A stretch of 64,000 nucleotides of DNA from Chitinophaga pinensis. GTDB taxonomy: Bacteria > Bacteroidota > Bacteroidia > Chitinophagales > CAIOSU01. How positions within the stretch are numbered: position 1 is the first letter of the stretch; every line of letters begins with the position of its first letter. The DNA lies in NCBI GenBank assembly GCA_945901065.1, contig CAMDKI010000011.1:16149-80148 (forward strand). The letters are read 5' to 3'. The notes beneath the pieces are model-generated. The model searched no databases. It saw only the letters and a list, made by a program, of their open reading frames with translations, and was not told where the DNA came from. Shown here piece after piece: positions 1 through 64,000 of the stretch. A program made the position numbers and the translations under genes.

Positions 1-2004
1 CGGACGCTGCGTTGCAATAATCAAATGTATACCAATGGCACGAGCCAACTGTGCCAAACGGGCAATGGGTGTTTCTACCTCTTTTCCGGCGGTCATCATT
101 AAATCGGCAAACTCATCCACTACCAACACAATGTAAGGCAAAAACTGGTGGCCTTTATTCGGGTTTAAGCGGCGGGCCACAAACTTAGCGTTGTATTCCT
201 TAATGTTACGCACCTGCGCCTCTTTCAAAAGGTCGTAGCGGTTGTCCATTTCAATACAAAGGGCATTAAGGGTATGGATAACCTTCTTGGTATCGGTAAT
301 AATGGCCTCTTCCTCGCCAGGTAATTTAGCTAAGTAATGTTTCTCAATCATTGCATACAAGGTCAATTCTACCTTTTTAGGGTCGACCAACACAAACTTT
401 AGTTGAGAAGGGTGTTTTTTGTAAAGCAATGAAACCAAAATGGCGTTCAAGCCTACTGATTTACCTTGGCCCGTAGCACCCGCCATTAATAAGTGTGGCA
501 TTTTAGCCAAATCGGTGGTAAATATTTCGTTGGCAATGGTTTTACCAATAACGATAGGCAACTCGGCCTTACTGTTCTGGAACTTCTCTGATGCTATCAA
601 CGAGTGCATACTCACCACTTCCTTCTTCACGTTTGGCACTTCTATACCTATAGTACCCTTGCCCGGGATTGGAGCAATAATGCGGATACCTAAGGCTGCC
701 AAACTCAAAGCTATGTCATCCTCAAGGTTCTTGATTTTGGAGATACGCACGCCAGCAGCAGGTACAATTTCGTATAAAGTAACTGTTGGACCAATGGTAG
801 CCTTTATCTTCGATATCTCGATATTGTAGTTCTGTAGTGTTTCAACAATCTGGTTTTTATTCTTCTCCAGTTCTTCAGTATCTACTAAAATCTTCTCGCT
901 GCCATGTATTCTCAGTAAATCCAAAGGCGGAAATTGAAAATCCCTCAAATCCAACGTTGGATCATATTCACCCAAATCATTGAATATCTCTCCGGCCTCT
1001 TTCTCCACTATCCCTTCATTCACTTCCAGCGCAAGGTCTTCGTAAGGTGCCACTATTTCGTGGGGTGTTTCGGGTTGGTTTACTTCAAACGAAAGGCCCG
1101 GAACAGCGGCAGTGGTAGCCGCAGTGGCCGCAACTGGCGTAATAATGTCAAAATCCAACGGGCCATCTTCCTCTTCCTCTTTGCCGTCAACCTCCCAAGG
1201 TAAATCAACTTCCTCTTCGGTCATATCTTCTTCCACAGCGTTTACCCCATCGTTTTCGGTCTCTATCTTCTTCGTCCAGTTTTTTACATCCGTATCTTCA
1301 TCGTCGTATTGGAAACCTGGAACACGGTTCTTGTTATTGGCAGCATTGGCTTCTGCTACTTTAGCAAATACTTTGGCAGGTATAAGTTTGCCAGGATTAT
1401 AGTTGAACTTGAATACCAAGTATGCCAGCAAGCCAAAACCTAATAATGCAGCCGTGCCCAACATGCCCATAAACTCCATCAACCACTCGCTTACCGAACG
1501 ACCAAAAGCACCGCCCCAGGGAAAACTCATCACCTGAAACACAAACGCTAACGCTACTGAGAAGTATACTAAACAAAGAAAACCGTACTTGAAAATACGA
1601 CCCAACTGCAAGGGCAAACCAAAACCCCACTTTAAGCCAATAGAAAAAAGTATGCCTACAATGGCCCACGAAGCAACCCCAAACAAGTTGTAATAAAACT
1701 GGTGCGACAGCACTGCGCCAAAGCGGCCGAGCATGTTATCCACCGTTACGTCGCTGTTCAGGATCATCCTCCACGAAAACTCCAGCACGCTGCTTTGGTC
1801 TTTCTCCCAAGTAAAAAGATACGAAAACATGGCCGCACCAATAAGCAGGCCCAAGAACATACTGGCCAATCCCAAGATGCGCGGCGTGCGCTCATCGGCC
1901 AGCATAGTGTTGATAGCGGAAGGCTTTGCCTTGGCAGCGGCTTCTTCACCATCAATAGGCTCTTTACCTTTGGTGCTCTTTTGATTTTTTTCTTTGACTG
2001 CCAT
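1..2004 (-). CDS. ftsK: DNA translocase FtsK/SpoIIIE (N-terminal 668 codons; 3' end lies beyond window start)
   Basis: The minus-strand frame is open from position 1 to the ATG at 2004. It is absent from the ORF track because no stop lies in the window. My translation gives N-terminal TM helices, an acidic linker, then PHLLMAGATGQGKS (Walker A), LVVDEFADLMM (Walker B) and IATQRP. The plus-strand ORFs at 440-2052 are antisense shadows. Confidence 0.9.
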   Translation of the reverse strand, partial: MAVKEKNQKSTKGKEPIDGEEAAAKAKPSAINTMLADERTPRILGLASMFLGLLIGAAMFSYLFTWEKDQSSVLEFSWRMILNSDVTVDNMLGRFGAVLSHQFYYNLFGVASWAIVGILFSIGLKWGFGLPLQLGRIFKYGFLCLVYFSVALAFVFQVMSFPWGGAFGRSVSEWLMEFMGMLGTAALLGFGLLAYLVFKFNYNPGKLIPAKVFAKVAEANAANNKNRVPGFQYDDEDTDVKNWTKKIETENDGVNAVEEDMTEEEVDLPWEVDGKEEEEDGPLDFDIITPVAATAATTAAVPGLSFEVNQPETPHEIVAPYEDLALEVNEGIVEKEAGEIFNDLGEYDPTLDLRDFQFPPLDLLRIHGSEKILVDTEELEKNKNQIVETLQNYNIEISKIKATIGPTVTLYEIVPAAGVRISKIKNLEDDIALSLAALGIRIIAPIPGKGTIGIEVPNVKKEVVSMHSLIASEKFQNSKAELPIVIGKTIANEIFTTDLAKMPHLLMAGATGQGKSVGLNAILVSLLYKKHPSQLKFVLVDPKKVELTLYAMIEKHYLAKLPGEEEAIITDTKKVIHTLNALCIEMDNRYDLLKEAQVRNIKEYNAKFVARRLNPNKGHQFLPYIVLVVDEFADLMMTAGKEVETPIARLAQLARAIGIHLIIATQRP

Positions 2005-2110
2005 ATATGTATTGGTGCAAAGTGTAAAATTACGAAACGCCAATCACATTGAAGGGGTAATGCAAAATAGGCTATAAACAGGTGTCGTTTGTTGTGGACA
2101 TTCTTTCTTA

Positions 2111-2166
2111 GTATCAAGTAGTGAGTATCAAGTACTTTCGATTTACGAGGTACGATTTACGATTGA
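2111..2166. repeat. Heptamer array, forward arm (GTATCAA then CGATTTA dialects), 8 units
   Basis: Reads GTATCAA GTAGTGA GTATCAA GTACTTT CGATTTA CGAGGTA CGATTTA CGATTGA with no gaps. Confidence 0.9.
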
Positions 2167-2238
2167 ATGGTCGAAAAATTAAGGAATTTGACCGGAGATA
2201 AAACTAAAAAAACAATTCACACAACATTTTATACGCAG

Positions 2239-2301
2239 TACTAACTACTTGATACTTGATACTTGATACTCACTACTTGATACTCACTACTTAATACTAA
2301 A
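2239..2301. repeat. Heptamer array, reverse arm (TACTTGA dialect), 9 units
   Basis: Reads TACTAAC TACTTGA TACTTGA TACTTGA TACTCAC TACTTGA TACTCAC TACTTAA TACTAAA. Positions 2260-2283 are the perfect reverse complement of 2111-2134. Confidence 0.9.
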
Positions 2302-2353
2302 ATTGAACTTTTGCTCGTAAACTTGTTTTAATTTGTAACAAAGCTTTCATGTT

Positions 2354-3628
2354 ATGGAAATGCAACTAAATCACCCACTTAGCCTTTCTGATACTTTTGC
2401 GAAGCGTTTTAAGCATATACGCGCTCAAACGGAAGCTATTTGTGCGCCTTTGAAAGTGGAGGATTATGTGGCACAGCCCATCGTGGATGTTAGCCCCCCG
2501 AAATGGCATTTAGCCCATACTACGTGGTTTTTCGAGAATTTCATATTGTTGCCGCACTTGCCTGGCTACAAGGTTTTTGATACCGACTTTAGCTATATGT
2601 TCAATAGTTATTACGAGAGTGTGGGTGAGCGTGTATTGCGCGACCACCGTGGCCACATGACCCGCCCTAGTGTTGTTGAGGTGTATGAGTATAGGCGCTA
2701 TGTAGATGTAGCCATGCTGCAGTTTTTTGATAAAAATGATGAATTGGATGCGGCATTAAAATACACATTGGAGATTGGCTTACAACACGAGCAGCAGCAT
2801 CAAGAGCTGTTGGTTACGGATATTAAATACATACTCGGGCACCACCCATTGCATCCCGTGTACAAGGTAATTGAGTTGCCAGAAACCGGAACTGCACTAC
2901 CGCCGCAATGGCACGAAATAGCCGAAGGAATTTATTATATTGGATACGATGGTAGTGGATTTTGTTTTGATAATGAACAAGGTGTGCATCAAGTTTACCT
3001 GCAACAATGTCGCATCATGAACCGCCCCATAACCAATGCAGAGTACTTGCGGTTTATGGAAGATGGAGGTTATGCCAATCACCAATGGTGGTTTGCTGAT
3101 GCCTGGGGATGGCTAAGCGAAATGGGCATAAAAGCCCCACACTATTGGGAGCAACATAACGGCCAATGGTACCAATACCAATTGGATGGCTTAAAACCCA
3201 TTGACCCAAATGCACCCGTAACCCACGTAAGTATGTATGAGGCTGCGGCCTATGCCATGTGGGCCGGCAAGCGCCTACCTACCGAACAGGAATGGGAAGT
3301 AGCTGCCAAAACATTGCAGCCTGGAGGGCCTAGTGAGGGCAACTTCCTAGAGCAAAGTAAATTTCAATCGTTACCTACCCAAGAAAATAGCCAATGGTAT
3401 GGCGATGTTTGGGAATGGACCAACAGCGCCTACCTGCCTTACCCCTATTACCAGCGGCCCGATGGTGCGCTGGGCGAGTACAATGGTAAGTTTATGATTA
3501 ACCAAATGGTATTGCGCGGCGGCTCTTGTTCTACGCCACAAAGCCACATTAGGCCTACTTACCGTAACTTCTTTCAGCCGGATAAAAGGTGGCAGTTTAC
3601 GGGTTTTCGTTTGGCGGAGCACGTTTAG
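2354..3628 (+). CDS. egtB: EgtB-like sulfoxide synthase (DinB-like N-domain plus FGE-sulfatase-like C-domain)
   Basis: 424 aa. The motifs WHLAHTTWFFENF and LQHEQQHQELL fit a DinB-type metal site. The C-terminal motifs RLPTEQEWEVAA, GDVWEWTNS and VLRGGSCSTP fit an FGE-sulfatase fold. No egtD-like methyltransferase is adjacent. Confidence 0.75.
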   Translation: MEMQLNHPLSLSDTFAKRFKHIRAQTEAICAPLKVEDYVAQPIVDVSPPKWHLAHTTWFFENFILLPHLPGYKVFDTDFSYMFNSYYESVGERVLRDHRGHMTRPSVVEVYEYRRYVDVAMLQFFDKNDELDAALKYTLEIGLQHEQQHQELLVTDIKYILGHHPLHPVYKVIELPETGTALPPQWHEIAEGIYYIGYDGSGFCFDNEQGVHQVYLQQCRIMNRPITNAEYLRFMEDGGYANHQWWFADAWGWLSEMGIKAPHYWEQHNGQWYQYQLDGLKPIDPNAPVTHVSMYEAAAYAMWAGKRLPTEQEWEVAAKTLQPGGPSEGNFLEQSKFQSLPTQENSQWYGDVWEWTNSAYLPYPYYQRPDGALGEYNGKFMINQMVLRGGSCSTPQSHIRPTYRNFFQPDKRWQFTGFRLAEHV

Positions 3629-3631
3629 CAA

Positions 3632-3690
3632 GTACCGAGTAGCAAGTAGCAAGTATTTTTGATTTACGAAGTACGATTTACGATTGAATG
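3632..3690. repeat. Heptamer array, forward arm, paralog of 2111-2169
   Basis: Reads GTACCGA GTAGCAA GTAGCAA GTATTTT TGATTTA CGAAGTA CGATTTA CGATTGA ATG. Positions 3653-3690 match 2132-2169 at 35 of 38 positions. It begins 3 nt after the egtB stop codon. Confidence 0.9.
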
Positions 3691-3808
3691 TTGGTTAATT
3701 TAAGAGTTGTAAATTGCAACAAAACAAGAGTAATAATTTAAAGGCCATAATACCTTCCAATCTCGTAATCAGGACTTTGCAAAACCTATTTAAAATTTTG
3801 ATAAGTAG

Positions 3809-3850
3809 GTCTTGATACTTGATACTCACTACTTGATACTTATTCTGTAT
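3809..3850. repeat. Heptamer array, reverse arm (TACTTGA dialect)
   Basis: Reads GTCTTGA TACTTGA TACTCAC TACTTGA TACTTAT TCTGTAT. Confidence 0.85.
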
Positions 3851-3893
3851 CTTTTTCCCGCTTATCCGTTAGCAGTGGGTAAAGCGTTTCGTT

Positions 3894-4487
3894 ATGTCTT
3901 ATACCACCTATCAGATGCAGCAACCATCCTATACTGCCCGCTCGGCCGATGTAAGCGAAGAACAAGCCTGGATAATGGCCGCCCAGCAAGATTCACGCAA
4001 GTTTGAGCCCCTCTACAATCGCTATTACGAGGCTATTTACCGCTTTGTTTACCAGCGCGTAAACGACAAGCATGCCACTAGCGATATTACCTCGGAGGTG
4101 TTTATTAAAGCCTTATCGAGCCTCAACTCATTTTCACATCAAGGCATTCCGTTTAGTTCTTGGTTGTTCCGCATTACGCGCAACATGCTCATCGACCGTT
4201 TCCGCAAGAGCAAAAACCACCGGGTAATAAACGTTGAAACCAGCGCATTGGCAGGTATGGCCGAAGAAGCTGAAGTGACAAGTGTAGATGGGGAAAAGAT
4301 AAACCGCATGTTGCAATGCCTTGAAAACCTTGCCGATGAAGAGATGCAACTGATAGAGATGCGCTACTTTGAGAAGCGCAGCTTTAAAGAAATTGGCGAA
4401 ATACTGGACATAACCGAAAACAACGCCAAAGTAAAAACCTACCGCATCTTAGATAAGATGAAAAACCTTATGCTACAAGCTAAATAA
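3894..4487 (+). CDS. RNA polymerase sigma-70 family (ECF-type) sigma factor
   Basis: 197 aa. It has region 2-like (YEAIYRFVYQRVNDKHATSDITSEVFIKAL) and region 4-like (EMQLIEMRYFEKRSFKEIGEILDITENNAKVKTYRILDKM) sequence. Confidence 0.85.
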   Translation: MSYTTYQMQQPSYTARSADVSEEQAWIMAAQQDSRKFEPLYNRYYEAIYRFVYQRVNDKHATSDITSEVFIKALSSLNSFSHQGIPFSSWLFRITRNMLIDRFRKSKNHRVINVETSALAGMAEEAEVTSVDGEKINRMLQCLENLADEEMQLIEMRYFEKRSFKEIGEILDITENNAKVKTYRILDKMKNLMLQAK

Positions 4488-4494
4488 CCCAGCC

Positions 4495-6183
4495 ATGAAA
4501 AAGAACAAATTCAATATAAACCCTTCCCCTGTAACGCCAGAGGATATACAAGCAGGTAAAAATTTTGATGCCTTTCATAAGCAATACCAAACTACCCAGC
4601 GCGGTTCGGTGCTACGCCGCATGGCTCTGCCTAGCTTAGCTGCAGTTGCCGCATTGGTGCTGGTGTTTATGCTATTTAGGTTGCCCAACGGCGGTACCCA
4701 AATGGTGGCACAGTTTATAGCGCCGCCAATTCAAGGGCTGGAGCGCACCTACGAGCAAATTAGCTTTATGGTTGAAGAAGGACTCATGATAGACCTACCA
4801 AGCGGCACTAAAATAAACATACCGCCCAATGCCTTTGTAGATGCCAATGGCAACCCATACAAAGGCCCTGCAATCCTTAATTACCGCGAATATACCGACC
4901 CACTATCTATTGCCCTGAGCGGCATACCAATGACCTATGATTCGGCTGGAGTATGGTATACTTTCGAGTCGGCGGGGATGTTTGACATGTTGGTTGAAGG
5001 CAAGCCATTTGGCGAGAACGCCGAAGCCACCCAAGCACTTTCATTGGTCAATGGCGCCATAGTATCGGTAGGCATGCCTACTACCAACCCCGACGATGGC
5101 TTTAACGTGTATGAGCTGGATACTGCAAATAAAAACTGGGCCTTGCGTGGCAAAGATTCAATTGCACCTGTGATAGCAGATGCAGCCCCAGAACCTACAC
5201 CTACCAAAATTGCCGCTACCAACCCCGTTAAAGTAGAGGTAACCGATGCCAAACTGCAGCAACTGTACAACACCATCCAAATGATTGGCGATAGCATTGC
5301 TTATTACCAAAACTTTGAGCTGATAAAACCGCTTAGAGCCTCTACCGAAGCGCACCACTTTACCACTGAAATGAAATTGAATGACTACCCGGAGTTGCCC
5401 TTAAATGAAACTGTTTCGTGGGAAGTGGCACCCTACACTGCTGGTTTTGAGCCGACCTTTAAAAGCACCCGATGGGACAACAAGAAAGTAACTCGCATAA
5501 AAGGCACCGAGTACAACTTGCTACTGGAAAAAGGCAGTACCAAACACATTTTTGTATGCAAGCCAGTGTACCAAGGCAAACACTACGCTACTGCCCTAAA
5601 ATACTACGATGCCAAGATGATCACCAATCAAGAGCGTATGGCTTTCCTTGTGCAGCGCCGCAAAGAGTTGCAAAACGAATACGATGCTTACAAAAATGAA
5701 TTGATTGCCAAACAGGGCAACAACACTAAACAGGTACTAGACAATACCGAAGCGCAGTTCGAAAACCAATACAACCTAGCCACCACTCAAAACACTGTGT
5801 ACCGCTTTGTGGCTGTAGACCGCATGGGAATTTGGAACATTGACCAAATATACAAACAGCCAGATTACGTAAGGGCCGAAAGCGAATTTGTGGATATTAA
5901 GGGAAAAGTATTAACCATGCACCGCGTTATCCTTTTCGAGAAAGGATTGCAGGCCAGTTTTGAGTTCTTTAAAATGCCAGATAGCGAGACGGTTAGGTTT
6001 CTATATAACCCCGAAAAGGCGTATACCGGTATTGGTATTACTACTGATGGTAAGGTATTTCTACTTGGGCCAACTGATTTAAAGAAGGTTAAATTGGATG
6101 GTATTAACACCATTAAAACCAAGGAGTTATTTATCCCGAAATCGGAAAAAGAGCTTAGGGATAAATTGAAAAGCATTGCCTAA
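4495..6183 (+). CDS. Single-pass membrane protein, possible anti-sigma partner of the upstream sigma factor
   Basis: 562 aa, starting 7 nt after the sigma gene stop. A ~45-aa cytoplasmic head is followed by one TM helix (LPSLAAVAALVLVFMLF) and a ~500-aa external domain that I do not recognise. No zf-HC2 (HxxxCxxC) motif is present. Confidence 0.6.
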   Translation: MKKNKFNINPSPVTPEDIQAGKNFDAFHKQYQTTQRGSVLRRMALPSLAAVAALVLVFMLFRLPNGGTQMVAQFIAPPIQGLERTYEQISFMVEEGLMIDLPSGTKINIPPNAFVDANGNPYKGPAILNYREYTDPLSIALSGIPMTYDSAGVWYTFESAGMFDMLVEGKPFGENAEATQALSLVNGAIVSVGMPTTNPDDGFNVYELDTANKNWALRGKDSIAPVIADAAPEPTPTKIAATNPVKVEVTDAKLQQLYNTIQMIGDSIAYYQNFELIKPLRASTEAHHFTTEMKLNDYPELPLNETVSWEVAPYTAGFEPTFKSTRWDNKKVTRIKGTEYNLLLEKGSTKHIFVCKPVYQGKHYATALKYYDAKMITNQERMAFLVQRRKELQNEYDAYKNELIAKQGNNTKQVLDNTEAQFENQYNLATTQNTVYRFVAVDRMGIWNIDQIYKQPDYVRAESEFVDIKGKVLTMHRVILFEKGLQASFEFFKMPDSETVRFLYNPEKAYTGIGITTDGKVFLLGPTDLKKVKLDGINTIKTKELFIPKSEKELRDKLKSIA

Positions 6184-6209
6184 TTAGGCAAACAATTTGG
6201 GAGTGATTA

Positions 6210-6941
6210 CTACTGTTTGGCAAGCTTCACAATGCGGAGCTTGTCGAACACCCAAATGAAAGGATACACTGGGTCGATCTCGTACCACTTAACACCGAAA
6301 TTAGCCCTTGCGCCAAATTTATGGTGGTTGTTGTGGAAACCTTCACCCAACATAAATACATCTATTGGCATCAGGTTTTTAGAGGTATCTTTCACCTCAA
6401 AGTTTGTATAGCCGTATTTGTGAGCAAACCAATTGATTACTACCCCATGCACCGGGCCCATAAGAATGTGCACCGGCACCAACAGCAAGAACCAAAGCGA
6501 AGGGGCAAAATACAGATAGAATGCTACGTAAAAGATAATCCACAACAAGCGGTTGAGCTTGCTAGAGGCAAACGTGTCAAACCATTTCCACTCAGGGAGG
6601 TTTTTATAAAACGAACCTTCGTTGGGCGTAATTTTCCTTTCAATGTCAAGATATACCTTACGAGTGCGCATCATCATACTGAACATGTTGGCATCGTACT
6701 TTGGCGAGTGCGGATCTTGCGCAGTATCGGCATAAGCATGGTGCATGCGGTGCATGGCGCCATACACATAAGGGCTAAGATATGAGGAGCCTTGAACAAT
6801 ATAGGAATAGACAAAAAAAGTCTTTTCCCAAAACTTGTTCATGCTGAACATTTGATGGGCAGCATACCGATGGTGGAAAAAAGTCTGAGCAAAAAGCGAT
6901 AAATACCAATGGGCAATAAAGAAAATGAGGATAACTAGCAT
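6210..6941 (-). CDS. Membrane fatty-acid (acyl-CoA/acyl-lipid) desaturase
   Basis: 243 aa with three histidine boxes (HRYAAH, HRMHH, HNNHH) and hydrophobic segments. Confidence 0.85.
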   Translation of the reverse strand: MLVILIFFIAHWYLSLFAQTFFHHRYAAHQMFSMNKFWEKTFFVYSYIVQGSSYLSPYVYGAMHRMHHAYADTAQDPHSPKYDANMFSMMMRTRKVYLDIERKITPNEGSFYKNLPEWKWFDTFASSKLNRLLWIIFYVAFYLYFAPSLWFLLLVPVHILMGPVHGVVINWFAHKYGYTNFEVKDTSKNLMPIDVFMLGEGFHNNHHKFGARANFGVKWYEIDPVYPFIWVFDKLRIVKLAKQ

Positions 6942-7063
6942 TAGCGGATATTAGCGGTGTACCTTAAAGTTAAGGCCAATAGTGCTAACCACATAACCTG
7001 GCACACAATTTAACCCAATAGTATCACAACATAATAATCGACGTTATAGTTTGCGGCCAACAC

Positions 7064-8587
7064 TTACTCCATGTTACTTACTACGGTAAAGCTGCGGTTC
7101 CAGCGTATTTTGCCTTCCATCCAGGTTTTGTATTTATCTAACGATAGCCAAATAAACCAAGCCTTACCTACGATGTGGTCTTCGGGTACAAAGCCCCAAA
7201 ACCGCGAATCGAGGGAGTTGATGCGGTTATCGCCCATCATAAAGTAGTAGTTCATTTTAAAGGTATACTCCGTAACGGCCTTTCCGCCCATAGTGAAAGC
7301 ACCATTGCTGCGCACTATATCGGCTTTCTCATAATCGTTAATGGCCATGCCATAGGTTGTCCAACTCTCTTGGTCTAACTGAATGGTCATGCCGGCATAG
7401 GGTATTTGTATAGGGCCATAATTATCCAAGTTCCATCCTTTTGCTTGCGCAAACTCTGGATACAACTGGCCATCGGTTTGGCCAGGCATACCCACCACCC
7501 GGTAAATGGTATCGATAAACGAAATGGCCTGAATTTTGGCAATCAGTTCATTGTTGTTTATCGGCAAACGGTAGCTATCAATGCCGTGTGCTTCAGGATA
7601 AATATCGCAAAGGTTTACATCCAAGTCGGCCAGTTCTTTTAAAAATGGATAGTTTTTGTACAATTGGGTAATATTCAAATTGCACTCATCGCCATTAGCG
7701 CTACCATGTATTAAACGACCCACACTTAACTCTGGATTGGTATAGGTTACAAAAAACTTTCCTTGCAGGTTTTTGGGTACGAATGCCTTTTCGCCATTAA
7801 TACTCAATACGCCTTCGTTTATCTGCAAGGTATCGCCAGCAATGGCCACGCAGCGCTTTATGTAGTTCTGCTTTTTATCAACCGGAAAATCAGCTTGCGT
7901 ATAATAGTTCTCCACCGGCCAGTTAAACACCACCATATCGTTGCGCTCTACACTCTGAAAGCCCGGCAAACGGTAATAAGGCAAGCTTGGTTTCTCTAAA
8001 TAAGACTTACCACCCGTAATAGGCATATCGCGGTGCACCATCGGGAAGGTGAGCGGTGTATTGGGTACCCTTGGGCCATAGTGTATCTTGCTCACAAATA
8101 AGAAATCGCCTACCATCAAGGTGCTTTCCATAGATGAGGTAGGGATGGTATAAGCTTCGAACACAAACGTACGGATGATGGTGGCGGCCACTACCGCAAA
8201 CAACAACGCATCGGCCCACTCCATGCCTGTGCTGCGCTTTTCCATTACTTTGGGTTCGTATTTCAGGGTTTCTTTGAAATTAAGGAACGGCAAATACAAC
8301 GGCCAAAAGAATATACCGGCCGCTTGCTGTAAAAAGCCACGTTTGCCATACATTTTCAATAGCTCCGTTACCATCCAAATAATTAAGATGATATTGAAAT
8401 AAGGCACTAAAATAAACATCAACCACCAAGGCTTGCGGTCCATTATCTGTATCCAGGCATACACGTTCAGCACCGGTATGCGCGATTTTGAAATCGCTAT
8501 ACCTGCTTTCTCAAAAAACTGGCCCATGAGCATGGTTACCGCGCTCATAAACAACAATGGACCGAATATTAGGACTAACCACATCAT
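7064..8587 (-). CDS. lepB: Signal peptidase I with extended N-terminal membrane domain
   Basis: 507 aa. S26 motifs are [18 protein letters not shown] (catalytic Ser) and [25 protein letters not shown]. It lies downstream of dapB on the same strand. Confidence 0.9.
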
Positions 8588-8588
8588 G

Positions 8589-8630
8589 AGTTGTTATTTG
8601 TTAATTAGTTGATTGGTAATTGGTTAAAAG
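8589..8630. repeat. Heptamer array (TTGGTTA/ATTGGTA dialect)
   Basis: Reads AGTTGTT ATTTGTT AATTAGT TGATTGG TAATTGG TTAAAAG, immediately upstream of the lepB start codon (8587). Confidence 0.8.
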
Positions 8631-8728
8631 TAACAACTCCTACGAACTTGCCAGCAACTATGTTCTTTAATTAGATTTATTTAACGCTTTTATCTGCAAT
8701 CTTTACTGATAAATATCCTATGCTCCAG

Positions 8729-8773
8729 TCAACCAATAACCAGTTAACTAATAACCAATCAACCAATAACCAG
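8729..8773. repeat. Heptamer array (AACCAAT dialect), inverted partner of 8589-8630
   Basis: Reads TCAACCA ATAACCA GTTAACT AATAACC AATCAAC CAATAAC CAG. The 15-mer TCAACCAATAACCAG occurs twice (8729 and 8759). It abuts the dapB stop (8776). Confidence 0.8.
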
Positions 8774-8775
8774 CT

Positions 8776-9495
8776 TTAAAATTGCAACATATCACCCATG
8801 GTGTAAACACCTTGCTTGCCGTGCACCCACTCGGCGGCTTTTACAGCGCCTTGTGCAAAACCCAAGCGAGAATGCGCCACATGGCTTATCTCAATAGTAT
8901 CAATGCCCGATTGGTAAGTAACCAAGTGTGTACCTGGCACGCCTGCTTCGCGCTTTGATATAATGCTCAATTGCTCCTCTCCTTCTGCTGCTTGGTTTAC
9001 CCACACGTGCTTGCGGTCTAATTCTTCGAGCACACCTGTTGCTAGGGTAATAGCAGTGCCGCTTGGCGAATCGAGTTTCTCGGTATGGTGTATCTCTTCA
9101 AGGGTTACATCATATTGCTCTTGCTCGTTCATTACCTTGGCGAGGTATTTGTTCACTGCAAAAAAGATATTGACCCCAATGCTGAAATTACTAGCCCAAA
9201 ATAGGGTACTATTGCTCTCTTCGCATTGTATAGTTAACTCAGGCAAGTGTTTGTGCCATCCAGTAGTGCCTACTACAACTGGCACGCCCGCCTCAAAACA
9301 CTTATTTATATTGAATATGGCAGTTGCTGGTGTACTGAACTCAATAGCTACATCAGCCTCCTTAAGCATCGATGTAGTCAATGGTCCGTCGCTATCACCA
9401 TCGTATTTCAAAATCACTTCATGTTGGGGTATGCCATCAATAACGCTTTCGATAGCCTTGCCCATTTTACCATATCCTAACAATGCTATCTTCAT
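8776..9495 (-). CDS. dapB: 4-hydroxy-tetrahydrodipicolinate reductase
   Basis: The ORF track extends to 9555, but MKIALLGYGKMGKA (ATG at 9495) is the Rossmann start. It forms an ATGA overlap with the stop of the upstream gene at 9492. EIHHTEKLDSPSGTA is the DapB signature. Confidence 0.9.
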   Translation of the reverse strand: MKIALLGYGKMGKAIESVIDGIPQHEVILKYDGDSDGPLTTSMLKEADVAIEFSTPATAIFNINKCFEAGVPVVVGTTGWHKHLPELTIQCEESNSTLFWASNFSIGVNIFFAVNKYLAKVMNEQEQYDVTLEEIHHTEKLDSPSGTAITLATGVLEELDRKHVWVNQAAEGEEQLSIISKREAGVPGTHLVTYQSGIDTIEISHVAHSRLGFAQGAVKAAEWVHGKQGVYTMGDMLQF

Positions 9496-10136
9496 AATCG
9501 TAGTTGTATTCTTAAGCCTGTAAATCCGTTGTTGGTGCCCATATTGGGCTGCCAAACGGGTTCAATGCGCATGCTTAGGTCGTCGCTCACATCAAAATCA
9601 AACAGATGCGCATCAACGGTGGCATCTATAACATTGAGGAGGTACATTACGCCCGTAAAAATAATAAACATGTCGCGGTTGCGCTTATAATAGTTTTTAA
9701 GCTCCCGCAATTGCGACTCGGAGTAGGTTCGACCATCCAACTCGTAAGTGCTTATTGCTGGATCATTGACTACAATTCGAAACGCATCGCTATAGGTGCG
9801 CCAGTTTCGGTGATTTAGTCCCACCCCTACACCCAAGCCGCCAAGCCCGGCATACACAATGGGTATTTTCCAATATTTGCGATTGTAGGCTTGCCCTAAG
9901 CCTGGCAACAGGGCCGAAAAAATGGCCGCCTTCCGGGGGGAATGGCGGCCTTTGTAAGATATTTTTTTGGTCGAGGCGGTATCAATTACCTCTACCGTAT
10001 CGCGGGTGGTCTCTATTTGCGCCTGTATGGTGTTGGGCAGTAGCCAAAGCAATAGCATTAACAACGAGACAAAAGGAATTGCACCATGTTGGTTTATAGC
10101 CCAAGTTTGCAATGTTTTACTCGCCCCATGCGACAC
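9492..10136 (-). CDS. DUF5683-like membrane/secreted protein
   Basis: It contains SALLPGLGQAYNRKYWKIPIVYAGLGG and sits between parB and dapB. The start is uncertain. The ORF track ATG at 10214 overlaps parB and reads through a CCTCC hairpin repeat. GTG at 10136 or ATG at 10058 would give a signal-peptide-like N-terminus. Confidence 0.65.
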   Translation of the reverse strand: MSHGASKTLQTWAINQHGAIPFVSLLMLLLWLLPNTIQAQIETTRDTVEVIDTASTKKISYKGRHSPRKAAIFSALLPGLGQAYNRKYWKIPIVYAGLGGLGVGVGLNHRNWRTYSDAFRIVVNDPAISTYELDGRTYSESQLRELKNYYKRNRDMFIIFTGVMYLLNVIDATVDAHLFDFDVSDDLSMRIEPVWQPNMGTNNGFTGLRIQLRL

Positions 10137-10165
10137 CTCCCTAACCCTCCTTATTAGGAGGGAAG
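10134..10165. repeat. CCTCC/GGAGG hairpin repeat (REP-like family), copy 1
   Basis: ACCTCCCTAACCCTCCT-TATT-AGGAGGGAAG. A 7-bp stem joins 10145-10151 and 10156-10162, just downstream of the parB stop. Confidence 0.75.
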
Positions 10166-10194
10166 TATTTAGTTGGAAAAGTAATTTGCGCTGC

Positions 10195-11091
10195 TTATAC
10201 ATTAAATACATCAAGGATGCGGTCCAAATCGTCGTCGGAGTAGTAAGCGATGGTTATTTCACCTTTGCCTCCTTTACGGGCCTTCACTTCTACTTTAGTG
10301 CTTAGTAACGTACTTAGCTTGTCCTGTATTTTGCGATAAGCCAGCGGCTGCAATTCTTTAGTACTTTTTAACTTTTTGCCGCTGGTGCTACTCTGCTGTT
10401 TTTTCGCCAACTCCTCCACCTGGCGCACCGATAGGCCTTTCTTTACTACTTCTTGGTATATGGCTAATTGTATTTCGGGCTGCTCAATGGCAATCAAGGC
10501 ACGGGCGTGGCCCATGGTCACATCGCGGTTTTTAATACCGTTCTGTATTTCGGGTGGCAAGCGCAATAAGCGTAAGTAGTTGGTAACGGTGGTACGGTTC
10601 TTGCCCAAGCGCTTACTCAGGTCTTCTTGCGTAAGGCTGCACTCATCCATCAAACGCTTATAGTTAATCGATATTTCGATGGCGTTCAGGTCTTCGCGCT
10701 GGATGTTCTCAATCAACGCTATTTCTAGCATCTCTTGGTCGTCGGCTTTGCGCAGGTACACAGGTACCTCCGTCAATCCGGCCATTTTACTGGCACGCAG
10801 GCGGCGCTCACCGCTTATCAATTGAAACTTGTTGTTGCCCAACGAGCGAACCGTAATTGGTTGGATAACGCCATGGTTACGGATGCTTTCGGCTAGGTCT
10901 TCCAAGGCTGCTTGGTCAAAATCGGCACGTGGCTGAAAAGGGTTCACCTCAATCTGCCCTAGCGGAATGCTGGTATTGTTTACTTTATTGCGCAACTCAG
11001 CGGCTACTTCTGGGTTGGCCTTCATGTCATCATTAATGCCACCCAGCAAGGCACGGATGCCTTTTCCTAAATCTTCTTTCTTTGCGCTCAT
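10195..11091 (-). CDS. parB: Chromosome partitioning protein ParB/Spo0J
   Basis: 298 aa. It has the ParB box QPITVR...LISGERRLRASKMAGL and an HTH (LTQEDLSKRLGKNRTTVTNYLRLLRL). A 4-nt overlap links it to parA. Confidence 0.9.
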   Translation of the reverse strand: MSAKKEDLGKGIRALLGGINDDMKANPEVAAELRNKVNNTSIPLGQIEVNPFQPRADFDQAALEDLAESIRNHGVIQPITVRSLGNNKFQLISGERRLRASKMAGLTEVPVYLRKADDQEMLEIALIENIQREDLNAIEISINYKRLMDECSLTQEDLSKRLGKNRTTVTNYLRLLRLPPEIQNGIKNRDVTMGHARALIAIEQPEIQLAIYQEVVKKGLSVRQVEELAKKQQSSTSGKKLKSTKELQPLAYRKIQDKLSTLLSTKVEVKARKGGKGEITIAYYSDDDLDRILDVFNV

Positions 11092-11897
11092 TCCTCGAAG
11101 TCCAAAATTTTATCAGCACTCTTCACCCAAGTATTGTCGTGCTTTTGCACCATCTCTCGGGCAAGGTTCATATAGTTAATACTACCCGAGCTATCGGCAT
11201 CGTACAAAATGGCAGGCTTGCCAGCACTTGGTGCCTCACCTAACTTGGTGTTGCGGTGTATTATGGTTTCGTACACCAGCTCATCGAAGTGGCGTTTTAC
11301 CTCGGTGGCTACTTGGTTGCTCAGGCGCAGACGGGTATCGTACATGGTTAGCAAAATGCCATCAATGTCCAAATCGTTGTTCAATCGGTTTTGTACAATT
11401 TTGATGGTATTGAGCAACTTGCCCAAGCCCTCCAAGGCAAAGTACTCACACTGCACTGGCACCAATACGGCATCGGCAGCGGTAAGGGCATTAACGGTAA
11501 CCAAACCCAACGACGGCGAACAATCGACAATCAAATAATCGTAGTCGTCCTTAATCTCCTCAAACACCCCTTTCATAATGCGTTCGCGGTTGGGGTGGTT
11601 AATAAGCTCAATCTCGGCACCCACCAAATCCAAATGCGACGGCATCAGCCACAGGTTCGGCACCTCGGTTTCCAGAATCAAATCCTTAGCGCGGGTTTCG
11701 TTTACTAGGCAATCGTACAAGCTCGCCCTTACGTTCTTAGGGTCGATGCCCACACCAGAAGTAGAGTTGGCCTGCGGGTCGGCATCAATCAGCAGTGTTT
11801 TGTATTCTAGTACAGCAAGGCTGGCAGCCAAGTTAATGGCCGTTGTGGTTTTGCCTACCCCACCCTTCTGGTTCGCTATCGCAATAATCTTACCCAT
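11088..11897 (-). CDS. parA: ParA/Soj chromosome partitioning ATPase
   Basis: MGKIIAIANQKGGVGKTT (deviant Walker A) starts at the ATG at 11897. The ORF-track start at 11927 is a TTG extension. Confidence 0.9.
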   Translation of the reverse strand: MGKIIAIANQKGGVGKTTTAINLAASLAVLEYKTLLIDADPQANSTSGVGIDPKNVRASLYDCLVNETRAKDLILETEVPNLWLMPSHLDLVGAEIELINHPNRERIMKGVFEEIKDDYDYLIVDCSPSLGLVTVNALTAADAVLVPVQCEYFALEGLGKLLNTIKIVQNRLNNDLDIDGILLTMYDTRLRLSNQVATEVKRHFDELVYETIIHRNTKLGEAPSAGKPAILYDADSSGSINYMNLAREMVQKHDNTWVKSADKILDFEE

Positions 11898-12105
11898 CCT
11901 AAAACCCGTGTTTTTACTTGTTTTCAACGGTGCATACCGTTGTTTTGAAGTGGATGTAAAGATACGATAATTAAAGGAATAGCGCGCCCGAAAACCGCAA
12001 TTTTATGAACACGATATACACAAAATGGACACTATTTTTGGGGATAATGGGTGGGTAAAAATGGATTGGGTTGGTGGTGAAGGGGGTAGGTTTTTACGGA
12101 TGCCT

Positions 12106-12233
12106 GTTCGGATTTGCAATCCGAACTATGGAGCTACGGATTTGTAATCCGTTATACTACGGGTATGTTATGTTCTTGGTGTTTCGGCGGATTGAAAATC
12201 CACGGCTCGGTTGCAACGGATTATAAATCCGTC
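12106..12233. repeat. Cluster of four small hairpins sharing the stem CGGATT/AATCCG
   Basis: GTTCGGATT-TGC-AATCCGAAC (12106-12126, 9-bp stem), ACGGATT-TGT-AATCCGT (12136-12152), GGATT-GAA-AATCC (12189-12201) and ACGGATT-ATA-AATCCGT (12217-12233). Confidence 0.85.
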
Positions 12234-12238
12234 GCGGC

Positions 12239-12247
12239 GGGGGGGGG
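12239..12247. repeat. Homopolymeric G9 tract
   Basis: Nine consecutive G directly after the fourth CGGATT hairpin. It is intergenic. Confidence 0.9.
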
Positions 12248-12478
12248 TAATGGAAATTAGCGGTAGTATTTGGGATGCACTGCACTAGTGGTCGGTGCAT
12301 CCTTAAATCTTCACAAACACAATAAATTGAAAATCAATAAGTTACAAAATAAAAAGCGAACAACTCACACATAATCAATCACTTACATTTTAATAGGCAA
12401 ACACGCTCAAACTCGCGCCAATAAACGATTCGTGGACGACAAAACTCGATTAATTCAGGTTCAGCACTTCACCGGTGC

Positions 12479-12537
12479 AACCACCCCCAACCCCTCCTTT
12501 TTCTAGGCTGCACAGGCTTGGCGAAGGAGGGGAGCTG
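12479..12537. repeat. CCTCC/GGAGG hairpin repeat, copy 2 (forward)
   Basis: AACCACCCCCAACCCCTCCTTT - 23-nt loop - AAGGAGGGGAGCTG. Confidence 0.8.
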
Positions 12538-12640
12538 TCAAGGGCACAGCCTTAACTAACTTCATCAGGACCTTAAAATCCTATACTTTAACATCGAAAA
12601 TAGTAATTTGCAATAGTGCCCCTATATGTCATAAAGTTGC

Positions 12641-12719
12641 CAGCTCCCCTCCCTGCCTACGGCAGGCAGGCTTCGAATGGCCTTTTTGCGCGCTGCGAAA
12701 GGAGGGGTTGGGGGTGGTT
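12641..12719. repeat. CCTCC/GGAGG hairpin repeat, copy 3 (reverse orientation)
   Basis: CAGCTCCCCTCC ... AAAGGAGGGGTTGGGGGTGGTT. Its 22-nt end is the exact reverse complement of 12479-12500. It has an inner CCTGCC-TAC-GGCAGG hairpin. Confidence 0.8.
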
Positions 12720-12793
12720 AAACGCAACACAACCCCCGTCAAACCTCACTTCTTGGACGACAAAACTATGCATTAAGAGAAACACCTTTTCCA

Positions 12794-12801
12794 TAATTTT
12801 G
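12794..12801 (+). promoter_or_regulatory. Candidate Bacteroidota -7 promoter box (TAATTTTG) for the TA operon
   Basis: An exact match to TAnnTTTG lies 32 nt upstream of the ATG at 12833. No clear -33 TTTG was seen. It overlaps an inverted copy of the ACGACAAAA motif. Confidence 0.3.
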
Positions 12802-12832
12802 TCGTTAAATGATAGAATCATTAACTTAGAGT

Positions 12833-13084
12833 ATGGCTCATATCAAAATAGCAGAAACCAAGGAACATATCCATCAATTGATTGATCAATTGAACGATCC
12901 TGATTTGCTTGACCTGTATTTAAAACTGCTGTTAAAACATGTCCAATTGGCAACGTTTGAACCCACTGCAGATGAAATTCAAGCTATTGAAGAAGGCTTA
13001 GACTCCATCAAAAAACACGGCACGGTTTCGCATGAAGATGCTGTGGCTAGGTTGCGCAGTAAGTATCCTAATTTGATACTGTAA
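12833..13084 (+). CDS. Putative antitoxin of a type II TA pair
   Basis: 83 aa, acidic and helical. Its stop TAA overlaps the toxin ATG (TAATG at 13082-13086). I recognise no domain; the call rests on pairing with the ParE/RelE-like ORF. Confidence 0.6.
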   Translation: MAHIKIAETKEHIHQLIDQLNDPDLLDLYLKLLLKHVQLATFEPTADEIQAIEEGLDSIKKHGTVSHEDAVARLRSKYPNLIL

Positions 13085-13377
13085 TGAAAGCAATTCGATG
13101 GTCAGAACAGGCTATTGAAGATTACGACCGTAATCTGGAGTACCTCCAAATTGAGTGGACCGAACGCGAAGAAATCATCTTCAACTTAAAAGTAGCCAAA
13201 ACCCTGAGGAACATATCTACAATGCCAGAATTATACCCAGTGGCCATTATCGGTTCAACGATCGTAAGAAAAGCAGTGATAACCACACAAATCACCCTGT
13301 ACTACCTTGTTTTAGAGGACCAAATTCTGCTGGTGAGGTTCAAAAACAACTTTCAAGCACCCAATAGCGGATTGTAA
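13084..13377 (+). CDS. ParE/RelE-family type II toxin
   Basis: 97 aa. The pattern MKAIRWSEQAIEDYDRNLEYL...ITLYYLVLEDQILLVRF matches the ParE/RelE plasmid-stabilisation toxin layout. Confidence 0.7.
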   Translation: MKAIRWSEQAIEDYDRNLEYLQIEWTEREEIIFNLKVAKTLRNISTMPELYPVAIIGSTIVRKAVITTQITLYYLVLEDQILLVRFKNNFQAPNSGL

Positions 13378-13464
13378 CTCACAAACCCACGCTACCAAAA
13401 CCCACCCTCCAAGGTTATCAACACCACACCAGTATTTCCCCCAAACTAAAACCCATACTTTCAA

Positions 13465-13472
13465 TACTTTTG
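13465..13472 (+). promoter_or_regulatory. Candidate -7 promoter box (TACTTTTG) for the FMN reductase/SBP genes
   Basis: An exact match to TAnnTTTG lies 31 nt upstream of the ATG at 13503. No clear -33 element was seen. Confidence 0.3.
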
Positions 13473-13502
13473 TAATTACAATAGTACTTCGTAAATAGAA
13501 CC

Positions 13503-14030
13503 ATGACTTACACCATCATCGCCTCAACCAACCGCCCCGGCAGCAACACGCTGAAGGTGGCAAAGCAATACCAAATACTAATGCGCGAAGCAGGCATTGA
13601 GGCCAAGCTGCTATCGCTGGAAGTACTGAATGGATTGCCCATAATTGATGCGGACATGTACGACGAGCAACCTGCCAGCCTAAAGGCCATACAGGAGGAA
13701 TACCTAAGCGCCGATAAGCTAGTAATGATAGTACCAGAATACAACGGCAGCGCTTCAGGCATAACTAAACTGTTTATTGATGCTACCGACGTGAAGCACT
13801 ACTGGAACCACAAGAAGATATGCCTAGTGGGCGTGGCCGATGGCCGTGGCGGCAACCTGCGCGGACTGGAGCACCTAAGCGGCTTGATGCTGCATATGAA
13901 AATGAACGTGTTCCATCTGCGCCAACCGTTGGCACAGATCAATAAGGAGTTGGATGAAAATGGTAGGTTTGTGAACGAGGGCACCATCAATATGCTGCGC
14001 GCCCAAATTGAAGCCTACAAAGCGTTTTAA
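13503..14030 (+). CDS. NAD(P)H-dependent FMN reductase-like oxidoreductase
   Basis: 175 aa, flavodoxin-like. The N-terminus IIASTNRPGSNTLKVA and the motif VPEYNGSASG are typical of the FMN_red family. Confidence 0.75.
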   Translation: MTYTIIASTNRPGSNTLKVAKQYQILMREAGIEAKLLSLEVLNGLPIIDADMYDEQPASLKAIQEEYLSADKLVMIVPEYNGSASGITKLFIDATDVKHYWNHKKICLVGVADGRGGNLRGLEHLSGLMLHMKMNVFHLRQPLAQINKELDENGRFVNEGTINMLRAQIEAYKAF

Positions 14031-14033
14031 ACT

Positions 14034-15701
14034 ATGACCAAAACTATATTTAACCGCAACAATACCTCAATCGTACATCGTACATCGTACATCGTACATT
14101 ACGTTGTAGTAGCGTTAATCATTGTATTGGCGACTAGTTGCGGCGGTGACGGCAAAACAACGACCAACAACACTTTCAAGTTTAACATGACCAGCGGCGT
14201 AACCTCGCTAGATCCAGCCTTTGCCCGCGACCAAAGTAATATTTGGATGGTGAATGCCATGTTCAACGGGCTATTGCAGTTTGACGAACTATTGAACCTA
14301 CAGCCGTGCCTAGCCAAAAGCTGGACTATTAGTGAAGATGCACTGACCTATACCTTCGCCCTACGAAACGATGTGTACTTTCATAATGATGAAGTATTTG
14401 GCGGCAATAAACGAAAACTAACGGCAGCCGATGTTGCATATACCTTCAACCGACTGATTGACCCTAACACTGCCTCGCCGGGTGCGTGGATATTCAATGG
14501 CCGGATAGCAGAAAACAACCCTTTTGAAGCGCTTAACGATAGTACTTTTGTAATGCGCTTAAAGGAGCCCTTTGGCCCGATGCTGAGCCTGCTGACGTTA
14601 CAATACACCTATATAGTGCCCAAAGAGGCCACCGAGAAATACGGCAAGGAGTTTAGGTTGCATCCGGTGGGCACCGGGCCTTTTATGCTGAAAATGTGGG
14701 CAGAGGGCAACCAGTTGGTAATGCAAAAGAACCCTGACTACTTTGAGCGCGAAGGCGACCAGCAACTACCTTATCTGGATAATGTGCAGGTTTATTTCAT
14801 CCAGAACAAATACTCGGAATACTTAGAGTTTAATCAAGGCGGCTTGGACTTTATAAGCAGTGTGGATGCCACCACCGTAAACGAACTATTGGCTACCGAT
14901 GGCGGCCTAAAGCCTGAGCATAACGGCAAAATGACCTTGTACAAAATACCTTACCTCAATAGCGAATACTTGGGTTTTCTGTTGGATGAAACCAGCCCCG
15001 ATGCCAATAAGGCACTGCTAAACAAGCAGGTGCGCCAAGCCATTAACTACGGTTTCAACCGCAAGGAGATGCTGCAATACCTGCGCAACAGCGTTGGGCG
15101 CCCAGCCAATGCAGGCTTTGTGCCGTATGGCTTGCCTTCGTTTGACGAAAAAGCCACCCCCGGCTATAGCTATGATGTGGCTAAGGCTAAGCAACTGCTA
15201 GCCGAAGCGGGCTACCCAGGTGGCAAAGGCTTGCCTGCCATTAAGCTGCTTACCAACCCCACTTATAAAGACATAGCCGAGTACCTGCAAAAGCAATTGG
15301 CCGAAATCGGTATCAATATTGACGTAGAGATAGTGCAGCCATCGCTGCTGCGCGACCAAATGCTGAAAAGCAAAGCCACCTTTTTCCGCGGCTCATGGAT
15401 AGCTGACTACCCAGATGCGGAGAGCTTTTTATCGGTGTTTTATGGCAATGTGCCTGCCCCGCCCAACTATACCCGTTTCCGTAATGCGGAGTTTGACAGT
15501 CTGTACACCCTTTCGCTAAAAGAAACCGACCAAACCAAACGCTTTGCACTGTACCAAGCCCTTGACCGTATTGTAATTGAGGAAGCACCCATTGTGCCGC
15601 TATACTATGACGAGGTGCTGCGCTTTGTGCGCACTGGCGTAACAGGCCTAGAGCCCAATGCCATGAACTTGTTGGATTTGAAAAGGGTAAAGGTAAAGTA
15701 A
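14034..15701 (+). CDS. ABC transporter substrate-binding lipoprotein (family 5, peptide/nickel type)
   Basis: 555 aa. Lipobox LATSC follows a long n-region, and the rest resembles SBP_bac_5 throughout (e.g. GTGPFML, NPDYF). No permease or ATPase is adjacent. The n-region is encoded by a perfect 4x heptamer repeat (14071-14098). Confidence 0.85.
   Translation: MTKTIFNRNNTSIVHRTSYIVHYVVVALIIVLATSCGGDGKTTTNNTFKFNMTSGVTSLDPAFARDQSNIWMVNAMFNGLLQFDELLNLQPCLAKSWTISEDALTYTFALRNDVYFHNDEVFGGNKRKLTAADVAYTFNRLIDPNTASPGAWIFNGRIAENNPFEALNDSTFVMRLKEPFGPMLSLLTLQYTYIVPKEATEKYGKEFRLHPVGTGPFMLKMWAEGNQLVMQKNPDYFEREGDQQLPYLDNVQVYFIQNKYSEYLEFNQGGLDFISSVDATTVNELLATDGGLKPEHNGKMTLYKIPYLNSEYLGFLLDETSPDANKALLNKQVRQAINYGFNRKEMLQYLRNSVGRPANAGFVPYGLPSFDEKATPGYSYDVAKAKQLLAEAGYPGGKGLPAIKLLTNPTYKDIAEYLQKQLAEIGINIDVEIVQPSLLRDQMLKSKATFFRGSWIADYPDAESFLSVFYGNVPAPPNYTRFRNAEFDSLYTLSLKETDQTKRFALYQALDRIVIEEAPIVPLYYDEVLRFVRTGVTGLEPNAMNLLDLKRVKVK
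14071..14098 (+). repeat. Perfect (TCGTACA)x4 heptamer repeat inside the 5' end of the SBP lipoprotein CDS
   Basis: Four identical contiguous units followed by a degenerate TTACGTT. They encode part of the signal-peptide n-region (SIVHRTSYIVHY). Confidence 0.95.
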
Positions 15702-15704
15702 ATT

Positions 15705-15746
15705 AGTTGCGGGTTGCGGGTTGCGAGTTACGGGTTACGAGTTAAT
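15705..15746. repeat. Heptamer array (GGTTGCG dialect), 6 units
   Basis: Reads AGTTGCG GGTTGCG GGTTGCG AGTTACG GGTTACG AGTTAAT and starts 3 nt after the SBP stop codon. Confidence 0.9.
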
Positions 15747-15793
15747 ATTTTCAAATAGATGATTTAATTTCGGATTCAGACGCAAACATCGCC

Positions 15794-16078
15794 ATGAGCT
15801 TAACAATTCTCCACGAACAACCCGACCATAAAGGGTCGTTTTACATTGAGCAAGATGGCAAACGTGTTGCCGAAATGACCTACGTAATGGCAGGTGAAAA
15901 GAACCTGATTATTGACCATACCGAGGTATCAGATGCGTTGCGCGGTCAAAAGGCCGGCGCACAAATCTTGGCTGAGTTAGTAGCCTATGCTCGGAAAGAA
16001 GGTATAAAAGTTCGCCCACTGTGCCCCTTTGCTAAATCGGTGTTTGACAAGACACCTGAGTACGCCGATGTGCTGTGA
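15794..16078 (+). CDS. Small GNAT-like N-acetyltransferase (YjdJ type)
   Basis: 94 aa. HTEVSDALRGQKAGAQILAELVAYARKEGIKVRPLCPFAK resembles the minimal GNAT-like domain. Confidence 0.7.
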   Translation: MSLTILHEQPDHKGSFYIEQDGKRVAEMTYVMAGEKNLIIDHTEVSDALRGQKAGAQILAELVAYARKEGIKVRPLCPFAKSVFDKTPEYADVL

Positions 16079-16099
16079 AACTTAATTGCAAAATATGTA

Positions 16100-16140
16100 A
16101 GCTCCTCCCCATTTTTCAGGGGGAGGTTGGGAGGGGGTAA
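16100..16140. repeat. CCTCC/GGAGG hairpin repeat, copy 4
   Basis: AGCTCCTCCCC-ATTTTTCAG-GGGGAGGTTGGGAGGGGGTAA, between the convergent GNAT and AhpD-like genes. Confidence 0.8.
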
Positions 16141-16239
16141 TGTTCGAGCAGAAAACCCCAAACCACCTAATTCGCCACAACGAACAATATCACCAAAAGG
16201 TCGAATCTGATTTCGCAACAACCGCTTTCGTTGAGGTTT

Positions 16240-16758
16240 TTACCCTTTCTTAAACGCCCCCAAGTAATCATCCAACTCCACCTGCAGCACATTATTGAAT
16301 AGATTGGTGGCTACCATGATACCTGCAAAGCCAATCAAGTTTACTACAAAAGCTTCGCCATACTTATCCTTAAAAGGCACTATCATTTCGGCGGGCACTT
16401 GGTTGTAGTTGGTGGCAATTTGTTGGCCCAATAATACCAAGGCTTGTTGCTCCTCGGATAGCACCAGTTCATCTGGGTTTTCGCACCACTCCATCAATAT
16501 CTTCCGGAAGAAGGTTGAACAAATCAGGCAATCGGTTTCGTTACTAATGGCATGTGCAAAAAGTATCACCGACCGCTCCCCAATTACTTTAGCTACTTCA
16601 TCTTTCAAAGGATACCAGCTCATGTAGCTGCCCAAGGTGGCTGGGCTGTGCGCCATGGTTCGTTTCATGTTGGTCATGCGGCTGTGGGTGGCCACTTGCT
16701 CGTCCCATAATACTTTGGCGGCGGCTGGTGCCTCATCGTATGATGATTGCGAAATCAT
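16240..16758 (-). CDS. AhpD/carboxymuconolactone decarboxylase-like protein
   Basis: The ATG at 16758 forms an ATGA overlap with the upstream stop (16755). It is all-helical with a CLIC (CxxC) motif in ISNETDCLICSTFF. The ORF-track start at 16806 is probably an over-extension. Confidence 0.6.
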   Translation of the reverse strand: MISQSSYDEAPAAAKVLWDEQVATHSRMTNMKRTMAHSPATLGSYMSWYPLKDEVAKVIGERSVILFAHAISNETDCLICSTFFRKILMEWCENPDELVLSEEQQALVLLGQQIATNYNQVPAEMIVPFKDKYGEAFVVNLIGFAGIMVATNLFNNVLQVELDDYLGAFKKG

Positions 16759-18365
16759 GCTTCCGTTTTTTGGGTTAGGTGTTTGATGGTCTCTAGGTAC
16801 CAGCAAGCATGTACATGGTTCAATGCCCTAGGGTCGACCACGACCGATTTATCTTCAATTTCCTGATAAATGCGCCCCGATAGCCATTGCTGGCGGTTGG
16901 CATCAATCTGGTTTTCGGGTATCAATAATTTCTTGAGTCCTTGCCTTATCGGCTTTGGGGTGATAGCCTTTATCTTGGTTAATAAGTTATCCGTTTCAAA
17001 CAGGCCATCCACCTTGTTCATATTCTGCTCAATGCCAAATGGCCCAAACAAGTAGCCATTCAGAAACTGCTTATATAGCGTCCTGTCTTTGCGGTACTGA
17101 TTTGGTATGTTGTACCATAGGTTTACGTAGCCATCGTCCCACAAGGGCATGCGCCACTGCAAGCCGTAATATTCATACACCCTCACCGCATTCACAATAA
17201 ACCGCGAAAGCCTATTTACGGTTAGCCAATGCTCATACACCGATACAAACTCATCGCGATTGGTGACGGTATAGCCTTCAAGTTCCTTGCCCAGCAATTG
17301 CAACATTGCCGATTTAAACTTAGGATTGCCGGTTCGAGTAAAGTGGGTTTGGTAAATGTAATCCACCAAACCGCTGATGCTAGTGGTGATACTCGCCCAA
17401 GTAATCTCTTTAGGCAAATAACTACCCGCAGGAAAATCGCCACAATAGCCGGGTATAACCACCCCATCTTTAGGTATGGCACCAGAAGCCAATAAAATAC
17501 CTACTGCAAACCAATCCTGCTCGTGGGCTATAGAATTGTATTGTGCGCCATAGTTTCGGTAAGCCTCACCCTTTTCGTGCATGAAGGTTTCTTGCAACTC
17601 GGCATCATACTCCACAAAATGCCAAGGGAAACCCAATTGCTGTGCCACTTGCTTTGATACCGCTACTTCGGGGCTGTCCTTGCGGCCGTATGTGTAACAG
17701 ATTACTTTGGGGTAATTGAGTTTCTTGAGCATGGCGGCAATAAACCTAGAATCGTGACCGCCGCTCAAAGGAATGATAGCAGGCCTCCCTTCCAATGAAT
17801 TGATGAGCCGTTCAAAAACCGCTTTCGATTCTTGCACCAAAGCAGCTACATAATCATTGGTGCCATTAAGCTTAAGGTTATACTGATGGACGTGCTGATA
17901 ATAAGTAATTACGGACAAAGCCTTACCTTCAAAATTTAGCCATTGCCCGGCTTGCAATTGGTTGAGTCCGTTAAATAGGGTGTTGTTTCCGGTTACACTG
18001 TTCAGGGTTCTTAGTTGCTCCGATGCCAGTGCATTTAGGTTGTTAAGGTCGGATGCTTTTTGCAGCCAAACAGCATCATCGCTTATCACCAATCCGGCTT
18101 TGGTTTGGTGGTAAAACAATGGAAATGCCCGTAGCTTATCAACGGCAGCCCAAACACCATTATCAGTCTCTTTGATGATAATAAAATGACCGTTAGAACC
18201 GCCTAACCATTGCCTTGGCTCACCAGCTTGTTGCGTATAGTCAATCAAGGCTTCACCATGCAGGTATTCGTTATCGGGGCCGAACAAATACCCCTTCACA
18301 TGCCATCCATCTCGTTGATGCCACGTAAAACCTTGATTGTGTATTAGTTGCAGGTGAACGCTCAT
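16755..18365 (-). CDS. Asparagine synthetase-family adenylating enzyme lacking the N-terminal Cys nucleophile
   Basis: 536 aa. PP-loop IIPLSGGHDSRF (SGGxDS). The N-terminal domain is GATase-like (AVDKLRAFPLFY), but the protein starts MSVHLQ, not MC. Confidence 0.8.
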   Translation of the reverse strand: MSVHLQLIHNQGFTWHQRDGWHVKGYLFGPDNEYLHGEALIDYTQQAGEPRQWLGGSNGHFIIIKETDNGVWAAVDKLRAFPLFYHQTKAGLVISDDAVWLQKASDLNNLNALASEQLRTLNSVTGNNTLFNGLNQLQAGQWLNFEGKALSVITYYQHVHQYNLKLNGTNDYVAALVQESKAVFERLINSLEGRPAIIPLSGGHDSRFIAAMLKKLNYPKVICYTYGRKDSPEVAVSKQVAQQLGFPWHFVEYDAELQETFMHEKGEAYRNYGAQYNSIAHEQDWFAVGILLASGAIPKDGVVIPGYCGDFPAGSYLPKEITWASITTSISGLVDYIYQTHFTRTGNPKFKSAMLQLLGKELEGYTVTNRDEFVSVYEHWLTVNRLSRFIVNAVRVYEYYGLQWRMPLWDDGYVNLWYNIPNQYRKDRTLYKQFLNGYLFGPFGIEQNMNKVDGLFETDNLLTKIKAITPKPIRQGLKKLLIPENQIDANRQQWLSGRIYQEIEDKSVVVDPRALNHVHACWYLETIKHLTQKTEA

Positions 18366-19505
18366 TTACTTACCCATTTTTTGTTTTAAAGCATATGTTA
18401 CTGCGCCAACGGCAATGGGTCTAGTGTGCGGGTTGCGGTATATCTGCCAAATAGCCTTCCATGCCGATGGCTTGAACAGCTTTTTCAATATACCAGGCGA
18501 ACCTTTCCTAACACCCTCGCTTGAGTCGCTATTTGCCACTTCCCCACCCGAGCGAGTCATCCAGAAAACACGGTGTGCTTCTGCCAACCAATGTTTTTCG
18601 TACTCCGCCCAGTTATTTAAGGCTTCTATTTCATTAGCAAAAGCCTCTTGCTGGCGGGTTTCAATAATGCCTGTTGAAGTATTAATGTTGATGGGCAACC
18701 AATTATAAGAGCCGCCTGCTTGGTCAAACTCAGCAAACAATATAGCCGATTGGCTAATATAACCTCTATTGGCTTGCAGCTTCAAATCGAAAACAAAGTT
18801 GCCCAACGAATAAAACACCTGATTCCCCTTAACCGACTCAACGCCCTGCAATGTGTGCGAGTGATGCGCCACCACCCACGATTGGGCGTTTAAAGCAAGG
18901 CTTCGCAGCCGTTTCCTCCGTTCAGGTGCCGGATAACGGGTGTATTCTTCGCCACCGTGATAGTTAACAATCAATTGCTTGCCTGCCTTTTGAAAGTCCA
19001 TTATTGCCCTAGAAATCTCTTTTTGACTCGTCTCGCAAAGCACACCAACTTGGCTATTACTGGCTATCATCCCTTCATGGTGGGCAATGCCTATCATACC
19101 TCGCGAAATAGCGTTGGCGGCAAGTTCTATGGGTTTTAGGGCTTGCTCCAAGTTTTTACCTGCGCCAAACCACTGGCCACCGTGCTTTTCAATCAAGGCA
19201 ACGGTTTCTTCAAAACCGGCTACACCATGATCGAACAAATGATTGTTGGCCAAATTGAACACCTTGATATTACGCGCGATTAAATAAGGTATGGCCTCGG
19301 GCGGGCTATGCAGTGCAACGCCATTAATCTTTCTAGTGGGTATATTGGTGGCAGGGCCTTCGAGATTTACTACCACAAAATCTTGTTCGCGCAATTGCTG
19401 TAGCAATTCTGGCGCAAATATTTCCTTGCCTTCCAGCAGTTGCTGCCGGAAAATACCAGAGAAATTCACATCGCCAGCAAAGGCTATTTTTAGCTTTTGT
19501 GCCAT
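18366..19505 (-). CDS. CapA/PGA_cap family metallophosphatase-fold protein
   Basis: The motifs FAGDVNF, NLANNHLFDHG, NYHGGEEY and VVAHHSHTLQG are present. The ATG at 19505 (MAQKLKIAFAGD) overlaps the flippase stop by 16 nt, and the stop abuts the next ATG with zero gap. Confidence 0.8.
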   Translation of the reverse strand: MAQKLKIAFAGDVNFSGIFRQQLLEGKEIFAPELLQQLREQDFVVVNLEGPATNIPTRKINGVALHSPPEAIPYLIARNIKVFNLANNHLFDHGVAGFEETVALIEKHGGQWFGAGKNLEQALKPIELAANAISRGMIGIAHHEGMIASNSQVGVLCETSQKEISRAIMDFQKAGKQLIVNYHGGEEYTRYPAPERRKRLRSLALNAQSWVVAHHSHTLQGVESVKGNQVFYSLGNFVFDLKLQANRGYISQSAILFAEFDQAGGSYNWLPININTSTGIIETRQQEAFANEIEALNNWAEYEKHWLAEAHRVFWMTRSGGEVANSDSSEGVRKGSPGILKKLFKPSAWKAIWQIYRNPHTRPIAVGAVTYALKQKMGK

Positions 19506-20779
19506 ACTGCCTCCCAAGCTTTTTGCCAGCCTAACTTATCGGCACCACTAATGTACCAAATATAGCCAAGCATGAACACATTAAACAATACCCCTACTAA
19601 AGCGAAACCAGCTACAGCCAAAACTGGTTCGCCTGCATAACCAAACCATCCTAACACTGCTGTTCGGGCAATAAAAATGGATACATTGTACCATAGCTCA
19701 AAACCCAATCGTGCCTTTATATTGAGCACGTAAGTAAGCGGATTGACGGTAAACAATAGCAAAAACCAAGGGGCCAAATATTGTGCAAATACCCCCGCTT
19801 CCAACCACTTAGGGCCCAGTGTCCAAGCAAATAACTGCGGACCAGCTATACCCAATAACAATACGGGCAAAATGCCCAAAGCAAACAGATTGCGGGTAGT
19901 TTTCACTACCAGTGCCAAAAACGAACTATGATGCTCCAACTCGTGCTCGCGGGCTGCCCGCTGATAAAATACTTGCCCGAACGATTGTGCCACCAGCAAC
20001 ACTGGAGTACCCAACAGCCTATTGGCCATGCTAAACTGCCCCACTATGGCCGAATTGAAAAAGTACTGCAACAGATATACGGGCACTTGCCTAGAGAAGG
20101 TATTCAGCAACGTGCTGGCCGATGAATACAACGGAAAGTGCTTGTATTCAACGGCTACCAAACGCATTTCGGTGCGCTGGAAGAACTGCCCAAAATTGCT
20201 AAAAGATAGTGCCGTTACAGAGAATATTAATGCTAATAACTGCCCCACAACAAAACCGACCAGTAGCCCAATAGCCCCCAAACCAGCATAACCCAAATAT
20301 AAACTAGTAAGCCCTGTGCTAAATGCCTGCACTACTTTTGCTACCGCTATCGTGCGATATTGGTTGTTACGATTGAGGTATACAGTAAGTGGCTGCAATA
20401 TGGCACCCAATAGACAAGATATGGGCAACCAATGCAGCAAAGCCCATATTTTGGACTCGGCAACCCAACCACTCAGCAATTGTTCGGCGGCAAATACACC
20501 CACAAATACAAAAACACTAACCCCAAAACCTATTAGCCAGCATAACCCCAAAAGGCTTGCTGCGCGATTGTTTTCTTTAGGTAGCATTATGGCATTGTCG
20601 TAGCGAGCGTTAGAGAGCTCGGCCAGTATCAGTTGGGTGGCGGCAAATATGGCCATTACCCCAAAATCAACATCAGTATACACCCTAGCCAATAGCAGCG
20701 TTATGCCTAATGTAAAAACCTGTGCCAAGCCCGAGCCGGTCATTAATACTACAGTATTGCGCAAAAAACCAGATGCCAT
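19490..20779 (-). CDS. MOP-superfamily (Wzx-like) polysaccharide/oligosaccharide flippase
   Basis: It is polytopic throughout, with roughly 12 or more hydrophobic helices by eye, and starts at MASGFLRNTVVLMTGSGLAQ (ATG 20779). The ORF-track extension to 20866 is a translation of a heptamer array. Confidence 0.8.
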   Translation of the reverse strand: MASGFLRNTVVLMTGSGLAQVFTLGITLLLARVYTDVDFGVMAIFAATQLILAELSNARYDNAIMLPKENNRAASLLGLCWLIGFGVSVFVFVGVFAAEQLLSGWVAESKIWALLHWLPISCLLGAILQPLTVYLNRNNQYRTIAVAKVVQAFSTGLTSLYLGYAGLGAIGLLVGFVVGQLLALIFSVTALSFSNFGQFFQRTEMRLVAVEYKHFPLYSSASTLLNTFSRQVPVYLLQYFFNSAIVGQFSMANRLLGTPVLLVAQSFGQVFYQRAAREHELEHHSSFLALVVKTTRNLFALGILPVLLLGIAGPQLFAWTLGPKWLEAGVFAQYLAPWFLLLFTVNPLTYVLNIKARLGFELWYNVSIFIARTAVLGWFGYAGEPVLAVAGFALVGVLFNVFMLGYIWYISGADKLGWQKAWEAVWHKS

Positions 20780-20787
20780 TAGCACAA

Positions 20788-20850
20788 AGATGGAATATGA
20801 AATGCGAAATGAGAAATGGAAAAGAAAGAGATGACAAATGAAAAACAAAA
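20788..20850. repeat. Heptamer array (AATGnGA dialect), ~9 units
   Basis: Reads AAGATGG AATATGA AATGCGA AATGAGA AATGGAA AAGAAAG AGATGAC AAATGAA AAACAAA, directly upstream (minus-strand sense) of the flippase ATG at 20779. Confidence 0.8.
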
Positions 20851-20925
20851 GATACCGGAAAATCACTTTGTAACTTGTACAAGGTACATCGCACTTTGTC
20901 CTTACAGCATTAGTTCCTAACTTGG

Positions 20926-21414
20926 ATGTTACAACGCTCCTATATGAAAAGCTATTTCATTTTACTCCTTTTATCTATTGGTTTTATGGCTGCCGCTCAA
21001 AATGAACTTACCGGACCCACCACTCGCCAGCAACTAGAAGCTTTTGATTGGTTTAATGCAGAATATAATACCTACAAACCATCGGGCAAGAGCATAAAAG
21101 CCTTGAAAGAAGTAGATAAAACGGCCGATTACCGCATTGTGGTGGTACTTGGCACTTGGTGCAGCGATAGCAAGCGCGAAGTACCGCGCTTTTATAAAAT
21201 TGTGGATGCCTTGGGCTTCCCGCATGCCAATATACTCATCATATTGGTGGATGAGAACAAAAACGACGCCAACGGCCTTGCCAAGCAGTTTACTATAAAA
21301 TATGTACCTACCTTCGTTTTTATTGACCCCAATGGCAAAGAGTTTGGCCGAATAGTAGAAACCCCAGCAAAAAATCTGGAAGCAGATTGGCTAAAAATTA
21401 TATCGGGCAAATAA
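20926..21414 (+). CDS. Secreted thioredoxin-fold protein
   Basis: 162 aa. It has a signal peptide (MKSYFILLLLSIGFMAAAQ, alternative ATG at 20944) and VVLGTWCSDSKREVP, a WCxxS thioredoxin-like motif. Confidence 0.7.
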   Translation: MLQRSYMKSYFILLLLSIGFMAAAQNELTGPTTRQQLEAFDWFNAEYNTYKPSGKSIKALKEVDKTADYRIVVVLGTWCSDSKREVPRFYKIVDALGFPHANILIILVDENKNDANGLAKQFTIKYVPTFVFIDPNGKEFGRIVETPAKNLEADWLKIISGK

Positions 21415-21416
21415 AC

Positions 21417-22373
21417 CTATTTGTAGGTAACCGAAGTTTCCGATACATTTCGCCTTTTGCCTGAAGGGTCGGTGCCGTAAATCTCCGTTTTGGTGGTTAC
21501 CGATGTCAACCAACCGCCGGTGGCATTGTAAACCCAATCGCTGTAATTAGTCATATTAAAAGTAATATCGTCAAACTCAGCATTCTTTTTAGCGATGCTA
21601 CTATCTTCCACGCCAAATGATTTGCCCATTTCGCTCATCATTTCCTTCATCATAGCAACAAAACCCGACATATCAAACTGAATGCTATAGTTCAGGTTGT
21701 AAATACCTTTTCCCTTTTCGGTAAGATAATACAAGTGCGTGGTCGAAATTTCCTCAGAGGCATTAAAGGGGTTCACTTCCGCGCGCTCTACTTTCACCGT
21801 ATCGTTTAGCACAAATGCTTGCGAGTAAGGGGTTAACAAATAATTTATCACGTTTTCCATGTATCCTTCTACCGCCTCTTTTGAACTAAATAAACTCACA
21901 ATAGGATTCATCAGCATTTTAGCATACTCAACATCTTCGGGCAATTTCTTTTTCAGCAGTTTTTCGGCTTGCTCAAATGACTCCAAAATAAAAGCCTTGC
22001 TTTCTTTCCAGTTCAATAAATCGGCCGTGCCACCCAGCTTGTTTACCTGATACATGAGCACCAAACTTTTATATTTCGGAAGCTCATCAGCAATCTTATC
22101 ATACATCTCTACTACTGGCGATAGCGCAATGTTATCCATTGTTACCTTTACCGAGTAGTCTGTTGCACTTTCTTTTATTATTTCAAATACCACCTCAAGC
22201 GTTTCAGTAGTTTCCTCTGTCAACTCATCCCCTTTGTATTCGGTATCGTGGGTTATAATGGTAGCAGTACGCTTATCGCCTACTTTCCACTTTGGCTTAA
22301 ATGAAATTTCAGTTTGTGCAAAAGATGCAATAGCGGTTAACAAAGAAAAAAGTAGCAGTATCTGTTTCGGCAT
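21417..22373 (-). CDS. Secreted hypothetical protein
   Basis: 318 aa. It has a signal peptide (MPKQILLLFSLLTAIASFAQ), coding-like composition, and no recognisable motif. Confidence 0.6.
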   Translation of the reverse strand: MPKQILLLFSLLTAIASFAQTEISFKPKWKVGDKRTATIITHDTEYKGDELTEETTETLEVVFEIIKESATDYSVKVTMDNIALSPVVEMYDKIADELPKYKSLVLMYQVNKLGGTADLLNWKESKAFILESFEQAEKLLKKKLPEDVEYAKMLMNPIVSLFSSKEAVEGYMENVINYLLTPYSQAFVLNDTVKVERAEVNPFNASEEISTTHLYYLTEKGKGIYNLNYSIQFDMSGFVAMMKEMMSEMGKSFGVEDSSIAKKNAEFDDITFNMTNYSDWVYNATGGWLTSVTTKTEIYGTDPSGKRRNVSETSVTYK

Positions 22374-22538
22374 GGCCTTTTTTTTGCTAAGATATTTAAT
22401 TTGGTATCAATAATGGGTAATAAACATCAGCTGAAAGAATTTAAGAAAAGTGCTAGCATTTTTTAGCTCATCAGGCTGTGATATCTATCATGTATTACAG
22501 GCTTATGGGCTAAATTTTTTTTTGCTAACTTTAAAAAT

Positions 22539-23618
22539 ATGAAACCACTATATTATTGCATCCCACTACTCTTATTATCGGGATGCAAAAACGGCAGAGA
22601 ATCTGTAACTGTTGAGCGCAAAAGCATTACCGAATCGGTTTATGCTTCTGGGGTAATTAAAGCTCAAGGCCAATACCAATCTTTTGCATTGGTTAGCGGC
22701 ATCCTTAAGGAGATAAAAGTGAACGAAGGCGATTCGGTATCGATTGGCGATACATTATTTGTAATCGATAGCAGAAGTTCATCTCTTAGCGCAGATAACG
22801 CTGCCTTGGCCTATGAGCTATCGGAAAAGAATGCCAACGCCAATTCAGACAGATTGCAGGAACTGGAAACCGCCAAAAACCTGGCCCTCGAAAAATTGAA
22901 GAACGATAGCCTAATGATGGTGCGCCAACAAAAGCTTTGGCAACAGAACATTGGCTCGAAAGTAGAAGTGGAGCAGCGCGAACTGGCATTCGCAACCTCA
23001 AAAAGCAACTACAAAAGTGCCGTAAACCGACTGGACCAAGCTAAACTGCAATTGGAAAGCGAAAAAAACATGGCACTAAACAACCTTAAAATCAGCAAAA
23101 AGAATGTGGGTGATTTTGTGGTTACAAGCGAATTGAATGGCCGAGTTTACGATATTATGAAAGACCCAGGCGACTTGGTTAGCCCTCAAATACCTTTGGC
23201 CATTGTTGGTAGTGCCGATGCCTTTGTAATGGAGCTGCAGGTTGATGAATATGACATTACCTCGTTGCGCATCGGGCAAAAAGTATTGGTAAGCATGGAT
23301 AGCTATAAAGGGCAGGCATTTGAGGCCGTGTTGAGCAAAATTAACCCGATTATGAACGCCTCCTCGCGCACGTTTATGGTGGAAGCTACCTTTACCAAGC
23401 AACCGGAGGTGCTTTATCCAAACTTAACGGTGGAGGCCAATATTGTTTTAGAAACGCACACAAATGCCCTGATTATACCCTGCTCCTACCTTATACGTGA
23501 TTCGCTGGTGCTTATCTCAGATAAGGATACTACCGAGGTAACTACAAGCTTGCGCAACTACGAGTATGTAGAAATAACCAATGGCATAAGCGAAGGCCAA
23601 AAAATATACAAGCCCTGA
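22539..23618 (+). CDS. HlyD/MFP-family periplasmic adaptor lipoprotein
   Basis: 359 aa. Lipobox LLLSGC, a long coiled-coil middle and beta-barrel-like ends. It is the first gene of a three-gene unit with 1-nt gaps. Confidence 0.8.
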   Translation: MKPLYYCIPLLLLSGCKNGRESVTVERKSITESVYASGVIKAQGQYQSFALVSGILKEIKVNEGDSVSIGDTLFVIDSRSSSLSADNAALAYELSEKNANANSDRLQELETAKNLALEKLKNDSLMMVRQQKLWQQNIGSKVEVEQRELAFATSKSNYKSAVNRLDQAKLQLESEKNMALNNLKISKKNVGDFVVTSELNGRVYDIMKDPGDLVSPQIPLAIVGSADAFVMELQVDEYDITSLRIGQKVLVSMDSYKGQAFEAVLSKINPIMNASSRTFMVEATFTKQPEVLYPNLTVEANIVLETHTNALIIPCSYLIRDSLVLISDKDTTEVTTSLRNYEYVEITNGISEGQKIYKP

Positions 23619-23619
23619 C

Positions 23620-24879
23620 ATGGCCTCAAGGCTCATACTGAGTATTTCTAAAACCTTGCTCATGGCAAGGCTCAAGCAGAGCATAGTAGCTGCTGCAGGG
23701 GTAACCTTTGGTATAACCATGTTTATTACCCTCATGGGGTTTATGACAGGCCTAAATAGTATGTTGGATGGTTTGATACTTAACCGCACCCCGCACATTA
23801 GGCTATACAACGAAATAAAGGCCAGCGAGGACCAGCCTATAAGTCTATCGCCAGAATATAAGGACCACATAAACAACATTCGCTCAATAAAGCCCCGCGA
23901 CGACGGTAAAGAAATTTACAATGGCCTAGCCATCGTAGCGGCCTTGCGCAACGACCCGCGAGTATTTGGCGTAGCAGCTAAGGTAGTGGCTCCCGTTTTT
24001 TATAACGTAGGCGCTACTGACATTACGGGCTCGGTAAACGGTATTGACGTAACCAACGAAGAGGCATTATTCGCCTTTAGTACCTATGTGCCCGAAGGCG
24101 ATATAACCGACCTGAACAACATAAGCAATAGTGTAATATTGGGCAAAGGCCTAGCCGATAAAATGCTGGCCGAAATAGGCGATATAGTGCCAATAACAAC
24201 CGCTAGAGGCCAACAAATGAACCTTAAAGTAGTGGGCTTTTACCAATCGGGATTAGCAGATGTTGACAACATAACCAGTTTCGCATCAATTGGCACAACT
24301 CAAAAGTTACTAGGTAAAACGGATAGTTACCTTACCGACATACAGGTAAAGCTACACGACCTGAACCTAGCCCCTGCCCTAGCCAAAGAGTTTCAGGCAA
24401 AATTTGGTACCGAAGCGGTGGATATACAAACTGCCAACTCACAATTCGATACCGGAACTCAAATACGCAATATCATCACTTACTCGGTAAGTATAGTATT
24501 GTTGGTGGTGGCCGGTTTTGGAATATACAATATCCTCAACATGATGATTTATGAGAAAATGGACAGCATAGCTATACTAAAAGCTACTGGCTTTTCTGGC
24601 AACGATGTGCGCAACATTTTTATCAACCTTTCTCTAATCATTGGCATCTCAGGCGGGTTACTGGGCTTGGGGCTAGGTTTTGTTTTCCAGATTATAATTG
24701 ACCATTTGCCGTTTGAGACCTCTGCCCTGCCTACCATAAAAACCTTTCCTGTAAACTACGACTTTAAGTACTACCTCGTAGGCATTGTGTTTGCTTTGGT
24801 TACTACTTTTTTAGCCGGATGGTTTCCTGCCCGTAAGGCTAGTAAAATTGACCCAGTTGAAATTATAAGGGGGAAATAA
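23620..24879 (+). CDS. ABC transporter permease, FtsX/MacB/LolE type
   Basis: 419 aa. An N-terminal TM and a large external domain are followed by three C-terminal TM helices (FtsX fold), ending PARKASKIDPVEIIR. Confidence 0.85.
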   Translation: MASRLILSISKTLLMARLKQSIVAAAGVTFGITMFITLMGFMTGLNSMLDGLILNRTPHIRLYNEIKASEDQPISLSPEYKDHINNIRSIKPRDDGKEIYNGLAIVAALRNDPRVFGVAAKVVAPVFYNVGATDITGSVNGIDVTNEEALFAFSTYVPEGDITDLNNISNSVILGKGLADKMLAEIGDIVPITTARGQQMNLKVVGFYQSGLADVDNITSFASIGTTQKLLGKTDSYLTDIQVKLHDLNLAPALAKEFQAKFGTEAVDIQTANSQFDTGTQIRNIITYSVSIVLLVVAGFGIYNILNMMIYEKMDSIAILKATGFSGNDVRNIFINLSLIIGISGGLLGLGLGFVFQIIIDHLPFETSALPTIKTFPVNYDFKYYLVGIVFALVTTFLAGWFPARKASKIDPVEIIRGK

Positions 24880-24880
24880 T

Positions 24881-25558
24881 ATGAGCGAGCAGATAATAGA
24901 AGCGAAAAATATAAGCAAGTACTTTCACGACCCCGTGAAGGTAAAAGTGTTGAAAGAGGTTTCGTTCTCAATCAACAAAGGTGAGTTTGTATCTATAACT
25001 GGTAAGTCGGGTTGCGGCAAAAGTACTTTGCTCTATATCCTATCAACCATGGATACCGACTATGAGGGGGATTTGTATTTTGACGGGGAATTGTTGCGCG
25101 ATAAAAAACGAGACCAGTTGTCGCACATCCGCAATAAGAAAATTGGCTTCGTGTTCCAGTTTCACTATTTGTTACCAGAGTTCTCGGTACTTAAAAATGT
25201 AATGCTGCCGGGCCTAAAGTTGGCTGAGTTGAGTGCTCAAGAAGTAGAGCATAATGCCATGGAAAAGCTTCGCATATTGGGCATTGACGACCAAGCCAAG
25301 AAACTAGCCAATCAGCTTTCGGGCGGACAAAAGCAGCGAGTAGCTATTGCTCGCTCGCTCATTAATAACCCACTAATTATAATGGGCGACGAGCCTACCG
25401 GAAACCTAGATAGCAAAAACGGGTTGATAGTATTCGATATTTTCAAGGAATTGGCTGCCATGGGTCAATCGCTGCTAATTGTTACCCACGATCAAGATTT
25501 TGCCGATAAAACCGATAGGATTATTGAAATGGATGATGGAAAAGTGATAAAGCAGTAA
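24881..25558 (+). CDS. ABC transporter ATP-binding protein (MacB/LolD type)
   Basis: 225 aa. Walker [10 protein letters not shown], signature LSGGQKQR, Walker [13 protein letters not shown]. Confidence 0.9.
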
Positions 25559-25574
25559 GTTTTGTTAGCATTAA

Positions 25575-25609
25575 GTATCAAGTACCAAGTATCAAGTATC
25601 AAGATAACC
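25575..25609. repeat. Heptamer array, forward arm (GTATCAA dialect), 5 units
   Basis: Reads GTATCAA GTACCAA GTATCAA GTATCAA GATAACC, 17 nt after the ABC ATPase stop. Confidence 0.9.
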
Positions 25610-25634
25610 TATTTCCATAGCAAATGTGAAAACA

Positions 25635-25675
25635 AAAGCCTCGAAACATATCATGTTCCGAGGCTTTAATTTATT
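25635..25675. terminator. Bidirectional rho-independent terminator between ABC ATPase gene and queA
   Basis: A 15-bp stem with one mismatch (AAAGCCTCGAAACAT / ATGTTCCGAGGCTTT) and a 3-nt loop, with an A-run before and a T-rich run after. It sits in the spacer of the GTATCAA module. Confidence 0.8.
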
Positions 25676-25690
25676 ATTTACATATCAAGG

Positions 25691-25774
25691 TACTTAATAC
25701 TCAATACTTGATACTTAATACTCAATACTTGATACTTGATACTTGATAATTGATACTTGATACTTGATACTTTA
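25691..25774. repeat. Heptamer array, reverse arm (TACTTGA dialect), 12 units
   Basis: Reads TACTTAA TACTCAA TACTTGA TACTTAA TACTCAA TACTTGA TACTTGA TACTTGA TAATTGA TACTTGA TACTTGA TACTTTA. It abuts the queA stop codon (25775-25777). Confidence 0.95.
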
Positions 25775-26821
25775 TTACAAAATCAACATTGCATCGCCAT
25801 AGGTAAAGAAGCGGTAATTTTCCTTAATGGCTTCCTCATAAGCTTTCATTATTAGATCGTAACCACCAAATGAAGCGTTCATGATCAACAAGCTTGACTT
25901 AGGTAAGTGAAAGTTTGAAATCATGCAATTGGCAATACTAAACTCGTGTGGTGGGTGAATAAACAAGTTCGTCCAACCTTCCATGGGTTTAAGCAAGTGC
26001 TGTGCCGATACTGCCGACTCCATAGATCGCATACTAGTGGTGCCTACTGCACAAATTTTATGCTTACCTTCTTTACCTTTATTTACAATATCGCAGTTCT
26101 TTTGATTGATAAAAAAGTACTCGGCATCCATTTTATGCTTGCTCAAATCTTCCACATCAATGGTACGGAAAGTACCCAGACCAACGTGCAACGTAAGTTC
26201 AGCAAAGTTTACACCCTTAATCTCTAGGCGCTTCATCAACTCCTTACTAAAGTGCATTCCAGCAGTTGGGGCAGCCACAGCGCCTTCGTTGCTTGCAAAT
26301 ACGGTTTGGTAGCGGTCTTTATCTAAATCTTCTGGTTTGCGTTTAATGGCTTTTGGCAGTGGCGTTTCGCCAAGACTGTATAGCAATGCCTTAAACTCTT
26401 CATAACTACCATCGTGCAGAAAACGAATCGTACGGCCCCGTGAGGTGGTATTGTCAACAACTTCCGCTACCAAATCATCTTCGCCAAAGTAAAGTTTGTT
26501 GCCTACCCGTATTTTACGGGCAGGGTCAACCAATACGTCCCAAAGTTTATTCTCAGCATTCAATTCACGAAGCAAGAACACTTCAATTTTGGCTCCAGTT
26601 TTTTCCTTTTTGCCATACATACGCGCCGGAAACACTTTCGTGTTGTTCAACACCATTACATCGCCATCATCAAAGTAACCCAAAACGTCGCGAAACATCT
26701 TGTGTTCAATAGTGCCTGTAGCACGATTGACTACCATCAAGCGGCTTTGGTCACGTTCATCATTAGGGTAAGAAGCAATTAGGTTGGGAGGTAATTCAAA
26801 GTTAAACTGGGATAACTTCAT
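25775..26821 (-). CDS. queA: S-adenosylmethionine:tRNA ribosyltransferase-isomerase
   Basis: 348 aa. [19 protein letters not shown]...RDQSRLMV and [12 protein letters not shown] are QueA hallmarks. Confidence 0.9.
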
Positions 26822-27038
26822 ATTGGGCCATTATTTTTTAGCGACGCAAAAATACAAATTGTCAGTGTAAAAGACTAAAATCAGCCTATATTTGTTCCGT
26901 GGCAAGGTGTAACTTGGTTCTTTTGCACTATCCGTTTCAATCAGGAAACCAATAACCGGTTAAACTACCGAATATTTGTGTACTTTGTAATGCCCTAGCT
27001 TTTACAACCTAACAACCAACAATTACGATAATACCACT

Positions 27039-28304
27039 ATGAAGGTGCTGCTCAATTTGATTAAAGAAAGTTTTATCAGCGCGCTTCACGAAATCGTAAA
27101 CAATCGGTTGCGAGCGTTTCTGTCTTTATTGGGCATAACCATTGGTATATTCTGCATCGTATCGGTATTTACAGCCATTGGCTCTTTAGAGTATAACGTG
27201 CGCACCAGTCTCGATAAAATTGGCAACCGAGTATTGTACATTGAAAAATTTCCTTGGAGCCAGGATGCTAAAAACTCTTGGTTTAAATACTTGCGCCGCC
27301 CCAACCCCAACATTGATGACTTTAACGCACTTAAAGCAAGCGTGCCGGGTGCTGAAGGCATCAGCATGATGTTTACGATAAATAAACTGGTAAAGCACGA
27401 AGGTAATGCCATGAAGGCCAATATTTTTGGTATCACCTACGATTATTACCTCATCAAAGACATGAGTTTCGAGGAAGGCCGGTACTTTACCGCAAGTGAG
27501 ATAGAGCGAGGTGCCAATGCAGCCATCATTGGGAGCGAAGTAGCTGATATTCTTTTCCCGGGTTCGATAAGCGCTATAGGAAAAGAGATAAATGTTTTTG
27601 GCGCAAGCGTCCAGGTAATTGGCATATTAGAGAAAGAAGGCGAAGATGTGTTAGGTATAACCGGAGACGATGCCGTAATACTGAATTATAACTTCGTGAA
27701 GAAAATAATTGACCTTAACAGCAATTTTATAGGAACTCGAATTGCGCTCAAGGCCAAAGCAGATGTTTCAGATGAAGATATAAGGGATCAAGTAACCATT
27801 GCGATGCGCCAAGCTAGAAGACTTAGCCCATTGCAAGAAGATGACTTTGCAATAAACGAAATGAGCATGTTCAGCAGTATTCTGGCATCTATTTTCGGCA
27901 TTATCAATTTCGCTGGTGGATTTATAGGTGCGTTTTCAATACTAGTTGGCGGCTTTGGGGTAGCCAACATCATGTTTGTGAGCGTAAAAGAACGAACGGC
28001 CATCATTGGCATCAAGAAAGCCTTGGGTGCCCGTAATTTCTTTATTCTGTTAGAGTTTTTGATTGAGGCAATTGTATTGTGCCTTATTGGTGGCATACTA
28101 GGCCTTGTACTTGTGTTTTTGTTGGTTACTATTGGCGAGTACGTAATACTTAATAGCTTCGAAATGAACTTCAAATTCATCATTTCGGGCGGGCAAATAG
28201 CTTTTGGATTGCTATTCTCTGCATTTATAGGTATCGTTTTTGGATTTATACCAGCACACATTGCTTCGAAAATGCGCCCTGTAGATGCCATTCGCTCTAA
28301 ATAG
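27039..28304 (+). CDS. ABC transporter permease, FtsX/MacB type (second copy)
   Basis: 421 aa with the same architecture as 23620-24879, ending PAHIASKMRPVDAIRSK. No cognate ATPase is adjacent. Confidence 0.85.
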   Translation: MKVLLNLIKESFISALHEIVNNRLRAFLSLLGITIGIFCIVSVFTAIGSLEYNVRTSLDKIGNRVLYIEKFPWSQDAKNSWFKYLRRPNPNIDDFNALKASVPGAEGISMMFTINKLVKHEGNAMKANIFGITYDYYLIKDMSFEEGRYFTASEIERGANAAIIGSEVADILFPGSISAIGKEINVFGASVQVIGILEKEGEDVLGITGDDAVILNYNFVKKIIDLNSNFIGTRIALKAKADVSDEDIRDQVTIAMRQARRLSPLQEDDFAINEMSMFSSILASIFGIINFAGGFIGAFSILVGGFGVANIMFVSVKERTAIIGIKKALGARNFFILLEFLIEAIVLCLIGGILGLVLVFLLVTIGEYVILNSFEMNFKFIISGGQIAFGLLFSAFIGIVFGFIPAHIASKMRPVDAIRSK

Positions 28305-28615
28305 CAGCGCTTTTTTATGGAGTAATTGATATTGTTTTCTTCAATTGTTAATCATCCTCCAATCGATATTACATATTCGACTTCTAAACAATAAAATTTC
28401 TTTTGCAATCCAATGGCAATAAGCCTTTCAGCAAAATAGTTTAGGCATTCCAAATCCTATCAGACGTCCAAAAGCCATAACCTTTATAGCATCGCAAGCT
28501 ATTGATTTTCAGATACTTACAAATAATTTTATTGGCATTTGGAGCCCATTGAGTTCATAAAAAACGATTTTTTGTTGTTGGCGCACCTATCATCAACAAG
28601 TAGCTTTACCGACGA

Positions 28616-29233
28616 ATGAACATGGTTCGTAAAAAAACTAAGGCTATGAAGAGGATAATAACCCGAGATTACAAGAAACACTTTATCTTGAATATACTGC
28701 CTTGCAGCACCAACAATGAATATGCAACTTACTACGCCAATGCTGATGAAGCAAAACAATTGAGCTTTTGGACCCGCTCGTTGGTAAGGCAATTGATTGT
28801 GGAACCAACTCACTACAAAAACATACAACTGAGAGCCGATAACCTCAAAAAGCAAGGCGGCATTATAGCAAGCTTGCAAACCATTGAGGTCACTGCCCAT
28901 GCAAGCGAAACCAAAGTACCTTTGGTGTATTTAGACTTAAACTATACCGTAAACAAAGAGGTGCAACTATTTATTGGTGGCATTGATGTTACTCACACAG
29001 TCTCTAAATCAGATAAGCTAACCGGCTTGGTTACCCGGTTTTTGAAAGAACTATACGCTGGCCACGAAATGCAATTCGGTGCCGAATCAACGGATTGTTT
29101 TATAGAAGAGCTTTATCTATTGGACGATGTACAAATGGTGGTTGACGAAAACAACCTTTTCAAATTACAAGTCGACCGTTCGTTGCGAGATTACCTAGTA
29201 GCGCTCAATTCAAGGTTGAGAGTAAATGCTTAA
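28616..29233 (+). CDS. Hypothetical protein (orphan)
   Basis: 205 aa with no motif I recognise. It is preceded by a 311-bp AT-rich spacer and followed by a G7-containing inverted repeat and a terminator. The competing antisense ORF 28529-28900 is shorter and less protein-like. Confidence 0.45.
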   Translation: MNMVRKKTKAMKRIITRDYKKHFILNILPCSTNNEYATYYANADEAKQLSFWTRSLVRQLIVEPTHYKNIQLRADNLKKQGGIIASLQTIEVTAHASETKVPLVYLDLNYTVNKEVQLFIGGIDVTHTVSKSDKLTGLVTRFLKELYAGHEMQFGAESTDCFIEELYLLDDVQMVVDENNLFKLQVDRSLRDYLVALNSRLRVNA

Positions 29234-29317
29234 TTGCTTATTGGGGGGGATACATGATATGCCGATTTTCCCAAAAAATTATTAATTAATTTCTTGTATC
29301 CCCCTTTATAATACAGC

Positions 29318-29349
29318 AAAAAACCCATGGCTGCGGCTATGGGTTTTTT
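29318..29349 (+). terminator. Rho-independent terminator after the orphan gene
   Basis: AAAAAACCCATGG-CTGCGG-CTATGGGTTTTTT: a GC-containing stem followed by T6. It overlaps the ORF-track start of recQ. Confidence 0.7.
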
Positions 29350-29380
29350 GTTGCCCGTAGCTATACGTAATTTAGCATCC

Positions 29381-31276
29381 ATGCACAACCTGAAGGGTAT
29401 ACTAGAGCAATACTGGCACTACAAAGAGTTCCGCCCGCTGCAGGAGGATATCATCCAATCAGTTATAGATGGGCATGACACATTGGCCATATTGCCAACC
29501 GGTGGTGGCAAATCGCTGTGCTACCAAGTTCCGGCAATGGCCTTGCCGGGCATTTGCATAGTGGTTACGCCCCTTATTGCCCTAATGAAGGACCAGATAG
29601 CCAACTTAAAAAAAAGGGGTATAAAAGCGCTTGCGGTGCATGCCGGCATGACTAGGGAAGAAATTGACCACACTTTTGACAATGCCGTGTATGGCAATTT
29701 CAAATTTTTATATCTTTCTCCAGAACGTTTATCGAGCGAAATACTATTGGCCCGCATTGCCAAAATGAAAGTGAATATACTGGCCATTGACGAGGCACAC
29801 TGCATAAGCCAATGGGGCTATGATTTTAGGCCAGCATACCTCAATATTGCCAACATAAAGCCATTAATACCCAATGTGCCCATTATTGCCCTTACTGCTA
29901 CTGCCACACCCAAGGTAAAGGAAGATATACAACTCAGATTGGAGTTTGAAAACCAAAAGGTATTTCAGGCCAGTTTTGCCCGACCAAACATATCGTTTGT
30001 AGTGCGCCGAACCGACGACAAAATGGGTAAAGTAATGCAAGCGCTAAAAAGCGTGCCTGGTTGCGCCATAATATACGTGCGCAGCAGGCGCAAAACGCAG
30101 GAGGTGGCCGATTTGTTGGGCAAAAAAGGCATTAAAAGCAGCTTTTACCATGCAGGCCTAAGCCATGAGTTGCGTAGCCGCCGACAAGAAGAGTGGATAC
30201 AAAACAAGGTTAGGGTAATGGTGTGCACCAATGCCTTTGGTATGGGCATAGATAAACCCGATGTAAGAACGGTAATTCATATTGATTTGCCCGAAAACGT
30301 TGAATCATATTACCAAGAGGCCGGCCGTGCAGGCAGAGATGGAAAGCACTCATTTGCGCTATTGCTATACAACCAAATAAACGAAGACGAGATAAATTAT
30401 AGGTTGGAAAACAATTTCCCTTCGCCTGAAGAAATAGTGAATGTATATAATGCATTAGGCAACTATTTGCAACTGGCAGTGGGTGCTGGCGAAGGCGAAA
30501 GTTTTTTGATTGATACTACCCAATTCATCAAAAACTTTAATCTAGACCCACCCAAAACATTTGGTGCACTTAAAATATTGGAGCAACATGGGCTGTTAAC
30601 CCTCTCTGAAGCAGTGTACATGCCAAGCCGATTGAAGTTTGTGACCGATAAAGAGGAGTTGTATAAGTTTCAGATAGCAAACCGAAAGTTCGACCCGTTT
30701 ATAAAACTGCTACTGCGCTCTTACCCAGGCTTATTTGAAGAATACACCACTTTTAAAGAAAGTGAGTTGTCTCAAAAAGCGGGGTTGAGCTTAAAAGATA
30801 TCGAGAACTACTTGAGTTTCCTGAAAAAAGGAGGTTTGATTGACTATTTGCCCCAAACCGAACAGCCACAGGTAACCTACCTAAAAGCTCGCGAAAACCC
30901 CAAATACCTGAAAATTGACAAGCGATTTGTATTAGAGCGCAAAACGGTATTTGAAGAACAACTAAAAGCCATATTGGGCTATGCCTTAAACCAACAGCAG
31001 TGCCGAAGCCAATACATGCTGACCTATTTTGGCGAAATAGTTTCGGAGCCGTGTGGACACTGCGATATATGCAAAGAAGGGCCCAAAAACACCGATAACA
31101 GCGAGGCCATTATTTCCGCCTTGCACAATGCGCTGCAAAACGGCCCATTAACCAGCACCAATGTGGTGCAACTTTTGGCCGATTATAACCCCGACAGCGT
31201 ATTGATGGCCATAAGGCATTTGATTGAGCTTGAGCAAATTTCGCTTACTGACGATAACCAGTTAACTTGGCTGTAG
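29381..31276 (+). CDS. recQ: ATP-dependent DNA helicase RecQ
   Basis: Motifs: FRPLQ, TGGGKS, AIDEAHCISQWGYDFRP, and a Zn-finger-like CGHCDIC. The ORF-track start at 29327 lies inside the upstream terminator hairpin, so the ATG at 29381 (MHNLKGILEQYW) is preferred. Confidence 0.9.
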   Translation: MHNLKGILEQYWHYKEFRPLQEDIIQSVIDGHDTLAILPTGGGKSLCYQVPAMALPGICIVVTPLIALMKDQIANLKKRGIKALAVHAGMTREEIDHTFDNAVYGNFKFLYLSPERLSSEILLARIAKMKVNILAIDEAHCISQWGYDFRPAYLNIANIKPLIPNVPIIALTATATPKVKEDIQLRLEFENQKVFQASFARPNISFVVRRTDDKMGKVMQALKSVPGCAIIYVRSRRKTQEVADLLGKKGIKSSFYHAGLSHELRSRRQEEWIQNKVRVMVCTNAFGMGIDKPDVRTVIHIDLPENVESYYQEAGRAGRDGKHSFALLLYNQINEDEINYRLENNFPSPEEIVNVYNALGNYLQLAVGAGEGESFLIDTTQFIKNFNLDPPKTFGALKILEQHGLLTLSEAVYMPSRLKFVTDKEELYKFQIANRKFDPFIKLLLRSYPGLFEEYTTFKESELSQKAGLSLKDIENYLSFLKKGGLIDYLPQTEQPQVTYLKARENPKYLKIDKRFVLERKTVFEEQLKAILGYALNQQQCRSQYMLTYFGEIVSEPCGHCDICKEGPKNTDNSEAIISALHNALQNGPLTSTNVVQLLADYNPDSVLMAIRHLIELEQISLTDDNQLTWL

Positions 31277-32364
31277 TGAAACACCTCATAGCCACCGTAA
31301 CCAACGATCTCACTTTCGACCGCCGCATGCAGCGCATTTGCCGAACGCTGGCCGCCAATGGCTTTGCGGTAACGTTGGTTGGCCGCGAGTTGCCAAACTC
31401 CAAGCCTTTGGACATTGAGCCATTCCGGCAGCATAGACTGAGGTGTTGGTTCAACAAGGGCAAGCTGTTTTACCTTGAGTTCAACATCAGATTATGGTGG
31501 TATTTGCTTTGGCAAAAGGCAGATATGGTTTGCGCCATTGACCTAGATACCATTGTGCCCTGTTTTGTAGTTGGCAAATGGAAAGGCTGGAAACGCATAT
31601 ACGATGCCCACGAATACTTCAGCGAAGTGCCAGAGGTGGTGCATCGGCCAATGGTAAAGAAAGTTTGGGAATGGGTAGGCAAAATATTTATACCCAAAGC
31701 AAACCTAGCCTATACCGTAGGTCCTGCGCTGGCCAAAATATTTACGGAACGATACCACATCTCTTTTCACAGCATTCGTAATGTGCCCGATGAAGCAACT
31801 AAAGCCCCTATCGCAACCGAAACAGGCTACCTGTTGTATCAAGGTGCTTTGAATAAAGGTCGTGGTTTGGAGACGCTGCTTACCGCAATGCAACACATCA
31901 ACCTAAAGCTTAAAATTGCTGGCGAAGGCGATTTGTCTAACGAGTTAAGAGAGATGGCAAAATCGCTTGGAGTGGCGGATAAAGTCGAGTTTTTGGGATT
32001 TGTAAAACCAGCCGACCTTCCTGAACTTACCGCAGGTGCTTGGCTTGGGCTTAACTTACTTGAGAACATGGGGTTGAGCTATTACTACTCTTTGGCGAAT
32101 AAATGCTTTGACTACATTCAAGCTGAAGTACCGGCGTTGCACATGGATTTCCCTGAATACCGAAGTTTGGTCGAAAAATATCCGGTAGCTATTTTACTAA
32201 TGGAACTCTCCCCCGAAGCAATTGTTAATGCTGTAAATACATTACAGCTTGACGAGCCAAGGTACAATGCCTTAGTAAGCGAGTGCCATCAAGTTAAAAA
32301 GAACTTTACTTGGCAATTAGAAGCGCAGAAATTGTTAACATTGTATCGTGACATCAGAAGTTAA
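31276..32364 (+). CDS. Glycosyltransferase (GT4/GT1-like)
   Basis: About 362 aa with a GT-B-like C-terminal half (KIAGEGDL...LGFV...SLANKCFDYIQAEVP). The GTG at 31276 overlaps the recQ stop TAG by 1 nt; a TTG at 31267 is the alternative start. Confidence 0.7.
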   Translation: MKHLIATVTNDLTFDRRMQRICRTLAANGFAVTLVGRELPNSKPLDIEPFRQHRLRCWFNKGKLFYLEFNIRLWWYLLWQKADMVCAIDLDTIVPCFVVGKWKGWKRIYDAHEYFSEVPEVVHRPMVKKVWEWVGKIFIPKANLAYTVGPALAKIFTERYHISFHSIRNVPDEATKAPIATETGYLLYQGALNKGRGLETLLTAMQHINLKLKIAGEGDLSNELREMAKSLGVADKVEFLGFVKPADLPELTAGAWLGLNLLENMGLSYYYSLANKCFDYIQAEVPALHMDFPEYRSLVEKYPVAILLMELSPEAIVNAVNTLQLDEPRYNALVSECHQVKKNFTWQLEAQKLLTLYRDIRS

Positions 32365-33490
32365 GCATATTCACATAGTATCGTTCAACGTACCTTATCC
32401 GCCAAACTATGGAGGGGTTATTGATGTGTTTTACAAGATAAAAGCACTTCACGACCTCGGCGTTAAGGTACACCTGCATACGTTTCACTATGGACGGGAA
32501 GAGGCCGAAAAACTGAAAGAACTCTGCGAGAAGGTGTATTATTACCCTCGTCAAAAATTTTACCAAGCCATTTATAGCAGAGTGCCCTATATTGTAGGTT
32601 CAAGACAATCAGATAGCTTGCTTTCAACCTTGATTGTCGACGATTACCCAATCCTTTTCGAAGGGCTGCACACCTGCTTCTATTTAAGCCATCCTTCTAT
32701 TCGCAACCGCTTTAAAATTGTGCGCATGCACAATATTGAGTGGGATTATTACAATAGCTTAGGTAAAGCGGAGCGCAATTTCTTTCGCAAGTTTTACTTT
32801 TATGCTGAGTCGAAAAAGCTAAAGGAGTACGAGGAAGTGTTGCGCGATGCTAACTTGATTGTAGGCATATCAACAAGCGATACAGAATACTTAGGCGAGC
32901 GTTTTAAAAATGTAGCCCACCTCCCAGCCTTCCATCACAATACAGCAGTAGGCAGTAAAGTTGGGCATGGCGATTATGCCCTATACCATGGCAACCTAAG
33001 TGTGCAAGAAAACAACCAAGCAGCTATATACCTTACGCGTAAAATATTCGACAATATTGGGCATCGGTTAAAAATAGCTGGCAGCAAGCCATCGAGTATG
33101 CTACAGCAGGAAGTGAAAACAAGACCTAATTTCGAGCTATTTTCCAGCCCAGATGACACTACTATGGCTTCGCTTATTGGCAATGCGCATATCAATGTTT
33201 TGCCAACTTTTCAAGCAACTGGTGTAAAGCTGAAGCTAATAAATGCGCTGTTCAACGGGCGTTTTTGTGTGGTGAACAAACCGATGATTGAAAACACTGG
33301 GTTAGAAAGCCTTTGCATTGTTTGCGACTCGGCAGATGAAATGAAAGCCGCCATCAAAAACCTGTTCGACCAAGAGTTTACGCAAACGGAGTTAGACAAA
33401 AGAATAGCAGTGCTTGAGGCTAACTACTCAAATGCTGCTAATGCCAGGCATCTAATGCAATTAGTTTGGCCCGCAATTTCGGTAGCATAA
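32348..33490 (+). CDS. Glycosyltransferase (GT-B fold, group 1-like)
   Basis: 380 aa. The GTG start overlaps the previous gene by 17 nt. The N-terminus HIVSFNVPYPPNYGGVIDVF is typical of Bacteroidota GT1-like enzymes. Confidence 0.65.
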   Translation: MTSEVKHIHIVSFNVPYPPNYGGVIDVFYKIKALHDLGVKVHLHTFHYGREEAEKLKELCEKVYYYPRQKFYQAIYSRVPYIVGSRQSDSLLSTLIVDDYPILFEGLHTCFYLSHPSIRNRFKIVRMHNIEWDYYNSLGKAERNFFRKFYFYAESKKLKEYEEVLRDANLIVGISTSDTEYLGERFKNVAHLPAFHHNTAVGSKVGHGDYALYHGNLSVQENNQAAIYLTRKIFDNIGHRLKIAGSKPSSMLQQEVKTRPNFELFSSPDDTTMASLIGNAHINVLPTFQATGVKLKLINALFNGRFCVVNKPMIENTGLESLCIVCDSADEMKAAIKNLFDQEFTQTELDKRIAVLEANYSNAANARHLMQLVWPAISVA

Positions 33491-33513
33491 ATTTATTATT
33501 AGCGCTTTCCGAG

Positions 33514-34203
33514 TTAAATACTCATGTGCTCTTCATCCTTTATGGTGCCATTACTGCACCTAATAATTCGCGACGGGAATTTCTCGATAATGTGGTAATT
33601 GTGTGTCGCCATAAGCACTGCCGTGTTAAGCTCTTTGTTGAGCATAATAAGTAGTTGCATGATGTCGTCGCTGGTATCTGGGTCAAGGTTTCCGGTAGGC
33701 TCATCCGCCAAAATCAATTTAGGGTCATTGAGCAAAGCCCTGGCTATTGATACGCGCTGTTGCTCGCCACCCGAAAGCTCGTGAGGAAATCTAAAACCTT
33801 TGGTTTGCAAACCCACCTTGCTCAGCACTTCGTCGGCCTTTTGGCTCATTTTTTTTTCGTCGCTCCAGCCAGTGGCCTTCATTACAAACGTCAAATTGTC
33901 AGTAACACTTCTATCGGTAAGCAGCTGGAAATCTTGGAAAACTATACCCAGTTTGCGCCTTAAATAAGGTATATCTTTAGTTTTGAGGGCATTTAAATCA
34001 TAACCTACTACTCTACCGGTTCCTTGGTCGAGCAATAGGTCGCCATACAAGGTTTTCATCAGACTACTTTTGCCACTACCGGTTTTACCAATAAGGTAAA
34101 CAAACTCCCCTTGTTTTACCTCAAGCCCTACCCCATTAAGCACCAAGGTTTTACCTTGGTACACAAATGCATTGTGCAGTTCCAAAATGGTTTCAGCGCT
34201 CAT
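33514..34203 (-). CDS. ftsE: Cell division ATP-binding protein FtsE
   Basis: 229 aa. Walker A GKTGSGKSS, signature LSGGEQQR, Walker [12 protein letters not shown]. Length and sequence are FtsE-like. No ftsX is adjacent. Confidence 0.8.
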   Translation of the reverse strand: MSAETILELHNAFVYQGKTLVLNGVGLEVKQGEFVYLIGKTGSGKSSLMKTLYGDLLLDQGTGRVVGYDLNALKTKDIPYLRRKLGIVFQDFQLLTDRSVTDNLTFVMKATGWSDEKKMSQKADEVLSKVGLQTKGFRFPHELSGGEQQRVSIARALLNDPKLILADEPTGNLDPDTSDDIMQLLIMLNKELNTAVLMATHNYHIIEKFPSRIIRCSNGTIKDEEHMSI

Positions 34204-34260
34204 ATAATCGGTGTTTGCCTAGGGCAAATATAGCTAATTAGTAACGCAGTAGACCTGCAA

Positions 34261-34782
34261 TTAGTATTCGGCCGACGTTACTAGGTAAATAACGAAACCC
34301 ATCAGGAACAAAATAAACAATCCGAGAATGGTGTATGCTATTTTGGTACTTTCCTTAAACTTAGAAGCTACGGTTTCTTTGTTTATCTCGTGAATTACGT
34401 TGCGAACTACCAGTTGTGCGCGAGCATAGGCAGTTTCATTCTTGATAATGTAATCTTTAGCGCCATAGTCATAACAAGTAACGGCCACTTCAATTTTATC
34501 TTGGTGCGACATCATTACTACCGGTATCTCGGGGCGCTTGTTCTTGATTTTCTTTAAAACCTCAACACCATCAGATGCTTCTTTGTCTTCACCATCAAAA
34601 TAATAGTCCAATATGATCAAATCAGGATTTGCAGGTAAGTCAACCATTGCATCATCCCCGTTGGTATAAGTTCTTATATCTAGGGTGTAAGGCAGGTGCT
34701 TGCTAAGGTGTTCTTTTAACAATAAAAGGTGCTTTGCATCATCATCAACAAGAAAAATGAGGTACTTGCGATCTTGGGCCAT
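34261..34782 (-). CDS. Stand-alone response-regulator receiver domain with C-terminal TM anchor
   Basis: 173 aa. Acidic pocket LVDDD, acceptor-like IILDYYF, VVMMSH, AKDYIIK, then a hydrophobic tail IAYTILGLFILFLMGFVIYLVT. Confidence 0.8.
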   Translation of the reverse strand: MAQDRKYLIFLVDDDAKHLLLLKEHLSKHLPYTLDIRTYTNGDDAMVDLPANPDLIILDYYFDGEDKEASDGVEVLKKIKNKRPEIPVVMMSHQDKIEVAVTCYDYGAKDYIIKNETAYARAQLVVRNVIHEINKETVASKFKESTKIAYTILGLFILFLMGFVIYLVTSAEY

Positions 34783-35064
34783 ATTGGGAGTATTTTAATT
34801 GTCTAAAGATTGCAAAAATATCAATCATATCCAACGAAAGCTAACTTGTAACAAGTTAATTTGAAGATATTATTAAGTTTTCCACATTTTTTCCACGAGT
34901 TGTTTCTGTAGTAGCAAATTAACAGGAGATTAAAATTATTTGCAGCGCATCGAAACTTATTCAATATTGCCGTATATTGTAGCTTGTGAAATAGGTTGCA
35001 TGGCCTATCAATGTTAAACAGATATTTATTTTAACAAACCGTTGCTTATTGAACATACCTCTAC

Positions 35065-35415
35065 ATGAACCTGTTAGTTAAAGTAACTTTAATGGCATTT
35101 TGCTTTGTGGCACCTTTGTGCGCATTTGCACAAGTGCCTCAGCAAATAAATGTGCCTGAGGTAAGGCATTACCCCAATCCGGTGGGTAACAGTAGTTTTT
35201 TGAACATCACTTTTTCTTTGCCTACCAACTCTTATGTAAGCCTTAAAATTTTCAACCCTTTAGGCATTCAGTTGAAAGAGCTGGTAAATGGAAACCTAGT
35301 TGCAGGCGACCATAATATTCCGTTCGATGTTTCGGTAATAAACGAGGGCGTGTATTTTTACACATTGCGTGTAAACGACCATTCGGAAACCAAGAAACTA
35401 ACGATAAAAAAATAA
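35065..35415 (+). CDS. T9SS type A C-terminal sorting domain mini-protein (signal peptide plus CTD only)
   Basis: 116 aa. The signal peptide ends CAFAQ. About 10 residues later HYPNPVGNSSFLNITF...VSLKIFNPLGIQL...GVYFYTLRVNDHSETKKLTIKK matches the Por secretion tail pattern. Confidence 0.7.
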   Translation: MNLLVKVTLMAFCFVAPLCAFAQVPQQINVPEVRHYPNPVGNSSFLNITFSLPTNSYVSLKIFNPLGIQLKELVNGNLVAGDHNIPFDVSVINEGVYFYTLRVNDHSETKKLTIKK

Positions 35416-35420
35416 GAGTA

Positions 35421-35828
35421 TCAAACCGGGTACTCTACCACATTGCGTTCCGTTTCGAAAAGCTTAATGTGCAAATCGTATTGCGTAGGTAGTTCAGCCC
35501 TAATTCGGTTGTATATAACGTAAGCTATGTGCTCGGCAGTAGGTATTAGCTCCGCAAAATCGGTTACATCCAAGTTCAGGTTTCGATGGTCAAATCGCTC
35601 AACCACTTCGGCATCAATAATATCCTTTACTATTTTCAAATCGATTACATAACCCGTCTCCGGGTCAACTTCGCCAGTAACCTTCACTTCAAGGTTGTAA
35701 TTATGCCCATGAAAATTCACATTATTGCAAAGGCCAAAAACCTCATTGTTCTTTTCCATGCTCCAATCGGGCCTAAACAACCGGTGTGCGGCATTAAAGT
35801 GGGCCTTGCGTATTACTGACATCCTCAT
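35421..35828 (-). CDS. queD: 6-carboxy-5,6,7,8-tetrahydropterin synthase
   Basis: 135 aa. AHFNAAHRL, NFHGHNY and the overall PTPS/QueD layout are present. It lies 15 nt downstream of the phosphatase gene. Confidence 0.85.
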   Translation of the reverse strand: MRMSVIRKAHFNAAHRLFRPDWSMEKNNEVFGLCNNVNFHGHNYNLEVKVTGEVDPETGYVIDLKIVKDIIDAEVVERFDHRNLNLDVTDFAELIPTAEHIAYVIYNRIRAELPTQYDLHIKLFETERNVVEYPV

Positions 35829-35843
35829 TTTCGACAGTTATGT

Positions 35844-37340
35844 TTAAGATGCAACAAAGGTAGCAGCTTTTTGGTTTAGCTCGGCTGATTGGGGCACATT
35901 GGCTTGGTCGCCCAACTTCATTATAAGGCAAGTTAAATCATCATCATAATTTTCTTGTTGCACAAATCGCCTCAAATCGAGTTGTAAATGGCGCAGCATG
36001 CTTTCTGGTTGCAAGTGCTTATTGCTGTCAATAAAATCAGGTAGGCGTTGTTGTTCGTAAAGCACATCGTTTTTATCTGCAGCTTCAGATACGCCATCGG
36101 TATAGGCTATTAGCATATCGCCCGGTTTCAGTTGGACAACTTCGGTTTCAAAAAGATAGTTGTCATCAAAAAGACCGAGAATGGTTCCGCCCCTTTGTAG
36201 CAGTTGGCTCTGGTCATTTTTGGCATTTACTATTATAGGGGCAGGATGCCCGCAGTTTACGCTTTCTAGTTGCTGGGTTGTTTGGTTATAAACCCCTACC
36301 CAACCAGTAATAAACCGGCCATCTTCCATGATGCGGCAAAGCACGCCATTGAGTCTAGTTACAAACTGGTCAAGGCGGAAGTGCGTAGTGTTGTTTAAAT
36401 GCGTTTCGATGTAAGAATGCAACGTTGATACCATTATTGATGCCGGCAAACCTTTGCCCGACACATCGGCCACTACAACCAAAAACCGGTCTTTATCTAC
36501 TTTCCGCACATTATAGTAATCTCCTCCCACTTCTCTCGACCATTGCATAAAAGCCGCCACTTCTGCTGCTTCAATTTTGGGCAGTTGTTCCGGAATCAAG
36601 CGCTCCATTACCTTTTTTGCCAATTGCAACTCTTGAGTAAACTGGTCGTTGTGCTGCCTAACCTTGTTTAGCAGGCCCATTATCTTGTCTTCGTAGCGCT
36701 TGTTCTCGGTTTGGTAAAAGGAAATACTGCCGTACATAAAAAACAATAGCACCATGGGCATTACAGTAGCTTGGTAGTATTGGTGAAAAACCAGACCAAA
36801 CTGTGCATGGCCTACCCCGCAAACATCATGAACAAAATCGAAAAGCAACAGGCATACTACGTTTATGCCAAGTGCCAGATAAAACATAAACCGTTCGCTT
36901 ATATCAATTAAAAACAACGGAAGCAAACTAATAGCTACTAAATAGTAGCGCGGGGTGTAAAAGTGGTATTCGCTTACCACAAAATTGGTTGCGGTGCTAT
37001 ATACTTTAAGCATTACTATTATGACCAACACCATTAAAGGCATTAATACCCCAAAAACCAAACGGCTATACTTGGTAAAACCTAGGTGGTTGAGGCTCAA
37101 AGCCAAAACAGGGATGACCATTATGGAACCAACTAGGTAGGTAACATCTTCATTTCCGTTTGCTAAAGAAAATATAAACGTAATTAATGCCGAAATGGAA
37201 AAAGTGATAATGCTGAGCCTGTTGGATAATTGTATTTTCTTGCGTACCCTGTTTTCGGTATCGCTACGTATACCTAGCTCTGATATGGTGGCCCATAGCT
37301 TGCCGTACCTTTGCGTAATATTGTTTAAAGCTCCATCCAT
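35844..37340 (-). CDS. Membrane-bound PP2C-type (SpoIIE/RsbU family) serine phosphatase
   Basis: 498 aa. A polytopic N-terminal half is followed by GGDYY, VADVSGKGLPASI, CGHPAPI and AYTDGVSEA. Confidence 0.85.
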   Translation of the reverse strand: MDGALNNITQRYGKLWATISELGIRSDTENRVRKKIQLSNRLSIITFSISALITFIFSLANGNEDVTYLVGSIMVIPVLALSLNHLGFTKYSRLVFGVLMPLMVLVIIVMLKVYSTATNFVVSEYHFYTPRYYLVAISLLPLFLIDISERFMFYLALGINVVCLLLFDFVHDVCGVGHAQFGLVFHQYYQATVMPMVLLFFMYGSISFYQTENKRYEDKIMGLLNKVRQHNDQFTQELQLAKKVMERLIPEQLPKIEAAEVAAFMQWSREVGGDYYNVRKVDKDRFLVVVADVSGKGLPASIMVSTLHSYIETHLNNTTHFRLDQFVTRLNGVLCRIMEDGRFITGWVGVYNQTTQQLESVNCGHPAPIIVNAKNDQSQLLQRGGTILGLFDDNYLFETEVVQLKPGDMLIAYTDGVSEAADKNDVLYEQQRLPDFIDSNKHLQPESMLRHLQLDLRRFVQQENYDDDLTCLIMKLGDQANVPQSAELNQKAATFVAS

Positions 37341-37386
37341 CGAATCGTGCCCTTAAGGTAAGCAGGTTATATAACGTAGGGAGGAG

Positions 37387-37421
37387 CAAAAGGTTTGTAT
37401 GGATAACACATAAACCTTTTG
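37387..37421 (-). terminator. Hairpin, possible terminator/processing site between lipoprotein and phosphatase genes
   Basis: A 10-bp perfect stem CAAAAGGTTT / AAACCTTTTG with a 15-nt loop and no clear U-run. Confidence 0.35.
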
Positions 37422-37445
37422 TTAAACTAACTTTGGCCTTAATTA

Positions 37446-38495
37446 TTACGGTATAACTGTATTTATTGTCGATTGCAAATCAACAACACCATTAACACTC
37501 AGATTAAATGGCTTATCGAAAGGAAACTGGATATACTCTCCAGGCTGCGGAACCAAATCGGCATTAGTATCGTAAATTACGTTCAAATAATAACTGCCGG
37601 GGTGCATATAATCAAACTGGTAGCTGCTAGCTTGCGCGCCCTTGAGCAGCACATATCGAGATCGATATTTTAAATTTGCAGGCACATATTGAAACCCGCT
37701 AAACAACGGCTGAGTAGTAATAATGACAATGACCTGCGCCCCAGCTTGGGTTTGCACCGCACTGCCAAAACTGCAGGTAACATTAGTTTGCCCCAAATAT
37801 GGATGCTCCGCTTGTGGATAGGGATCAACTTGGTTGCCGTAATACACCGCCTCAGATACGTTGTTGAAGGTAGTTGAAAAGTCTTTCACTTCTTGCTTTT
37901 TAGGGAAATTAAAGTGCTGCTTGCTTTCTGCAACCGACGAAGTGTCTACGCGCTTTGCGTTCCATTGCATGTGCATAGTTGGGGCCGAAAGCGAATTGTA
38001 TTTGTTGGTAAAGGTTTGCATATACACGCTATCGTTTCTGAAGCGAAACTCGACAAACAGGCGGTTCACGCCAGCCTTAAAATCAACAAACCGATAGTAC
38101 CGCTCCAATCCGCTACTATAGCTACTATCGCAGCGGGCATAGCTTACCCGCTGCTGCCCAGCAAACCCACCACCATTGCGAAAAGCCATAACATACTTTT
38201 GCTCGAATTTGGCTATAAAAAAGCCCATAAAAATATCGTTTACAGTATCCAGTTCGGCCTTACCCGAAAGTTGGGCAGGCGATACAGGCCTAAAATCAAC
38301 TATCCATTCAGGGTAGCTACCTAGTGGGGTTGTAGAGCTTACCGGGCCATCCCAAATCCCCGAAAAGTCGCTCAAAATGCCATAGCCCAATACGTTGGTG
38401 GTATCGTTTATGGGGTCGAGAGTATCGTCATCTTTAGGAGTGTTTTTATCACAAGCGCTGGCAAGCAACAAAATGAATAACCAAGCATATTTCAT
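37446..38495 (-). CDS. Hypothetical lipoprotein
   Basis: ATG at 38495 gives MKYAWLFILLLASACDKN (lipobox). I recognise no domain. Confidence 0.6.
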   Translation of the reverse strand: MKYAWLFILLLASACDKNTPKDDDTLDPINDTTNVLGYGILSDFSGIWDGPVSSTTPLGSYPEWIVDFRPVSPAQLSGKAELDTVNDIFMGFFIAKFEQKYVMAFRNGGGFAGQQRVSYARCDSSYSSGLERYYRFVDFKAGVNRLFVEFRFRNDSVYMQTFTNKYNSLSAPTMHMQWNAKRVDTSSVAESKQHFNFPKKQEVKDFSTTFNNVSEAVYYGNQVDPYPQAEHPYLGQTNVTCSFGSAVQTQAGAQVIVIITTQPLFSGFQYVPANLKYRSRYVLLKGAQASSYQFDYMHPGSYYLNVIYDTNADLVPQPGEYIQFPFDKPFNLSVNGVVDLQSTINTVIP

Positions 38496-39115
38496 TGGGC
38501 AATGTTTACAACAAAAATAGCGACAATTTAAATGCACTATTTCAATAACCATAAACATAACCTCTTTAAATGGACAGCTTTGTCATTATGGCAGGCGGTT
38601 GTGGTCGAATAATCCACTTTGGTAATTGTAAAAATCACTTTTAATCACTTGTTGCAACTATTTGGACAACTTATTATACATGTACCAAAAAAAATACACT
38701 TTTATCTCAAGCTTAAAATATTGAAAACTAAAGTGTTAGCTTTACATGCTGATAAACAATAGTAGCAAGTAAGTACGTTGATAGTAAATATTATGGAACT
38801 ATTAATATTTTTATTACAAGGCTAATTTTGCACAAAAGCGGATGAAAATTGCTTATTTTGTATTAGCTTTTAATTTAAGGATACGTATAATTACTTACAA
38901 CTAGCCGATAACAAAGTGTGGGTTGCCTTTACTTAGCCTGTTAATCTTGCCTCTAGCATTTTTGCTAGCAATGGGTTACTGCCAACGCTGTATAAAAGAC
39001 TGCGCATCGTGTTGGTGATTTAAAATGAGTAATGCTACAATTGAAACCAGAATAAAAGAAAAATAGTTAATAAAACATGGCAGATAGCATCTGCAAAAAT
39101 CCAGAAACGCGCTAT

Positions 39116-39589
39116 ATGAAAAGACTCTTACTCTTGTTGCTACTTGCCACGCCCATGTTTTCATTCGCGCAAAAAGTGGATTTGAACCTACTGCAAGGCG
39201 AATGGGTGCTAAGTGATATACAATCGAAAGATTCGGTTTGGGTAGCTGCCAACCCTGATGGACAAGGCACAGTTACGGCCAACGGCAAAACCATGACCAA
39301 AAACTATCAGGAGAAAAAAATGTCGTTGGTGGAATACATGCAGCAAAGCATGACCTGCGGATTGACCAAATTTGTGTTCAAAAGCACCGAATTTGAGTTT
39401 TACCGAAACAACGAACTCACGTTTGCAGGCAAGTTTATGGTTAAAGGCAATAAAATAATATTGGAATACCTGTCAGGGCCAGATGCAAAAACAAAGGAAA
39501 ATACCTTGGTCTCTTTGTCGGCCAATAAATTGGCACTTGCTTCCGAATCGAAAGAAAAGCCCGTACTGCTTACCTTTTCCAAGAAATAA
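39116..39589 (+). CDS. Small secreted hypothetical protein (lipocalin-like size)
   Basis: ATG at 39116 gives MKRLLLLLLLATPMFSFAQ. The mature part is ~140 aa with alternating beta-like pattern. The ORF-track start at 39077 is an extension. Confidence 0.55.
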   Translation: MKRLLLLLLLATPMFSFAQKVDLNLLQGEWVLSDIQSKDSVWVAANPDGQGTVTANGKTMTKNYQEKKMSLVEYMQQSMTCGLTKFVFKSTEFEFYRNNELTFAGKFMVKGNKIILEYLSGPDAKTKENTLVSLSANKLALASESKEKPVLLTFSKK

Positions 39590-39632
39590 ATCATCGCTTG
39601 TAACCGCTTGATATTAAAGGAAACTGAAACAG

Positions 39633-42600
39633 ATGAACAAACATATACTCACCATACTATTAACGCTTTCGTGCTTGAGTACCATAGCACAAAACGTTAA
39701 TTACCAGATATATACCACCCGGTACTATACCGGCAGGGGCAATTCGGATTTTTGGACAGACGATGACCCAAGGTGGGTAGTGTTGTTTTATGACAACACC
39801 GACGGTTATGTATCCGGACAAGGCGTGATACGCTCTATTGACAATGGCCTAGATGGTGCCGCTTGGGACGACCCTACCGACTTTTTATGTCGCACCGAGA
39901 ATAACACAGCAGCCACTTCTCTAAGGGTAAGGCTTGAAGCTTGGGAAGACGATGCGTGCGGGGGCTCAGATACCTACAACACAGGGTGCGCAAACAATGA
40001 TGAGGCCTATTGCAATATACTAAGTGGTAACATCAATTTTAGGTCGGATGCTATTTGTAACTGGAACACCTACAACATCTATTGCAACGGCAATTGGCAA
40101 GTAGATTATCGGGTAAGGTGGGAATGGGCCAATGCCCCTGCTATAACCAGCCAGCCCTCTCCTACCGACAGAAACTTGTGTATCGGCAATAACACCACGC
40201 TCACCGTAGTTGGCGATGCATCGGCAAGGTTTTACAAATGGCAGGTAAACACTAATACCGGCCTACCTCAAAGCCAATGCGCAACCAGTGGCTGGGCCGA
40301 TATTAGCGGTGCTACCAGCAGCAGCTACACCCCACCCCAAACAGCAGGAGCTAGACAATACCGGGTGCTAATAACCAGCAACTGTACTGCAGACTTTACC
40401 TCAAAAACAACTACTTCTAACTGCGTAAGGGTAAACTATTTTCCATACTCCCCCCCTATTATCAGCGCCGCTTGCGGAAACAGCATCTTTATTGGGTCTA
40501 CCCAAAGCTTTGCAGCTACTTTGCCCCCGGCGGTTGGCGCCATAGGCAATGGTTCATACGTGTGGACGGTAAGCCCAACTACTGGTGTAACTATTGCAAC
40601 TGCTACCAGTTCATCAACCAACATTACTTTTGCCAGTGCGGGCAGTTTTACCGTAACCCTAACTACCGATGATAGCGGAGGCCCTTGCAATACCACCAGC
40701 TCAAGCTGCACGGTAAACGTGAGTGCTCCCGATTGCGACTTTGTTTATGTAAATAGCTCCACCTCAAACACGTTAGTAGGCTCCTCTAACTCGCCAGTAA
40801 CACTTGCAGCAGGCATAGTGCTCGCTAGCGGCTCAGGTCGGAAGCACATTCGTATGGCCAGTGGCACTTATAATATAGCCACTATACTAGATATACCCGC
40901 CGACGTAATTATTGAAGGTGGCTACGTACAAACTGGCAATAACTGGACCAAAAGCAGCGCTGCTGTTACGAATATCAACTTTACCGGTGAGGAAACCACT
41001 AGCGGAGTAAGCCACCGAATGGGTTTCAGATCTAACGCATCGAATGGATGGACACTGCAAGACCTTACCATTAGCACAGCTTCCACAACATTAACAGGAA
41101 ACGACCCATCTGGGCGAGGTAAATCAAACTATGCTATTTGGATAAATAATTCTACTGGTACAAATATTGTACGCTGTGTTATTACTAGTGGTAATGCAAC
41201 AAATGGTGCCGCTGGAACAGCTGGTGGTGCTACAGGTGGCAACGGTTCCGCGGGAAATAATGGATCGCAAGGTACATGTGATGATAACATTTCAGGTGCC
41301 GCTGGCGGTGCCGCTCGCACAGGCCCAGGCTCTGGGACTAGAAAAGGTGGCGATGGTGGAGCTGGCGGCCGTGGTGGAAACTATGGCAATAACGCAGGGT
41401 TAGTTGGCTCATTAGGTACAAATGGTGGCGGTGGTGCAGCAAGAGACCCATCAGCAGGTACCGCTGGTGGCGGTGGCAACCCTGGAGGAACAGGAGGTAG
41501 TGCATCCGCATCGATTTCTACCTCACAAGCAAGTAATGGAATTGCAGGGACTCCAAGCTATACTGCGGGGTCAAGACCAACAAACTATTCTGCATCCACT
41601 TATTTCAACCCTGGCACACAAGCTGCAAATGGTGGTAATGGAACTGGCGGTGGCGGTGGCGCTGGCGGCGGCGGCGGCGGCGGACAAGGCTGTACGTTTT
41701 GTAACGATGGAAACGGAAATGGTGCTGGTGGCGGCGGTGCTGGTGGCGAGGGCGGCCAAGGCGGTGATGGAGGATTTGGCGGTGGCGGAAGCTTTACGGT
41801 GTACGTAACTGGAACGGCTCCAACATTTTCTACTACTAATTTAACTTTTGGAAGCGCTGGAGCTGGTGGCAATGGCCAAGGTGGTGGTGGTGGTGGAACT
41901 GGCGGTGACGGTGGAACTGGAGGAAGCACTTGTACTGGTGAAGTGGGACGAGGTGGTAATGGAAGTAAAGGTGGCGCTGGTGGTGCTGGAGGCCGTGGCC
42001 AAGATGGTGCAAATGGTTTAACTGGAGCTTATTTTTTAAATGGCTCAGTGCAAAACAATCCATCAACAACGGTAGCCAACCCAACCAATGCACTCATAGT
42101 TAACTATGATAATACCAAAGGCTGTACCAACTCGGTAATTAACTTAACCAAAGCAAATGGCAATTGGAGCAGTTATGGCACCGGCGGCGATGAAGTATTT
42201 GATATTACCAGCGCCCTCTCAAGCCAGAATGTTACGGCTACCAATATATCTGTTTACTATTCAACTGGCTCAACTGGCTGGAAGGATGTATCAACTACTA
42301 CCGATACCCGTGCCCGGTTACTATTAATCTCAACTGATAGAACCCCGCCGGTAATTAACGGAATCACCTCGCCTATTTGCGCCGATGGTAGTTTAAGCCT
42401 TACTGTTACTGCAAATAGCCCATCGAGTGTGGTGGCCTATGAGTGGACCATACAAGCACAATCGGTGACTGGATTGAGTACCCCAACACCTATTCTTACT
42501 TCGAGCAGCGCTACCCCAACCTTTGCTTTCCCTAATGCTGGCTCATCCAACATTACATATCAAGTAAAGCTCAGGGTGCAAGACCAATGCTGTGGCTGGT

Positions 42601-44006
42601 CAATTCCGGTGTTTGGTTTCGTAACCGTAGCACCCGACCCCACTCCACCAACCGCAACCAAGAGCCCAACGGATGCAATTGTTTGCGAAGGTCAGACCCT
42701 GACGCTAACCAACCCTACATCGGGGTTAGGCGGAGCAGGCACTTGCAGTTTCGAATATAGGTATAATGACGGTTCTGGTTTCGGCGCTTGGAGTGGCACA
42801 GTGCCTAGTTTTGCGGCCGTACAAGGCACCAACACCATTGAAATACGCACCAACTGCAACGGCACTGGTTGCGATGTGAGCGATGAAACCGCTTATAGTT
42901 GGACAGTAGCCGCCGACCCTGCTTTGCCTTCGGCAACAGCATCGCCAAACATTGATACCGTATGCGTTGGAGCAACCCTTACTCTTACTGGGGTAAGCCT
43001 AGGCCAAGGTGGAACGGGCACTTGCACACTGGAGTATGCCTCCTCAACCAACGGTGGCAGCACCTATACTGCTTGGAGCAGCACGTTGCCATCTTTAACC
43101 GCAACGGGTACCGATAATCGCATTAAAGTGCGCAGCAGCTGTACTGGTTTGGGTTGCGGCACCTCGCTTGAGGCGGTGTTTATCTGGAACATCAAACCAG
43201 ACCCGATAGCCCCAACCATTACCAAAAACCCTACCGATGCCACCGTTTGCGTTGGTGCTACGGTAGCGGCTAGCGTTACGGCCTTTGGTACCGGCGGCGC
43301 TGGTAGCTGCCAGGACGAATTGCGCTACAGTATTGATAACGGCGCTAACTGGAGCGCTTGGGGCACCACTATACCTTCGGTAGTGACCACGGCAGCTGGT
43401 ACGTTCATTATCGAAAGCCGACGCAATTGCCCTGCATCTGGTTGCAACTCCAACGTAAATAGCGTGAGCTGGACCGTTGTTGCCGACCCAACCATACTTA
43501 CCCAGCCAATAAACGGAACGGCCTGTTATAACGGCACCCATACCCTTACCGTTGCGGCTGCAGGCGGTGTGGGCACCTTTAGTTACCAGTGGCAAGAATC
43601 GACTACAGGTTGCGGTGGTAGCTTTACCAACGTGGGTACCAACTCAACTAGCTACACTACCGGTACGCTTACCGCAGCCAGGTATTATAGGGTAGTTGTT
43701 TCGCAAACGGGCAATGCCTGTAGCAATGTTACTTCAAACTGTGTAACGGTCTCGGTGCAGAGCAATTTAGCTTCATCAACATGGAACGGCAACGTAAGCA
43801 CCGATTGGTATAATCCTGCCAACTGGAGTAACTGTGTACCAGGCGATAATACCAATGCCATAATACCTGCTGGAAGGCCAAGGTATCCGCAAATTGTTAC
43901 CACCTCGCCACTTTATAATGGCAATGCAACTTGCAAAACCATAAACATAGCCAATGGCGCTACAGTAGATATTAAAGGTAACGCAGTGCTAGATGTGCTA
44001 AACTAA
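39633..44006 (+). CDS. Giant secreted surface protein with Cys-rich N-domain, Ig-like Cys-containing repeats, beta-helix-like segment and PGRS-like glycine-rich core
   Basis: 1457 aa. Signal peptide MNKHILTILLTLSCLSTIAQ. There is a glycine-rich region at nt ~41187-42030 and four ~90-aa repeats at nt ~42626-43757 (xDPxxPxxxxxPxxxxxCxGxxxTLT...W...C). It ends at a strong terminator and no T9SS CTD pattern is visible. Confidence 0.85.
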   Translation: MNKHILTILLTLSCLSTIAQNVNYQIYTTRYYTGRGNSDFWTDDDPRWVVLFYDNTDGYVSGQGVIRSIDNGLDGAAWDDPTDFLCRTENNTAATSLRVRLEAWEDDACGGSDTYNTGCANNDEAYCNILSGNINFRSDAICNWNTYNIYCNGNWQVDYRVRWEWANAPAITSQPSPTDRNLCIGNNTTLTVVGDASARFYKWQVNTNTGLPQSQCATSGWADISGATSSSYTPPQTAGARQYRVLITSNCTADFTSKTTTSNCVRVNYFPYSPPIISAACGNSIFIGSTQSFAATLPPAVGAIGNGSYVWTVSPTTGVTIATATSSSTNITFASAGSFTVTLTTDDSGGPCNTTSSSCTVNVSAPDCDFVYVNSSTSNTLVGSSNSPVTLAAGIVLASGSGRKHIRMASGTYNIATILDIPADVIIEGGYVQTGNNWTKSSAAVTNINFTGEETTSGVSHRMGFRSNASNGWTLQDLTISTASTTLTGNDPSGRGKSNYAIWINNSTGTNIVRCVITSGNATNGAAGTAGGATGGNGSAGNNGSQGTCDDNISGAAGGAARTGPGSGTRKGGDGGAGGRGGNYGNNAGLVGSLGTNGGGGAARDPSAGTAGGGGNPGGTGGSASASISTSQASNGIAGTPSYTAGSRPTNYSASTYFNPGTQAANGGNGTGGGGGAGGGGGGGQGCTFCNDGNGNGAGGGGAGGEGGQGGDGGFGGGGSFTVYVTGTAPTFSTTNLTFGSAGAGGNGQGGGGGGTGGDGGTGGSTCTGEVGRGGNGSKGGAGGAGGRGQDGANGLTGAYFLNGSVQNNPSTTVANPTNALIVNYDNTKGCTNSVINLTKANGNWSSYGTGGDEVFDITSALSSQNVTATNISVYYSTGSTGWKDVSTTTDTRARLLLISTDRTPPVINGITSPICADGSLSLTVTANSPSSVVAYEWTIQAQSVTGLSTPTPILTSSSATPTFAFPNAGSSNITYQVKLRVQDQCCGWSIPVFGFVTVAPDPTPPTATKSPTDAIVCEGQTLTLTNPTSGLGGAGTCSFEYRYNDGSGFGAWSGTVPSFAAVQGTNTIEIRTNCNGTGCDVSDETAYSWTVAADPALPSATASPNIDTVCVGATLTLTGVSLGQGGTGTCTLEYASSTNGGSTYTAWSSTLPSLTATGTDNRIKVRSSCTGLGCGTSLEAVFIWNIKPDPIAPTITKNPTDATVCVGATVAASVTAFGTGGAGSCQDELRYSIDNGANWSAWGTTIPSVVTTAAGTFIIESRRNCPASGCNSNVNSVSWTVVADPTILTQPINGTACYNGTHTLTVAAAGGVGTFSYQWQESTTGCGGSFTNVGTNSTSYTTGTLTAARYYRVVVSQTGNACSNVTSNCVTVSVQSNLASSTWNGNVSTDWYNPANWSNCVPGDNTNAIIPAGRPRYPQIVTTSPLYNGNATCKTINIANGATVDIKGNAVLDVLN
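41187..42030 (+). repeat. Glycine-rich low-complexity coding region (GGxGG-type) with a (GGC)6 microsatellite at 41664-41681
   Basis: The translation is dominated by motifs such as GGDGGAGGRGG, GGGGAGGGGGGGQG, GGQGGDGGFGGGGS and GGTGGDGGTGGS. The minus strand gives a mirror poly-Pro ORF. Confidence 0.9.
42626..43757 (+). repeat. Four tandem ~90-aa Cys-containing Ig-like repeats within the giant protein
   Basis: Each repeat starts xDPxxPxxT and contains C.G.T(L/V)T...GG.G.C...W(S/G)...C..(S/T)GC...W(T/N)(V/I). Confidence 0.8.
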
Positions 44007-44029
44007 AGTTAAATAATACTGCCACTTGA

Positions 44030-44069
44030 TGGAAGCCTTGGTTAGCACTAACCAAGGCTTCCACTTTTT
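44030..44069 (+). terminator. Rho-independent terminator after the giant surface-protein gene
   Basis: GGAAGCCTTGGTTAG-CA-CTAACCAAGGCTTCC, with perfect 15-nt arms, followed by ACTTTTTGG. Confidence 0.85.
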
Positions 44070-44148
44070 GGGGCCACCATAACAATTGGCTATTTACTAA
44101 ATACCAATTACTTAACCCCAAATGGTTGCTTTCCAGCATCCTATTTGG

Positions 44149-44156
44149 TAGCTTTG
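44149..44156 (+). promoter_or_regulatory. Candidate -7 promoter box (TAGCTTTG) for ahcY
   Basis: An exact match to TAnnTTTG lies 31 nt upstream of the GTG at 44187, inside the longest possible ORF extension. Confidence 0.3.
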
Positions 44157-44186
44157 CAAACGATTTTAGAAACTAAACAATATACC

Positions 44187-45497
44187 GTGTTGGAAACTAC
44201 TAAACTTAAGTACAAAGTAAAAGACATTTCTTTGGCCGAATGGGGTCGTAAAGAAATTGAATTGGCTGAAGCTGAAATGCCAGGTTTGATGGCTTTGCGT
44301 GAGCAGTATGGCAAAGAAAAACCTTTGAAAGGTGCGCGTGTTGCTGGTTGCTTGCATATGACTATTCAAACTGCCGTGTTGATTGAAACATTGGTAGAGC
44401 TTGGTGCTGAAGTAACTTGGAGTAGCTGCAATATTTTCTCAACTCAAGACCACGCTGCCGCTGCTATTGCTGCTGCTGGTGTTGCAGTATACGCTTGGAA
44501 AGGCCTAAGCGAAGAAGAGTTTGATTGGTGCATTGAGCAAACTTTGTTTTTTGGCGAAGACAACCAGCCATTGAACATGATTTTGGACGACGGTGGCGAT
44601 TTGACCAACATGGTACTTGACCGTTACCCTGAATTGGTAAAAGGCATCCGTGGTATCAGCGAAGAAACCACTACTGGTGTGCACCGCTTATACGAGCGCG
44701 TGAAAAAAGGTACCTTACCAATGCCTGCTATCAACATCAACGATTCGGTTACTAAATCGAAATTTGATAACAAATATGGTTGCAAAGAGTCTTTGGTAGA
44801 TTCTATTCGCCGCGCTACTGACGTAATGATGGCTGGTAAAGTAGCTGTTGTTGCTGGTTATGGCGACGTAGGTAAAGGTTCTGCCGCTTCGTTGCGCGGT
44901 GCCGGTGCCCGTGTTATTGTTACCGAAATTGACCCGATTTGCGCCTTACAAGCTGCTATGGACGGTTTTGCCGTTCAACCTATGGCAAAAGCAGTACCTC
45001 AAGCCGATATAGTGGTAACTGCTACGGGTAACAAAGACATTATCCGTGCGGAGCACTTTAAATTGATGAAAGACAAAGCCATTGTTTGTAACATTGGACA
45101 CTTTGATAATGAGATTGACGTTGCTTGGTTGAAAAAACACTATGGCAACACCCACATCAACATTAAGCCACAAGTAGACAAGTACACCATCGACGGAAAA
45201 GACATTCTGTTGTTGGCTGAAGGCCGCTTGGTAAACCTTGGTTGCGCTACTGGCCACCCATCGTTTGTAATGAGTAACTCATTTACCAACCAAACTTTGG
45301 CACAACTAGAGCTTTGGAAAAATAGCGAAAATTACGGCAACGACGTTTACGTATTGCCTAAGCACTTGGATGAAATGGTTGCCCGCTTGCACCTTGCTAA
45401 AATTGGTGTTGAGTTAGAAACCCTTCGCGACGACCAAGCCGAATACATTGGCGTACCGGTTGCCGGCCCTTACAAGCCAGAGTACTACCGCTACTAG
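44187..45497 (+). CDS. ahcY: Adenosylhomocysteinase
   Basis: [31 protein letters not shown], the NAD site [12 protein letters not shown] and the C-terminal PYKPEYYRY are present. There is no ATG upstream. Candidate starts are GTG 44187, TTG 44190 or TTG 44145. A TAGCTTTG -7 box at 44149-44156 favours the downstream starts. Confidence 0.9.
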
Positions 45498-45537
45498 TAG
45501 TTGGTTGATTAGTTATTAGTTAATTGGTTATTTGCTA
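45496..45537. repeat. Heptamer array (TTGGTTA dialect), solo arm
   Basis: Reads AGTAGTT GGTTGAT TAGTTAT TAGTTAA TTGGTTA TTTGCTA and begins within the ahcY stop codon. Confidence 0.8.
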
Positions 45538-45577
45538 GCCGCGCCTTGGGCGAGGGTTATTTGGTAACTGTGAATAA

Positions 45578-45613
45578 TAAAAACGGCCCCAAGAATTTCT
45601 GGGGCCGTTTTTA
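45578..45613. terminator. Bidirectional rho-independent terminator between ahcY and the hybrid kinase gene
   Basis: AAAAACGGCCCCA-AGAATTTC-TGGGGCCGTTTTT: an 8-bp GC-rich stem flanked by A5 and T5. Confidence 0.85.
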
Positions 45614-45635
45614 TTTATGTCAACTCCTTAATTGT

Positions 45636-48104
45636 TTACCCCCGCTTTTTCACCTTATCCACTTTGGGTGTATTGGCTAGCAGCATGCGCTGCTCTTTGC
45701 TCTTCAACGAGAATTTAACTAGCTTGTCGTATAACTCTTCGGGCACAAACGGCTTGCATACATAGTCGTTTACACCCAGCTTAAGGGCCTGCTCGCGTTC
45801 TTGGTTCATGGCAGCAGCGGTTAAGGCTATAATGGGCACTGCGGCCTTTAAAGGTTCTGGCAGTTTACGTATCAGTCCGGTGGCCTCTAAGCCATCCATT
45901 ACTGGCATTTGAAGGTCCATGAGTATCAAATCGAAATCGCCCGCTACGTGCTTGTCAATGGCTTCTTGTCCATTGTTGGCAGTGGTAACCTGAGCTTTCC
46001 AGCGGCTCAAGAATTTAATGGCCACTTTTTGGTTTATCACGTTATCGTCAACCAATAGTATTCGCACATTATCCAGCTTGCTGCTTTCGGCAGGCAGTAA
46101 TGGTTTTTCGTTTCTGTATAGGGCATTACCACGCTCATAAGTTAGGCCGACAGTAAAAGTGGTGCCTTTGCCCAGTTTGCTGCTCACCTGTATATCGCCG
46201 CCCTGCAATAGTACCAGTTTTTGAGTTATGGCCAAGCCAAGACCCGTGCCGCCATACTTCTGCGCCGTTTCGGCCGATGCTTGCCCAAAACTTTGGAAAA
46301 TATACTCTAGTTTATCGTTTGGTATACCTATTCCGGTATCAGCTATCGTAATTTTAAGCTTTACCTCTTCCTCGGTTTCCGCATCAATGCCCACGTGCAG
46401 GTTTACGGTGCCTTGCTCTGTAAACTTCACCGCATTCGATACCAGGTTGTTAAGTACTTGATTCAATCGGTGCGCATCGCCTTTCAGTATATTGGGCAAG
46501 TTCTCGTCAACTTGCAACAAAATTTTGATGCCCTTCTCTTCAGCCTTGAAGGCATGCGCCCTTTTAATGTTAATGAGTGTGTAATGTAAATCAAAATCCT
46601 CTTTCAAAAACTCCATCTTTCCGGCTTCTATCTTGGAAAGGTCCAGAATATCGTTGATAATAGCTAACAAATTAATAGCCGAAAACTTGAGGATGTTCAA
46701 ATTCTCCACCTGGTCGGGCCTCGGGTTTTCATCAAGCAAAATATTGCTGATACCAATAACCGAGTTCATGGGCGTTCTGAGCTCATGGCTCATAGTAGAA
46801 AGAAACTGCTCTTTGGCACGAGTAGCCTCTTCGGCTTTTTCTTTTGCCTCTAGCGTGGCTATTTCAGCATGTTTGCGTTCTGTTATATCCTCCGTAAGGA
46901 TTACAATATTCTGTATATCGCCTTTTTCGTTCCTAATGGGTGCCACGCTGGTAAGTTCGGTAAGCACCTTGCCTAGTTTGTTCCTGAAATTCAATTCGCC
47001 CTTCCAAACCGAGCCACTAATTAAGCGCCCCCAAGTGGCAGCACTTTCGGTGTCGTTTACAACACCATAGCGCTCAATTTTGGTACCAAGTATTTCGTCA
47101 ATATTGTATCCGGTAAGTTTGGTAAAATAAGGATTGGCGTAGGTTATTTTGCCCCAGCGGTCGGTGATTACCACACCAGTGGGTGTATGGTCAATAGCAG
47201 CGCTAAACAGCATCAGCTCGTTTTCGGCTATCTTTTTATCGGTTATATCTAGTATCGTGCCATCATAGTAGGGCACATCGTCTTCGGCAACAATGGGCGA
47301 CATATTTACCAAGCCCCAAAACTCGGTACCGTCTTTTCTGAGGAAAGACACCTCCATGTCCTTAATCGATTCAAGTGCTTCCAAACGTCGGTTTATCTGC
47401 TTATGGTTTTGAAACACTCGCTTTATCTCCTCTACAATTTGCCTATCTTCTGTAACGGCATAGCCCAACATACGCGCCAGGTAATCGTTTGCATACAGCA
47501 GTCTAAACTGGGTATTGATGCGGAAGATGCCGTTGTAGATATTGTTGTTTACCGTATTTAGTAAAATCTGGTTTTCATTTACCAACCGGAAAGCCTCCAT
47601 ACGGTCGCTATTTTTCATGTAGCCAAACAGCAACACCACAAAAATGAGCATGCCAAGCAAAATTATATCGTTATCGACCCTGCCAGTATAAAGCATTAAC
47701 CCAGCATAGGACAACGCCGTAAATAGGTTGTAAACCAAGTGAAGCCGCTTGGAGTTAATGAACATAATGGTGGTAATGACGACAACGAGCAGTGAAATAC
47801 GAAAGTTGGCATCAAAATCGTTGATATAGAGTAGATAATAAAAATGAAGGTTGCAAATGAACATGGTCATGAGCAACACCGTAGAAAAATACTGCTGAAA
47901 GTGGCTTGATAAGCGGGTCATGATAAGGCCCATAAGGCCTATAGTGCCTACCAGAAAACGCAACCAAAAGGGGTCGTTAACCTTTATTTCGGTAATTTGG
48001 TATGCAAAACCGATGCTGACATATACCATGCAGCCGATTACGAAAATGCGCTGAATGCTTTGTTCCTTTTTATCGGAAAAACCTTTATTGAACTTAATAT
48101 CCAC
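45636..48104 (-). CDS. Hybrid sensor histidine kinase/response regulator with membrane and PAS domains
   Basis: 822 aa with a GTG start. It has an N-terminal polytopic region, two PAS-like modules, H-box FLSTMSHELRTPMN, the HATPase motifs DTGIGI/GGTGLGL, and a C-terminal receiver (ILLVDDN...ILMDLQMP). Confidence 0.9.
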   Translation of the reverse strand: MDIKFNKGFSDKKEQSIQRIFVIGCMVYVSIGFAYQITEIKVNDPFWLRFLVGTIGLMGLIMTRLSSHFQQYFSTVLLMTMFICNLHFYYLLYINDFDANFRISLLVVVITTIMFINSKRLHLVYNLFTALSYAGLMLYTGRVDNDIILLGMLIFVVLLFGYMKNSDRMEAFRLVNENQILLNTVNNNIYNGIFRINTQFRLLYANDYLARMLGYAVTEDRQIVEEIKRVFQNHKQINRRLEALESIKDMEVSFLRKDGTEFWGLVNMSPIVAEDDVPYYDGTILDITDKKIAENELMLFSAAIDHTPTGVVITDRWGKITYANPYFTKLTGYNIDEILGTKIERYGVVNDTESAATWGRLISGSVWKGELNFRNKLGKVLTELTSVAPIRNEKGDIQNIVILTEDITERKHAEIATLEAKEKAEEATRAKEQFLSTMSHELRTPMNSVIGISNILLDENPRPDQVENLNILKFSAINLLAIINDILDLSKIEAGKMEFLKEDFDLHYTLINIKRAHAFKAEEKGIKILLQVDENLPNILKGDAHRLNQVLNNLVSNAVKFTEQGTVNLHVGIDAETEEEVKLKITIADTGIGIPNDKLEYIFQSFGQASAETAQKYGGTGLGLAITQKLVLLQGGDIQVSSKLGKGTTFTVGLTYERGNALYRNEKPLLPAESSKLDNVRILLVDDNVINQKVAIKFLSRWKAQVTTANNGQEAIDKHVAGDFDLILMDLQMPVMDGLEATGLIRKLPEPLKAAVPIIALTAAAMNQEREQALKLGVNDYVCKPFVPEELYDKLVKFSLKSKEQRMLLANTPKVDKVKKRG

Positions 48105-48190
48105 TTTAAGATTCTTTTTAGAGTTGGAGTTGACTACGTTCTTTTACGTAGGTTGTAGCTATAAGTTTCTAATTGTTATCCCCTTTTTCA

Positions 48191-48227
48191 ATAAAAATAG
48201 CCAGCACCGTATTCAACGATGCTGGCC
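48191..48227 (-). terminator. Rho-independent terminator downstream of the M1 peptidase gene
   Basis: The stem GCCAGCAcCG / CGaTGCTGGC has one mismatch. On the minus strand it is followed by TATTTTTATT. Confidence 0.7.
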
Positions 48228-48338
48228 ATGAAAAATGTGTCTTTTGTGTTTTTACCCTTTCCTTATTCTTAAATATTAGGAGTTCCCTTTAGCTAGTAAC
48301 CGCAATGGAAATGATACGCACTGCGCATAAAGGCATAA

Positions 48339-49982
48339 TTACTGCACCTCTACAACCCTTACATAAAACAAATTCTCGGCTACACTAAAGTCAGCCGTTT
48401 TTTTGTAATCAAGTATGGTTTCTTGCCACTCAGTGGTGGGGTTTATAAACTCGTATTTGCCGGGGGCTACCAATACTTTTATCGGCATGTGGAAGTCTTT
48501 AACATCTGCCACCCAACGATAGCGTAGGGTTAGTTTCTTCCTTTTCTTGGTAAGCTGGTACTCAAACTCAGGTATGTTTGGATAGCGCAAGTACTGGTCG
48601 AAAAAGTAGGTTAAGTCTTGGTTGGTGCGCTGGTTTATATAGGCAACAATTTCTTCGGTAGTGGTGGTCTTTTCGCCAAACTCTTGCTGAATACCGCGTA
48701 TAATGTCCCACCAAAGTTTGTCGTCGTTTACCACGCTACGCAGGGTATTCAGCATCAGCATACCCTTGTTGTACATATCGCCGGCTCCTTCGTGGTTCAC
48801 GTTGTATATGCCAATGATGGGCTCCTCGTTATCGATGCTTGGTTTCTTGGCATTTACGTAAGCCATGGCGGTATCATAGCCAAACATGCACTCCACATAA
48901 ATGGCTTCTGAATAAGTACAAAAGCCCTCATGAATCCACATATCGGCTATATCTTTCATGCTCACGTTATTGCCCCACCATTCGTGGCCTGTTTCGTGGA
49001 TGATGATATAATCGAACTTTAGGCCAATGCGGGAATAATCGGCGCCATTATATCCCGATTTATAGTTATTGCCATACGCAATGGCCCCTTGGTGCTCCAT
49101 GCCCAAGTAAGGGGTTTCTACTAGCTTAAAGCCATCTTCGTAAAACGGGTAGTTGCCCATATATTGCTCAAAGCATTTCATCATGGGTTTGGCTTGTACA
49201 AAGTGCTGCTTGGCCTTCTCCAAGTTGTAGGGCAACACGTAATAGTCCAAATCCAGCGTGTCACCAGTGGTATTAATATGTATGTCGTGAAAATGGGCGT
49301 ATTTGGCAATGTTCACCGTTACATTGTAGTTGTTGATGGGGTTTGCGACAAACCAATCAAAGCGGGTCCAAGCAGAATCCACCGCAACCGTTTGGCGCAA
49401 TCGCCCGTTGGAAACATCCGTTAAACCCTTAGGCACCGTTACACGAATCATCATACTATCGGGCTCGTCGCTTAGGTGGTCTTTATTGGGCCACCAAAGG
49501 CTGGCACCGATCCCTTCGCAAGCTACGCCCACAAACGGGTCACCGTTTTTATCGGTGCGCCACACTAGGCCGCCATCCCATGGTGGCAATTTGGCGGCGA
49601 TTGGCGTGCCTTGGTAATAAACCTTAAAGCTATCCATAGCGCCGCTGGTTATCGGTGATTTGAAATCAACGAAAACAGCATTGAACTCGCGGGTAAAAGG
49701 CAAGGTATCGCCATGGTACACCACAGCATCAACCTGCATGTTTTCAAACAAATCGAACTGCAAGCGGCTGAAGTTTTGCGTAGCCTTGAACTTGAACAAT
49801 GTGGAGCCAGATAGGTACTTATTAGCAATATCGACCTTTACATCAAGGTCGTAATATTGCACATCGTAGCAAGTGCGCAGCGGGGTAAGCATACCACGTA
49901 GGGTATCGCCTTTGGTAAAAGTCTGCCCGTAGCTGTAAACAGAAACTACTAGTATTATCAGGCTCAACAATATTTTTCTCAT
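48339..49982 (-). CDS. M1-family zinc metallopeptidase (aminopeptidase N-like)
   Basis: HETGHEWWGN...WIHEGFCTY (HExxH-18-E). ATG at 49982 gives the signal peptide MRKILLSLIILVVSVYSYGQ. The ORF-track start at 50066 is an extension. Confidence 0.85.
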   Translation of the reverse strand: MRKILLSLIILVVSVYSYGQTFTKGDTLRGMLTPLRTCYDVQYYDLDVKVDIANKYLSGSTLFKFKATQNFSRLQFDLFENMQVDAVVYHGDTLPFTREFNAVFVDFKSPITSGAMDSFKVYYQGTPIAAKLPPWDGGLVWRTDKNGDPFVGVACEGIGASLWWPNKDHLSDEPDSMMIRVTVPKGLTDVSNGRLRQTVAVDSAWTRFDWFVANPINNYNVTVNIAKYAHFHDIHINTTGDTLDLDYYVLPYNLEKAKQHFVQAKPMMKCFEQYMGNYPFYEDGFKLVETPYLGMEHQGAIAYGNNYKSGYNGADYSRIGLKFDYIIIHETGHEWWGNNVSMKDIADMWIHEGFCTYSEAIYVECMFGYDTAMAYVNAKKPSIDNEEPIIGIYNVNHEGAGDMYNKGMLMLNTLRSVVNDDKLWWDIIRGIQQEFGEKTTTTEEIVAYINQRTNQDLTYFFDQYLRYPNIPEFEYQLTKKRKKLTLRYRWVADVKDFHMPIKVLVAPGKYEFINPTTEWQETILDYKKTADFSVAENLFYVRVVEVQ

Positions 49983-50093
49983 CCGTTCGTCAGGTTTGTA
50001 TTCGGGTTCATCCAATTTTTCAGTTGGTGCAACAAAAATACGATAGTTTTGCACCACACCGAACATTTTTATACCAGACAGGGTTATTCGTCC

Positions 50094-51332
50094 ATGAGAA
50101 AAGAGTTGATATTTCTTATAGTTACCGTTCTACTTTTGGCTGCCGATTTGTACGCCTTTCAGGCGGTAAAAACTTCTCTTCGTGACAGTTCGGATAATGC
50201 CAAGCGCATTGGCTACATCATTTTCTGGAGTTTTACGGTCATTACCGTAGCCACTATTCTATCCAACTTTATATACTCAGTAAGAGATTGGCCCAATGGT
50301 TTAAGGTCAATCGTTTTCAGTATTATCGCCCTCGCATTTTTGGGCAAGTTGTTTATTATCGTATTCTTGATTATTGACGATTTCCAGCGGTTTATCCGAT
50401 GGATAGCTTCAATGGTTTCTGCTCCTGCAGATGGTGGACCTACCAATATAAGCAGGGCTAAATTTTTAAGCCAAACAGGTATTGTGGTCGCTACCGTGCC
50501 GTTAATTGCTGGCATGTGGGGTATATTTAAAGGCGCACACGATTATACGATTCACCGCATAAAAGTTACCTTGCCCAACCTGCCCGATGCATTTAATGGG
50601 TTGAAAATTGTTCAACTATCGGATATACATGCTGGTAGTTTCCCTTCGGCTAACCCCTTGAAGCTTGCAGTGGATATGGTAAACAAAGAAAATGCCGATT
50701 TGCTTTTCTTTACGGGCGACCTAGTAAACAATATTACCGAAGAGGTTTTGCCTTATGTTTCGGTTTTTGGGCAAATGAATGCCAAAATGGGCAAATACTC
50801 GGTGTTTGGCAACCATGATTATGGCGACTACGTAGGATGGGATTCGAAAGAAGCTAAACTGCAGAACATTGAAAACCTTAAAAAGGCACATGGAGATATG
50901 GGTTGGCGCTTGCTTTGGGATGAGCACGTTTACCTTGAAAAAGATGGACAACAAATAGCCCTTATTGGTGTGCAGAATTGCAGCGGCACCAAGAGTTTCC
51001 ATACTTATGGCGACCTAGACAAAGCCTACAAAGGCTGCGAGGCGCCCGTAAAACTCTTATTATCTCACGACCCCACTTTCTGGGATGCCAAAATACGCGA
51101 CTTTGAAGACATCGACATCACTTTTGCTGGCCACACGCATGGTGCGCAATTTGGTATTGAATGGGGTAAAGTACGCTGGAGCCCAGCACAGTATATTTAC
51201 AAGCAATGGGCTGGCTTGTACCAAAAAGGCAAACAATACATCTACGTAAACCGTGGCTTTGGCTACCTAGGCTTCCCGGGCCGAATAGGTATATTGCCCG
51301 AGATTACGGTAATGACGTTGGTGAAAGAATAG
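50094..51332 (+). CDS. Membrane-anchored metallophosphoesterase
   Basis: ATG at 50094. N-terminal TM helices are followed by QLSDIHAG, FFTGDLVNN, GNHDYG and GHTHGAQ. Confidence 0.8.
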   Translation: MRKELIFLIVTVLLLAADLYAFQAVKTSLRDSSDNAKRIGYIIFWSFTVITVATILSNFIYSVRDWPNGLRSIVFSIIALAFLGKLFIIVFLIIDDFQRFIRWIASMVSAPADGGPTNISRAKFLSQTGIVVATVPLIAGMWGIFKGAHDYTIHRIKVTLPNLPDAFNGLKIVQLSDIHAGSFPSANPLKLAVDMVNKENADLLFFTGDLVNNITEEVLPYVSVFGQMNAKMGKYSVFGNHDYGDYVGWDSKEAKLQNIENLKKAHGDMGWRLLWDEHVYLEKDGQQIALIGVQNCSGTKSFHTYGDLDKAYKGCEAPVKLLLSHDPTFWDAKIRDFEDIDITFAGHTHGAQFGIEWGKVRWSPAQYIYKQWAGLYQKGKQYIYVNRGFGYLGFPGRIGILPEITVMTLVKE

Positions 51333-51335
51333 GTC

Positions 51336-51426
51336 AATTTGAAAATGAGGTAATTTGATAATTTGGAAATGAAAAGACATTAAAAAAGTCATTTTCAAAT
51401 TCGCACATTTTCAAATTTTCAAATTA
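51336..51426. repeat. Octamer-array module (AATTTGAA dialect): two inverted arms with 12-nt spacer
   Basis: The forward arm reads AATTTGAA AATGAGGT AATTTGAT AATTTGGA AATGAAAA (51336-51375). The reverse arm 51388-51426 is the complement of AATTTGAA AATTTGAA AATGTGCG AATTTGAA AATGAC. It lies between convergent genes and overlaps the E2 stop codon. Confidence 0.9.
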
Positions 51427-52680
51427 AACAAGCATCCTCACTGGGTCTTCCAACAACGACTTGAAGGTTTGAAGGAACTGAGCACCTGTGGCACCATCCA
51501 CTACACGGTGATCGCAAGATAGAGTAACTTTCATAATAAGCTCATGGCGCAGCTCGCCATCATCATCCATTACTAAGCGCTTACTGATACCGCCAACGGC
51601 CAATATACATGCATCGGGTGGATTAATTATGGCTGTAAACTCCTCAATACCAAACATACCCAAATTGGAGATGGTGAAGGTATTGCCCTGCATTTCGGCA
51701 GGCTGTAGTTTTTTGTCTTTTGCTTTGCCAGCTAGTTCCCTTACTTCGGCAGCAATGTGAGATAGACCTTTGTTATCGGCAAAACGGATAACTGGCACCA
51801 ACAATCCTTCCTCAACGGCCACGGCTACACCAATATGGATGTGGTGGTTGTAACGTATTTTATCGCCCAACCAAGAGCTGTTTACTTTCGGGTGGCGACG
51901 CAAAGCAGCAGCAGCGGCTTTCAATACCAAATCATTGAACGATATTTTCACTGGTGAGAAAGCGTTCAATCCTTCGCGGGCAGCGGTGGCCTTATCCATG
52001 TTTATCTCCATGGTAAGGTAAAAGTGGGGGGCACTGAATTTGCTCTCGCCCAAGCGCTTCGCTATGGTTTTGCGCATTTGCGATACCGTTACCTCTTCAT
52101 AGCTCTCCACTCCTACCACAGCAGGCAGTTGCACCGATTGCTGCGCAGGTTCGGCTTTTTTGGCGGCTGGTTGGTATTGTTCCACATCACGTTTCACAAT
52201 ACGTCCATCATCGCCACTACCTTTTAGATCGCTTACACTTATACCTTTATCCTCAGCTATTTTACGGGCCAATGGCGATATTTTCAAGCGACTATCATCG
52301 GCCACTGGCTCTGGTGCTATTGGCTCAGGTTTTGCTTCTTCTTGAGGCTTATCTTCTTGCTGTGCCGCTGGTTTAGCCTCCTCCTTCTCCGTATTAGTAT
52401 CGCTCCCCTTTTCCGAGCCTAACAATGGTTTATAGTCTTCGCCTTTTTTACCCACGATGGCCAAAATACCATTTACCTGCACCGCCGCGCCAGCTTCAAC
52501 GCCAATGTACAATAGCACACCTTCTTGGTAGCTTTCTAGCTCCATGGTTGCTTTATCGGTTTCCACTTCGGCCAATAGGTCGCCCGACTTTACATTGTCG
52601 CCAACCTTTTTGTGCCAAGCCACTATCACCCCTTCTTCCATCGTATCGCTCATGCGCGGCATTCGAATCACTTCAGCCAT
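51424..52680 (-). CDS. 2-oxoacid (pyruvate) dehydrogenase complex E2 dihydrolipoamide acyltransferase
   Basis: ATG at 52680 (MAEVIRMPRMSDTMEEG). It has a lipoyl site VETDKATMELES, an Ala/Pro/Glu linker, an E3-binding segment (ISPLARKIA) and the catalytic motif DHRVVDG. The ORF-track extension to 52788 translates an octamer array. Confidence 0.9.
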   Translation of the reverse strand: MAEVIRMPRMSDTMEEGVIVAWHKKVGDNVKSGDLLAEVETDKATMELESYQEGVLLYIGVEAGAAVQVNGILAIVGKKGEDYKPLLGSEKGSDTNTEKEEAKPAAQQEDKPQEEAKPEPIAPEPVADDSRLKISPLARKIAEDKGISVSDLKGSGDDGRIVKRDVEQYQPAAKKAEPAQQSVQLPAVVGVESYEEVTVSQMRKTIAKRLGESKFSAPHFYLTMEINMDKATAAREGLNAFSPVKISFNDLVLKAAAAALRRHPKVNSSWLGDKIRYNHHIHIGVAVAVEEGLLVPVIRFADNKGLSHIAAEVRELAGKAKDKKLQPAEMQGNTFTISNLGMFGIEEFTAIINPPDACILAVGGISKRLVMDDDGELRHELIMKVTLSCDHRVVDGATGAQFLQTFKSLLEDPVRMLV

Positions 52681-52687
52681 AATTATT

Positions 52688-52834
52688 AATTTGAAAATTT
52701 GAAAATTAGGTAATTTGGAAATGGTGTGTTTAGTAATGCAATTAAAAAGGGGAGGTAAACTCAACTTGAAAAGTCTGGACTTAGCCAAAAATCATTTCCA
52801 AATTTTCAAATTTCCTCATTTTCAAATTGAATTA
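52688..52834. repeat. Octamer-array module (AATTTGAA dialect): two inverted arms with ~63-nt spacer
   Basis: The forward arm reads AATTTGAA AATTTGAA AATTAGGT AATTTGGA AATGGTGT (52688-52727). The reverse arm 52791-52834 is the complement of AATTTGAA AATGAGGA AATTTGAA AATTTGGA AATGAT and overlaps the M16 peptidase stop codon. Confidence 0.9.
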
Positions 52835-55762
52835 ATATCCAAAAATTTCTTCCAATTTCAACTCCTTAACGGGGCCCAATTGCTTGAGCACGTTAAAGTC
52901 GATGTCCTTTTTGTTACCCAAAACTAAGAAAGTATAGTTTTTACCCTTGATGTTGGCATCAAAAAAGTTTTTCAGTGCTGCCACATCCATGTTGCGTATG
53001 GCATCATAAATTTCTTTGTTTAGGTCATATTCAACCCCACGGTTGCGGGCACCTTCACGGCTCCAATAAATGTTAGCGCCTGTTGTGCGGGTGCTCTCAA
53101 TCTTTTTCAATGCGGCATCTTTAGCACCTTTAAACTGGGCATCCACTTGCGGCATATCGTTCATCAATAACATCATAGCATCGGTTGCATCTCCTAATTT
53201 ATCGGCTTGCGTACCAATGTATGCGGCAATGTAATGCGACTCGGTGTTTAAGCGCGGCACACTTACATAGGAGTAGGCCGAGTAAGCCAAAGCCTTAGCC
53301 TCGCGTATTTCTTGAAAAACGATTGACGACAAACCTGAACCGAAGTACTCATTGAAAATATTGGTAAACGGCATTAAGGTTTTATCAAACTTAGGACCTT
53401 TGGTAATCAAATAAAGCTCTGCCTGCTTCATATCATAATTTACAAAGTAAACCTGGTTTTTGGTTATCTCTAGTTCAGGGTAAACCACCGGTTTTGGATA
53501 ATCGGCCAAAGTAGCAGGCGATTTATGATATTGCTTTAGTACCTCTACTACCGTAGCTGGCTTTTGGGTACCGTAATAGAACATACGGTGCTTGAAACCG
53601 ATAAGTCCTTTCAACTTTTCGGTTAACTCTATGCCTTTTAGTTGTTTCAAATCGGCTGTGCTCAAATTGCGGGTAAATGGCGAAATGGAACCATACTTGG
53701 CATAATTTACCATGCCCCCGTTCAATATTGCTCCTTTGTTCTTTTTGTTATCCGAGCGCTTTTTCAATTCACCATCAATTTGGTTGGCAAGGGCCTTATC
53801 GTCGGGCTGCACCGATGACAAAATGTGCTCAAACAGTTTAACGCCGTCAGTAAATGACTCATCCAAGCCACTCAAGGTAACATATACCCTATCTCGGCTC
53901 GTAAATACATCAAAACTCAAACCAAGTTTAAAAAACTCCTTTTGTAGGTCTTGTGCAGTAAACTTATCGGTACCTAAGTAGGGCAAATACTCAATAGCCA
54001 AACCCAATTTCTGGTCGTTATCAGTACCCATATCAAAAATATAGTACAGGCTAAAAAGGCCATTCACATCGTTGGCTATGTAGCTCACCGGTATACCATT
54101 GCCAAGCGTTGTTTCAGTTATGAGCTTATCGTATTCTAAAAACTGGGCTGCTAACCTGTCTGAAGCTATGGTGTCAAAGTGGGTATAAAACGCCGAGGCC
54201 GTATCGCGGTTCATTACCACTGGGGTAATTACCGGCTTCTCAACCTTGTGTCGGTTAGGGTCTTCGCCGAAGTTTTTATACACCGCTACATAGTTATCAG
54301 CAAACTTGGCTTTGGTCCAATCTACCAAATCCTGCTTTTTTATTTTCGACATTTCGTCCAACTCAAAAATATAGTTGCTCCAATTGGCTCCACGGATAAA
54401 GGCATCTACAAAGTAATCGGCGCGGCTGCTGTTGCTTTCCAGTTCGCGCATACGGTTCAGCTTCAGGTTTTTAATGCAGGCATCAATCAACCAATCATCA
54501 AACTGCCCTTGTTTTACCAATTCAATTTGCGCTACCAACGAATCTTTTACTTGCTGCAAACTCTGCCCTTCGCGGGGCTGACCATACAAGGTAAATGCGC
54601 TGTAATCTACCATTTCTACAATTCCGGCCGAAGCACCCAATACGGTTTGCTTTTGGTTAAGGTTTAAGTCAATTAAGCCCGCCTGTCCATTGCTCAACAC
54701 TTCGCCCAACAGTTTGCCCATGATGGCATCTTTAGTGCCGGCACCATCCAATCGGTAACCCACGCGCACGTGCTCTGGCTGCACACCCGTTACTGTTACT
54801 TCTGTAGATTTGGCCAATGGCTCCTCTTTGGTAAACGAGAAAGGCTCAACATCTTTCTTTTGCCATTTGCCAAAGTACTGGTCAATCATGGCAATAGTTT
54901 TGTCAGGGTCTAAATCGCCAGAAAGGCAAATAGCCATATTGTTGGGCACATAGTACTTATCAAAGTAGTTGTGTATGTTCACCATGCTCGGGTTCTTCAG
55001 GTGCTCGCCTTCGCCAATGGTGGTTTGTGTACCATAAGGGTGGTTCGGGAACAACCCTTTGTACATTTCCTGCCACGATTTGCGGGTATCGCTATCCTCA
55101 CCACGGTTAAACTCTTCGTAAACCGTCTCTAACTCGGTATGGAACAAGCGCAATACCAACGTTTGGAAACGCTCCGACTCCACCATCATCCATTTTTCCA
55201 ACTCGTTGCTAGGTATATCGTTTACGTACACGGTTTGCTCAACCCAAGTGTATGCGTTGGTTCCGATAGCACCCAACGATGAAATCATTTTATCGTATTC
55301 GTTTGGCACGGCAAATTTAGAAGCCTCATGCGACAGGCTATCAATTTGGTGGTAAAGGGCTTTTTTCTGCTCAGGGTCGGCAGTTTGGCGGTGTTGCTCA
55401 TACAAAGCACTTATTTGGTCTAGCACCACTTTCTCTGCTTCCCAATTGATGGTTCCCATTTTGTGCGTACCCTTAAACACCATGTGCTCTAGGTAGTGCG
55501 CCAAACCGGTAGTTTCTTTTGGGTCTGATTTTGAACCGGCGCGCACCGCAATATAGGTTTGCACCCTAGGTTCTTTGGCATTTACGGTAAGGTATACTTT
55601 CAAACCATTGTCGAGGGTATAAATGCGGGCATCCAATGGGTCGTTGGGCACCGACTCGTATTTGTATTTTGATTCAACAGCGGTTGTTTCCTTGTCGCCA
55701 CAACCAACAGCAAACAATGCAGGTAACAATATCAATAACAAACGGAGAATATTGGATTTCAT
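52832..55762 (-). CDS. M16-family (insulinase/pitrilysin-like) zinc peptidase lipoprotein
   Basis: 976 aa. Lipobox LFAVGC and the inverted zincin motif HYLEHMVFKG (HxxEH). Confidence 0.85.
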   Translation of the reverse strand: MKSNILRLLLILLPALFAVGCGDKETTAVESKYKYESVPNDPLDARIYTLDNGLKVYLTVNAKEPRVQTYIAVRAGSKSDPKETTGLAHYLEHMVFKGTHKMGTINWEAEKVVLDQISALYEQHRQTADPEQKKALYHQIDSLSHEASKFAVPNEYDKMISSLGAIGTNAYTWVEQTVYVNDIPSNELEKWMMVESERFQTLVLRLFHTELETVYEEFNRGEDSDTRKSWQEMYKGLFPNHPYGTQTTIGEGEHLKNPSMVNIHNYFDKYYVPNNMAICLSGDLDPDKTIAMIDQYFGKWQKKDVEPFSFTKEEPLAKSTEVTVTGVQPEHVRVGYRLDGAGTKDAIMGKLLGEVLSNGQAGLIDLNLNQKQTVLGASAGIVEMVDYSAFTLYGQPREGQSLQQVKDSLVAQIELVKQGQFDDWLIDACIKNLKLNRMRELESNSSRADYFVDAFIRGANWSNYIFELDEMSKIKKQDLVDWTKAKFADNYVAVYKNFGEDPNRHKVEKPVITPVVMNRDTASAFYTHFDTIASDRLAAQFLEYDKLITETTLGNGIPVSYIANDVNGLFSLYYIFDMGTDNDQKLGLAIEYLPYLGTDKFTAQDLQKEFFKLGLSFDVFTSRDRVYVTLSGLDESFTDGVKLFEHILSSVQPDDKALANQIDGELKKRSDNKKNKGAILNGGMVNYAKYGSISPFTRNLSTADLKQLKGIELTEKLKGLIGFKHRMFYYGTQKPATVVEVLKQYHKSPATLADYPKPVVYPELEITKNQVYFVNYDMKQAELYLITKGPKFDKTLMPFTNIFNEYFGSGLSSIVFQEIREAKALAYSAYSYVSVPRLNTESHYIAAYIGTQADKLGDATDAMMLLMNDMPQVDAQFKGAKDAALKKIESTRTTGANIYWSREGARNRGVEYDLNKEIYDAIRNMDVAALKNFFDANIKGKNYTFLVLGNKKDIDFNVLKQLGPVKELKLEEIFGY

Positions 55763-55773
55763 ATTGGGTAGTA

Positions 55774-57576
55774 TTATAGGTCGAATTTCAAGTCTAAGTT
55801 ATCTTTTAATTTCAAAATAGCGGGATTCTTTTCCGCCATGAGGGCCAGTTTTTCTTTGCTACTAAAAGCCTTACGAGGGGCATTTGCTTCGGCAAGGCTT
55901 CTGTCTACCTCTACTTCGACCACTAACCGCTGCAAGGTCATATGGGCCATTATAAAATCGCGGAAGGCAATGCGCTCACCTTCAAATAAGTCGCGCTCTA
56001 CGGTATTGCCCAGCACCACTTTAACCTTACCATCTTGCAAACGATAAGCGCTGCGCTCCAACAAGCTTTGCATGCTCAACTTATTATCGCTGCCGAGTTT
56101 TGCTTTAAAAGCAGTCCAAGCCGCCGCCAGTTTGGTTTCATCAATTACATCTAACGGAATGCTCTCATCCTCTTCTTCCTTCTTAGGGGCTTCGGGTTTG
56201 TTTTGTTTGGCTGATGATAAACTAAAACCGGTGATACCGCCACCTGCGCCCATGCCTCCGGTTGTTGGCATTTGCCTGGCTTGTGTTGGTGTTGATGTTG
56301 AGACCGGTTTGGTTGCCTCTGTTGATGGTTGCTTGGTTTCTGGTGCCGAAACAGGATTAACCGCCTCAGGAGCTGCAACGGGAGCATTAGCAGCTATTGT
56401 TTGTGGCTGGTTAGCAGGCTTTTGTGCAGCGGGTTGCGGCGCTACTTGCTCAGCACTAGAGTTTTTTTTTGTGGCCTCGCCGTTTGAGGCAAGTTGCATT
56501 GCGGTTGGCAAGTAGCACATCTTCATTATCGCCAGCTCTACATGCAGGCGCTTGTTTCGGCTGGTTTTAAAACTCACCTCGCATTGTGCGGCCAAATTCA
56601 GGGCATTAAGCAAAAAGCCCATCGGTATCAAAATGCCTTGCTGGTGGTAGCGGTCTTTCAAAATACCGCTTACCTCAAGCACTTTAATCGTTTCAGGGTC
56701 GCGGGCTACCATAAGGTTACGGAAATGGTCGGCCAATCCACCAATAAACATATCGCCTTCAAAACCCTTCCTAATAATCTCATCAAAGCTCAACATCAGG
56801 CCTGTTAGGTCTTGGGTCAGCAATTGGTCGGTTATGCGGAAATAGTAATCGTAATCGAGTATGTTTAAATTAACCAACACATTATCATACGTCAGTTGGC
56901 GCGTGCTATAATCTACCAACCTATCAAACAGGGAGAGCGCATCGCGCAGGGCACCATCAGCCTTTTGCGCAATAATGTGCAGGGCATTAGGGTCGGCCGT
57001 GATGTTTTCAGTCTGGCAAATACCTTCCAAATGCTTCACCGTATCGTCAATGGTAATGCGGTTGAAATCGTATATCTGGCAACGCGAAAGAATGGTCGGG
57101 ATAATCTTGTGCTTCTCGGTGGTAGCCAAAATGAAAATGGCATAACCAGGTGGCTCTTCCAACGTTTTCAGGAACGCGTTAAAAGCTTGATTAGAAAGCA
57201 TGTGCACCTCATCAATGATATACACTTTGTATTTAGCACCTTGCGGTGGAACACGCACTTGGTCTACCAACGATCTTATATCTTCAACAGAGTTGTTGGA
57301 TGCCGCATCCAGCTCATAAACGTTGAAGCTCTCATCAAGGGCTTTTTCGCTCTTCGGGTCGAAGTTATCTACCTCTTGGGTAGAGTTTATCATTTGGGCA
57401 AGGATACGGGCACAGGTAGTTTTGCCCACACCGCGCGGGCCACAAAATAGTAGCGCATGAGCCAAATGCCCACTGCGTATGGCATTTTTGAGTGTGTTGG
57501 TTACACCCTCCTGCCCTACTACTTCCTCAAACTTCCTCGGGCGATATTTCCGCGCCGATACCACATATTGCTCCAT
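55774..57576 (-). CDS. dnaX: DNA polymerase III subunits gamma/tau
   Basis: ATG at 57576 (MEQYVVSARKYRPRKFEEVVGQ). Walker A GPRGVGKTT, IIDEVHML, then a Pro/Ala/Gln linker. An A9 run lies at 56462-56470 just after the conserved N-terminal ATPase part of the protein. Confidence 0.9.
   Translation of the reverse strand: MEQYVVSARKYRPRKFEEVVGQEGVTNTLKNAIRSGHLAHALLFCGPRGVGKTTCARILAQMINSTQEVDNFDPKSEKALDESFNVYELDAASNNSVEDIRSLVDQVRVPPQGAKYKVYIIDEVHMLSNQAFNAFLKTLEEPPGYAIFILATTEKHKIIPTILSRCQIYDFNRITIDDTVKHLEGICQTENITADPNALHIIAQKADGALRDALSLFDRLVDYSTRQLTYDNVLVNLNILDYDYYFRITDQLLTQDLTGLMLSFDEIIRKGFEGDMFIGGLADHFRNLMVARDPETIKVLEVSGILKDRYHQQGILIPMGFLLNALNLAAQCEVSFKTSRNKRLHVELAIMKMCYLPTAMQLASNGEATKKNSSAEQVAPQPAAQKPANQPQTIAANAPVAAPEAVNPVSAPETKQPSTEATKPVSTSTPTQARQMPTTGGMGAGGGITGFSLSSAKQNKPEAPKKEEEDESIPLDVIDETKLAAAWTAFKAKLGSDNKLSMQSLLERSAYRLQDGKVKVVLGNTVERDLFEGERIAFRDFIMAHMTLQRLVVEVEVDRSLAEANAPRKAFSSKEKLALMAEKNPAILKLKDNLDLKFDL
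56462..56470 (-). other. dnaX: A9 slippery run in dnaX (candidate frameshift / transcriptional slippage site)
   Basis: The minus strand reads GCC ACA AAA AAA AAC TCT AGT. The -1 frame gives AAA CTC TAG and the +1 frame gives ACT CTA GTG CTG AGC AAG TAG. Confidence 0.4.
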
Positions 57577-57600
57577 TAGGTGCAAAATTAATCAATTTTA

Positions 57601-57635
57601 GACACAAGATTCAAGACACAAGATGCAAGAGTTTA
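57601..57635. repeat. Heptamer array (GACACAA dialect), 5 units
   Basis: Reads GACACAA GATTCAA GACACAA GATGCAA GAGTTTA, 25 nt upstream (minus sense) of the dnaX ATG. Confidence 0.85.
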
Positions 57636-57853
57636 AAAAACGGGAATTAGATTTTAACGCCCCAAAGGGGCACCATACTAATAGCCGTGGGCAACGCCCT
57701 CGGCACAAAATGCCAATATTGGATACGACAAATGTGAATCCAAGGCAGCATGTGCGTAACTTCTGTTAAGTGTTCATTATTTTTTTCATATACTTTGATG
57801 TATCCACTATGGACTACTTATCTTTGCAACGCAATCAACAAATCCTCCTTCCA

Positions 57854-58552
57854 ATGAAAATACAAATGGTAATGTTCGACATGGCCGGAACCACCGTACA
57901 TGACAATGATGACGTAAATATTTGCTTTCAAGCTGCCCTAAAAAGCACTGGCTTGCCTATTTCCCGTGACGACATTAATGCTGTGATGGGCTTACAGAAA
58001 CCGCTGGCCATTCGTTTGGTTTTGGAAAGCAAATTGACCGACCATAGCACGATTACGGAGGAATATGTAAATGAGCTGCACGATGTATTTTTGAGCGAAA
58101 CTATCAATTTCTACAAAAACGACCCGCGTGTAAAGGAAATTGAAGGTGCCAGTGATGTGTTCCGTGCACTGAAGGCTGCGGACATTAAAGTGGCCATTGA
58201 TAGTGGTTTCAGCCGTGATATTATCGATACTATTATTGAGCGCCTAGGTTGGGAACGTGATGGCTTGATTGACATTAGCGTAGCCAGCGACGAAGTGTCA
58301 CAAGGCCGCCCAGCTGCATACATGATACAAAAAGCCATGGCTGCCTTCGGTATTACCGACCCGAAAGCCGTAGCTAAAGTTGGAGATACACCTGCCGACT
58401 TGAACGAAGGCTACAATAGCCACACTGCTTATAACATTGGCGTGTTGAGCGGTGCTTGCACCCGTGCCGAATTAGAAGCACACCCACACACGCATATTTT
58501 AGAAAGCATACGTGAAGTGCCTGCTTTGGTTGCCGGAGTATTGGTAGATTAG
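57854..58552 (+). CDS. Phosphonatase-like HAD hydrolase (PhnX-like)
   Basis: ATG at 57854 gives MKIQMVMFDMAGTTV (HAD motif I DxxGT) and VGDTPADL (motif IV). It is paired with phnW downstream. Alternative starts are 57809 and 57770. Confidence 0.7.
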   Translation: MKIQMVMFDMAGTTVHDNDDVNICFQAALKSTGLPISRDDINAVMGLQKPLAIRLVLESKLTDHSTITEEYVNELHDVFLSETINFYKNDPRVKEIEGASDVFRALKAADIKVAIDSGFSRDIIDTIIERLGWERDGLIDISVASDEVSQGRPAAYMIQKAMAAFGITDPKAVAKVGDTPADLNEGYNSHTAYNIGVLSGACTRAELEAHPHTHILESIREVPALVAGVLVD

Positions 58553-58560
58553 TTTTAACG

Positions 58561-58609
58561 AATTAACCAATAACTAATTAACCAATCAACTATTAACTAA
58601 TCAACCAAA
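58561..58609. repeat. Heptamer array (AACCAAT dialect), 7 units, filling the phnX-like/phnW spacer
   Basis: Reads AATTAAC CAATAAC TAATTAA CCAATCA ACTATTA ACTAATC AACCAAA. Confidence 0.85.
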
Positions 58610-58613
58610 CCGC

Positions 58614-59741
58614 ATGGAGACAACCCTAACCAAAGATAAATTACTATTTACGCCTGGCCCGCTAACCACCAGCTTGACCGTGAAGCAAGCCATGCTTCGC
58701 GACTTGGGCTCTCGCGATATTGAGTTTATCAATACCGTGAAACAAGTGCGCAATGCCTTGTTAGTGATGGGCGAGGTAAGCCAAGCCCAAGGCTATGAAG
58801 CCGTGTTGATGCAGGGCTCTGGCACTTTTGGTGTGGAGTCGGTTATATCTTCGGCACTGCCTAAGGTGGGTGGTCATTTGCTGGTAATTATCAATGGCGC
58901 ATACGGCGACCGTATTGCCAAAATGGCGGACGTGCACGGTATTACCAAAACCGTGTTGAAATATGCCGAAGATGAGTATCCTTCTTTGGAAGATATTGAG
59001 AACACTTTGCAACAAAACCCAAGCATTACCCATGCCGTAGTGGTGCATTGCGAAACTACCAGTGGCATTTTCAACCCTATAAAAGCTATTGGCGAAGTGG
59101 TGAAAAAGCATGGCAAAACCTATATAGTGGATGCCATGAGTAGCTTTGGTGCAGTGCCTACGAATATAGCCGCTAATCAAATCGACTTTCTGGTATCTTC
59201 TTCAAACAAATGTATTGAAGGTGTGCCGGGCTTTAGCTTCTCTATTATACAAAAGGATGCGCTGAACGCCTGCAAAGGTAATGCCCGCAGCCTAAGCTTG
59301 GACCTATATGCCCAATGGGAGGGTTTGGAGCAAAATGGCCAGTTCCGTTTTACGCCGCCTACACACACCATTTTGGCCTTTTGGCAAGCGGTGCAAGAGC
59401 ATACTGCCGAAGGTGGTGTAATTGGCCGCAGTGCGCGATATCAGAAAAACTATAACTTACTAGTGGCTGGCATGCGCGATTTGGGCTTTAAAGAATACCT
59501 GTCGCCTGAAAAGCAAGGCTACATCATTAGCTCATTCTTGTACCCTGAGGATTCGAACTTCGATTTCAAGAAATTCTATGAGCTATTGAACAGTATGGAT
59601 TTCGTTATCTACCCCGGTAAGTTGAGCCAAGTAGATTGTTTCCGTATTGGCAACATTGGCCACATTACCGAGGTTGATATCCGTGGTTTGTTGGGAGCAA
59701 TTAAGGATGTGTTGTTGGAAATGGGTGTAACTTTAAAATAA
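58614..59741 (+). CDS. phnW: 2-aminoethylphosphonate--pyruvate transaminase
   Basis: 375 aa, class V aminotransferase layout (LFTPGPLTTS...SSSNKCIEGVPG with the PLP Lys). It is adjacent to a phosphonatase-like hydrolase. Confidence 0.8.
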   Translation: METTLTKDKLLFTPGPLTTSLTVKQAMLRDLGSRDIEFINTVKQVRNALLVMGEVSQAQGYEAVLMQGSGTFGVESVISSALPKVGGHLLVIINGAYGDRIAKMADVHGITKTVLKYAEDEYPSLEDIENTLQQNPSITHAVVVHCETTSGIFNPIKAIGEVVKKHGKTYIVDAMSSFGAVPTNIAANQIDFLVSSSNKCIEGVPGFSFSIIQKDALNACKGNARSLSLDLYAQWEGLEQNGQFRFTPPTHTILAFWQAVQEHTAEGGVIGRSARYQKNYNLLVAGMRDLGFKEYLSPEKQGYIISSFLYPEDSNFDFKKFYELLNSMDFVIYPGKLSQVDCFRIGNIGHITEVDIRGLLGAIKDVLLEMGVTLK

Positions 59742-59803
59742 TTTTAAAGCAAGGCAACTATTTGGTATATTAAACCGTTTAGTAAATTGAAACCATCATT
59801 CTC

Positions 59804-59980
59804 ATGAAAAAGCATTTGAAACAAACCCCCACTTACATTTACATTTTACTTGCCGTTGTGGGTAGTTGGGCTATTGCTTTTACCAAAGCTGTAATGGCAG
59901 AGTACCCTAGCTTATCGTCGTACAACATTCATCTCGGCGATATACAGTACCAGTATATATTCGCATTCCTGTTTCAATAA
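59804..59980 (+). CDS. Possible small membrane protein (58 aa)
   Basis: This ORF was found by hand because it is below the ORF-track cutoff. It reads MKKHLKQTPTYIYILLAVVGSWAIAFTKAV..., i.e. one TM helix after a basic N-terminus, and it is followed by a terminator at 60015-60049. There is no homology evidence. Confidence 0.25.
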   Translation: MKKHLKQTPTYIYILLAVVGSWAIAFTKAVMAEYPSLSSYNIHLGDIQYQYIFAFLFQ

Positions 59981-60014
59981 TATTTATCACAGCAAAGGCT
60001 GTGTTAATCAATAT

Positions 60015-60049
60015 AAAAAATGCCCCGGCTGTTGAGCCGTGGCATTTTT
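60015..60049. terminator. Bidirectional rho-independent terminator downstream of the AsmA-like gene
   Basis: AAAAAATGCCCCGGCT-GTTG-AGCCGTGGCATTTTT: an 11-bp stem with one mismatch, flanked by A6 and T5. Confidence 0.8.
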
Positions 60050-60074
60050 GTTTGATGGCTCGCAAGCAGATAGC

Positions 60075-62756
60075 TTACCAAGGCTTTTTAATCTGGTTCT
60101 TTATCTTGTCGGCCTCTTCTTTTGCTTTCTTTTTGGCATCGTCAACAGCTTTGTTGGCCGCATCTTCGGCTTTGCGCTTCGCCTCCTCAGCTTGTTTTTT
60201 AGCTTCCGCTTCTGCTTTTAGTTTGGCATCGTTTGCCTGTTTCAAAGCATCTTCTTTCTGCTTGTTAAACTCTTCTTTGGCCTTATCTACTTGGTCGTTT
60301 ACCAAATCTTTAACAGGGCTAGATGAACCACCTTTGCCCAGTAGTTTAACGTCAATCTTCGGATTGCCCATATCGCCTGTTAGCCCTACTTTAAAGCGCA
60401 ATACATCGGGCAACGAAGATGGCGTAATGCCTGGCAGTGGCGATTGTGCCAGCAAGCCATCTACCATACCTTTGGCAGGGCCCATTTTGTTGCTTGGCAC
60501 ATCCATTAATATGCCATAGTCCATCACGTTCAACAGGCTGTGCGAGCCTGATATGTTCATGGCTATATCTTGCATCTTAAATTCAAATGGCTCTACAAAT
60601 ATCTTCCCGTTCACCAACTTTACAATCGTCCACGATTTTGGTATATCAATCGATTTCAATTGCGGCAGTTTAAATTTATCGGCAAGGTTATTCATCACTT
60701 TGTTACCATTTAATTTGGCATTGTTTAGCTCTACGGTGCCTTCGCCTAGTAAGGTATTCAAATCTGGTGATAGATCATCTCCGAGAAAGCCTTTCATATC
60801 GAAGGCAGTAGTAAACTTGCCACTAATCTGGTCGGCAATGGGCATAATTTTCTCTACCGTGTTAAAGGTTTTAAATGCTTGTTGTATATCTACGTTAGTG
60901 AACTTGAATTTAAAATCGAGTGCTGGCCTTTCGGTTTGGAAGGTAGAATAAGTGCCATCCAATGCCAATGCGCCATCCAATATATTGGCTTTCAAATCAG
61001 TGATGGTGATAGTTTCGTTTTTAACGGTAATCTTGCCACTAGCACCTTTTATTTCAATGTTATCGTAAATAACACGAGCCATGTTGGCCACAAAAGTAAA
61101 ATCGATGTTAGCGGGCACATCGGCACCTGAGGTTTCAACGGTAGTAGCCGAACCACCTTCAGTAGCCGTGGTAGATGCCGTGGTGGTGCTCTCCTCGGTC
61201 ATAAACTCGTTCAAGTCAATGAGTTTTGAATTGAGGGTCATGCTGCCTTTTAGCACGTCGCCTGCAAACAAGTAGTTCAACAAATTATCCAAGCGACCTA
61301 CTACATCAAAATCGCTACGGCCCATTTTGGCTACCAACTTATCCAGCGTTACCACTTGCGGGCTAAAAGTCATATTCAATGCATCTATTGAAACGGGCTG
61401 CGGCACATCGGGGCTAGCGTAGCGCAAGTTGGTAATGGCAACAATGCCCTTTGCATCAAAATTTTGGTACTGCTCTTGCTCAATAGCGCTCAATTTACCT
61501 TTGGCCGATACATCCATATCCAGTAACCCACTCAAGGTTTCGCCTTGTGCCATAGGATAGAAGTTCTTTACGTTGTCTAAATTAATTTTACCTTTTAAGC
61601 TAGCATCAATATTCGGGTCCGATATTGGGGTGCGCACATTAATCTTCATTTTAAAAGGATCAGCTCCCGCCACAAAATCAAACTTGGGCACATCAATCAC
61701 TATCCTATCCAAATCGCCTCCGGGGCCTTTTACGCTGGCATCAATGTTTATAGCGCTCACGCCCACTGGCAAATCGGGATATTGGAAACTTGCGTTGCCT
61801 ACCTTCAAGTTCAAGGCAAAGGCTGGGTAGGTTTCGCCTACCAATTTTCCTTTGGCGTAACCATCCAAGGCAAGGCTGCCAGTGGTTTTTACGCTTTCAA
61901 AATCTTTGGCGTAAATGGCAGGCAACAATGAGAGTATATTCTTAAACTCCGTTTTCTTGGCTGCAAAGCTCAAATCTATATCCATGGCATCGTTCTCCAA
62001 CAACTGCAACCAACCATTAAAGGCCAACTCCAATTGATTAAGGCGAACCGTATTTTCTTTAAACGTGTATTTACTGTTTAGCAAATCAAGGTTTAAGTCC
62101 AGTTTGGCCTCCAGTTCGGCCTTGCTCAAATAAGCTACGCCGCCTGTTTTCACGGTCAACGATTTAATACTGGTGGTGGTGGTCAGGTCCACTATCTCTT
62201 GGGCAAAGTCGCCCTTGCCCGTATGGTCAAGGTCAATTATCTCGGCATACATATCGCCTGCCTTATCATCGTATACTATATAGCCTTTGGTAATACTGTA
62301 GCCATTAATTTCGATAGCAGGTGTTGCACCACTAGTGGTGGTATCCACTGTATCCGAAGGCTTCATGATGTCGTAGTTCGCAGTGCCATCTTTCAGCACC
62401 TTAACCCTAATACGCGGCTCGCTGAGGGCTACATTACGGATAACATATTGCTCGCCTTTAATAACGCTCATAACATCGAGGCTCACGGTTACATCCTTTA
62501 TACCTGCTAAAGTATCGCCCTCAAATGGAGCACCGTTAACTACCGATACATCGCCAAGGGATAGGCTGATGTTGGGGAAATCTTTAAAAATAGAAACGTC
62601 AAAGTCGTCAAAATCAACTTTGGCAGTTAGGTAAGTATTGATCTGGGTTTTGGCAAATGCCAAAAGTTCGTCTTTGAAAAGAAAAGGAATGGCCGCCAAT
62701 GCGCCCACTAACAACACTATAATAATCAATAAGCCTAAAAGGACCTTACGTAGCAT
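60075..62756 (-). CDS. AsmA-family outer-membrane biogenesis protein with Lys/Ala/Glu-rich C-terminal tail
   Basis: 893 aa. It has an N-terminal anchor MLRKVLLGLLIIIVLLVGALAAIPFLF, a long beta-rich body typical of AsmA/TamB-like proteins, and a terminal ~70-aa KAEAEAKKQAEEAKRKAEDAANK coiled-coil-like tail. Confidence 0.8.
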   Translation of the reverse strand: MLRKVLLGLLIIIVLLVGALAAIPFLFKDELLAFAKTQINTYLTAKVDFDDFDVSIFKDFPNISLSLGDVSVVNGAPFEGDTLAGIKDVTVSLDVMSVIKGEQYVIRNVALSEPRIRVKVLKDGTANYDIMKPSDTVDTTTSGATPAIEINGYSITKGYIVYDDKAGDMYAEIIDLDHTGKGDFAQEIVDLTTTTSIKSLTVKTGGVAYLSKAELEAKLDLNLDLLNSKYTFKENTVRLNQLELAFNGWLQLLENDAMDIDLSFAAKKTEFKNILSLLPAIYAKDFESVKTTGSLALDGYAKGKLVGETYPAFALNLKVGNASFQYPDLPVGVSAINIDASVKGPGGDLDRIVIDVPKFDFVAGADPFKMKINVRTPISDPNIDASLKGKINLDNVKNFYPMAQGETLSGLLDMDVSAKGKLSAIEQEQYQNFDAKGIVAITNLRYASPDVPQPVSIDALNMTFSPQVVTLDKLVAKMGRSDFDVVGRLDNLLNYLFAGDVLKGSMTLNSKLIDLNEFMTEESTTTASTTATEGGSATTVETSGADVPANIDFTFVANMARVIYDNIEIKGASGKITVKNETITITDLKANILDGALALDGTYSTFQTERPALDFKFKFTNVDIQQAFKTFNTVEKIMPIADQISGKFTTAFDMKGFLGDDLSPDLNTLLGEGTVELNNAKLNGNKVMNNLADKFKLPQLKSIDIPKSWTIVKLVNGKIFVEPFEFKMQDIAMNISGSHSLLNVMDYGILMDVPSNKMGPAKGMVDGLLAQSPLPGITPSSLPDVLRFKVGLTGDMGNPKIDVKLLGKGGSSSPVKDLVNDQVDKAKEEFNKQKEDALKQANDAKLKAEAEAKKQAEEAKRKAEDAANKAVDDAKKKAKEEADKIKNQIKKPW

Positions 62757-62805
62757 AGTAGAATAATTTTTATAAAGATACCATTCTGTTTAGTTTTACA
62801 AACGA

Positions 62806-63402
62806 ATGGATGACCAACTAAGTATACGACAGCAGAAAATGCGGAAAGTTTTATCGCAGCGGCAACCCAATATTACGGTTGTGCTCGAAGATGTGCACGA
62901 CCCGCACAACTTATCGGCAGTGATGCGCAGTTGCGATGCTATTGGCATTATGGAAATATATGCGGTTAATACTTTAACGCCACCCATAACCAAGGTGGGC
63001 AAACGCAGTTCTTCGGGAGCAAAAAAGTGGATAACCCTGCACGTTTTCGAAAACGTGGATGAATGCATGCAAGCAGTAAAAGCTAAGTACGATTTAGTGT
63101 ATGCTACCCACCTAAGCCAAGATTCAGTAAGCCTTTATGACCTTGAGCTAACTGGGTCGGTAGCGCTGCTATTTGGCAACGAAAGACTAGGATTGTCGCC
63201 AGAGATATTGAAACATACCAACGGCAATTTTATCATACCCATGCAGGGCATGGTGCAAAGCCTTAATATCTCGGTCGCATGTGCCGTAAGCTTATTTGAG
63301 GCCATGCGCCAACGCATTAATGCTGGACTATATGCTACTCCTCAGTTGCCTTTGGAAACGATGAGCCAATTGTATGAAAATTGGTCTCAACGAGACGAGT
63401 AG
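62806..63402 (+). CDS. SpoU/TrmH-family RNA 2'-O-methyltransferase
   Basis: 198 aa. VVLEDVHDPHNLSAVMRSCDAIG, LLFGNERLGLS and IPMQGMVQSLNISVACAV are the three SpoU motifs. Confidence 0.8.
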   Translation: MDDQLSIRQQKMRKVLSQRQPNITVVLEDVHDPHNLSAVMRSCDAIGIMEIYAVNTLTPPITKVGKRSSSGAKKWITLHVFENVDECMQAVKAKYDLVYATHLSQDSVSLYDLELTGSVALLFGNERLGLSPEILKHTNGNFIIPMQGMVQSLNISVACAVSLFEAMRQRINAGLYATPQLPLETMSQLYENWSQRDE

Positions 63403-63636
63403 CTGTGCGTTTTTCCAATTGTTAAGATAAAAATTCATAAACTGTAACTATGTATTTATCAGGATTATAATAATAAACTAAATTTAAATACAAAAATAAA
63501 GAGCAAAATATTGGACAGTGACCACTTTAAAATACTGACTATCAATTATTTAAGACCAATAACTTTAACCTAATTTTAATCCAAATAACCCGTTACTTAT
63601 TGTAGCCTGTAGTACTTTTGAGCCGTTAATACTACT

Positions 63637-64000
63637 ATGGACGATTTAAGTTTGTTCCCCAACCCAATGCCACTGGGAAAAGGAACACCAAGCGACGGGC
63701 GGCTGATTGCTAAATCCGCAGTTGCATCCCAATTAAATACATTAATTCAAGCCAAAAGGGTAATGCTAATTGTGTTAATTGCCTGCTTTGGGCATCAAGC
63801 GGCCATGGCCCAGCGCATATTCGATCCTTTGCCTCCCGACTCCAACAACATCCTGTTTCCGTATGCAATGGTATACAACAACCAGGCAATGGCCGAAACT
63901 GGCTTAAGGTACGGGCTTTGGGCAACAGCATCTCCTTTTTTATCGGAAGAAATGATGGTGGTATTCGATGCTTACGAAAAAATACCCGCAGCTATTAGAT
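63637..64000 (+). CDS. Hypothetical protein, 3' end beyond window
   Basis: The frame is open from the ATG at 63637 to the window end (121 codons), so it is not in the ORF track. It contains a hydrophobic segment VMLIVLIACFGHQAAMAQ that could be a signal peptide from an internal start. There is no homology evidence. Confidence 0.3.
   Translation, partial: MDDLSLFPNPMPLGKGTPSDGRLIAKSAVASQLNTLIQAKRVMLIVLIACFGHQAAMAQRIFDPLPPDSNNILFPYAMVYNNQAMAETGLRYGLWATASPFLSEEMMVVFDAYEKIPAAIR

Follow-up and report, generated by a model that had tools for sequence, protein, structure and literature searches.

The window, by which we mean the whole 64-kb stretch of DNA analysed, contains a gene for the ergothioneine biosynthesis protein EgtB that is syntenic with ftsK in every relative examined. 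On either side of egtB lies a block of repetitive DNA (2110–2301 and 3626–3846), each an inverted pair of degenerate heptamer arrays around mostly site-specific DNA (Table 1). The left block occupies a divergent spacer, between divergent promoters, while the right block is followed by the gene for an ECF sigma factor and a 562-aa ORF. That ORF was considered as a Cas12f-like partner (an idea taken from PMC13472631) and rejected. Searches of Pfam, NCBIfam and PDB gave no match for it and, given a hydrophobic stretch near its N-terminus which we read as a single membrane-spanning helix, its product looks like an anti-sigma factor rather than a Cas12f-like protein. The blocks are not an assembly artefact: independent assemblies (GCA_027486795.1, GCA_027488445.1 and Logan contigs) contain them too, with minor differences.

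Table 1. Repeat blocks, their parts and associated genes in the window.
Feature	Position	Strand	Basis or remark
Left block, 5' arm, GTATCAA/GTAGTGA heptamers	2110–2137	none	Direct reading of sequence
Left block, second-dialect CGATTTA/CGAGGTA sub-array, without inverted partner	2139–2166		Tandem Repeats Finder, period 7
Left block, site-specific spacer, 72 nt	2167–2238		
Left block, 3' arm, nine TACTTGA/TACTCAC units	2239–2301		Tandem Repeats Finder and direct parse
egtB (ergothioneine biosynthesis protein EgtB)	2354–3628	+	TIGR03440, 550.7 bits (cutoff 360); Pfam FGE-sulfatase and DinB_2
Right block, 5' arm, TAGCAAG/TACCGAG units, from the egtB stop codon on	3626–3656		Direct reading, Tandem Repeats Finder
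Right block, CGATTTA sub-array, paralogue of 2139–2169	3661–3690		35 of 38 positions identical (3653–3690 against 2132–2169)
Right block, spacer	3691–3796		Anchored match to left spacer in first part, none further on
Right block, 3' arm	3797–3846		
ECF sigma factor gene	3894–4487	+	Pfam and NCBIfam
TTGGTTA/AACCAAT-word block	8588–8775		Occupies the entire dapB–lepB spacer
Third GTATCAA/TACTTGA block	25567–25778		Between convergent ABC-ATPase and queA genes; arms 37–40 nt and 88 nt; fold −70 kcal/mol (z = −9.9)
GC-rich terminator-like hairpin in loop of third block	25635–25667		15 pairs, 6 of them G-C, then T-run
8-nt AATTTGAA/TTCAAATT word block	51333–51427		
2-oxoacid dehydrogenase E2 acyltransferase gene (housekeeping)	51424–52680	−	Bracketed by the 8-mer blocks 51333–51427 and 52683–52830
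Second 8-mer block	52683–52830		

The numbers given for the layout in a preliminary description of this locus were all reproduced, including the eight gap-free forward heptamers at 2111–2166 (GTATCAA, GTAGTGA, GTATCAA, GTACTTT, CGATTTA, CGAGGTA, CGATTTA, CGATTGA), the 72-nt spacer, the nine reverse units and the close match between the two CGATTTA sub-arrays. The inverted repeat of the left block, reported as 24 bp, is indeed perfect but extends over 25 bp (2110–2134 and 2260–2284). The same 25 bp of the 5' arm are also perfectly complementary to 3816–3840, the variant unit GTAGTGA is exactly mirrored in the opposite arm, and the 3' arms of both blocks share an identical 30-nt direct repeat (2255–2284 and 3811–3840). 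The right module does follow egtB directly; however, its array begins not 3 nt after the stop codon but at the stop codon itself (TAG, 3626–3628), Tandem Repeats Finder reporting TAGCAAG ×4.3 at 3626–3655. The two spacers had been called unrelated, which holds for unanchored local alignment, where their score is no higher than that of shuffles, but not in the register set by a common CGATTGAATG, where 35 of 67 positions match against 31% expected (p = 2e-4). The statement that only the arms are conserved was likewise slightly too strong, as the CGATTTA sub-array (direct repeat family D2, 108 nt covered, 73% identity) and about 50 nt of spacer are also common to both blocks. Each block can, as proposed, fold into a long hairpin, with computed RNA fold energies of −49.7 kcal/mol (left, z = −5.5) and −51.7 kcal/mol (right, z = −2.8); pairing between the arms of the right block is imperfect.

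The window holds at least six blocks of this class, the two beside egtB included, built from GTATCAA, AACCAAT or 8-nt AATTTGAA words; only three are GTATCAA blocks. A dialect common to neighbouring blocks occurs twice in the 64 kb, and TTAACTAA/AACCAAT arrays immediately precede start codons at two places (8588–8775 and 58555–58608). Bracketing of a single gene, which had drawn attention to egtB, is not special to it, since the E2 gene is bracketed likewise by two 8-mer blocks. Within its loop the third block has a separate terminator-like hairpin, so that its two arms would rarely be part of one transcript. Neither a search of Rfam at gathering thresholds nor a tRNA scan gave a match anywhere in the window. 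We also considered the 22 kb between the right and third blocks as a block-bounded insertion and rejected the idea: the third block is followed by queA, which is not a homologue of the gene after egtB in the relatives L125 and L126, and the window contains neither MutS2 nor its neighbours.

As had been anticipated, spacers are enriched in period-7 arrays. The window contains seven lag-7 runs, against zero to two for each other lag from 4 to 12, and five of the seven lie outside crudely called ORFs, in a portion that makes up about 11% of the window. Period 7 is predominant in the window, in close relatives and in control loci, the latter being unselected loci from a metagenome scan with EgtB (best match 58% identity, no close relative); the density of period-7 arrays was 10.9 per 100 kb versus 3.1 per 100 kb in the control loci. 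Among the 14 arrays of the window and close relatives, seven have a reverse-complement partner at most 350 nt away.

Between relatives, arrays gain and lose whole units, and at fixed sites they turn over fully. The closest relatives, L122 and L123 (~95% nucleotide identity), share the blocks, with unit-step differences: arm lengths differ by +7 nt and −21 nt, while the left spacer differs by only three SNPs. L122, the closest of all, has one extra 7-nt unit in the left 5' arm, and the left 3' arm is 21 nt shorter in both. Further afield, the ftsK–egtB spacer, which carries GTATCAA arms in the window and L122, holds only an older GTACGA array in L218, a GAGATGA/ATCTCAC block in L126 and nothing in L219. 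The left spacer (2167–2238) has no counterpart in L125, L126 or L218, and the boundaries are sharp, alignments of L125 and L126 to the window ending at 2106 and 2100 and restarting at 2300 and 2299, respectively. The CGATTTA sub-array is homologous to same-site GTACGAG/GTACGAT arrays of L125 and L218 (79% and 85% EgtB identity); as both lack GTATCAA arms, the sub-array is older than the arms, which were thus added around resident DNA.

Turnover is equally visible in the dapB–lepB spacer, which has three different fillings among relatives. The 95%-identical L122 carries a AATTTTGA block there instead, with boundaries unchanged, and the filling of the window reappears at 82–85% DapB identity. 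Such incongruence with flank divergence requires recombination or replacement, beyond drift in place. Immediately before the lepB start codon lies the 3' arm of the AACCAAT block; a 35-nt stretch of it is unchanged even in relatives with 82–85% DapB identity, which suggests selection on at least some arms.

egtB itself is older than the blocks around it. In L218, L125, L126 and L219 (EgtB identity 85%, 79%, 77% and 76%) it adjoins ftsK although GTATCAA arms are absent, and egtB therefore predates the blocks. As far as these sequence comparisons go, egtB is a resident gene which happens to sit between two spacers colonised by one dialect. Its junction with the sigma factor gene, on the other side, is a synteny breakpoint: other genes follow egtB in L125 and L126, PspC/DUF2851 precede the sigma block in L215–L217, and the conserved region upstream of the sigma gene, common to the window and L215, starts directly after the 3' arm of the right block.

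A wider survey of blocks yielded the following regularities. Of 46 blocks, 33 lay in tandem, 6 in divergent and 7 in convergent spacers, the background spacers numbering 884, 227 and 233, respectively (chi-square p = 0.69); blocks occupied a median of 76% of their spacer and started a median of 6 nt past the upstream stop codon. The arrays sit in dispensable spacer DNA regardless of the orientation of neighbouring genes. The G-rich arm was the 5' arm in 51 of 61 blocks, and in 16 of 18 when the set was chosen without regard to word. This polarity is present in divergent, tandem and convergent spacers alike, the purine-rich arm coming first and the pyrimidine-rich arm second whatever the word: G-richer words of the GTATCAA type lie 5' and their complement 3', read on either strand, and the DNA enclosed is mostly site-specific. 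With periodic sequence masked, the interiors of 40 blocks had nothing in common. Arm mismatches on the sense strand of tandem spacers showed no excess of wobble pairs (G:U-type 20 versus A:C-type 37), and 128 of 222 were of transversion type. Mirrored variants exceeded unit-order permutations in 30 of 39 blocks, in a test that is biased, only the observed register being optimised, and of low power per block. No usable replication polarity emerged from the GC-skew profile.

The GTATCAA word forms blocks in many Bacteroidota, an unrelated metagenome-assembled genome of this phylum (L014) having both the same architecture and the same word. Cultivable bacteria with GTATCAA arrays include Algoriphagus, Pedobacter cryophilus, Maribellus mangrovi and Taibaiella soli. 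In three heptamer-rich contigs of other lineages (L171, L191, L203), an array or block lies directly after the egtB stop. A scan of viral contigs for (TACTTGA)x3 returned only six matches, so there is no link to phages. Cross-phylum word matches (CPR bacteria, Xenorhabdus, an archaeon) were considered as signs of horizontal spread; they are mostly short or coding and heterogeneous, and we do not regard them as evidence. Searching the literature for the array string as such turned up no paper.

The blocks are ordinary members of a class of fast-changing intergenic simple-sequence repeats already described in other bacteria, which includes long simple-sequence repeats, cyanobacterial STRR, Xanthomonas GGGAATC pairs and TAACTGA repeats. 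How they arise is less certain. The account we favour, and to which we give about an even chance of being right, holds that they are slippage-driven arrays whose arms are kept alike by copying at the DNA level, with at most an incidental hairpin effect. Arrays would grow and shrink by replication slippage, and the arms within a block, and of neighbouring blocks, would be homogenised by template switching or gene conversion instead of by selection on an RNA helix. The mirrored GTAGTGA variant and the 30-nt tract identical in both 3' arms point to such copying; the block orientations, at background proportions, speak against a transcriptional logic; and the mismatch spectrum of the arms, together with the terminator-like hairpin in the third block's loop, lacks the signature of an RNA helix. 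Any effect on expression would be incidental. REP elements can act as RNA 3'-end barriers; a transcript containing both arms would form a hairpin of −50 to −70 kcal/mol, which could act in a REP- or BIME-like manner, as such a barrier or as an insulator between transcription units.

A more purposeful role, in which the hairpins and word arrays are selected cis-elements with a symmetric function (bidirectional terminators, insulators, RNA-stability elements or sites for a DNA- or RNA-binding protein), appears to us possible but unlikely. Strong fold energies, the start of blocks soon after a stop codon, their recurrence behind egtB in other lineages, a word-independent polarity resembling the purine-rich and pyrimidine-rich arms of bidirectional terminators, and the 35-nt arm before lepB, conserved in relatives with 82–100% DapB identity, are all consistent with it. 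Yet divergent spacers are not depleted of blocks and the left block is itself in one, wobble mismatches show no enrichment on the sense strand, pairing between the right block's arms is poor, a relative at 85% identity does without GTATCAA arms, words vary by site, which speaks against one binding protein, and experiments on the Xanthomonas repeats revealed no function (PMC4692102). We consider it improbable that the blocks are non-autonomous mobile elements (MITE- or REPIN-like), with arrays as terminal inverted repeats for a trans-acting transposase and hops preferentially to nearby spacers. Such a family would be in keeping with the inverted termini of fixed polarity, the sharp boundaries, whole-block replacement at one site between 95%-identical strains, the resemblance of neighbouring blocks in dialect and part of the interior, and the blocks of L014; however, the masked interiors share nothing, which argues against a mobile family, target-site duplications are not visible at the left or right block, arm lengths are unequal and change in 7-nt steps, the older CGATTTA array of armless relatives sits inside the left block, and matches to viral contigs were few.

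Recombinational readings of the locus fared worse. The proposal that egtB is looped out or in by homologous recombination between two direct copies could appeal to the 30-nt direct repeat flanking it and to two short assemblies (L002, L124) which start and end within arms, but contig ends within repeats are the normal assembler outcome at any repeated k-mer. Since egtB keeps its place beside ftsK while the words at the site change or vanish, it is not a looped-in cassette; with no egtB-less junction seen and an unrelated housekeeping gene bracketed in the same way, we hold this proposal to be very improbable. The same slim chance applies to a phase-variable segment whose arms would be invertase recombination sites flipping the spacer. 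Its geometry resembles that of Bacteroidota invertons: a perfect inverted repeat of 25 bp encloses an interval of 125 nt and lies upstream of both egtB and the sigma gene. Both spacer orientations were looked for in independent assemblies, few samples in all, and each allele showed one orientation only; moreover, the third block sits between convergent gene ends, and the arms are word arrays of variable length instead of a fixed core site.

The polarity rule is not predicted by simple slippage and counts against the account we favour, as do the conserved 35-nt arm beside lepB, the incongruent dapB–lepB fillings, the dialect common to neighbouring blocks and the presence of GTATCAA blocks in many Bacteroidota. 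It is conceivable, though a long shot, that the fixed chirality reflects an active, directional DNA process in place of passive slippage, with the blocks as scars left by, or products of, a repair or mobility pathway not yet described. Repeats might be added onto 3' ends at a DNA break which is then rejoined, giving arrays arranged head to head, with the polarity of fused telomeres; alternatively, a strand-specific enzyme could act on hairpins. Such a pathway, if it exists, would account as well for the replacement of whole blocks at fixed sites and for the exact coincidence of the right block with a synteny breakpoint.

Whichever process is at work, the locus offers a clean natural series, with one spacer differently filled in graded relatives, unit-step changes between near-identical strains and a block on a rearrangement junction. 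The cross-taxon survey adds a testable rule, the G-rich arm first and independent of transcription direction, for which any model must account. There is also a practical concern: the blocks break short-read assemblies and can mislead annotators into calling cassettes, MITEs or terminators. To our knowledge, heptamer repeats have no established function or mechanism of origin.

The exclusion of CRISPRs, IS ends, classical REPs and classical terminators by the preliminary description was borne out. Unlike the 25–40-nt repeats with regular unique spacers of CRISPRs, the units here are 7 nt long and contiguous, in mutually inverted arms. At the left and right blocks we found no intrinsic terminator (a short G+C-rich stem and T-run), the only such site being in the third block's loop. 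The blocks resemble REP, BIME and REPIN elements as extragenic, hairpin-forming repeats between cistrons or at gene ends with occupancy varying between strains, but their arms are variable-length arrays of 7-nt words and not near-identical copies of a conserved 20–40-nt palindromic unit; among annotated neighbours in the window and flanks, no transposase, RAYT included, was seen. With MITEs they share terminal inverted repeats, small size, intergenic position and sharp boundaries, but neither a common interior nor a target-site duplication, and their arms change by unit slippage. The flanks of the left block (...TTCTTTCTT| and |AAAATTGAAC) and of the right block (...CACGTT| and |TGTATCTTT) show no direct duplication.

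Resemblance is closer to the heptamer repeats. Cyanobacterial STRR, which Mazel is said to have described in 1990, reportedly comprise tandem 7-nt units in non-coding DNA, with several word families per genome; their words include CCCCAGT, TTGGTCA and CAACAGT. The words here (GTATCAA, GTAGTGA, CGATTTA) differ, and inverted pairing lies outside the definition of STRR in the strict sense. In the wider, STRR-like sense that had been proposed, the likeness stands: at least three head-to-tail 7-nt copies, an over-represented period of 7, several word families, a non-coding location and whole-unit variation between strains. In the part of Mrazek's 2007 work relayed by PMC4679880, heptamers are the commonest period among prokaryotic long simple-sequence repeats, as they are here, control set included. 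Nor are heptamer arrays new to Bacteroidota, intergenic assemblages having been reported from Gramella, Aequorivita and Elizabethkingia (PMC4679880). TAACTGA repeats (MacGregor 2015, PMC4679880) are known from Beggiatoaceae, Cyanobacteria and five Bacteroidetes. They immediately precede start codons; in Bacteroidetes spacers they accompany further heptamer words, and close relatives lack them despite an unchanged gene order. The TTAACTAA/AACCAAT arrays of the window share their position before start codons, whereas the blocks flanking egtB use GTATCAA words, lie 53–54 nt from start codons and form inverted pairs; a single inverted repeat was reported among the 170 repeat sets of the Maribeggiatoa genome (PMC4679880).

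Inverted pairing is described from Xanthomonas (Rehm et al. 2015, PMC4692102), where 70–75 convergent pairs of heptamer arrays per genome, on opposite strands, have the potential to form a stem-loop or cruciform; few such pairs were found in Nostoc. The Xanthomonas GGGAATC repeats are intergenic, of degenerate units and of unknown function, and keep their sites while length and sequence vary among close species (PMC4692102). They differ from our blocks in their preference for four units and in their G-quadruplex words, whereas the words here are AT-rich, with no G-runs in any arm and thus no possible G-quadruplex. Spacers here are long (72–170 nt) and site-specific, the host phylum is Bacteroidota, and the under-representation between divergent ORFs seen in Xanthomonas has no parallel (6 of 46 against 227 of 1344 in the background, p = 0.69). 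In both cases arrays of one word lie close together on opposite strands and converge, here with the G-rich arm 5'.

The layout that the preliminary description had given for the left block (heptamers, spacer length, and number of reverse units) was confirmed by sequence, its forward heptamers following one another without gaps as GTATCAA GTAGTGA GTATCAA GTACTTT CGATTTA CGAGGTA CGATTTA CGATTGA. The inverted repeat of this block is present and perfect, but spans 25 bp (2110-2134 versus 2260-2284) rather than 24. The agreement of 3653-3690 with 2132-2169 at 35 of 38 positions stood as stated, and the 3' arms of the left and right blocks are identical over 2255-2284 and 3811-3840. The two spacers had been called unrelated, which holds for unanchored local alignment, where scores were no better than those of shuffled sequences, but not in the register set by a shared CGATTGAATG, where 35 of 67 positions agree versus 31% expected (p = 2e-4). 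RNA folds reached -49.7 kcal/mol (z = -5.5) for the left block, -51.7 kcal/mol (z = -2.8) for the right block, and -70 kcal/mol (z = -9.9) for the third block, whose loop contains its own terminator-like GC hairpin. By gene order, the left block separates divergent genes and the right one tandem genes. The 562-aa ORF, conserved together with the sigma gene in the related loci L215-L217 (L-numbers denote compared loci or contigs), had no match in Pfam, NCBIfam, or PDB; because it has a hydrophobic segment close to the N-terminus, it presumably encodes an uncharacterised anti-sigma factor.

Genes, blocks, and arrays, with positions in the window unless another locus is named
Feature	Position	Description
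ftsK	start codon near 2005	minus strand; first in order ftsK, egtB, ECF sigma, 562-aa ORF
Left block	2110-2301	eight forward heptamers, 72-nt spacer, nine TACTTGA/TACTCAC-type units
egtB	2354-3628	TIGR03440, 551 bits
Right block	3626 to ~3846	onset at egtB stop codon TAG, 3626-3628
ECF sigma gene	3894-4487	downstream of egtB
562-aa ORF	4495-6183	8 nt after ECF sigma gene
TTGGTTA/AACCAAT block	8588-8775	same architecture, different words; entire dapB-lepB spacer
dapB-lepB allele A (AACCAAT)	8588-8775	window, L215/L216 (DapB 85%), L217 (82%)
dapB-lepB allele B (AATTTTGA)	L122, 12232-12418	L122 (95% nucleotide identity), L214 (89%)
dapB-lepB allele C		L213 (93%)
Gene-free stretch	11898-12832	~0.9 kb, next to parA
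Hairpin CGGATTnnnAATCCG	12109-12235	four copies
Perfect 22-bp inverted repeat	12479-12500, 12698-12719	arms 197 nt apart
SBP_bac_5 lipoprotein gene	14034-15701
(ATCGTAC)x4.3 array	14064-14103	perfect; in 5' coding end of SBP_bac_5 gene
GTTGCGG/GTTACGG array	15704-15744	immediately after SBP gene stop codon
Third block	25567-25778	word family of egtB blocks; between convergent ABC-ATPase and queA genes
TTAACCAAT/TTAACTAA arrays	58555-58608 (also 45504-45532)	end few nt upstream of aminotransferase start codon, 58614
8-nt AATTTGAA/TTCAAATT block	51333-51427	architecture as egtB blocks
E2 acyltransferase gene	51424-52680	minus strand; housekeeping, 2-oxoacid dehydrogenase
Second 8-nt AATTTGAA block	52683-52830	architecture as egtB blocks

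The window is contained in ENA metagenome contig ERZ27280281:k141_568765 (722 kb); the nearest genome, with ~95% nucleotide identity to the window, is 'Sphingobacteriales bacterium' MAG GCA_027486795.1. Conservation in close relatives was borne out by L122 and L123 (EgtB 96% identical), which carry both blocks, the left one with one unit more in the 5' arm, three fewer in the 3' arm, and only three SNPs in the spacer. In L125 (EgtB 79%) alignment to the window runs up to 2106 and resumes at 2300, enclosing 74 nt which include a mini-array (GTACGAG GTACAAT GTACGAT); in L126 (77%) it runs up to 2100 and resumes at 2299, enclosing a 286-nt block of another word (GAGATGA/CAGATGA forward, ATCTCAC-type reverse). 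L218 (85%) has the GTACGA array and lacks the GTATCAA arms, while the ftsK-egtB spacer of L219 (76%) holds no arrays. This pattern of presence shows the inner CGATTTA/GTACGA array to be old and the GTATCAA arms to be recent additions. The proposal that egtB is looped in or out as a cassette is not supported, as egtB adjoins ftsK throughout the relatives, including those without GTATCAA arms. The synteny break 3' of egtB coincides exactly with the right block: different genes follow egtB in L125 and L126, PspC/DUF2851 precede the sigma block in L215-L217, and the conserved sigma-upstream region begins at ~3846.

Two short-read Logan contigs with egtB, L002 (window 2255-3838) and L124 (2274-3840), have both ends inside repeat arms, and many of those from relatives measure just 1-2 kb; heptamer blocks break assemblies systematically. 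On three contigs of other lineages, with EgtB only ~50% identical, arrays of differing words (GGATTCA, TTCAAGA, AAATTTC/CGTAATT) lie immediately after the egtB stop codon (L191 11140-11264, L203 6800-6915, L171 3105-3241), forming an inverted pair in L191 and L203.

Three fillings of the dapB-lepB spacer occur across the window and relatives. The whole block is replaced by one of another word in the 95%-identical strain L122, and allele A appears again at 82-85% DapB identity; all its carriers have an identical 3' arm, the 35 nt that directly precede the lepB start codon. The E2 gene is bracketed by both AATTTGAA 8-mer blocks, so bracketing is not peculiar to egtB. Neighbours share a dialect, or repeat-unit sequence, in this pair as in the egtB pair. 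The ATCGTAC array occupies the N-terminal part of a signal peptide, ahead of an LATSCGG lipobox; its length of 28 nt is not divisible by three, so gain or loss of one unit would alter the reading frame, and phase variation is possible. The L215 orthologue has a different inverted repeat, CACAAAG/CGTTGTG, at the same position, and a GAATTTT-type inverted block (L215 2930-3080) in place of GTTGCGG/GTTACGG after the gene. The stretch next to parA, with no Rfam or tRNA match and uninformative GC skew, may lie near a replication origin or encode a non-coding RNA.

Period-7 enrichment, anticipated in the preliminary description, was evident in the window as seven runs at lag 7 versus zero to two at each other lag from 4 to 12, and its location in spacers likewise, with five of the seven in the ~11% outside crudely called ORFs. 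Array density per 100 kb was 10.9 in the window, 17.6 in close relatives, and 3.1 in control loci (836 kb, chosen solely for carrying an EgtB homologue), where period 7 was also the commonest. A reverse-complement partner lay within 350 nt for 7/14 arrays in the window and close relatives, 13/26 in control loci, and 59/257 in word-selected loci (sequence-reversal controls, 15 and 8).

More widely, (TACTTGA)x3 occurs at >119 genome loci, with named Bacteroidota of many orders in 49 of the 80 loci listed; matches outside Bacteroidota are mostly short or within coding sequence. These loci also abound in other heptamer words (146 of 254 arrays). The 62 blocks collected over all loci fill a median 76% of their intergenic spacer, begin a median 6 nt past the upstream stop codon, and show no departure from background in spacer type (tandem 33, divergent 6, convergent 7; background 884, 227, 233; p = 0.69). 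With periodic sequence masked, the interiors of 40 blocks have nothing in common. The 5' arm was the G-richer in 51/61 blocks (p = 1e-7), which was not anticipated, and in 16 of the 18 blocks of a set not selected by word; this polarity recurs whether the spacer is tandem (27:5), divergent (6:0), or convergent (7:0), and unpaired arrays have no sense-strand bias (48:38).

The simplest account of the blocks would be heptamer simple-sequence repeats driven by slippage, as their unit-step polymorphism suggests, which build up in dispensable spacer DNA, as their neutrality to gene orientation and their turnover show. We infer DNA-level copying between arms, since a unit differing at three positions is mirrored exactly and three arms contain identical 25-30-nt tracts. 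Where one transcript covers both arms, an RNA hairpin could act in the manner of REP/BIME elements, but the sequence data do not require such an effect; arm mismatches have no G:U-compatible excess on the sense strand (20 versus 37 A:C-type), and 128/222 are of transversion type. That the blocks are selected, or the product of an active process, is a reading kept alive by three observations: the polarity rule, the conservation of an arm 5' of lepB, and an allele distribution incongruent with flank divergence. Both the polarity rule and the swapping of alleles merit pursuit.

We filed the blocks with a known kind of repeat, intergenic heptamer arrays. In Mrazek's survey, as cited in PMC4679880, heptamers are the dominant long simple-sequence repeat. 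Xanthomonas genomes each carry 70-75 convergent GGGAATC heptamer pairs with conserved sites, variable lengths, and no function found (Rehm et al., PMC4692102), while Bacteroidetes spacers contain TAACTGA and other heptamer assemblages which are missing in close relatives (MacGregor, PMC4679880). Compared with known repeats, including those of Xanthomonas, the window words are AT-rich and without G-quadruplex potential, the host differs, and the blocks have longer, site-specific spacers and do not avoid divergent intergenic spacers. The TTAACCAAT/TTAACTAA arrays resemble the start-codon-proximal TAACTGA repeats of Beggiatoaceae and Flexibacter (PMC4679880).

Follow-up and report, generated by a model that had tools for sequence, protein, structure and literature searches.

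A heptamer array in the translated signal-peptide region of a family-5 solute-binding protein gene is probably a spacer-type repeat held in frame

Results and discussion

In this study, the 5′ end of a gene for a family-5 extracellular solute-binding protein (SBP) was analyzed in a 64,000-nt stretch of Bacteroidota DNA, hereafter the window, and compared with its relatives. Judged from these sequences, the perfect heptanucleotide array in this region is probably a spacer-type array of the NTCGTAM family that has become fixed in the translated n-region of a lipoprotein signal peptide, its length being kept constant by the reading frame, and is not a contingency locus. The array belongs to a known kind of feature, the dispersed heptamer arrays, and in this case lies within a signal peptide. 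A first-pass annotation of the window had taken it for a candidate slipped-strand ON/OFF switch. The anatomy described there, a translated 5′ tract upstream of the lipobox in which gain or loss of one unit truncates the product, was upheld, as was its caveat that the tract may be a spacer array; the switch was not. The features are listed in Table 1.

Table 1. Positions of the features discussed, in window coordinates unless a related locus is named
Feature	Position	Strand	Basis or remark
NTCGTAM array, intergenic, ATCGTAA ATCGTAC CTCGTAA ATCG	2139..2164	-	Tandem Repeats Finder, motif search
NTCGTAM array, intergenic, ATCGTAA ATCGTAC TTCGTAA ATC	3661..3685	-	Tandem Repeats Finder, motif search
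NADPH-dependent FMN reductase gene, upstream of the SBP gene	13503..14030	+	Pfam; stop 14028-14030 abuts SBP start
SBP gene, family 5 (peptide/nickel type), probable lipoprotein, 555 aa	14034..15701	+	Pfam PF00496, homologues
SBP start codon ATG	14034..14036	+	3 nt past upstream stop, same frame
Lipoprotein signal-peptide coding region, MTKTIFNRNNTSIVHRTSYIVHYVVVALIIVLATSC	14034..14141	+	Translation; orthologue comparison
Perfect heptamer array, (ATCGTAC)x4 + AT	14070..14099	+	Tandem Repeats Finder, sequence, translation
TAG met after loss of one unit (3 or 6 units)	14107..14109	+	Simulated unit numbers
TAG met after gain of one unit (5 or 8 units; 2 units too)	14135..14137	+	Simulated unit numbers
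GTTGCGG-family heptamer array, intergenic, 5.6 copies	15706..15744	+	Tandem Repeats Finder; 4 nt past SBP stop
MITE-like element	L066 2933-3040; L004 2917-3030; L005 2935-3030 and 4621-4710		

The solute-binding protein gene and its signal peptide

The ORF matched Pfam SBP_bac_5 with an E value of 1.9e-87 and a score of 294 bits (gathering cut-off, 32.4). Its signal peptide, MTKTIFNRNNTSIVHRTSYIVHYVVVALIIVLATSC, consists of an n-region of 22 aa followed by a hydrophobic core and the lipobox Cys. By inspection of the sequence, K3, R8, and R16 are located in the n-region, the core is YVVVALIIVLA, and TS-C follows; the Cys of the lipobox (...VLATSC) is codon 36 (14139-14141), and this Cys followed by G or N is conserved across all orthologues. 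The N-terminus has the features of a predicted SPase II lipoprotein signal peptide, and the homologues of the SBP all possess signal peptides. Searches with tblastn showed that the adjacency of the FMN-reductase and SBP genes is kept in relatives up to Pedobacter, where the gap is approximately 490 nt. In the relatives with the FMN-reductase gene upstream (n = 10), the ATG lies 2-22 nt from the reductase stop.

Upstream of the FMN-reductase gene, a small antitoxin-like ORF and a ParE-like toxin gene (Pfam ParE_toxin, E = 4.7e-4) were observed at 12833-13377, adjoined by two GC-rich inverted repeats (12479-12500 and 12698-12719; 22 nt, 100% complementary). The pair was present in the window and in L063/L067, was absent from L069, L066, and L060, and is probably a mobile insertion.

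The heptamer array and its family

Tandem Repeats Finder described the array at 14070-14099 as having period 7, 4.3 perfect copies (100% matches), and the consensus ATCGTAC; the (TCGTACA)x4 tract first reported at 14071-14098 differs from it only in register. The array had 23 consecutive period-7 matches. In our own period scan, the window contained five period-7 arrays scoring at least 12 and from zero to one at each remaining period between 4 and 12, and none was found at periods 4 to 12 in 20 shuffled versions of the window; the array is therefore far beyond chance. The unit ATCGTAC is free of stop codons in all frames, and the array encodes IVHRTSYIVH, codons 13-22, in the n-region of the signal peptide. 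RNA folding of 14015-14145 gave a z of -0.51 (no structure signal), Rfam searches of the window and four related loci at gathering thresholds returned no matches, a scan of 13300-16300 for sigma-70 promoters and terminators gave nothing exceeding the expectation from shuffling, and no inverted partner near the array was found in the window.

A total of 14 period-7 arrays were detected in the window by Tandem Repeats Finder, and 13 of them were intergenic, though coding sequence makes up approximately 88% of the window. Only at period 7 were tandem arrays in excess of chance. The array at 20790-20853 is only an apparent coding exception, since the ATG at which its gene likely starts lies beyond it, and no other gene in the window carried a coding-region tract like that of the SBP gene. 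On the minus strand at 20787-20853, a period-7 plus period-22 repeat with TTTCNCA-like units was seen immediately before the ATG that is probably the true start (at approximately 20778); the GTG start of the gene listed as 19490..20866 is probably spurious.

Intergenic arrays share the unit of the coding array, in agreement with the earlier caveat that the tract may be one of the spacer arrays of the genome. A search with TCGTACATCGTAC, allowing up to two mismatches, gave 9 matches in the window against 0.63 expected, including the arrays at 2139-2164 and 3661-3685, and a further intergenic array of the NTCGTAM family was located at 1754-1784 of L060, the 81% relative. In a census of related loci, the families TACTTGA, NTCGTAC, and TCCAYGG were common to distant genomes. 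The array thus has the traits of a dispersed heptamer family: a period-7 excess, a unit present at several unlinked loci, and a mainly intergenic location with the in-ORF copy peripheral.

Several other repeats were observed. Arrays of the TACTTGA family at window 2110-2300, 3626-3845, and 25567-25772 form intergenic inverted pairs approximately 90-150 nt apart, with stems of 25-40 bp and RNA fold z values of -6.1, -3.0, and -10.0, respectively. The inverted pair at 25560-25780 lies between convergent genes, around a classical terminator-like hairpin. These pairs may be MITE-like or long-hairpin elements. A composite element, consisting of (AGTATCA/AGTAGCA)n, a T-rich linker, and (GTACGAT/TTACGAT)n, was found at window 2110-2168 and 3626-3690 and at 1709-1787 of L060; both window copies end in GATTGAATG, and (GTACGAT/TTACGAT)n corresponds to the coding-array family in reverse complement. 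Period-8 arrays, AATTTGAA and ATTTTCAA, which are mutually inverted, are located at window 51336-51425 and 52688-52828, on either side of the gene at 51424..52788.

In L060, inverted NTYGTAC arrays with nearly alike variant units flank the FMN-reductase gene (1754-1784, minus strand; 2453-2485, plus strand). This arrangement was absent from the window and its close relatives. The idea of an invertible segment was dropped, as the arrangement is not conserved and only L060 has an inverted copy, approximately 700 nt upstream.

Conservation and history of the 5′ end

Ten DNA alleles with the array were collected, comprising 8 distinct sequences with 81-97% protein identity. They were from the window, L063, L002, L035, L067/L068, L003/L070, and L069 (94-97%) and from L060/L061 (81%), drawn from independent JGI, ENA, Logan, and NCBI samples (metagenomes and MAGs). 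Only in the window copy was the array perfect; the other 7 distinct sequences were imperfect, as exemplified by ATCGTAC TTCGTAC CTCGTAC ATCGTGC AT in one relative and ATTGTAC ATCGTAC CTTGTAC ATCGTAC AT in L060.

Orthologues in L064 and L066 (87-91% identity) and in L004/L005 had no array, and unrelated repeat-derived N-termini occupied its place. In L066, L004, and L005, the replacing sequence is a palindromic MITE-like element of approximately 95 nt with TTAACCACAA... termini, read as ...NHKGHKG...LSALRVFSLCSLW...; this element (TTAACCACAAAGG...CGTTGTGGTTAA) is in frame and encodes the n-region and part of the h-region. In L005, a sister copy lies in the spacer that follows this SBP gene on its 3′ side. 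A different palindromic, repeat-rich sequence was found in L064 where the array would be, and more distant homologues had ordinary short signal peptides.

In a neighbor-joining tree built from DNA of the mature part, the window was nested in the 94-97% clade, as sister to L063 in 107 and to L067 in 92 of 200 bootstraps. All other members of this clade have TTCGTAC as unit 2 and CTCGTAC as unit 3 (typical array, ATCGTAC TTCGTAC CTCGTAC ATCGTxC). Since the window is nested among relatives with such units, the perfection of its array is derived. The branch leading to the window carries two changes in the array, both of which homogenized units; this suggests occasional intra-array conversion or slippage, and the changes are unlikely as random substitutions. 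In the same tree, the array-less L064 and L066 branched between both array-bearing groups, so the 5′ end must have recombined or been replaced more than once.

Between the window and L060, the array was identical at 27 of 30 nt, compared with 23-25% protein identity in the flanking n- and h-regions and 57% identity at synonymous sites in the mature part. As the array has diverged far less than the signal peptide around it, simple neutral drift of a passive array is insufficient as an account. A lineage-wide maintenance process would be one answer: the heptamer repertoire (TACTTGA, NTCGTAC, and TCCAYGG) may be kept by something sequence-specific, either a binding protein or copying and homogenization, in which case the array would be a functional cis-site and its re-homogenization a footprint. 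Intergenic arrays turn over within approximately 3-5% divergence, and unit sequences persist across approximately 20% protein divergence. We regard such a process as conceivable at a rather low probability.

The same conservation, next to n- and h-regions that could not be aligned, would also be expected if a protein or RNA recognized the NTCGTAC repeat itself, for example as the site of a translational or coupling regulator past the start codon, with the encoded peptide incidental. In keeping with this, array variation fell mostly on the first and third positions of the unit, leaving the GTAC core largely intact; the three heptamer families persist in both distant genomes; and a regulatory role has been hypothesized for intergenic heptamers located by start codons, such as TAACTGA (PMC4679880). 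Substitutions in the arrays of the close clade, approximately 4 synonymous and 8 non-synonymous, were roughly neutral, indicating no clear constraint at the peptide level; as a candidate explanation in its own right, peptide-level constraint gained no support either way from this ratio. However, the array-less orthologues in L064, L066, and L004/L005 indicate that the array is dispensable for the SBP gene, neither an RNA structure nor an Rfam match was obtained, and the statistics concern 10 codons only, of which 8 had identical third positions compared with 53% gene-wide (P ~0.1). A functional nucleic-acid element is therefore considered unlikely.

Array length among relatives

The earlier prediction that a one-unit change truncates the protein was reproduced when unit numbers were simulated. 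Arrays of 1, 4, and 7 units stayed in frame; with 3 units, translation ran into the TAG at 14107-14109, and with 5 units into the TAG at 14135-14137, 12 codons past the array.

In all 10 alleles, which are consensus assemblies and hence blind to minority length variants inside a population, the array consisted of exactly 4 units plus 2 nt (30 nt), was in frame, and differed by substitutions only. The end of the array was exactly 13 codons before the Cys in all array-bearing alleles. The close homologues returned and the 90% clusters contained no OFF, truncated, or frameshifted alleles, and the proteins in the best matches and 90% clusters were 555, 555, 555, and 559 aa long. Invariance of unit number among related strains, the outcome that the first-pass annotation had named as speaking against its switch, was what was observed at the between-strain level.

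The intergenic array located 4 nt past the SBP stop served as a control. Its 5 units in the window correspond to 4 in the orthologous array of L069, and in other relatives the spacer was swapped for unrelated arrays, such as TCCACGG TCCATAG TCGATGG TCCATGG, or for other sequence. The 3′ spacer of the SBP gene differed even between L067 and L068, the SBP proteins of which are identical. Arrays of similar size thus change copy number and turn over wholesale in this lineage on the same time-scale. That only the coding array is frozen while the neighboring spacer arrays vary fits a constraint from the reading frame and not a switch.

The spacer between the SBP and GNAT acetyltransferase genes (window 15702-15793), compared among the window, L063, L002, L067, L068, L003, L070, and L069, had at least three unrelated versions in strains with 94-97% identical SBPs; the part in common was only the last approximately 13 nt, TTCGGATTCAGAC.

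A slipped-strand phase-variation switch with a reversible OFF state, perhaps newly arisen in the window strain after the tract became perfect, has several points in its favor. The tract is perfect, its 7-nt unit is not a multiple of three, it lies in the 5′ part of an ORF, and its unit number would alter expression through early stops. Its 4 units exceed the permissive threshold of at least 3 used for 7-mers in Haemophilus influenzae surveys (PMC2651432), the two homogenizing changes behind its perfection suggest turnover at the level of units, and an intergenic array of similar size has changed copy number in this lineage. A precedent exists in the heptanucleotide switch in the 5′ coding region of neuO. 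Against these points, none of the 10 alleles varied in length or was OFF, so that the length polymorphism with ON and OFF forms expected of a phase-variable simple sequence repeat (SSR) locus was absent; 7 of the 8 distinct arrays were interrupted by substitutions; and truncated variants were missing from the close homologues and the 90% clusters. Variation by substitution only has been counted as inconsistent with phase variation (PMC2651432), and neisserial pentamer tracts of 1-4 units have been classed as non-phase-variable (PMC5953494). An SBP_bac_5 lipoprotein is also an atypical product for a contingency function, and the window holds no second gene with a coding tract. The switch is accordingly judged improbable.

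Translation of the array

A codon scan confirmed the earlier placement of the tract between the lipobox and the sole usable in-frame start, the ATG at 14034. No in-frame ATG, GTG, or TTG occurs between this codon and the TTG at 14127, located 4 codons ahead of the Cys, and the next in-frame ATG is at 14187. Alternative starts downstream were considered and rejected, as initiation at the near-cognate codons ATC and ATT would place no more than 8 residues ahead of the Cys. A later start would give a signal peptide too short for export, which puts the array inside the translated n-region. In the frame comparison, which took in eleven orthologous 5′ ends, the frame of the SBP contained no stop from ATG to Cys in 11 of 11 alleles, and the other two frames contained from 1 to 6 stops each. 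An 18-nt deletion in L035, located immediately upstream of the array, is also in frame. Although nearly all other heptamer arrays of the window are intergenic and an n-region of 22 aa is unusually long, it is highly improbable that the array is intergenic or 5′-UTR sequence read through from the upstream ATG, with the true start located downstream, given the absence of any ATG, GTG, or TTG from the array up to TTG 14127, the single open frame in alleles of unrelated sequence, and the in-frame indel.

Comparison with known heptamer repeats

Phase-variable loci have been defined by reversible switching at approximately 1e-5 per generation or more in a clonal population (PMC11868660), and proven heptamer switches have 13-53 units (PMC13001214, PMC2651432). 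In neuO of Escherichia coli K1, carried by the CUS-3 prophage, 3-53 repeats and commonly approximately 20 are found, 66% of the alleles in 64 genomes are OFF, and minority tract lengths are measurable in culture (PMC13001214). The SBP array resembles the (AAGACTC)n repeat of neuO in having a 7-nt unit in the 5′ part of the ORF, in that all repeat frames are open, and in the need for an in-frame unit number. It differs in having 4 units, no length polymorphism among 10 alleles, no OFF allele, and interruptions in most alleles. The 7-bp repeats of hmw1A/hmw2A in H. influenzae are located in the promoters, number 13-38 units, and have a graded effect on transcription (PMC2651432); they are likewise heptanucleotide SSRs associated with genes for exported proteins, whereas the array here is coding, of 4 units, and invariant.

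Abundant intergenic heptamer repeats have been reported in Beggiatoaceae, Cyanobacteria, and some Bacteroidetes, and those inside ORFs are found at the extreme start or end of proteins (PMC4679880). The repeats of the window are similar to the TAACTGA-type repeats, the cyanobacterial STRR heptamers, and the "long SSRs" of Mrazek et al. 2007 in their genome-wide excess of 7-nt arrays, most of them intergenic and near starts or stops. Further similarities to these repeats are the small number of unit families at many loci and the peripheral position of the rare in-ORF copies. The units are different from those of the TAACTGA-type survey, being NTCGTAM, TACTTGA, TCCAYGG, and GTTGCGG, and the lineage was outside that survey. 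A second difference is that one array here is stably translated in a lipoprotein signal peptide over approximately 20% protein divergence.

Conclusions

The reading preferred here, a spacer-type array fixed in the n-region, would operate as follows. The coding array is a member of NTCGTAM, a dispersed, lineage-wide heptamer family that normally resides in the intergenic spacers of this Bacteroidota genome, a Sphingobacteriales/Chitinophagales-type MAG, and a captured spacer array would be its origin. With the SBP start directly after the FMN-reductase stop, the entire "spacer" as far as the hydrophobic core is read as a long n-region, and the array is translated because this "spacer" falls inside the SBP ORF. 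The n-region of a signal peptide is largely insensitive to sequence. The array would be tolerated for this reason and because ATCGTAC is stop-free in every frame. Once inside the ORF, its length would be held at 30 nt by the frame, with point substitutions and occasional homogenization between units as the remaining changes, and the rate of slippage at 4 units would probably be too low to matter.

The comparative data argue that the SBP gene is constitutively in frame, and it deserves little weight as a candidate for phase variation. In heptamer-rich genomes, a short, perfect repeat of a non-triplet unit within the 5′ part of a gene is by itself no evidence of a contingency locus, and comparison of alleles settles the matter quickly. 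Which repeat fills the segment from start to lipobox depends on what the genome carries: heptamer units in the window and some relatives, and in others a MITE-like palindrome or a different repeat-rich palindromic sequence. This SBP gene thus illustrates the tolerance of the n-region and a route by which spacer repeats can become coding sequence.

Follow-up and report, generated by a model that had tools for sequence, protein, structure and literature searches.

A flippase operon of Chitinophaga pinensis that resembles the PorS/WbpS pair of Porphyromonas gingivalis and carries an additional PGA_cap gene

What could be handled by an operon that couples a flippase gene to genes for a CapA-like (PGA_cap) enzyme, an AsnB-like enzyme lacking the N-terminal cysteine and an AhpD-like protein, with neither a glycosyltransferase nor a polymerase among them? 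This question was raised by an earlier note on a 64-kb stretch of a Chitinophaga pinensis assembly (hereafter the window, meaning the whole stretch analysed), in which the combination was taken to match neither a canonical capsule or O-antigen locus nor a poly-gamma-glutamate locus. Two possibilities were put forward there: modification and export of an envelope polymer made elsewhere, or an uncharacterised lipid-linked product. The evidence presented below favours amidation and export of a polymer made elsewhere, and uronamide formation had already been named in that note.

Layout and flanks of the operon

Both the list of open reading frames (ORFs) and the sequence bear out four tightly coupled minus-strand genes, with exactly the junctions described before (Table 1). 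Specifically, the start of the PGA_cap gene overlaps the 3' end of the flippase gene by 16 nt, the ATG of the AsnB-like gene directly abuts the PGA_cap stop codon, and the AhpD-like gene is joined to the AsnB-like gene by an ATGA overlap (16758-16755). The absence of glycosyltransferase, Wzy, CapB and CapC genes from the unit also holds. The nearest glycosyltransferase gene, of family GT4 (31267-32364), is separated from the unit by about 10 kb that includes MacAB, QueA and RecQ genes, and it is followed by a gene with a weak glycosyltransferase-family match (32348-33490), and no Wbp, Vim or WbaP genes were found among the annotated ORFs of the window. The operon has housekeeping genes as neighbours, its synteny with the related locus L001 is kept, and its GC content (0.46, against 0.40-0.51 across the window) shows no composition anomaly.

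Less remains of the features thought to bound the unit. The downstream hairpin (CCTCCCC-N9-GGGGAGG, between the convergent AhpD-like and GNAT genes) is present and is a possible bidirectional terminator, but its folding energy is unremarkable, with z-scores of only -1.3 and -1.4 on the two strands. The upstream heptamer array is weak (20790-20822; 5.2 copies, 79% matches, TRF score 32) and is overlapped by a 22-nt repeat (20809-20853). The intergenic region containing both is pyrimidine-rich on the coding strand, gave no stable fold in the folding analysis and no sigma-70-type promoter match with a tool that does not cover Bacteroidota promoters; it is presumed to be the promoter region common to the operon and a divergent thioredoxin-like gene.

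Table 1. Coordinates of the operon genes and flanking features in the window
Feature	Position	Strand	Details
Wzx/MOP-family flippase, PorS-like	19490..20779	-	429 aa; ATG at 20779, stop codon end 19490
PGA_cap (CapA/MslH-like, calcineurin-fold) enzyme	18366..19505	-	379 aa; ATG at 19505, TAA 18368-18366
Cys-less AsnB-like PP-loop protein, PGN_1234/WbpS(Pg) family	16755..18365	-	536 aa; ATG at 18365
AhpD/CMD-fold CxxC protein	16240..16758	-	172 aa
Upstream intergenic region, weak period-7 and 22-nt repeats	20780..20870	-	TRF
7-bp G+C-rich hairpin	16104..16126	.	sequence; folds on both strands

The flippase and AsnB-like pair

Pfam profile searches confirmed, above the respective cutoffs, the families previously assigned to the flippase (Polysacc_synt_3, 71 bits against a cutoff of 23, 1.3e-19), the PGA_cap protein (150 bits against 27, 9.3e-44) and the AsnB-like protein (Asn_synthase, 36.8 bits against 21, 4.8e-9). 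The flippase has the length of its L001 orthologue and about ten hydrophobic segments in a crude hydropathy scan, and both this polytopic character and the Pfam score class it as a Wzx/MOP flippase. It is PorS-like in sequence, being 23% identical to P. gingivalis PorS over 349 aa (E 2e-19), and also matches the N-terminal half of a natural Wzx-PGA_cap fusion, P0448 (28% identity, E 6e-39).

The AsnB-like protein carries a PP-loop (SGGHDS, residues 201-206) and begins MSVHLQ, with no cysteine after Met1. This absence is a feature of its family: Cys2 is missing from all 24 aligned members, the window protein included, and from P. gingivalis PGN_1234. The family is large: two protein searches gave 183 and 819 matches, and species-representative genomes at least 493. 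It shares the AsnB superfamily with WbpS of Pseudomonas aeruginosa O6 and WbqG of Escherichia coli O121, which are sited in O-antigen loci and for which the conversion of a uronic acid to a uronamide is predicted, as it is for the window enzyme from its sequence. A canonical glutamine-hydrolysing AsnB, P. aeruginosa WbpS or WbqG was rejected, since the protein has no N-terminal cysteine and scores below the cutoffs of the models TIGR01536 (47 bits against 267) and TIGR03108, eps_aminotran_1 (27 bits against 817); the TIGR03108 model, with 628 positions, also exceeds its length by about 90 aa. Identity of PGN_1234 itself to WbpS and WbqG is low too, at about 17% (Table S3 of PMC7468200).

To place PGN_1234 (also called WbpS), its sequence was recovered through the primers given in the supplement of PMC7468200, which led to contig L092. 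Five of the six published primers match this contig exactly, and the 542-aa protein (start MKIVSDFT) has E71 and L542 exactly at the deletion positions of that paper, which together fix its identity. The gene order is porR (DegT)-porS (Wzx)-PGN_1234, with a convergent Bac_transf gene downstream. Judged by alignment, PGN_1234 is a full-length member of the family of the window AsnB-like protein: the two are 24% identical over residues 25-524 (E 7e-34), PGN_1234 nests within the family tree, and the family HMM gives it 268 bits, with model positions 22-530 (of 535) aligned, whereas the best asparagine synthetase of solved structure reaches 47 bits.

The function of the P. gingivalis genes has been studied. 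PorS has reported Wzx activity (PMC3684754), and porR-porS-PGN_1234 corresponds to WbpE-Wzx-WbpS of the Wbp/Vim pathway, which makes the A-LPS linking sugar used to anchor T9SS cargo (PMC7468200). Deletion of PGN_1234 abolishes the glucuronamide of this linking sugar (Veith 2020, PMC7468200), and mass spectrometry of the mutant showed its fragment shifting from 198 to 199 Da, from amide to acid. As in the window, a Wzx gene here precedes a gene for a Cys-less AsnB-like protein of about 540 aa with a PP-loop, both organisms are Bacteroidota, and the Wzx gene overlaps the downstream AsnB-like gene. In the window, by contrast, the two genes are separated by a PGA_cap gene and followed by an AhpD-like gene, and neither porR/wbpE nor wbaP is adjacent. 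Moreover, the relationship is distant (only 23-24% identity for PGN_1234 and PorS), so that orthology with the same substrate cannot be assumed.

The distribution of the genes points to the same pair. In 38 of 86 loci the gene immediately upstream of the AsnB-like gene is a Wzx gene, and in 56 a Wzx gene is found no more than three genes away on that side, while flippase, PGA_cap and AsnB-like genes occur together in only eight. The pair also occurs outside the Bacteroidota, in Planococcus, Halomonas, Selenomonas, Rivularia and Evansella, where it forms part of classical polysaccharide loci that also contain WbpA/B/D/E-class genes (UDP-sugar dehydrogenase, GFO_IDH oxidoreductase, hexapeptide acetyltransferase and DegT aminotransferase); 25 loci have at least one such gene and 13 at least two. 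Genes for FemAB-like GNAT or DUF7033 proteins recur as well (either in 16 loci, both in nine). In the Chitinophagales, as in the window, the pair sits in housekeeping neighbourhoods without glycosyltransferases.

All four genes were found together only in L001 and L012, close relatives with 72-94% identity, and the AhpD-like gene stands free elsewhere (L010, L011). The novelty implied for the combination therefore fails on two counts, as the four genes do not co-occur more widely and the Wzx and Cys-less AsnB-like pair is that of porS and PGN_1234 (wbpS), from a characterised pathway. The core of the cassette is thus already known, and the extra PGA_cap and redox genes are variation on it. The pair is also not fixed: the relative L009 lacks PGA_cap and AsnB and has an AhpD-like gene coupled to the orthologous Wzx (52% identity), so the two missing genes are dispensable to Wzx, which evidently works without them. 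This fits the situation in P. gingivalis, where the amide-forming step is non-essential tailoring.

The PGA_cap enzyme

What is new here is a cytoplasmic PGA_cap enzyme in the cassette, present in eight of the 86 loci and fused to Wzx in some bacteria. Among solved structures, MslH (8gq9, E 2e-9), an epimerase of the C-terminal Trp of a lasso peptide, is closest to it in sequence and is also its best fold match (Foldseek E 3e-18, TM 0.66, compared with TM 0.46 for 5'-nucleotidases). D12, E49, N88-H89-x-x-D92, H183, E187, H215 and H217 are invariant in 42 PGA_cap sequences. The hydropathy scan showed no hydrophobic N-terminus, and without a signal peptide or membrane anchor the enzyme should act on the cytoplasmic face.

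The subfamily is small, with 141 of 17269 matches reaching E 1e-30, and the trio was found in two phyla, including the cultured Polaribacter sp. NJDZ03 and Evansella vedderi. That the enzyme belongs to the module is indicated by its siting between Wzx and AsnB in the eight loci, by the identities of Wzx, PGA_cap and AsnB-like proteins, which fall in parallel across the PGA_cap-bearing loci, and by its fusions to Wzx (P0448 and P0462), one of which is directly followed by an AsnB-like gene. The PGA_cap-linked AsnB-like proteins are polyphyletic in a rough neighbour-joining tree, so PGA_cap may be an interchangeable accessory with differing roles. Other relatives of the window PGA_cap protein are fused to a Mur ligase (P0505), to ATPgrasp_ST (P0495) or to a D-Ala-D-Ala carboxypeptidase (P0497), and one is flanked on both sides by ATPgrasp_ST (L096).

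MslH and CapA/PgsA share with the window enzyme the PGA_cap family, the calcineurin-like fold and a partner that forms amides at the expense of ATP, and the Asp, Glu, Asn-His-x-x-Asp and His positions of MslH are conserved. The differences are considerable: structurally aligned, the window enzyme and MslH share only 16% identity, Gly stands in place of MslH His261, the window enzyme has a Wzx flippase as partner, sometimes as a fusion in other bacteria, and PgsA is reported to be membrane-anchored, unlike the window protein. The score with the MslH model NF038314 fell far short of its cutoff (50.8 bits; 700 required), and no lasso genes were found among the annotated neighbours. A CapBCA/PgsBCA synthase system was likewise rejected, as the CapB/PgsB ligase and CapC/PgsC are not beside CapA; no CapB/CapC-type match was obtained among the annotated ORFs of the window or the called genes of related loci. 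The authors of the MslH work have proposed that CapA is a poly-gamma-glutamate epimerase (PMC8179263).

Proposed function and alternatives

The conserved Wzx-AsnB pair, its Wbp-gene contexts, and the homology to PGN_1234 with its published function suggest that the operon is probably a PorS/WbpS-type cassette, which amidates a uronic acid of a lipid-linked glycan made elsewhere and flips the glycan. The AsnB-like enzyme would adenylate the C-6 carboxylate of the uronic acid and convert it to the amide, acting on a nucleotide sugar or an undecaprenyl-diphosphate-linked unit; its substrate would most likely be a Wbp-pathway 2,3-diacetamido uronic acid residue. Amidation has been shown for PGN_1234, and for the window enzyme we infer it from the family link. 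The Wzx-like protein, by its homology to PorS, would then flip the finished unit to the periplasmic face. Several observations count against this reading: besides the distant relationship to PGN_1234 and PorS, the polyphyly of the PGA_cap-linked AsnB-like proteins and the L009 operon, the pathway genes (Wbp, Vim, WbaP, glycosyltransferase) are not beside the cassette, and the AsnB-like family lacks the glutaminase nucleophile with no partner glutaminase evident; the nitrogen donor, in P. gingivalis as well, may be free ammonia or another amine.

The overlap of the PGA_cap and flippase genes here, and their fusion in other bacteria, suggest one functional unit, in which the PGA_cap enzyme would provide optional extra tailoring around the same carboxyl group at the cytoplasmic face. 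Our preferred guess for its chemistry, a tentative one, is a metal-dependent, MslH-like epimerisation next to the carboxyl. In its most far-reaching form, which we hold unlikely, the enzyme would deprotonate the position beside the carboxyl, either at C-5 of the uronate or uronamide or in an amino acid attached by the AsnB-like enzyme. If this were so, an L-configured or D-aminoacyl uronamide would be put on the lipid-linked glycan just before flipping, and the CapA/PgsA family would comprise dedicated stereochemical editors for three unrelated classes of ATP-dependent amide ligase (Mur/PgsB-type, ATP-grasp and AsnB-type), which would address the long-open question of CapA function.

The missing glutaminase cysteine could also mean that, in cassettes with PGA_cap, the AsnB-like enzyme joins the uronate to an amino acid or to a phosphorylated amino alcohol, and that PGA_cap finishes the product, by epimerising the attached residue or by removing the phosphate as a calcineurin-fold phosphatase. 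In the first case PGA_cap would work on an N-acyl amino acid whose alpha-carboxylate is free, which matches the local structure of the MslH substrate. MslH as nearest solved structure, with its catalytic dyad positions conserved, the relatives fused or adjacent to carboxylate-amine ligase domains (P0505, P0495, L096), the epimerase proposal for CapA (PMC8179263) and the frequent FemAB-like genes of aminoacyl-transferase type are all in line with such a ligation. We nevertheless give it only about one chance in five, as PGN_1234, the sole tested family member, yields a primary amide (the 1-Da shift), and the PGA_cap-linked AsnB-like proteins form no single clade hinting at a changed substrate.

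The remaining explanations are much less probable. AsnB/LtsA enzymes amidate meso-DAP, and the operon might similarly serve peptidoglycan precursors, with a lipid II carboxylate amidated by the AsnB-type enzyme, the lipid flipped by the MOP protein and the peptide stem edited by PGA_cap; the MOP superfamily match, the Mur ligase and D-Ala-D-Ala carboxypeptidase fusions and the glycosyltransferase-free neighbourhoods would agree with this. We consider it very improbable, because the flippase matches Polysacc_synt_3 and PorS, with no MurJ-type among the Pfam/NCBIfam matches, the pair sits in O-antigen/EPS-type loci with Wbp genes, glycosyltransferases and Wzy in many phyla, and the tested member PGN_1234 modifies an LPS-linked sugar; known peptidoglycan amidotransferases, to our knowledge, also retain the glutaminase cysteine. 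A lasso-like ribosomal-peptide or poly-gamma-glutamate-like system, pairing an AsnB-like cyclase or ligase with an MslH/CapA-like enzyme, is suggested by the PGA_cap family name and by NCBIfam matches to lasso cyclase (22 bits), macrolactam cyclase (22 bits) and MslH (51 bits). These scores are far under the curated cutoffs of 525, 300 and 700 bits, no lasso-protease (B protein) or CapB/CapC-type match was found among the annotated neighbours, and a constant Wzx partner in polysaccharide loci makes such a system extremely unlikely. Finally, the patchy distribution, and the insert-like absence of PGA_cap and AsnB between conserved flanks in L009, might be expected of a mobile accessory module, for defence against phage or otherwise, an idea that is hardly credible given that PADLOC matched none of the four proteins, and that GC content, housekeeping neighbours and synteny with L001 are all normal or conserved.

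In the favoured PorS/WbpS-type cassette, the AhpD-fold CxxC protein would be a passenger or helper that this lineage has added to the Wzx operon. Its earlier assignment stands on fold and not on profile HMM: neither Pfam nor NCBIfam, CMD included, gave a match even at E up to 5, but the AlphaFold (AF2) model (pLDDT 96.6) matches the AhpD/CMD structures 6k40, 3lvy, 6e8l and 2prr (Foldseek TM 0.74-0.80), and His69 and Cys77-x-x-Cys80 are invariant. The protein is accordingly AhpD-like by its modelled fold, sharing with AhpD/CMD thiol proteins the all-helical architecture and the CxxC with an upstream His, with no AhpC partner seen nearby. Its gene is coupled to the flippase operon in this lineage only, and is an add-on outside the conserved module; the family has at least 1932 homologues, which carry the JGI name 'alkylhydroperoxidase family enzyme'.

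Layout and surroundings of the operon

The four minus-strand genes of the operon and the junctions between them, as described in the earlier note, were reproduced exactly from the ORF list and the sequence. Profile searches confirmed three of the families it had named, with the Wzx-like protein matching Polysacc_synt_3 (1.3e-19), the PGA_cap gene product PGA_cap (9.3e-44) and the AsnB-like protein Asn_synthase (4.8e-9), but not the CMD profile, so that the fourth protein is AhpD-like by fold alone. The flanking features held up in part: the hairpin exists but its folding energy is unremarkable, and the heptamer array upstream of the flippase is weak (TRF score 32). Folding of the upstream region was unremarkable, and promoter and terminator scans gave match counts not above shuffled expectation. 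A heptamer array better defined than that one lies between SBP_bac_5 and GNAT genes.

The surroundings are housekeeping genes (FtsK, ParAB, DapB, LepB, MacAB, QueA and RecQ), and the closest glycosyltransferase-type genes are found about 10 kb off, in a separate transcription unit. QueA also lies near the cassette in L001, a relative of the window, as it does in L003, a distant Bacteroidia MAG; this is probably residual synteny. A thioredoxin-fold gene adjoins the cassette, and another is found upstream of porR on the P. gingivalis contig L092; together with the AhpD-like CxxC protein these may form a recurring thiol-redox neighbourhood, or may be coincidental.

Coordinates of the operon genes and of other features in the window and in related loci
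Feature	Sequence	Coordinates	Strand	Remarks
DinB_2 + FGE-sulfatase protein	window	2354-3628	+	
Heptamer array	window	15706-15744		GTTGCGG/GTTACGG, 5.6 copies, 87% matches
Hairpin	window	16104-16126		
Fourth gene (AhpD-like)	window	16240-16758	-	ATGA overlap with AsnB-like gene
AsnB-like	window	16755-18365	-	ATG right after PGA_cap TAA
PGA_cap	window	18366-19505	-	overlaps Wzx-like gene by 16 nt
Wzx-like	window	19490-20779	-	ATG at 20779; 429 aa, same length as L001 orthologue
Thioredoxin-fold gene	window	20926-21414	+	Thioredoxin_9, divergent from flippase
QueA	window	25775-26821	-	
Glycosyltransferase-type genes	window	31267-33490		
PKD-domain protein	window	39633-44006	+	1457 aa
PhnW	window	58614-59741	+	504 bits vs cutoff 296
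QueA	L003	9720-10964		
Thioredoxin-fold gene	L092	7421-8557	-	DUF4369 + Thioredoxin_8/AhpC-TSA
Wzx overlapping AhpD-like gene	L009	5727-7869		GCA_027483645.1
PGA_cap and ligase genes	L096	399-5912		ATPgrasp_ST - PGA_cap - transglutaminase-core - ATPgrasp_ST

The Wzx and AsnB-like pair and its kinship with PorS/WbpS

The conserved core of the operon is the pair formed by the Wzx-like and AsnB-like genes. The window's AsnB-like protein carries the PP-loop SGGHDS and, since it begins MSVHLQ, has no glutaminase cysteine. It belongs to a large family of 500-580 aa proteins, none with an N-terminal Cys, and a scan of species-representative genomes gave at least 493 relatives, covering Bacteroidota, Bacillota, Proteobacteria, Cyanobacteria, Chloroflexota and further phyla. 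ORFs were called and clustered in 86 loci. The gene immediately upstream of the AsnB-like one was Wzx-like in 38 of them, and a Wzx-like gene lay at most three genes away in 56, counts that are lower bounds because the greedy ORF caller made errors in some loci, as in L008, where real genes are masked by a spurious 799-aa ORF. Many of the loci without a nearby Wzx-like gene are truncated contigs.

The context of the pair varies. In Planococcus, Halomonas, Selenomonas, Rivularia, Evansella and Ruminiclostridium (type a) it is embedded in polysaccharide loci of the classical kind. These encode enzymes of the WbpA/B/D/E classes (UDP-sugar dehydrogenase, GFO_IDH oxidoreductase, hexapeptide acetyltransferase and DegT aminotransferase) as well as glycosyltransferases and Wzy, and in many cases also a FemAB-like GNAT and a protein with DUF7033. 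These last two resemble the VimA/VimE steps of the Wbp/Vim pathway by domain description, and the equivalence goes no further than that since Pfam returns DUF7033 alone for the DUF7033 proteins, VimE being CE4. Bacteroidales carry mini-cassettes (type b; L022, L029, L031, L048, L050, L051, L061, L068, L072, L089) ordered Wzx-(Methyltransf_24)-GT4-AsnB-like, with BaxI_1, an unannotated protein of about 490 aa and GNAT genes upstream on the opposite strand; this cassette has the appearance of a free-standing module for the addition of a single methylated uronamide sugar. In Chitinophagales and Saprospirales (type c; L025, L026, L032, L033, L038, L046, L047, L052, L060, L065, L066, L069) a bare pair of Wzx (400 aa) and AsnB (497 aa) sits in a conserved housekeeping neighbourhood, which suggests that it serves a core function of the envelope in the two orders. 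Around it lie LEA_2-like lipoproteins, a weak match to DUF983, a 276-aa lipoprotein without assigned family directly downstream, and conserved genes that appear to resemble aroQ, xerD, LemA and TPM-domain proteins. The window represents type d, Wzx-PGA_cap-AsnB.

In P. gingivalis the asnB-like gene PGN_1234 sits directly 3' of porR (wbpE) and porS (wzx), and its deletion turns the A-LPS linking sugar 2-N-seryl-3-N-acetylglucuronamide from amide into acid; Veith et al. named it wbpS (PMC7468200). Wzx activity has been reported for PorS, and homology to WbaP for PGN_1233 (PMC3684754). Among the 120 matches listed by a protein search that started from a Parabacteroides homologue, none was a P. 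gingivalis entry. PGN_1234 was recovered by scanning its first 24 coding bases (ATGAAAATAGTCTCAGACTTCACT, from the primer table of PMC7468200, encoding MKIVSDFT with no Cys2) against metagenome contigs, which yielded L092. This contig contains exact matches to five of the six published primers and the order DegT (384 aa)-Wzx (435 aa)-AsnB-like (542 aa), followed by a convergent Bac_transf gene; Glu at residue 71 of the AsnB-like protein, following WAVVFQRA, and Leu at its terminal residue 542 agree with the published E71-L542 deletion.

PGN_1234 aligns with the window's AsnB-like protein at 24% identity (residues 25-524, E 7e-34), reaches 268 bits with the family HMM (positions 22-530 of 535), compared with 47 bits for the best solved asparagine synthetase, and is nested within the family in a rough NJ tree, while the window's Wzx and PorS share 23% identity (E 2e-19). 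Judged by these alignments, the HMM score and the tree, the window pair belongs, distantly, to the PorS/WbpS kind. The functional guess made previously, that a polymer made elsewhere is amidated and exported, was right in substance, and the idea that the combination is an unknown system can be abandoned for its core. This ties the 'asparagine synthase-related' family, usually found behind Wzx, to its sole tested member, P. gingivalis WbpS, and the prediction is that glycans bearing uronamides occur in many Bacteroidota as well as in other phyla. If the link with T9SS cargo anchoring extends beyond Porphyromonas, it would bear on surface-protein attachment in environmental Bacteroidota. The uncharacterised AsnB of the T. 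forsythia O-glycosylation cluster (Tanf_01265, 605 aa; PMC6120980) was dropped as closest analogue, since wzx is not adjacent and the protein is about 70 aa longer than the family.

The PGA_cap insert and the AhpD-like protein

Conservation of the four-gene set across Bacteroidota, which the earlier note had suggested checking, was not borne out, the full set being confined to close relatives. Only 8 of the 86 loci have PGA_cap placed between Wzx and AsnB: L001 and L012 (the window's relatives), L003, L006 and L013 (other Bacteroidota MAGs), L016 (an unclassified MAG), and the cultured Polaribacter sp. NJDZ03 and Evansella vedderi (Bacillota), the Evansella trio being inside a full Wbp-type locus. 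Over the trio loci the identities of Wzx, PGA_cap and AsnB-like proteins drop in parallel. In L009, from a related Bacteroidota MAG, the gene of the Wzx orthologue (52% identity) directly overlaps that of the AhpD-like protein (68% identity). The GNAT gene is again present downstream, and PGA_cap and AsnB-like genes are absent, with no remnants of them. The AhpD-like gene therefore travels with the Wzx of the window's lineage, and PGA_cap plus AsnB behave as an optional insert, in keeping with the dispensability of WbpS in P. gingivalis (PMC7468200).

The fourth protein has no Pfam or NCBIfam match, and none to CMD even at a lenient E-value. Its model (pLDDT 96.6) has the AhpD/CMD fold at TM 0.74-0.80, and His69 and Cys77-x-x-Cys80 are invariant; by this predicted fold only, it is AhpD-like. 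Its family has at least 1932 matches, mostly free-standing.

The window's PGA_cap protein should be cytoplasmic, given its lack of a hydrophobic N-terminus. Its subfamily comprises 141 representative clusters at E ≤ 1e-30, among 17,269 PGA_cap-like matches, and two members (775 and 778 aa) are natural Wzx-PGA_cap fusions, whose N-terminal half aligns with the window's Wzx at 28% identity (E 6e-39) and one of which is directly followed by an AsnB-like gene. Such fusions indicate that flippase and PGA_cap would act as one working unit at the cytoplasmic face. Among solved structures MslH, a Ca-dependent peptide epimerase, is the nearest in sequence (E 2e-9) and also in fold (E 3e-18, TM 0.66), where it is well ahead of 5'-nucleotidases. 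MslH residues Asp11, Glu44, Asn87, His88, Asp91, His259 and His295 are conserved, and His261 aligns with Gly. To our knowledge, epimerase activity among CapA/PgsA relatives has so far been demonstrated only for MslH.

Relatives of the window's PGA_cap protein include fusions with a Mur ligase (P0505, 785 aa), with a sugar-transfer ATP-grasp (P0495, 823 aa) and, carrying two PGA_cap copies, with a D-Ala-D-Ala carboxypeptidase (P0497, 944 aa). With P0505, P0495, the L096 locus and the AsnB pairing, PGA_cap turns up repeatedly alongside ATP-dependent carboxylate-amine ligases from three superfamilies, a pattern that points to CapA-like enzymes partnering amide ligases in general and echoes the CapB-CapA pairing. 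CapA itself has been proposed as a poly-gamma-glutamate epimerase (PMC8179263). The biochemical role of CapA/PgsA has been a puzzle for decades, and a small subfamily genetically tied to a flippase and an amide synthetase, a coupling undescribed in the searchable literature, is a useful lead on it, directly testable since carriers are available in culture (Polaribacter sp. NJDZ03, Evansella vedderi DSM 9768).

Proposed function and alternatives

Taking family membership, gene order, fusions and fold assignments as established here, the AsnB-like enzyme would adenylate a uronate carboxylate and form the amide, with ammonia or another amine as the probable nitrogen donor because there is no glutaminase domain or partner. 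Wzx would then flip the tailored lipid-linked unit, whose glycan backbone is presumably encoded elsewhere. More speculatively, PGA_cap might epimerise beside the carboxyl group, at C-5 or an attached amino acid, or might be a phosphatase.

The interesting alternative to this simple amidation is an N-substituted uronamide made by the ligase with an epimerase or phosphatase; it overlaps the epimerase-editing reading of PGA_cap, and we regard it as possible though rather unlikely. Editing of peptidoglycan precursors is improbable given the polysaccharide contexts, and a lasso-like or PGA-like system, for which matches fall below curated cutoffs and partner genes are missing, is very improbable. 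A defence or mobile module, with zero PADLOC matches, is more improbable still, and amidation of a uronate followed by export is the reading we prefer.

Other genes of the window are of separate interest. The PKD-domain protein occupies its sole stretch of raised G+C (0.50-0.51 vs ~0.43) and matches no T9SS C-terminal-domain model at E ≤ 1e-4. The DinB_2 and FGE-sulfatase domains form what we take to be an EgtB/OvoA-type sulfoxide synthase architecture. Finally, the 2-aminoethylphosphonate-pyruvate transaminase PhnW, about 40 kb from the operon, implies phosphonate metabolism in the host organism.

Follow-up and report, generated by a model that had tools for sequence, protein, structure and literature searches.

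The 216-nt spacer between the convergent genes of an ABC-transporter ATPase and queA contains a GC-rich terminator hairpin with GTATCAA repeats on one side and TACTTGA repeats on the other, and is best explained, on balance, as a pair of hypervariable, inverted heptanucleotide SSR arrays flanking a shared terminator, in which the stem predicted for the read-through RNA would probably act as a second barrier or as a protector of the 3' end. Repeats of this kind have already been described, and the locus does not represent a new kind of system; its new element is the series of alleles found at a single site. The arrays are also a general habit of the window, that is, the whole 64,000-nt stretch of DNA analyzed here, which has a GC content of 44%.

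The ATPase gene (LolD/MacB-type; NCBIfam TIGR02211, 6e-72) appears in the ORF list at 24881–25558 on the + strand, and is the final gene of a HlyD–permease–ATPase operon. Its stop codon lies at 25556–25558, and the left arm of the module begins at 25575, 16 nt farther on. This arm (25575–25603, + strand) consists of the units GTATCAA, GTACCAA, GTATCAA, and GTATCAA, followed by a single G, and is delimited by Tandem Repeats Finder (TRF) at 25573–25603, with a period of 7, 4.4 copies, and 91% matches. Five units had been claimed here, but the supposed fifth, GATAACC, matches GTATCAA at only one of the seven positions, so that the arm is counted as four units. A unique stretch of 31 nt (25604–25634), which alleles A, B, E, and F have in common, and which is otherwise single-copy, connects the left arm to the terminator hairpin, and a further 23 nt separate the end of the hairpin (25667) from the start of the right arm (25691).

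The right arm (25691–25774, + strand) contains the 12 contiguous TACTTGA-type units of the original description, and abuts the stop codon of queA, which reads TTA on the + strand (25775–25777). The TRF delimits this array at 25691–25772 (period 7, 11.7 copies, 88% matches), and also recovers a super-period of 21 nt with 91% matches, which corresponds to two copies of the block TACTTAA TACTCAA TACTTGA, that is, a duplicated three-unit block. The queA gene itself, which encodes the tRNA preQ1(34) S-adenosylmethionine ribosyltransferase-isomerase (NCBIfam NF001140, 2.5e-133), occupies 25775–26821 on the − strand. The arms of the ATPase/queA locus are complementary at 89% over 37 nt. The 14-mer TACTTGATACTTGA, with up to two mismatches, has 19 matches in the window, in comparison with 0.36 expected, a number reached by none of 100 shuffles, and all 19 are confined to three modules, at 2110–2300, at 3626–3841, and between the ATPase gene and queA. 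The sequence, the TRF output, and these matches agree that the module described, with its inverted arms enclosing a terminator, is real.

The terminator hairpin (AAAGCCTCGAAACAT-ATC-ATGTTCCGAGGCTTT, 25635–25667) is retained in alleles B, E, and F, is present in the fold centroids, and has T-rich tails at 25668–25682 in the + direction and at 25625–25634 in the − direction. On the − strand, it has the GC-rich stem-loop and the U-tract of an intrinsic terminator, and the consensus scan called a terminator on this strand only (15 pairs, 6 GC, tail TGTTTTCACA), because the + strand version is weaker, with an A·C mismatch in the stem and an interrupted T-tract. The bidirectional terminator that had been proposed is thus upheld on the − strand, and is plausible but asymmetric when both strands are considered. 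No U-tract follows either of the distal arms.

The folding of the spacer is far more stable than expected, with z scores of −9.6 for the + strand RNA, −11.7 for the − strand RNA, and −10 for single-stranded DNA. In the read-through RNA, the outer stem is predicted to form, at −66 kcal/mol on the + strand and −82 kcal/mol on the − strand, and the single-stranded DNA also folds in this way. In the terminated transcripts, the partner arm is absent, and the proximal arm is either unpaired in the predicted centroid (ATPase transcript) or weakly self-paired in the predicted fold (queA transcript). On these predictions, the formation of the outer stem would depend on either read-through RNA or single-stranded DNA. 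Four unrelated queA spacers all fold as arm, terminator, and arm, with z scores from −6 to −11. The search of the window against Rfam at the gathering thresholds returned no match, and the sub-threshold matches, which reached at most 31 bits in comparison with thresholds of at least 49, were driven by the terminator hairpin.

Two sister modules of the TACTTGA family are found in the window. The first, in the divergent ftsK/egtB spacer (2110–2300), has a left arm at 2110–2134, an inner GATTTAC array at 2139–2166, and a right arm at 2239–2300, while the other, located 3' of the stop codon of the EgtB-like gene (3626–3841), has a left arm at 3626–3656, with the variant GTAGCAA, a GATTTAC array at 3661–3687, and a right arm at 3811–3841. 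The EgtB-like gene is bracketed by these two paralogous modules. The segment at 2110–2134 is the exact (100%) reverse complement of 2260–2284, including the variant unit GTGAGTA/TACTCAC, and the right arm of the second module (3811–3841) shares 30 identical nucleotides with 2255–2284, which indicates that the arrays have been copied between arms and between loci, rather than growing independently. The mirrored order of the variant units appears to require arm-to-arm copying, either by hairpin-templated synthesis or by gene conversion, and not selection alone. The mirrored variant unit at 2110/2260 is the one observation that points to this copying between arms. Extension of a palindrome from the terminator, or fold-back copying, was also considered, and was rejected because the sequence that runs from the terminator to the arm is not palindromic.

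Other families adopt the same arrangement. A module with TTGGTTA/AACCAAT arms (8592–8775) fills the dapB–lepB spacer, and this family is also present as single arrays at 45498–45535 and 58553–58610. Inverted arms of an 8-mer (AATTTGAA/TTCAAATT) are found at 51331–51425, between the convergent metallophosphoesterase and E2 genes, and a second 8-mer module lies at 52688–52828, between the stop codon of the M16 gene and the start codon of E2. At least six families are represented in the 64 kb (TACTTGA, GATTTAC/ATCGTAC, AACCAAT, GTTGCGG, AGACACA, and the 8-mer AATTTGAA), with TACTTGA and AACCAAT each recurring at three loci. Six spacers are bracketed by the inverted arms of a single family, and the entire spacer then folds as a single long stem; half of the array-bearing spacers of the window have one array, with no partner. 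A canonical terminator was not detected between the arms of the other inverted-arm modules of the window and, where this inner terminator does not exist, the arms may be the sole hairpin. It is reasonable to consider that the arms may not be just terminators, as had been suggested from the presence of a conventional terminator between those of the queA locus.

Eleven alleles of the spacer were recovered by looking up the exact QueA and ATPase proteins, together with other members of the QueA 90% cluster. The allele of the window, found in two independent assemblies (queA DNA 100% identical), has four left and 12 right units in a spacer of 216 nt, while allele B (L009, L010, and L019), which is represented by two NCBI MAGs (98%), has three and six units in 167 nt. 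Allele L225, from one JGI sample (92%), has seven units in each arm and a spacer of 196 nt, and allele L226/L227, from two assemblies (92%), has seven and six units in 189 nt. These four alleles have a common terminator and inner sequence, with flanks that are 92–98% identical, and L225 and L226 encode an identical QueA protein in association with spacers that differ by exactly one 7-nt unit. From strain to strain, the arrays thus grow or shrink by entire 7-nt units, or by multiples of 7 nt, and steps of this size, like the 21-nt blocks, are the signature of slipped-strand mispairing. The suspicion that the unequal arms reflect expansion and contraction by slippage is borne out by the counts of 4/12, 3/6, 7/7, and 7/6 around one terminator, as well as by the duplicated 21-nt block, and the polymorphism of unit number that had been sought in close relatives is present, down to the two alleles that differ by exactly 7 nt. 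All of these counts come from short-read assemblies, most of the alleles being present in at least two of them independently and L225 and L229 in one, and, given that the Logan unitigs break off within the arrays, any very long perfect array might be under-counted.

A second lineage of cassettes is found at the same queA site, with CACAAGA/TCTTGTG arms and a different terminator (L005, L018, L228, L229, L224, and L231). The arms have approximately two units in L224 and L231, three in L229, and 3.5 in L005, L018, and L228, which also have an insertion in the left arm; the short arms of L224 surround the same terminator as the longer-armed CACAAGA alleles. In L021, whose QueA is 89% identical, the arms are GTTACGG/CCGTAAC and the terminator is a third one. 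A bare terminator, without arms, is found in the close relative L230, where it is accompanied by a different neighboring gene, and in more distant relatives; the fetched loci include no clean empty site in which these flanks are unchanged. All of the queA–ATPase alleles examined keep both arms, across three unrelated heptamer families and at flank identities of 85–98%, and the two arms remain complementary even where the heptamer family at the site has been replaced. The type of cassette is incongruent with the divergence of the flanks, given that allele C, with queA DNA 96.8% identical to that of the window, has a different cassette, while L225 (92%) has the cassette of the window. This suggests that the two types either persist across lineages or are exchanged through recombination in the conserved flanks.

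The position of the arrays in relation to the genes was central to the proposal of a role in the 3' UTR. Arrays are indeed found against the stop codons of the genes that had been listed (EgtB-like, SBP, ahcY, queA, E2, M16, and HAD), but they also abut start codons, as at 8592 (lepB, 8587), 52688 (E2, 52680), 58610 (the aminotransferase, 58614), and 57600 (dnaX), and they occupy the divergent ftsK/egtB spacer. By an automatic criterion, arrays are present in four of the six convergent spacers, in one of 12 tandem spacers, and in one of nine divergent spacers, and the addition of the weaker TRF arrays raises the tandem and divergent counts. Among the metagenome contigs with the heptamer, which number at least 120, the arrays at stop codons show no significant strand preference (19 vs. 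13). The apparent rule of orientation at start codons (19 of 22) is confounded, since the GTATCAA reading contains neither a stop nor a start codon in any frame and distorts the ORF calls; this bias is considered to be an artefact. Placement is thus only partly a matter of the 3' ends, which are enriched in arrays but are not their exclusive site, and a role specific to the 3' UTR is not sustained, given that the arrays fill the spacers up to any coding boundary.

This habit extends beyond the queA locus. By a three-unit criterion, the window contains 12 period-7 arrays, with a total of 428 nt, of which 10 are intergenic, even though non-coding DNA makes up only 12% of the sequence; at periods 5 and 6, most of the arrays lie in coding sequence, and at periods 8–10 there are almost none. 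In the 1.24 Mb of sequence around queA in 78 other Bacteroidota genomes, a minimum of four units per array gives 58 arrays of period 7, in comparison with eight, six, and two for periods 6, 8, and 9, respectively. Many Flavobacterium species have period-7 arrays, as do other Chitinophagales and one Lewinellaceae MAG, whereas few of the Saprospiraceae do. Stop codons flanked directly by inverted arms are also found in the Lewinellaceae L081 (GGGGATT/AATCCCC) and in the Sphingobacteriales L052. DNA nearly identical to that of the window is present in MAGs from freshwater lakes and ponds, labelled as Sphingobacteriales or Chitinophagales bacterium, and the exact proteins of the window are found on the 722-kb metagenome contig ERZ27280281. 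The TACTTGA unit was rejected as a marker of lineage, given that the metagenome contigs containing (TACTTGA)3 number at least 120 and range in GC content from 0.26 to 0.70, so that the unit itself is not diagnostic. A search of the literature for papers linking heptamer repeats to Flavobacterium, Chitinophaga, or Cytophaga gave nothing further.

A number of known systems resemble this locus in part. The heptamer sequences of the cyanobacterial STRR were reportedly described by Mazel in 1990. These STRR are 7-bp tandem units of intergenic regions that can fold into hairpins, as between hupS and hupL, for example, and roles in transcript stability or translational coupling have been proposed for them (PMC2670836). 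The module at queA resembles them in its intergenic 7-bp arrays, able to form a hairpin, but the STRR are defined on filamentous or heterocystous cyanobacteria and on consensus units of their own, whereas the host here is a Chitinophagales or "Sphingobacteriales" MAG, of another phylum, with other unit sequences. In Xanthomonas, approximately 90% of the GGGAATC arrays are intergenic, at a mean of 28 nt from the neighboring ORF, with 70–75 cases of paired convergent arrays able to form stem-loops or cruciforms, and even close relatives differ widely in the length and the sequence of their arrays (Rehm et al. 2015, PMC4692102). These paired arrays have the same architecture as the queA module, with tandem heptamers, inverted pairs, and variation between strains. 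The units in the present case are AT-rich, in contrast, and unable to form G-quadruplexes, a single genome harbors several families, the organism belongs to the Chitinophagales, and the pair encloses a separate GC-rich terminator. The GGGGATT arrays of Nostoc (PMC4692102) share their unit with the Lewinellaceae L081. By analogy, the locus may be considered the Bacteroidota counterpart of two known systems, the STRR hairpins of the Cyanobacteria and the paired Xanthomonas arrays of GGGAATC.

In the available accounts of Mrazek et al. 2007 (via PMC4679880 and PMC4692102), heptanucleotides are the most abundant class of long SSRs (LSSRs) in prokaryotes, with polymerase slippage being proposed as their origin, period 7 dominating among units of 5–11 nt, and an intergenic bias being found for the unit lengths that are not multiples of three. 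The arrays of the window likewise have a dominant period of 7 and an intergenic bias, and the three features of the heptanucleotide LSSR class, that is, tandem copies, polymorphism of unit number, and an intergenic excess of period 7, are all found here, while inverted pairing and the enclosure of a terminator are not covered in those accounts of the class. Direct repeats of TAACTGA are found in the Beggiatoaceae, the Cyanobacteria, and five Bacteroidetes, with related strains lacking the arrays, and intergenic heptamer arrays are present in Flexibacter, Gramella, and Aequorivita, with other heptamers in the same spacers; the CspB protein binds one heptamer per protein (MacGregor 2015, PMC4679880). 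Unlike the arrays at queA, whose TACTTGA unit is different, those of TAACTGA are mostly direct, in one orientation, just upstream of start codons, with a single inverted case.

The REP/BIME elements of the enterobacteria are extragenic, occur in inverted pairs, and are often located 3' of genes or in convergent spacers. They stabilize the upstream mRNA against 3' exonucleases, and are mobilized by RAYT transposases, each REP being an imperfect palindrome of 20–40 nt, rather than a tandem array. The queA module may work in a similar way to protect 3' ends, by analogy with these elements, although an identity with REP/BIME was rejected on the basis of its units, which are non-palindromic tandem heptamers, and no RAYT (IS200/IS605-like) transposase is present among the ORFs of the 64-kb window.

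Other identities were also discarded. The locus is not a CRISPR array, because its units are contiguous, without unique spacers, and no cas domains were found in the ORFs of the window, a search that also recovered no transposase, RAYT, or recombinase domains. The sigma-70 promoter matches in the arrays (TTGATA-17-GATACT) are a by-product of the repeat, and the promoters of the Bacteroidota differ from the consensus that was matched. There is no excess of DnaA boxes to support a replication origin beside parAB, and integron attC-like sites are presumably unlikely, considering the housekeeping genes, their mixed orientation, and the misfit of the units to GTTRRRY. A supposed break in synteny at an array was also dismissed, given that the breakpoint of L221 lies inside dnaX, rather than at the AGACACA array, and looks like the join of a chimeric MAG.

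A tentative alternative to a functional stem is that the arrays are a neutral by-product of slippage and hairpin-templated copying in unconstrained DNA, growing until they reach a coding boundary or a terminator. Arrays that abut stop and start codons alike, in all three types of spacer and with no rule of orientation at the stop codons (19 vs. 13), are consistent with this process, as are the unequal and fluctuating lengths of the arms, the existence of armless relatives, and the exact mirror of a variant unit, which indicates copying rather than selection; polymerase slippage is, in addition, the explanation given in the literature, as far as it is relayed from Mrazek et al. 2007 (via PMC4679880, PMC4692102). 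The retention of both arms in every queA–ATPase allele examined, through three families and flanks of 85–98% identity, argues against it, however, as does the recurrence of a few families at many loci, which random local slippage does not predict. A neutral origin is considered nearly as likely as a fail-safe or 3'-protecting role. The recurrence of the same families at many unlinked loci might also reflect binding sites, with each heptamer being recognized by a protein that reads about 7 nt, either an RNA binder of the cold-shock or S1 type, acting on the single-stranded 3' UTR, or a nucleoid protein on the DNA, and the array serving as a landing pad that can be tuned. In the terminated transcripts, the prediction is of a single-stranded proximal arm, and S1, Csp, or CsrA have been suggested for the TAACTGA arrays (MacGregor 2015, PMC4679880). 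This reading is rather unlikely, given that at least six families in 64 kb, and a family at the queA site that varies by strain, misfit a single specific binder, that no candidate binder gene adjoins the arrays, and that the stop codons show no bias of orientation.

The replacement of whole cassettes raises the question of mobility, in which the arms would be the terminal inverted repeats of a miniature element, similar to a MITE or a REP/BIME, that inserts at the ends of genes. Three unrelated cassettes at one site in close relatives, a cassette type that is incongruent with the divergence of the flanks (different in allele C at 96.8%, the same in L225 at 92%), and the two paralogous modules that flank the EgtB-like gene could all be accommodated in this way. 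A MITE with a conserved core was nevertheless rejected because the module interiors are single-copy, as found in all eight of those tested by BLAST against the window and approximately 230 fetched loci, where only orthologous copies were recovered. It is the arrays alone that are shared, with a variable number of units, while the rudimentary arms of L224, of approximately two units around the same terminator as the longer-armed alleles, point to growth in place, and the ORFs scanned across the 64 kb include neither a transposase nor a RAYT-like gene, all of which makes a mobile element improbable. Even less credence can be given to an inverton, in which recombination between the arms would flip the interior. 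Invertons with flanking inverted repeats are abundant in the Bacteroidota, and the arms provide 30–37 bp of inverted homology, but the 11 assemblies with the TACTTGA cassette all have the interior in one orientation, a flip would change little in a terminator that is nearly symmetrical, and the window has no recombinase gene.

The favored interpretation is thus a modest one, and the likeliest role, as judged from the predicted folds and the known analogues, would be that of a second-line stem against convergent read-through, or of a protector of the 3' end. Both roles have been put forward for the STRR hairpins of the Cyanobacteria (PMC2670836). A transcript that stops at the inner terminator would have the proximal arm alone, in the form of unstructured (GUAUCAA)n RNA, while a read-through transcript of either gene would gain the distal arm, and form an outer stem of approximately 30–37 bp that encloses the terminator. 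This stem would most likely be a second barrier, or a target for RNase III, limiting antisense read-through into the convergent gene or, alternatively, it would block 3' exonucleases. The arrays themselves may persist because slippage and arm-to-arm copying regenerate them in otherwise unconstrained DNA. The inequality of the arms, with four units on one side and 12 on the other, indicates that a precise stem is not being maintained. It is doubtful that the paired arms are a selected structural element, in which the outer stem would have been kept through the complete replacement of the sequence by three families at one locus, with two lineages of cassettes lasting as a polymorphism across lineages.

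An intergenic excess of heptamers has been known since 2007, and in the Cyanobacteria since 1990, without an established function, and this locus reveals dense heptamer arrays in an uncultured freshwater lineage of the Chitinophagales, as well as in many other Bacteroidota. In practical terms, the arrays break short-read unitigs, and a strand reading without stop codons can mislead ORF callers. The natural series of alleles, with three to seven left units and six to 12 right units around one terminator, as well as two or three unrelated cassettes, represents material for testing whether the length or the pairing of the arms matters. If the stem were indeed selected, this would be covariation at the level of a whole element, the arms might be read by a heptamer-binding or dsRNA-processing factor, and some Bacteroidota would possess a widespread, tunable insulator or mRNA-end device, with arm length as its fast-evolving dial.

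The module architecture, in which two arrays of one repeat family face each other in opposite orientation and bracket an interior, recurs elsewhere in the window. Paralogous modules of this kind occupy positions 2110-2300 and 3626-3841, on either side of the EgtB-like gene (2354-3628). The two share a GATTTAC array of 46 nt, at 91% identity, and have an identical right arm of 30 nt, while their interiors are unrelated to each other, and the pair looks like the result of either the duplication of a module or conversion between the two loci.

The E2 acyltransferase gene is also flanked on both sides by modules of the same inverted-arm build (51331-51425 and 52688-52828), formed by the 8-mer family AATTTGAA/TTCAAATT, with no canonical terminator between the arms of either one. 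A second genome, L221 (GCA_964202975.1), carries both modules in identical form. This MAG contig matches the window identically on the downstream side of a breakpoint within dnaX. On the upstream side it is unrelated to the window, with a split dnaX at 72% identity and a different gene next to it. The breakpoint, noted for L221 1-1035, is probably a chimeric assembly join.

Related arrangements were also observed in other genomes and alleles. Heptamers of the GTTGCGG/AACCCGC family are found in the window genome (15706-15744) and in the queA spacer of a relative whose QueA is 89% identical (L021, 1734-1898), and many Flavobacterium species have several of these arrays upstream of queA, all in the same orientation (L060, L075, L076, and L092, at around 8600-9450). 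In the Lewinellaceae MAG L081 (644-760 and 12373-12520), inverted GGGGATT/AATCCCC arms lie against a stop codon, and this G-rich heptamer, GGGGATT, is the one whose ability to form quadruplexes was examined in Nostoc (PMC4692102). In allele C of the queA site (L005/L018), the left CACAAGA arm is split by a 17-nt GC-rich near-palindrome, CCTGCCGGCAGGCAGGC, which neither L224 nor L229, both related alleles, contains.

Two other portions of the window were noted. The 1.5 kb beside parA-parB (10195-11927, strand -), at 11928-13502, contains no ORF of more than 100 aa; DnaA boxes are not in excess there, and Rfam gives no match. The gene at 39633-44006 encodes a protein of 1457 aa that weakly matches a PKD domain, and it includes in-frame GGC/GGT-rich repeats at 41646-41993, which have no relation to the heptamer arrays.

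The Logan unitigs (L012-L017, L006, L007, L219, and L223) consistently stop within the heptamer arrays; two such ends lie 155 nt past the ATPase stop codon and 32 nt past that of queA. The arrays break k-mer assemblies, in which their copy number can be lost. In the pair at 25575-25603/25691-25774, the proximal arm, (GUAUCAA)n, lacks stop and start codons in every frame when it is read in the same direction as the gene beside it, and the distal arm presents UGA in all three frames, so naive ORF calls can run through the arrays, as in the ORFs that begin at 14034, 20866, and 52788.
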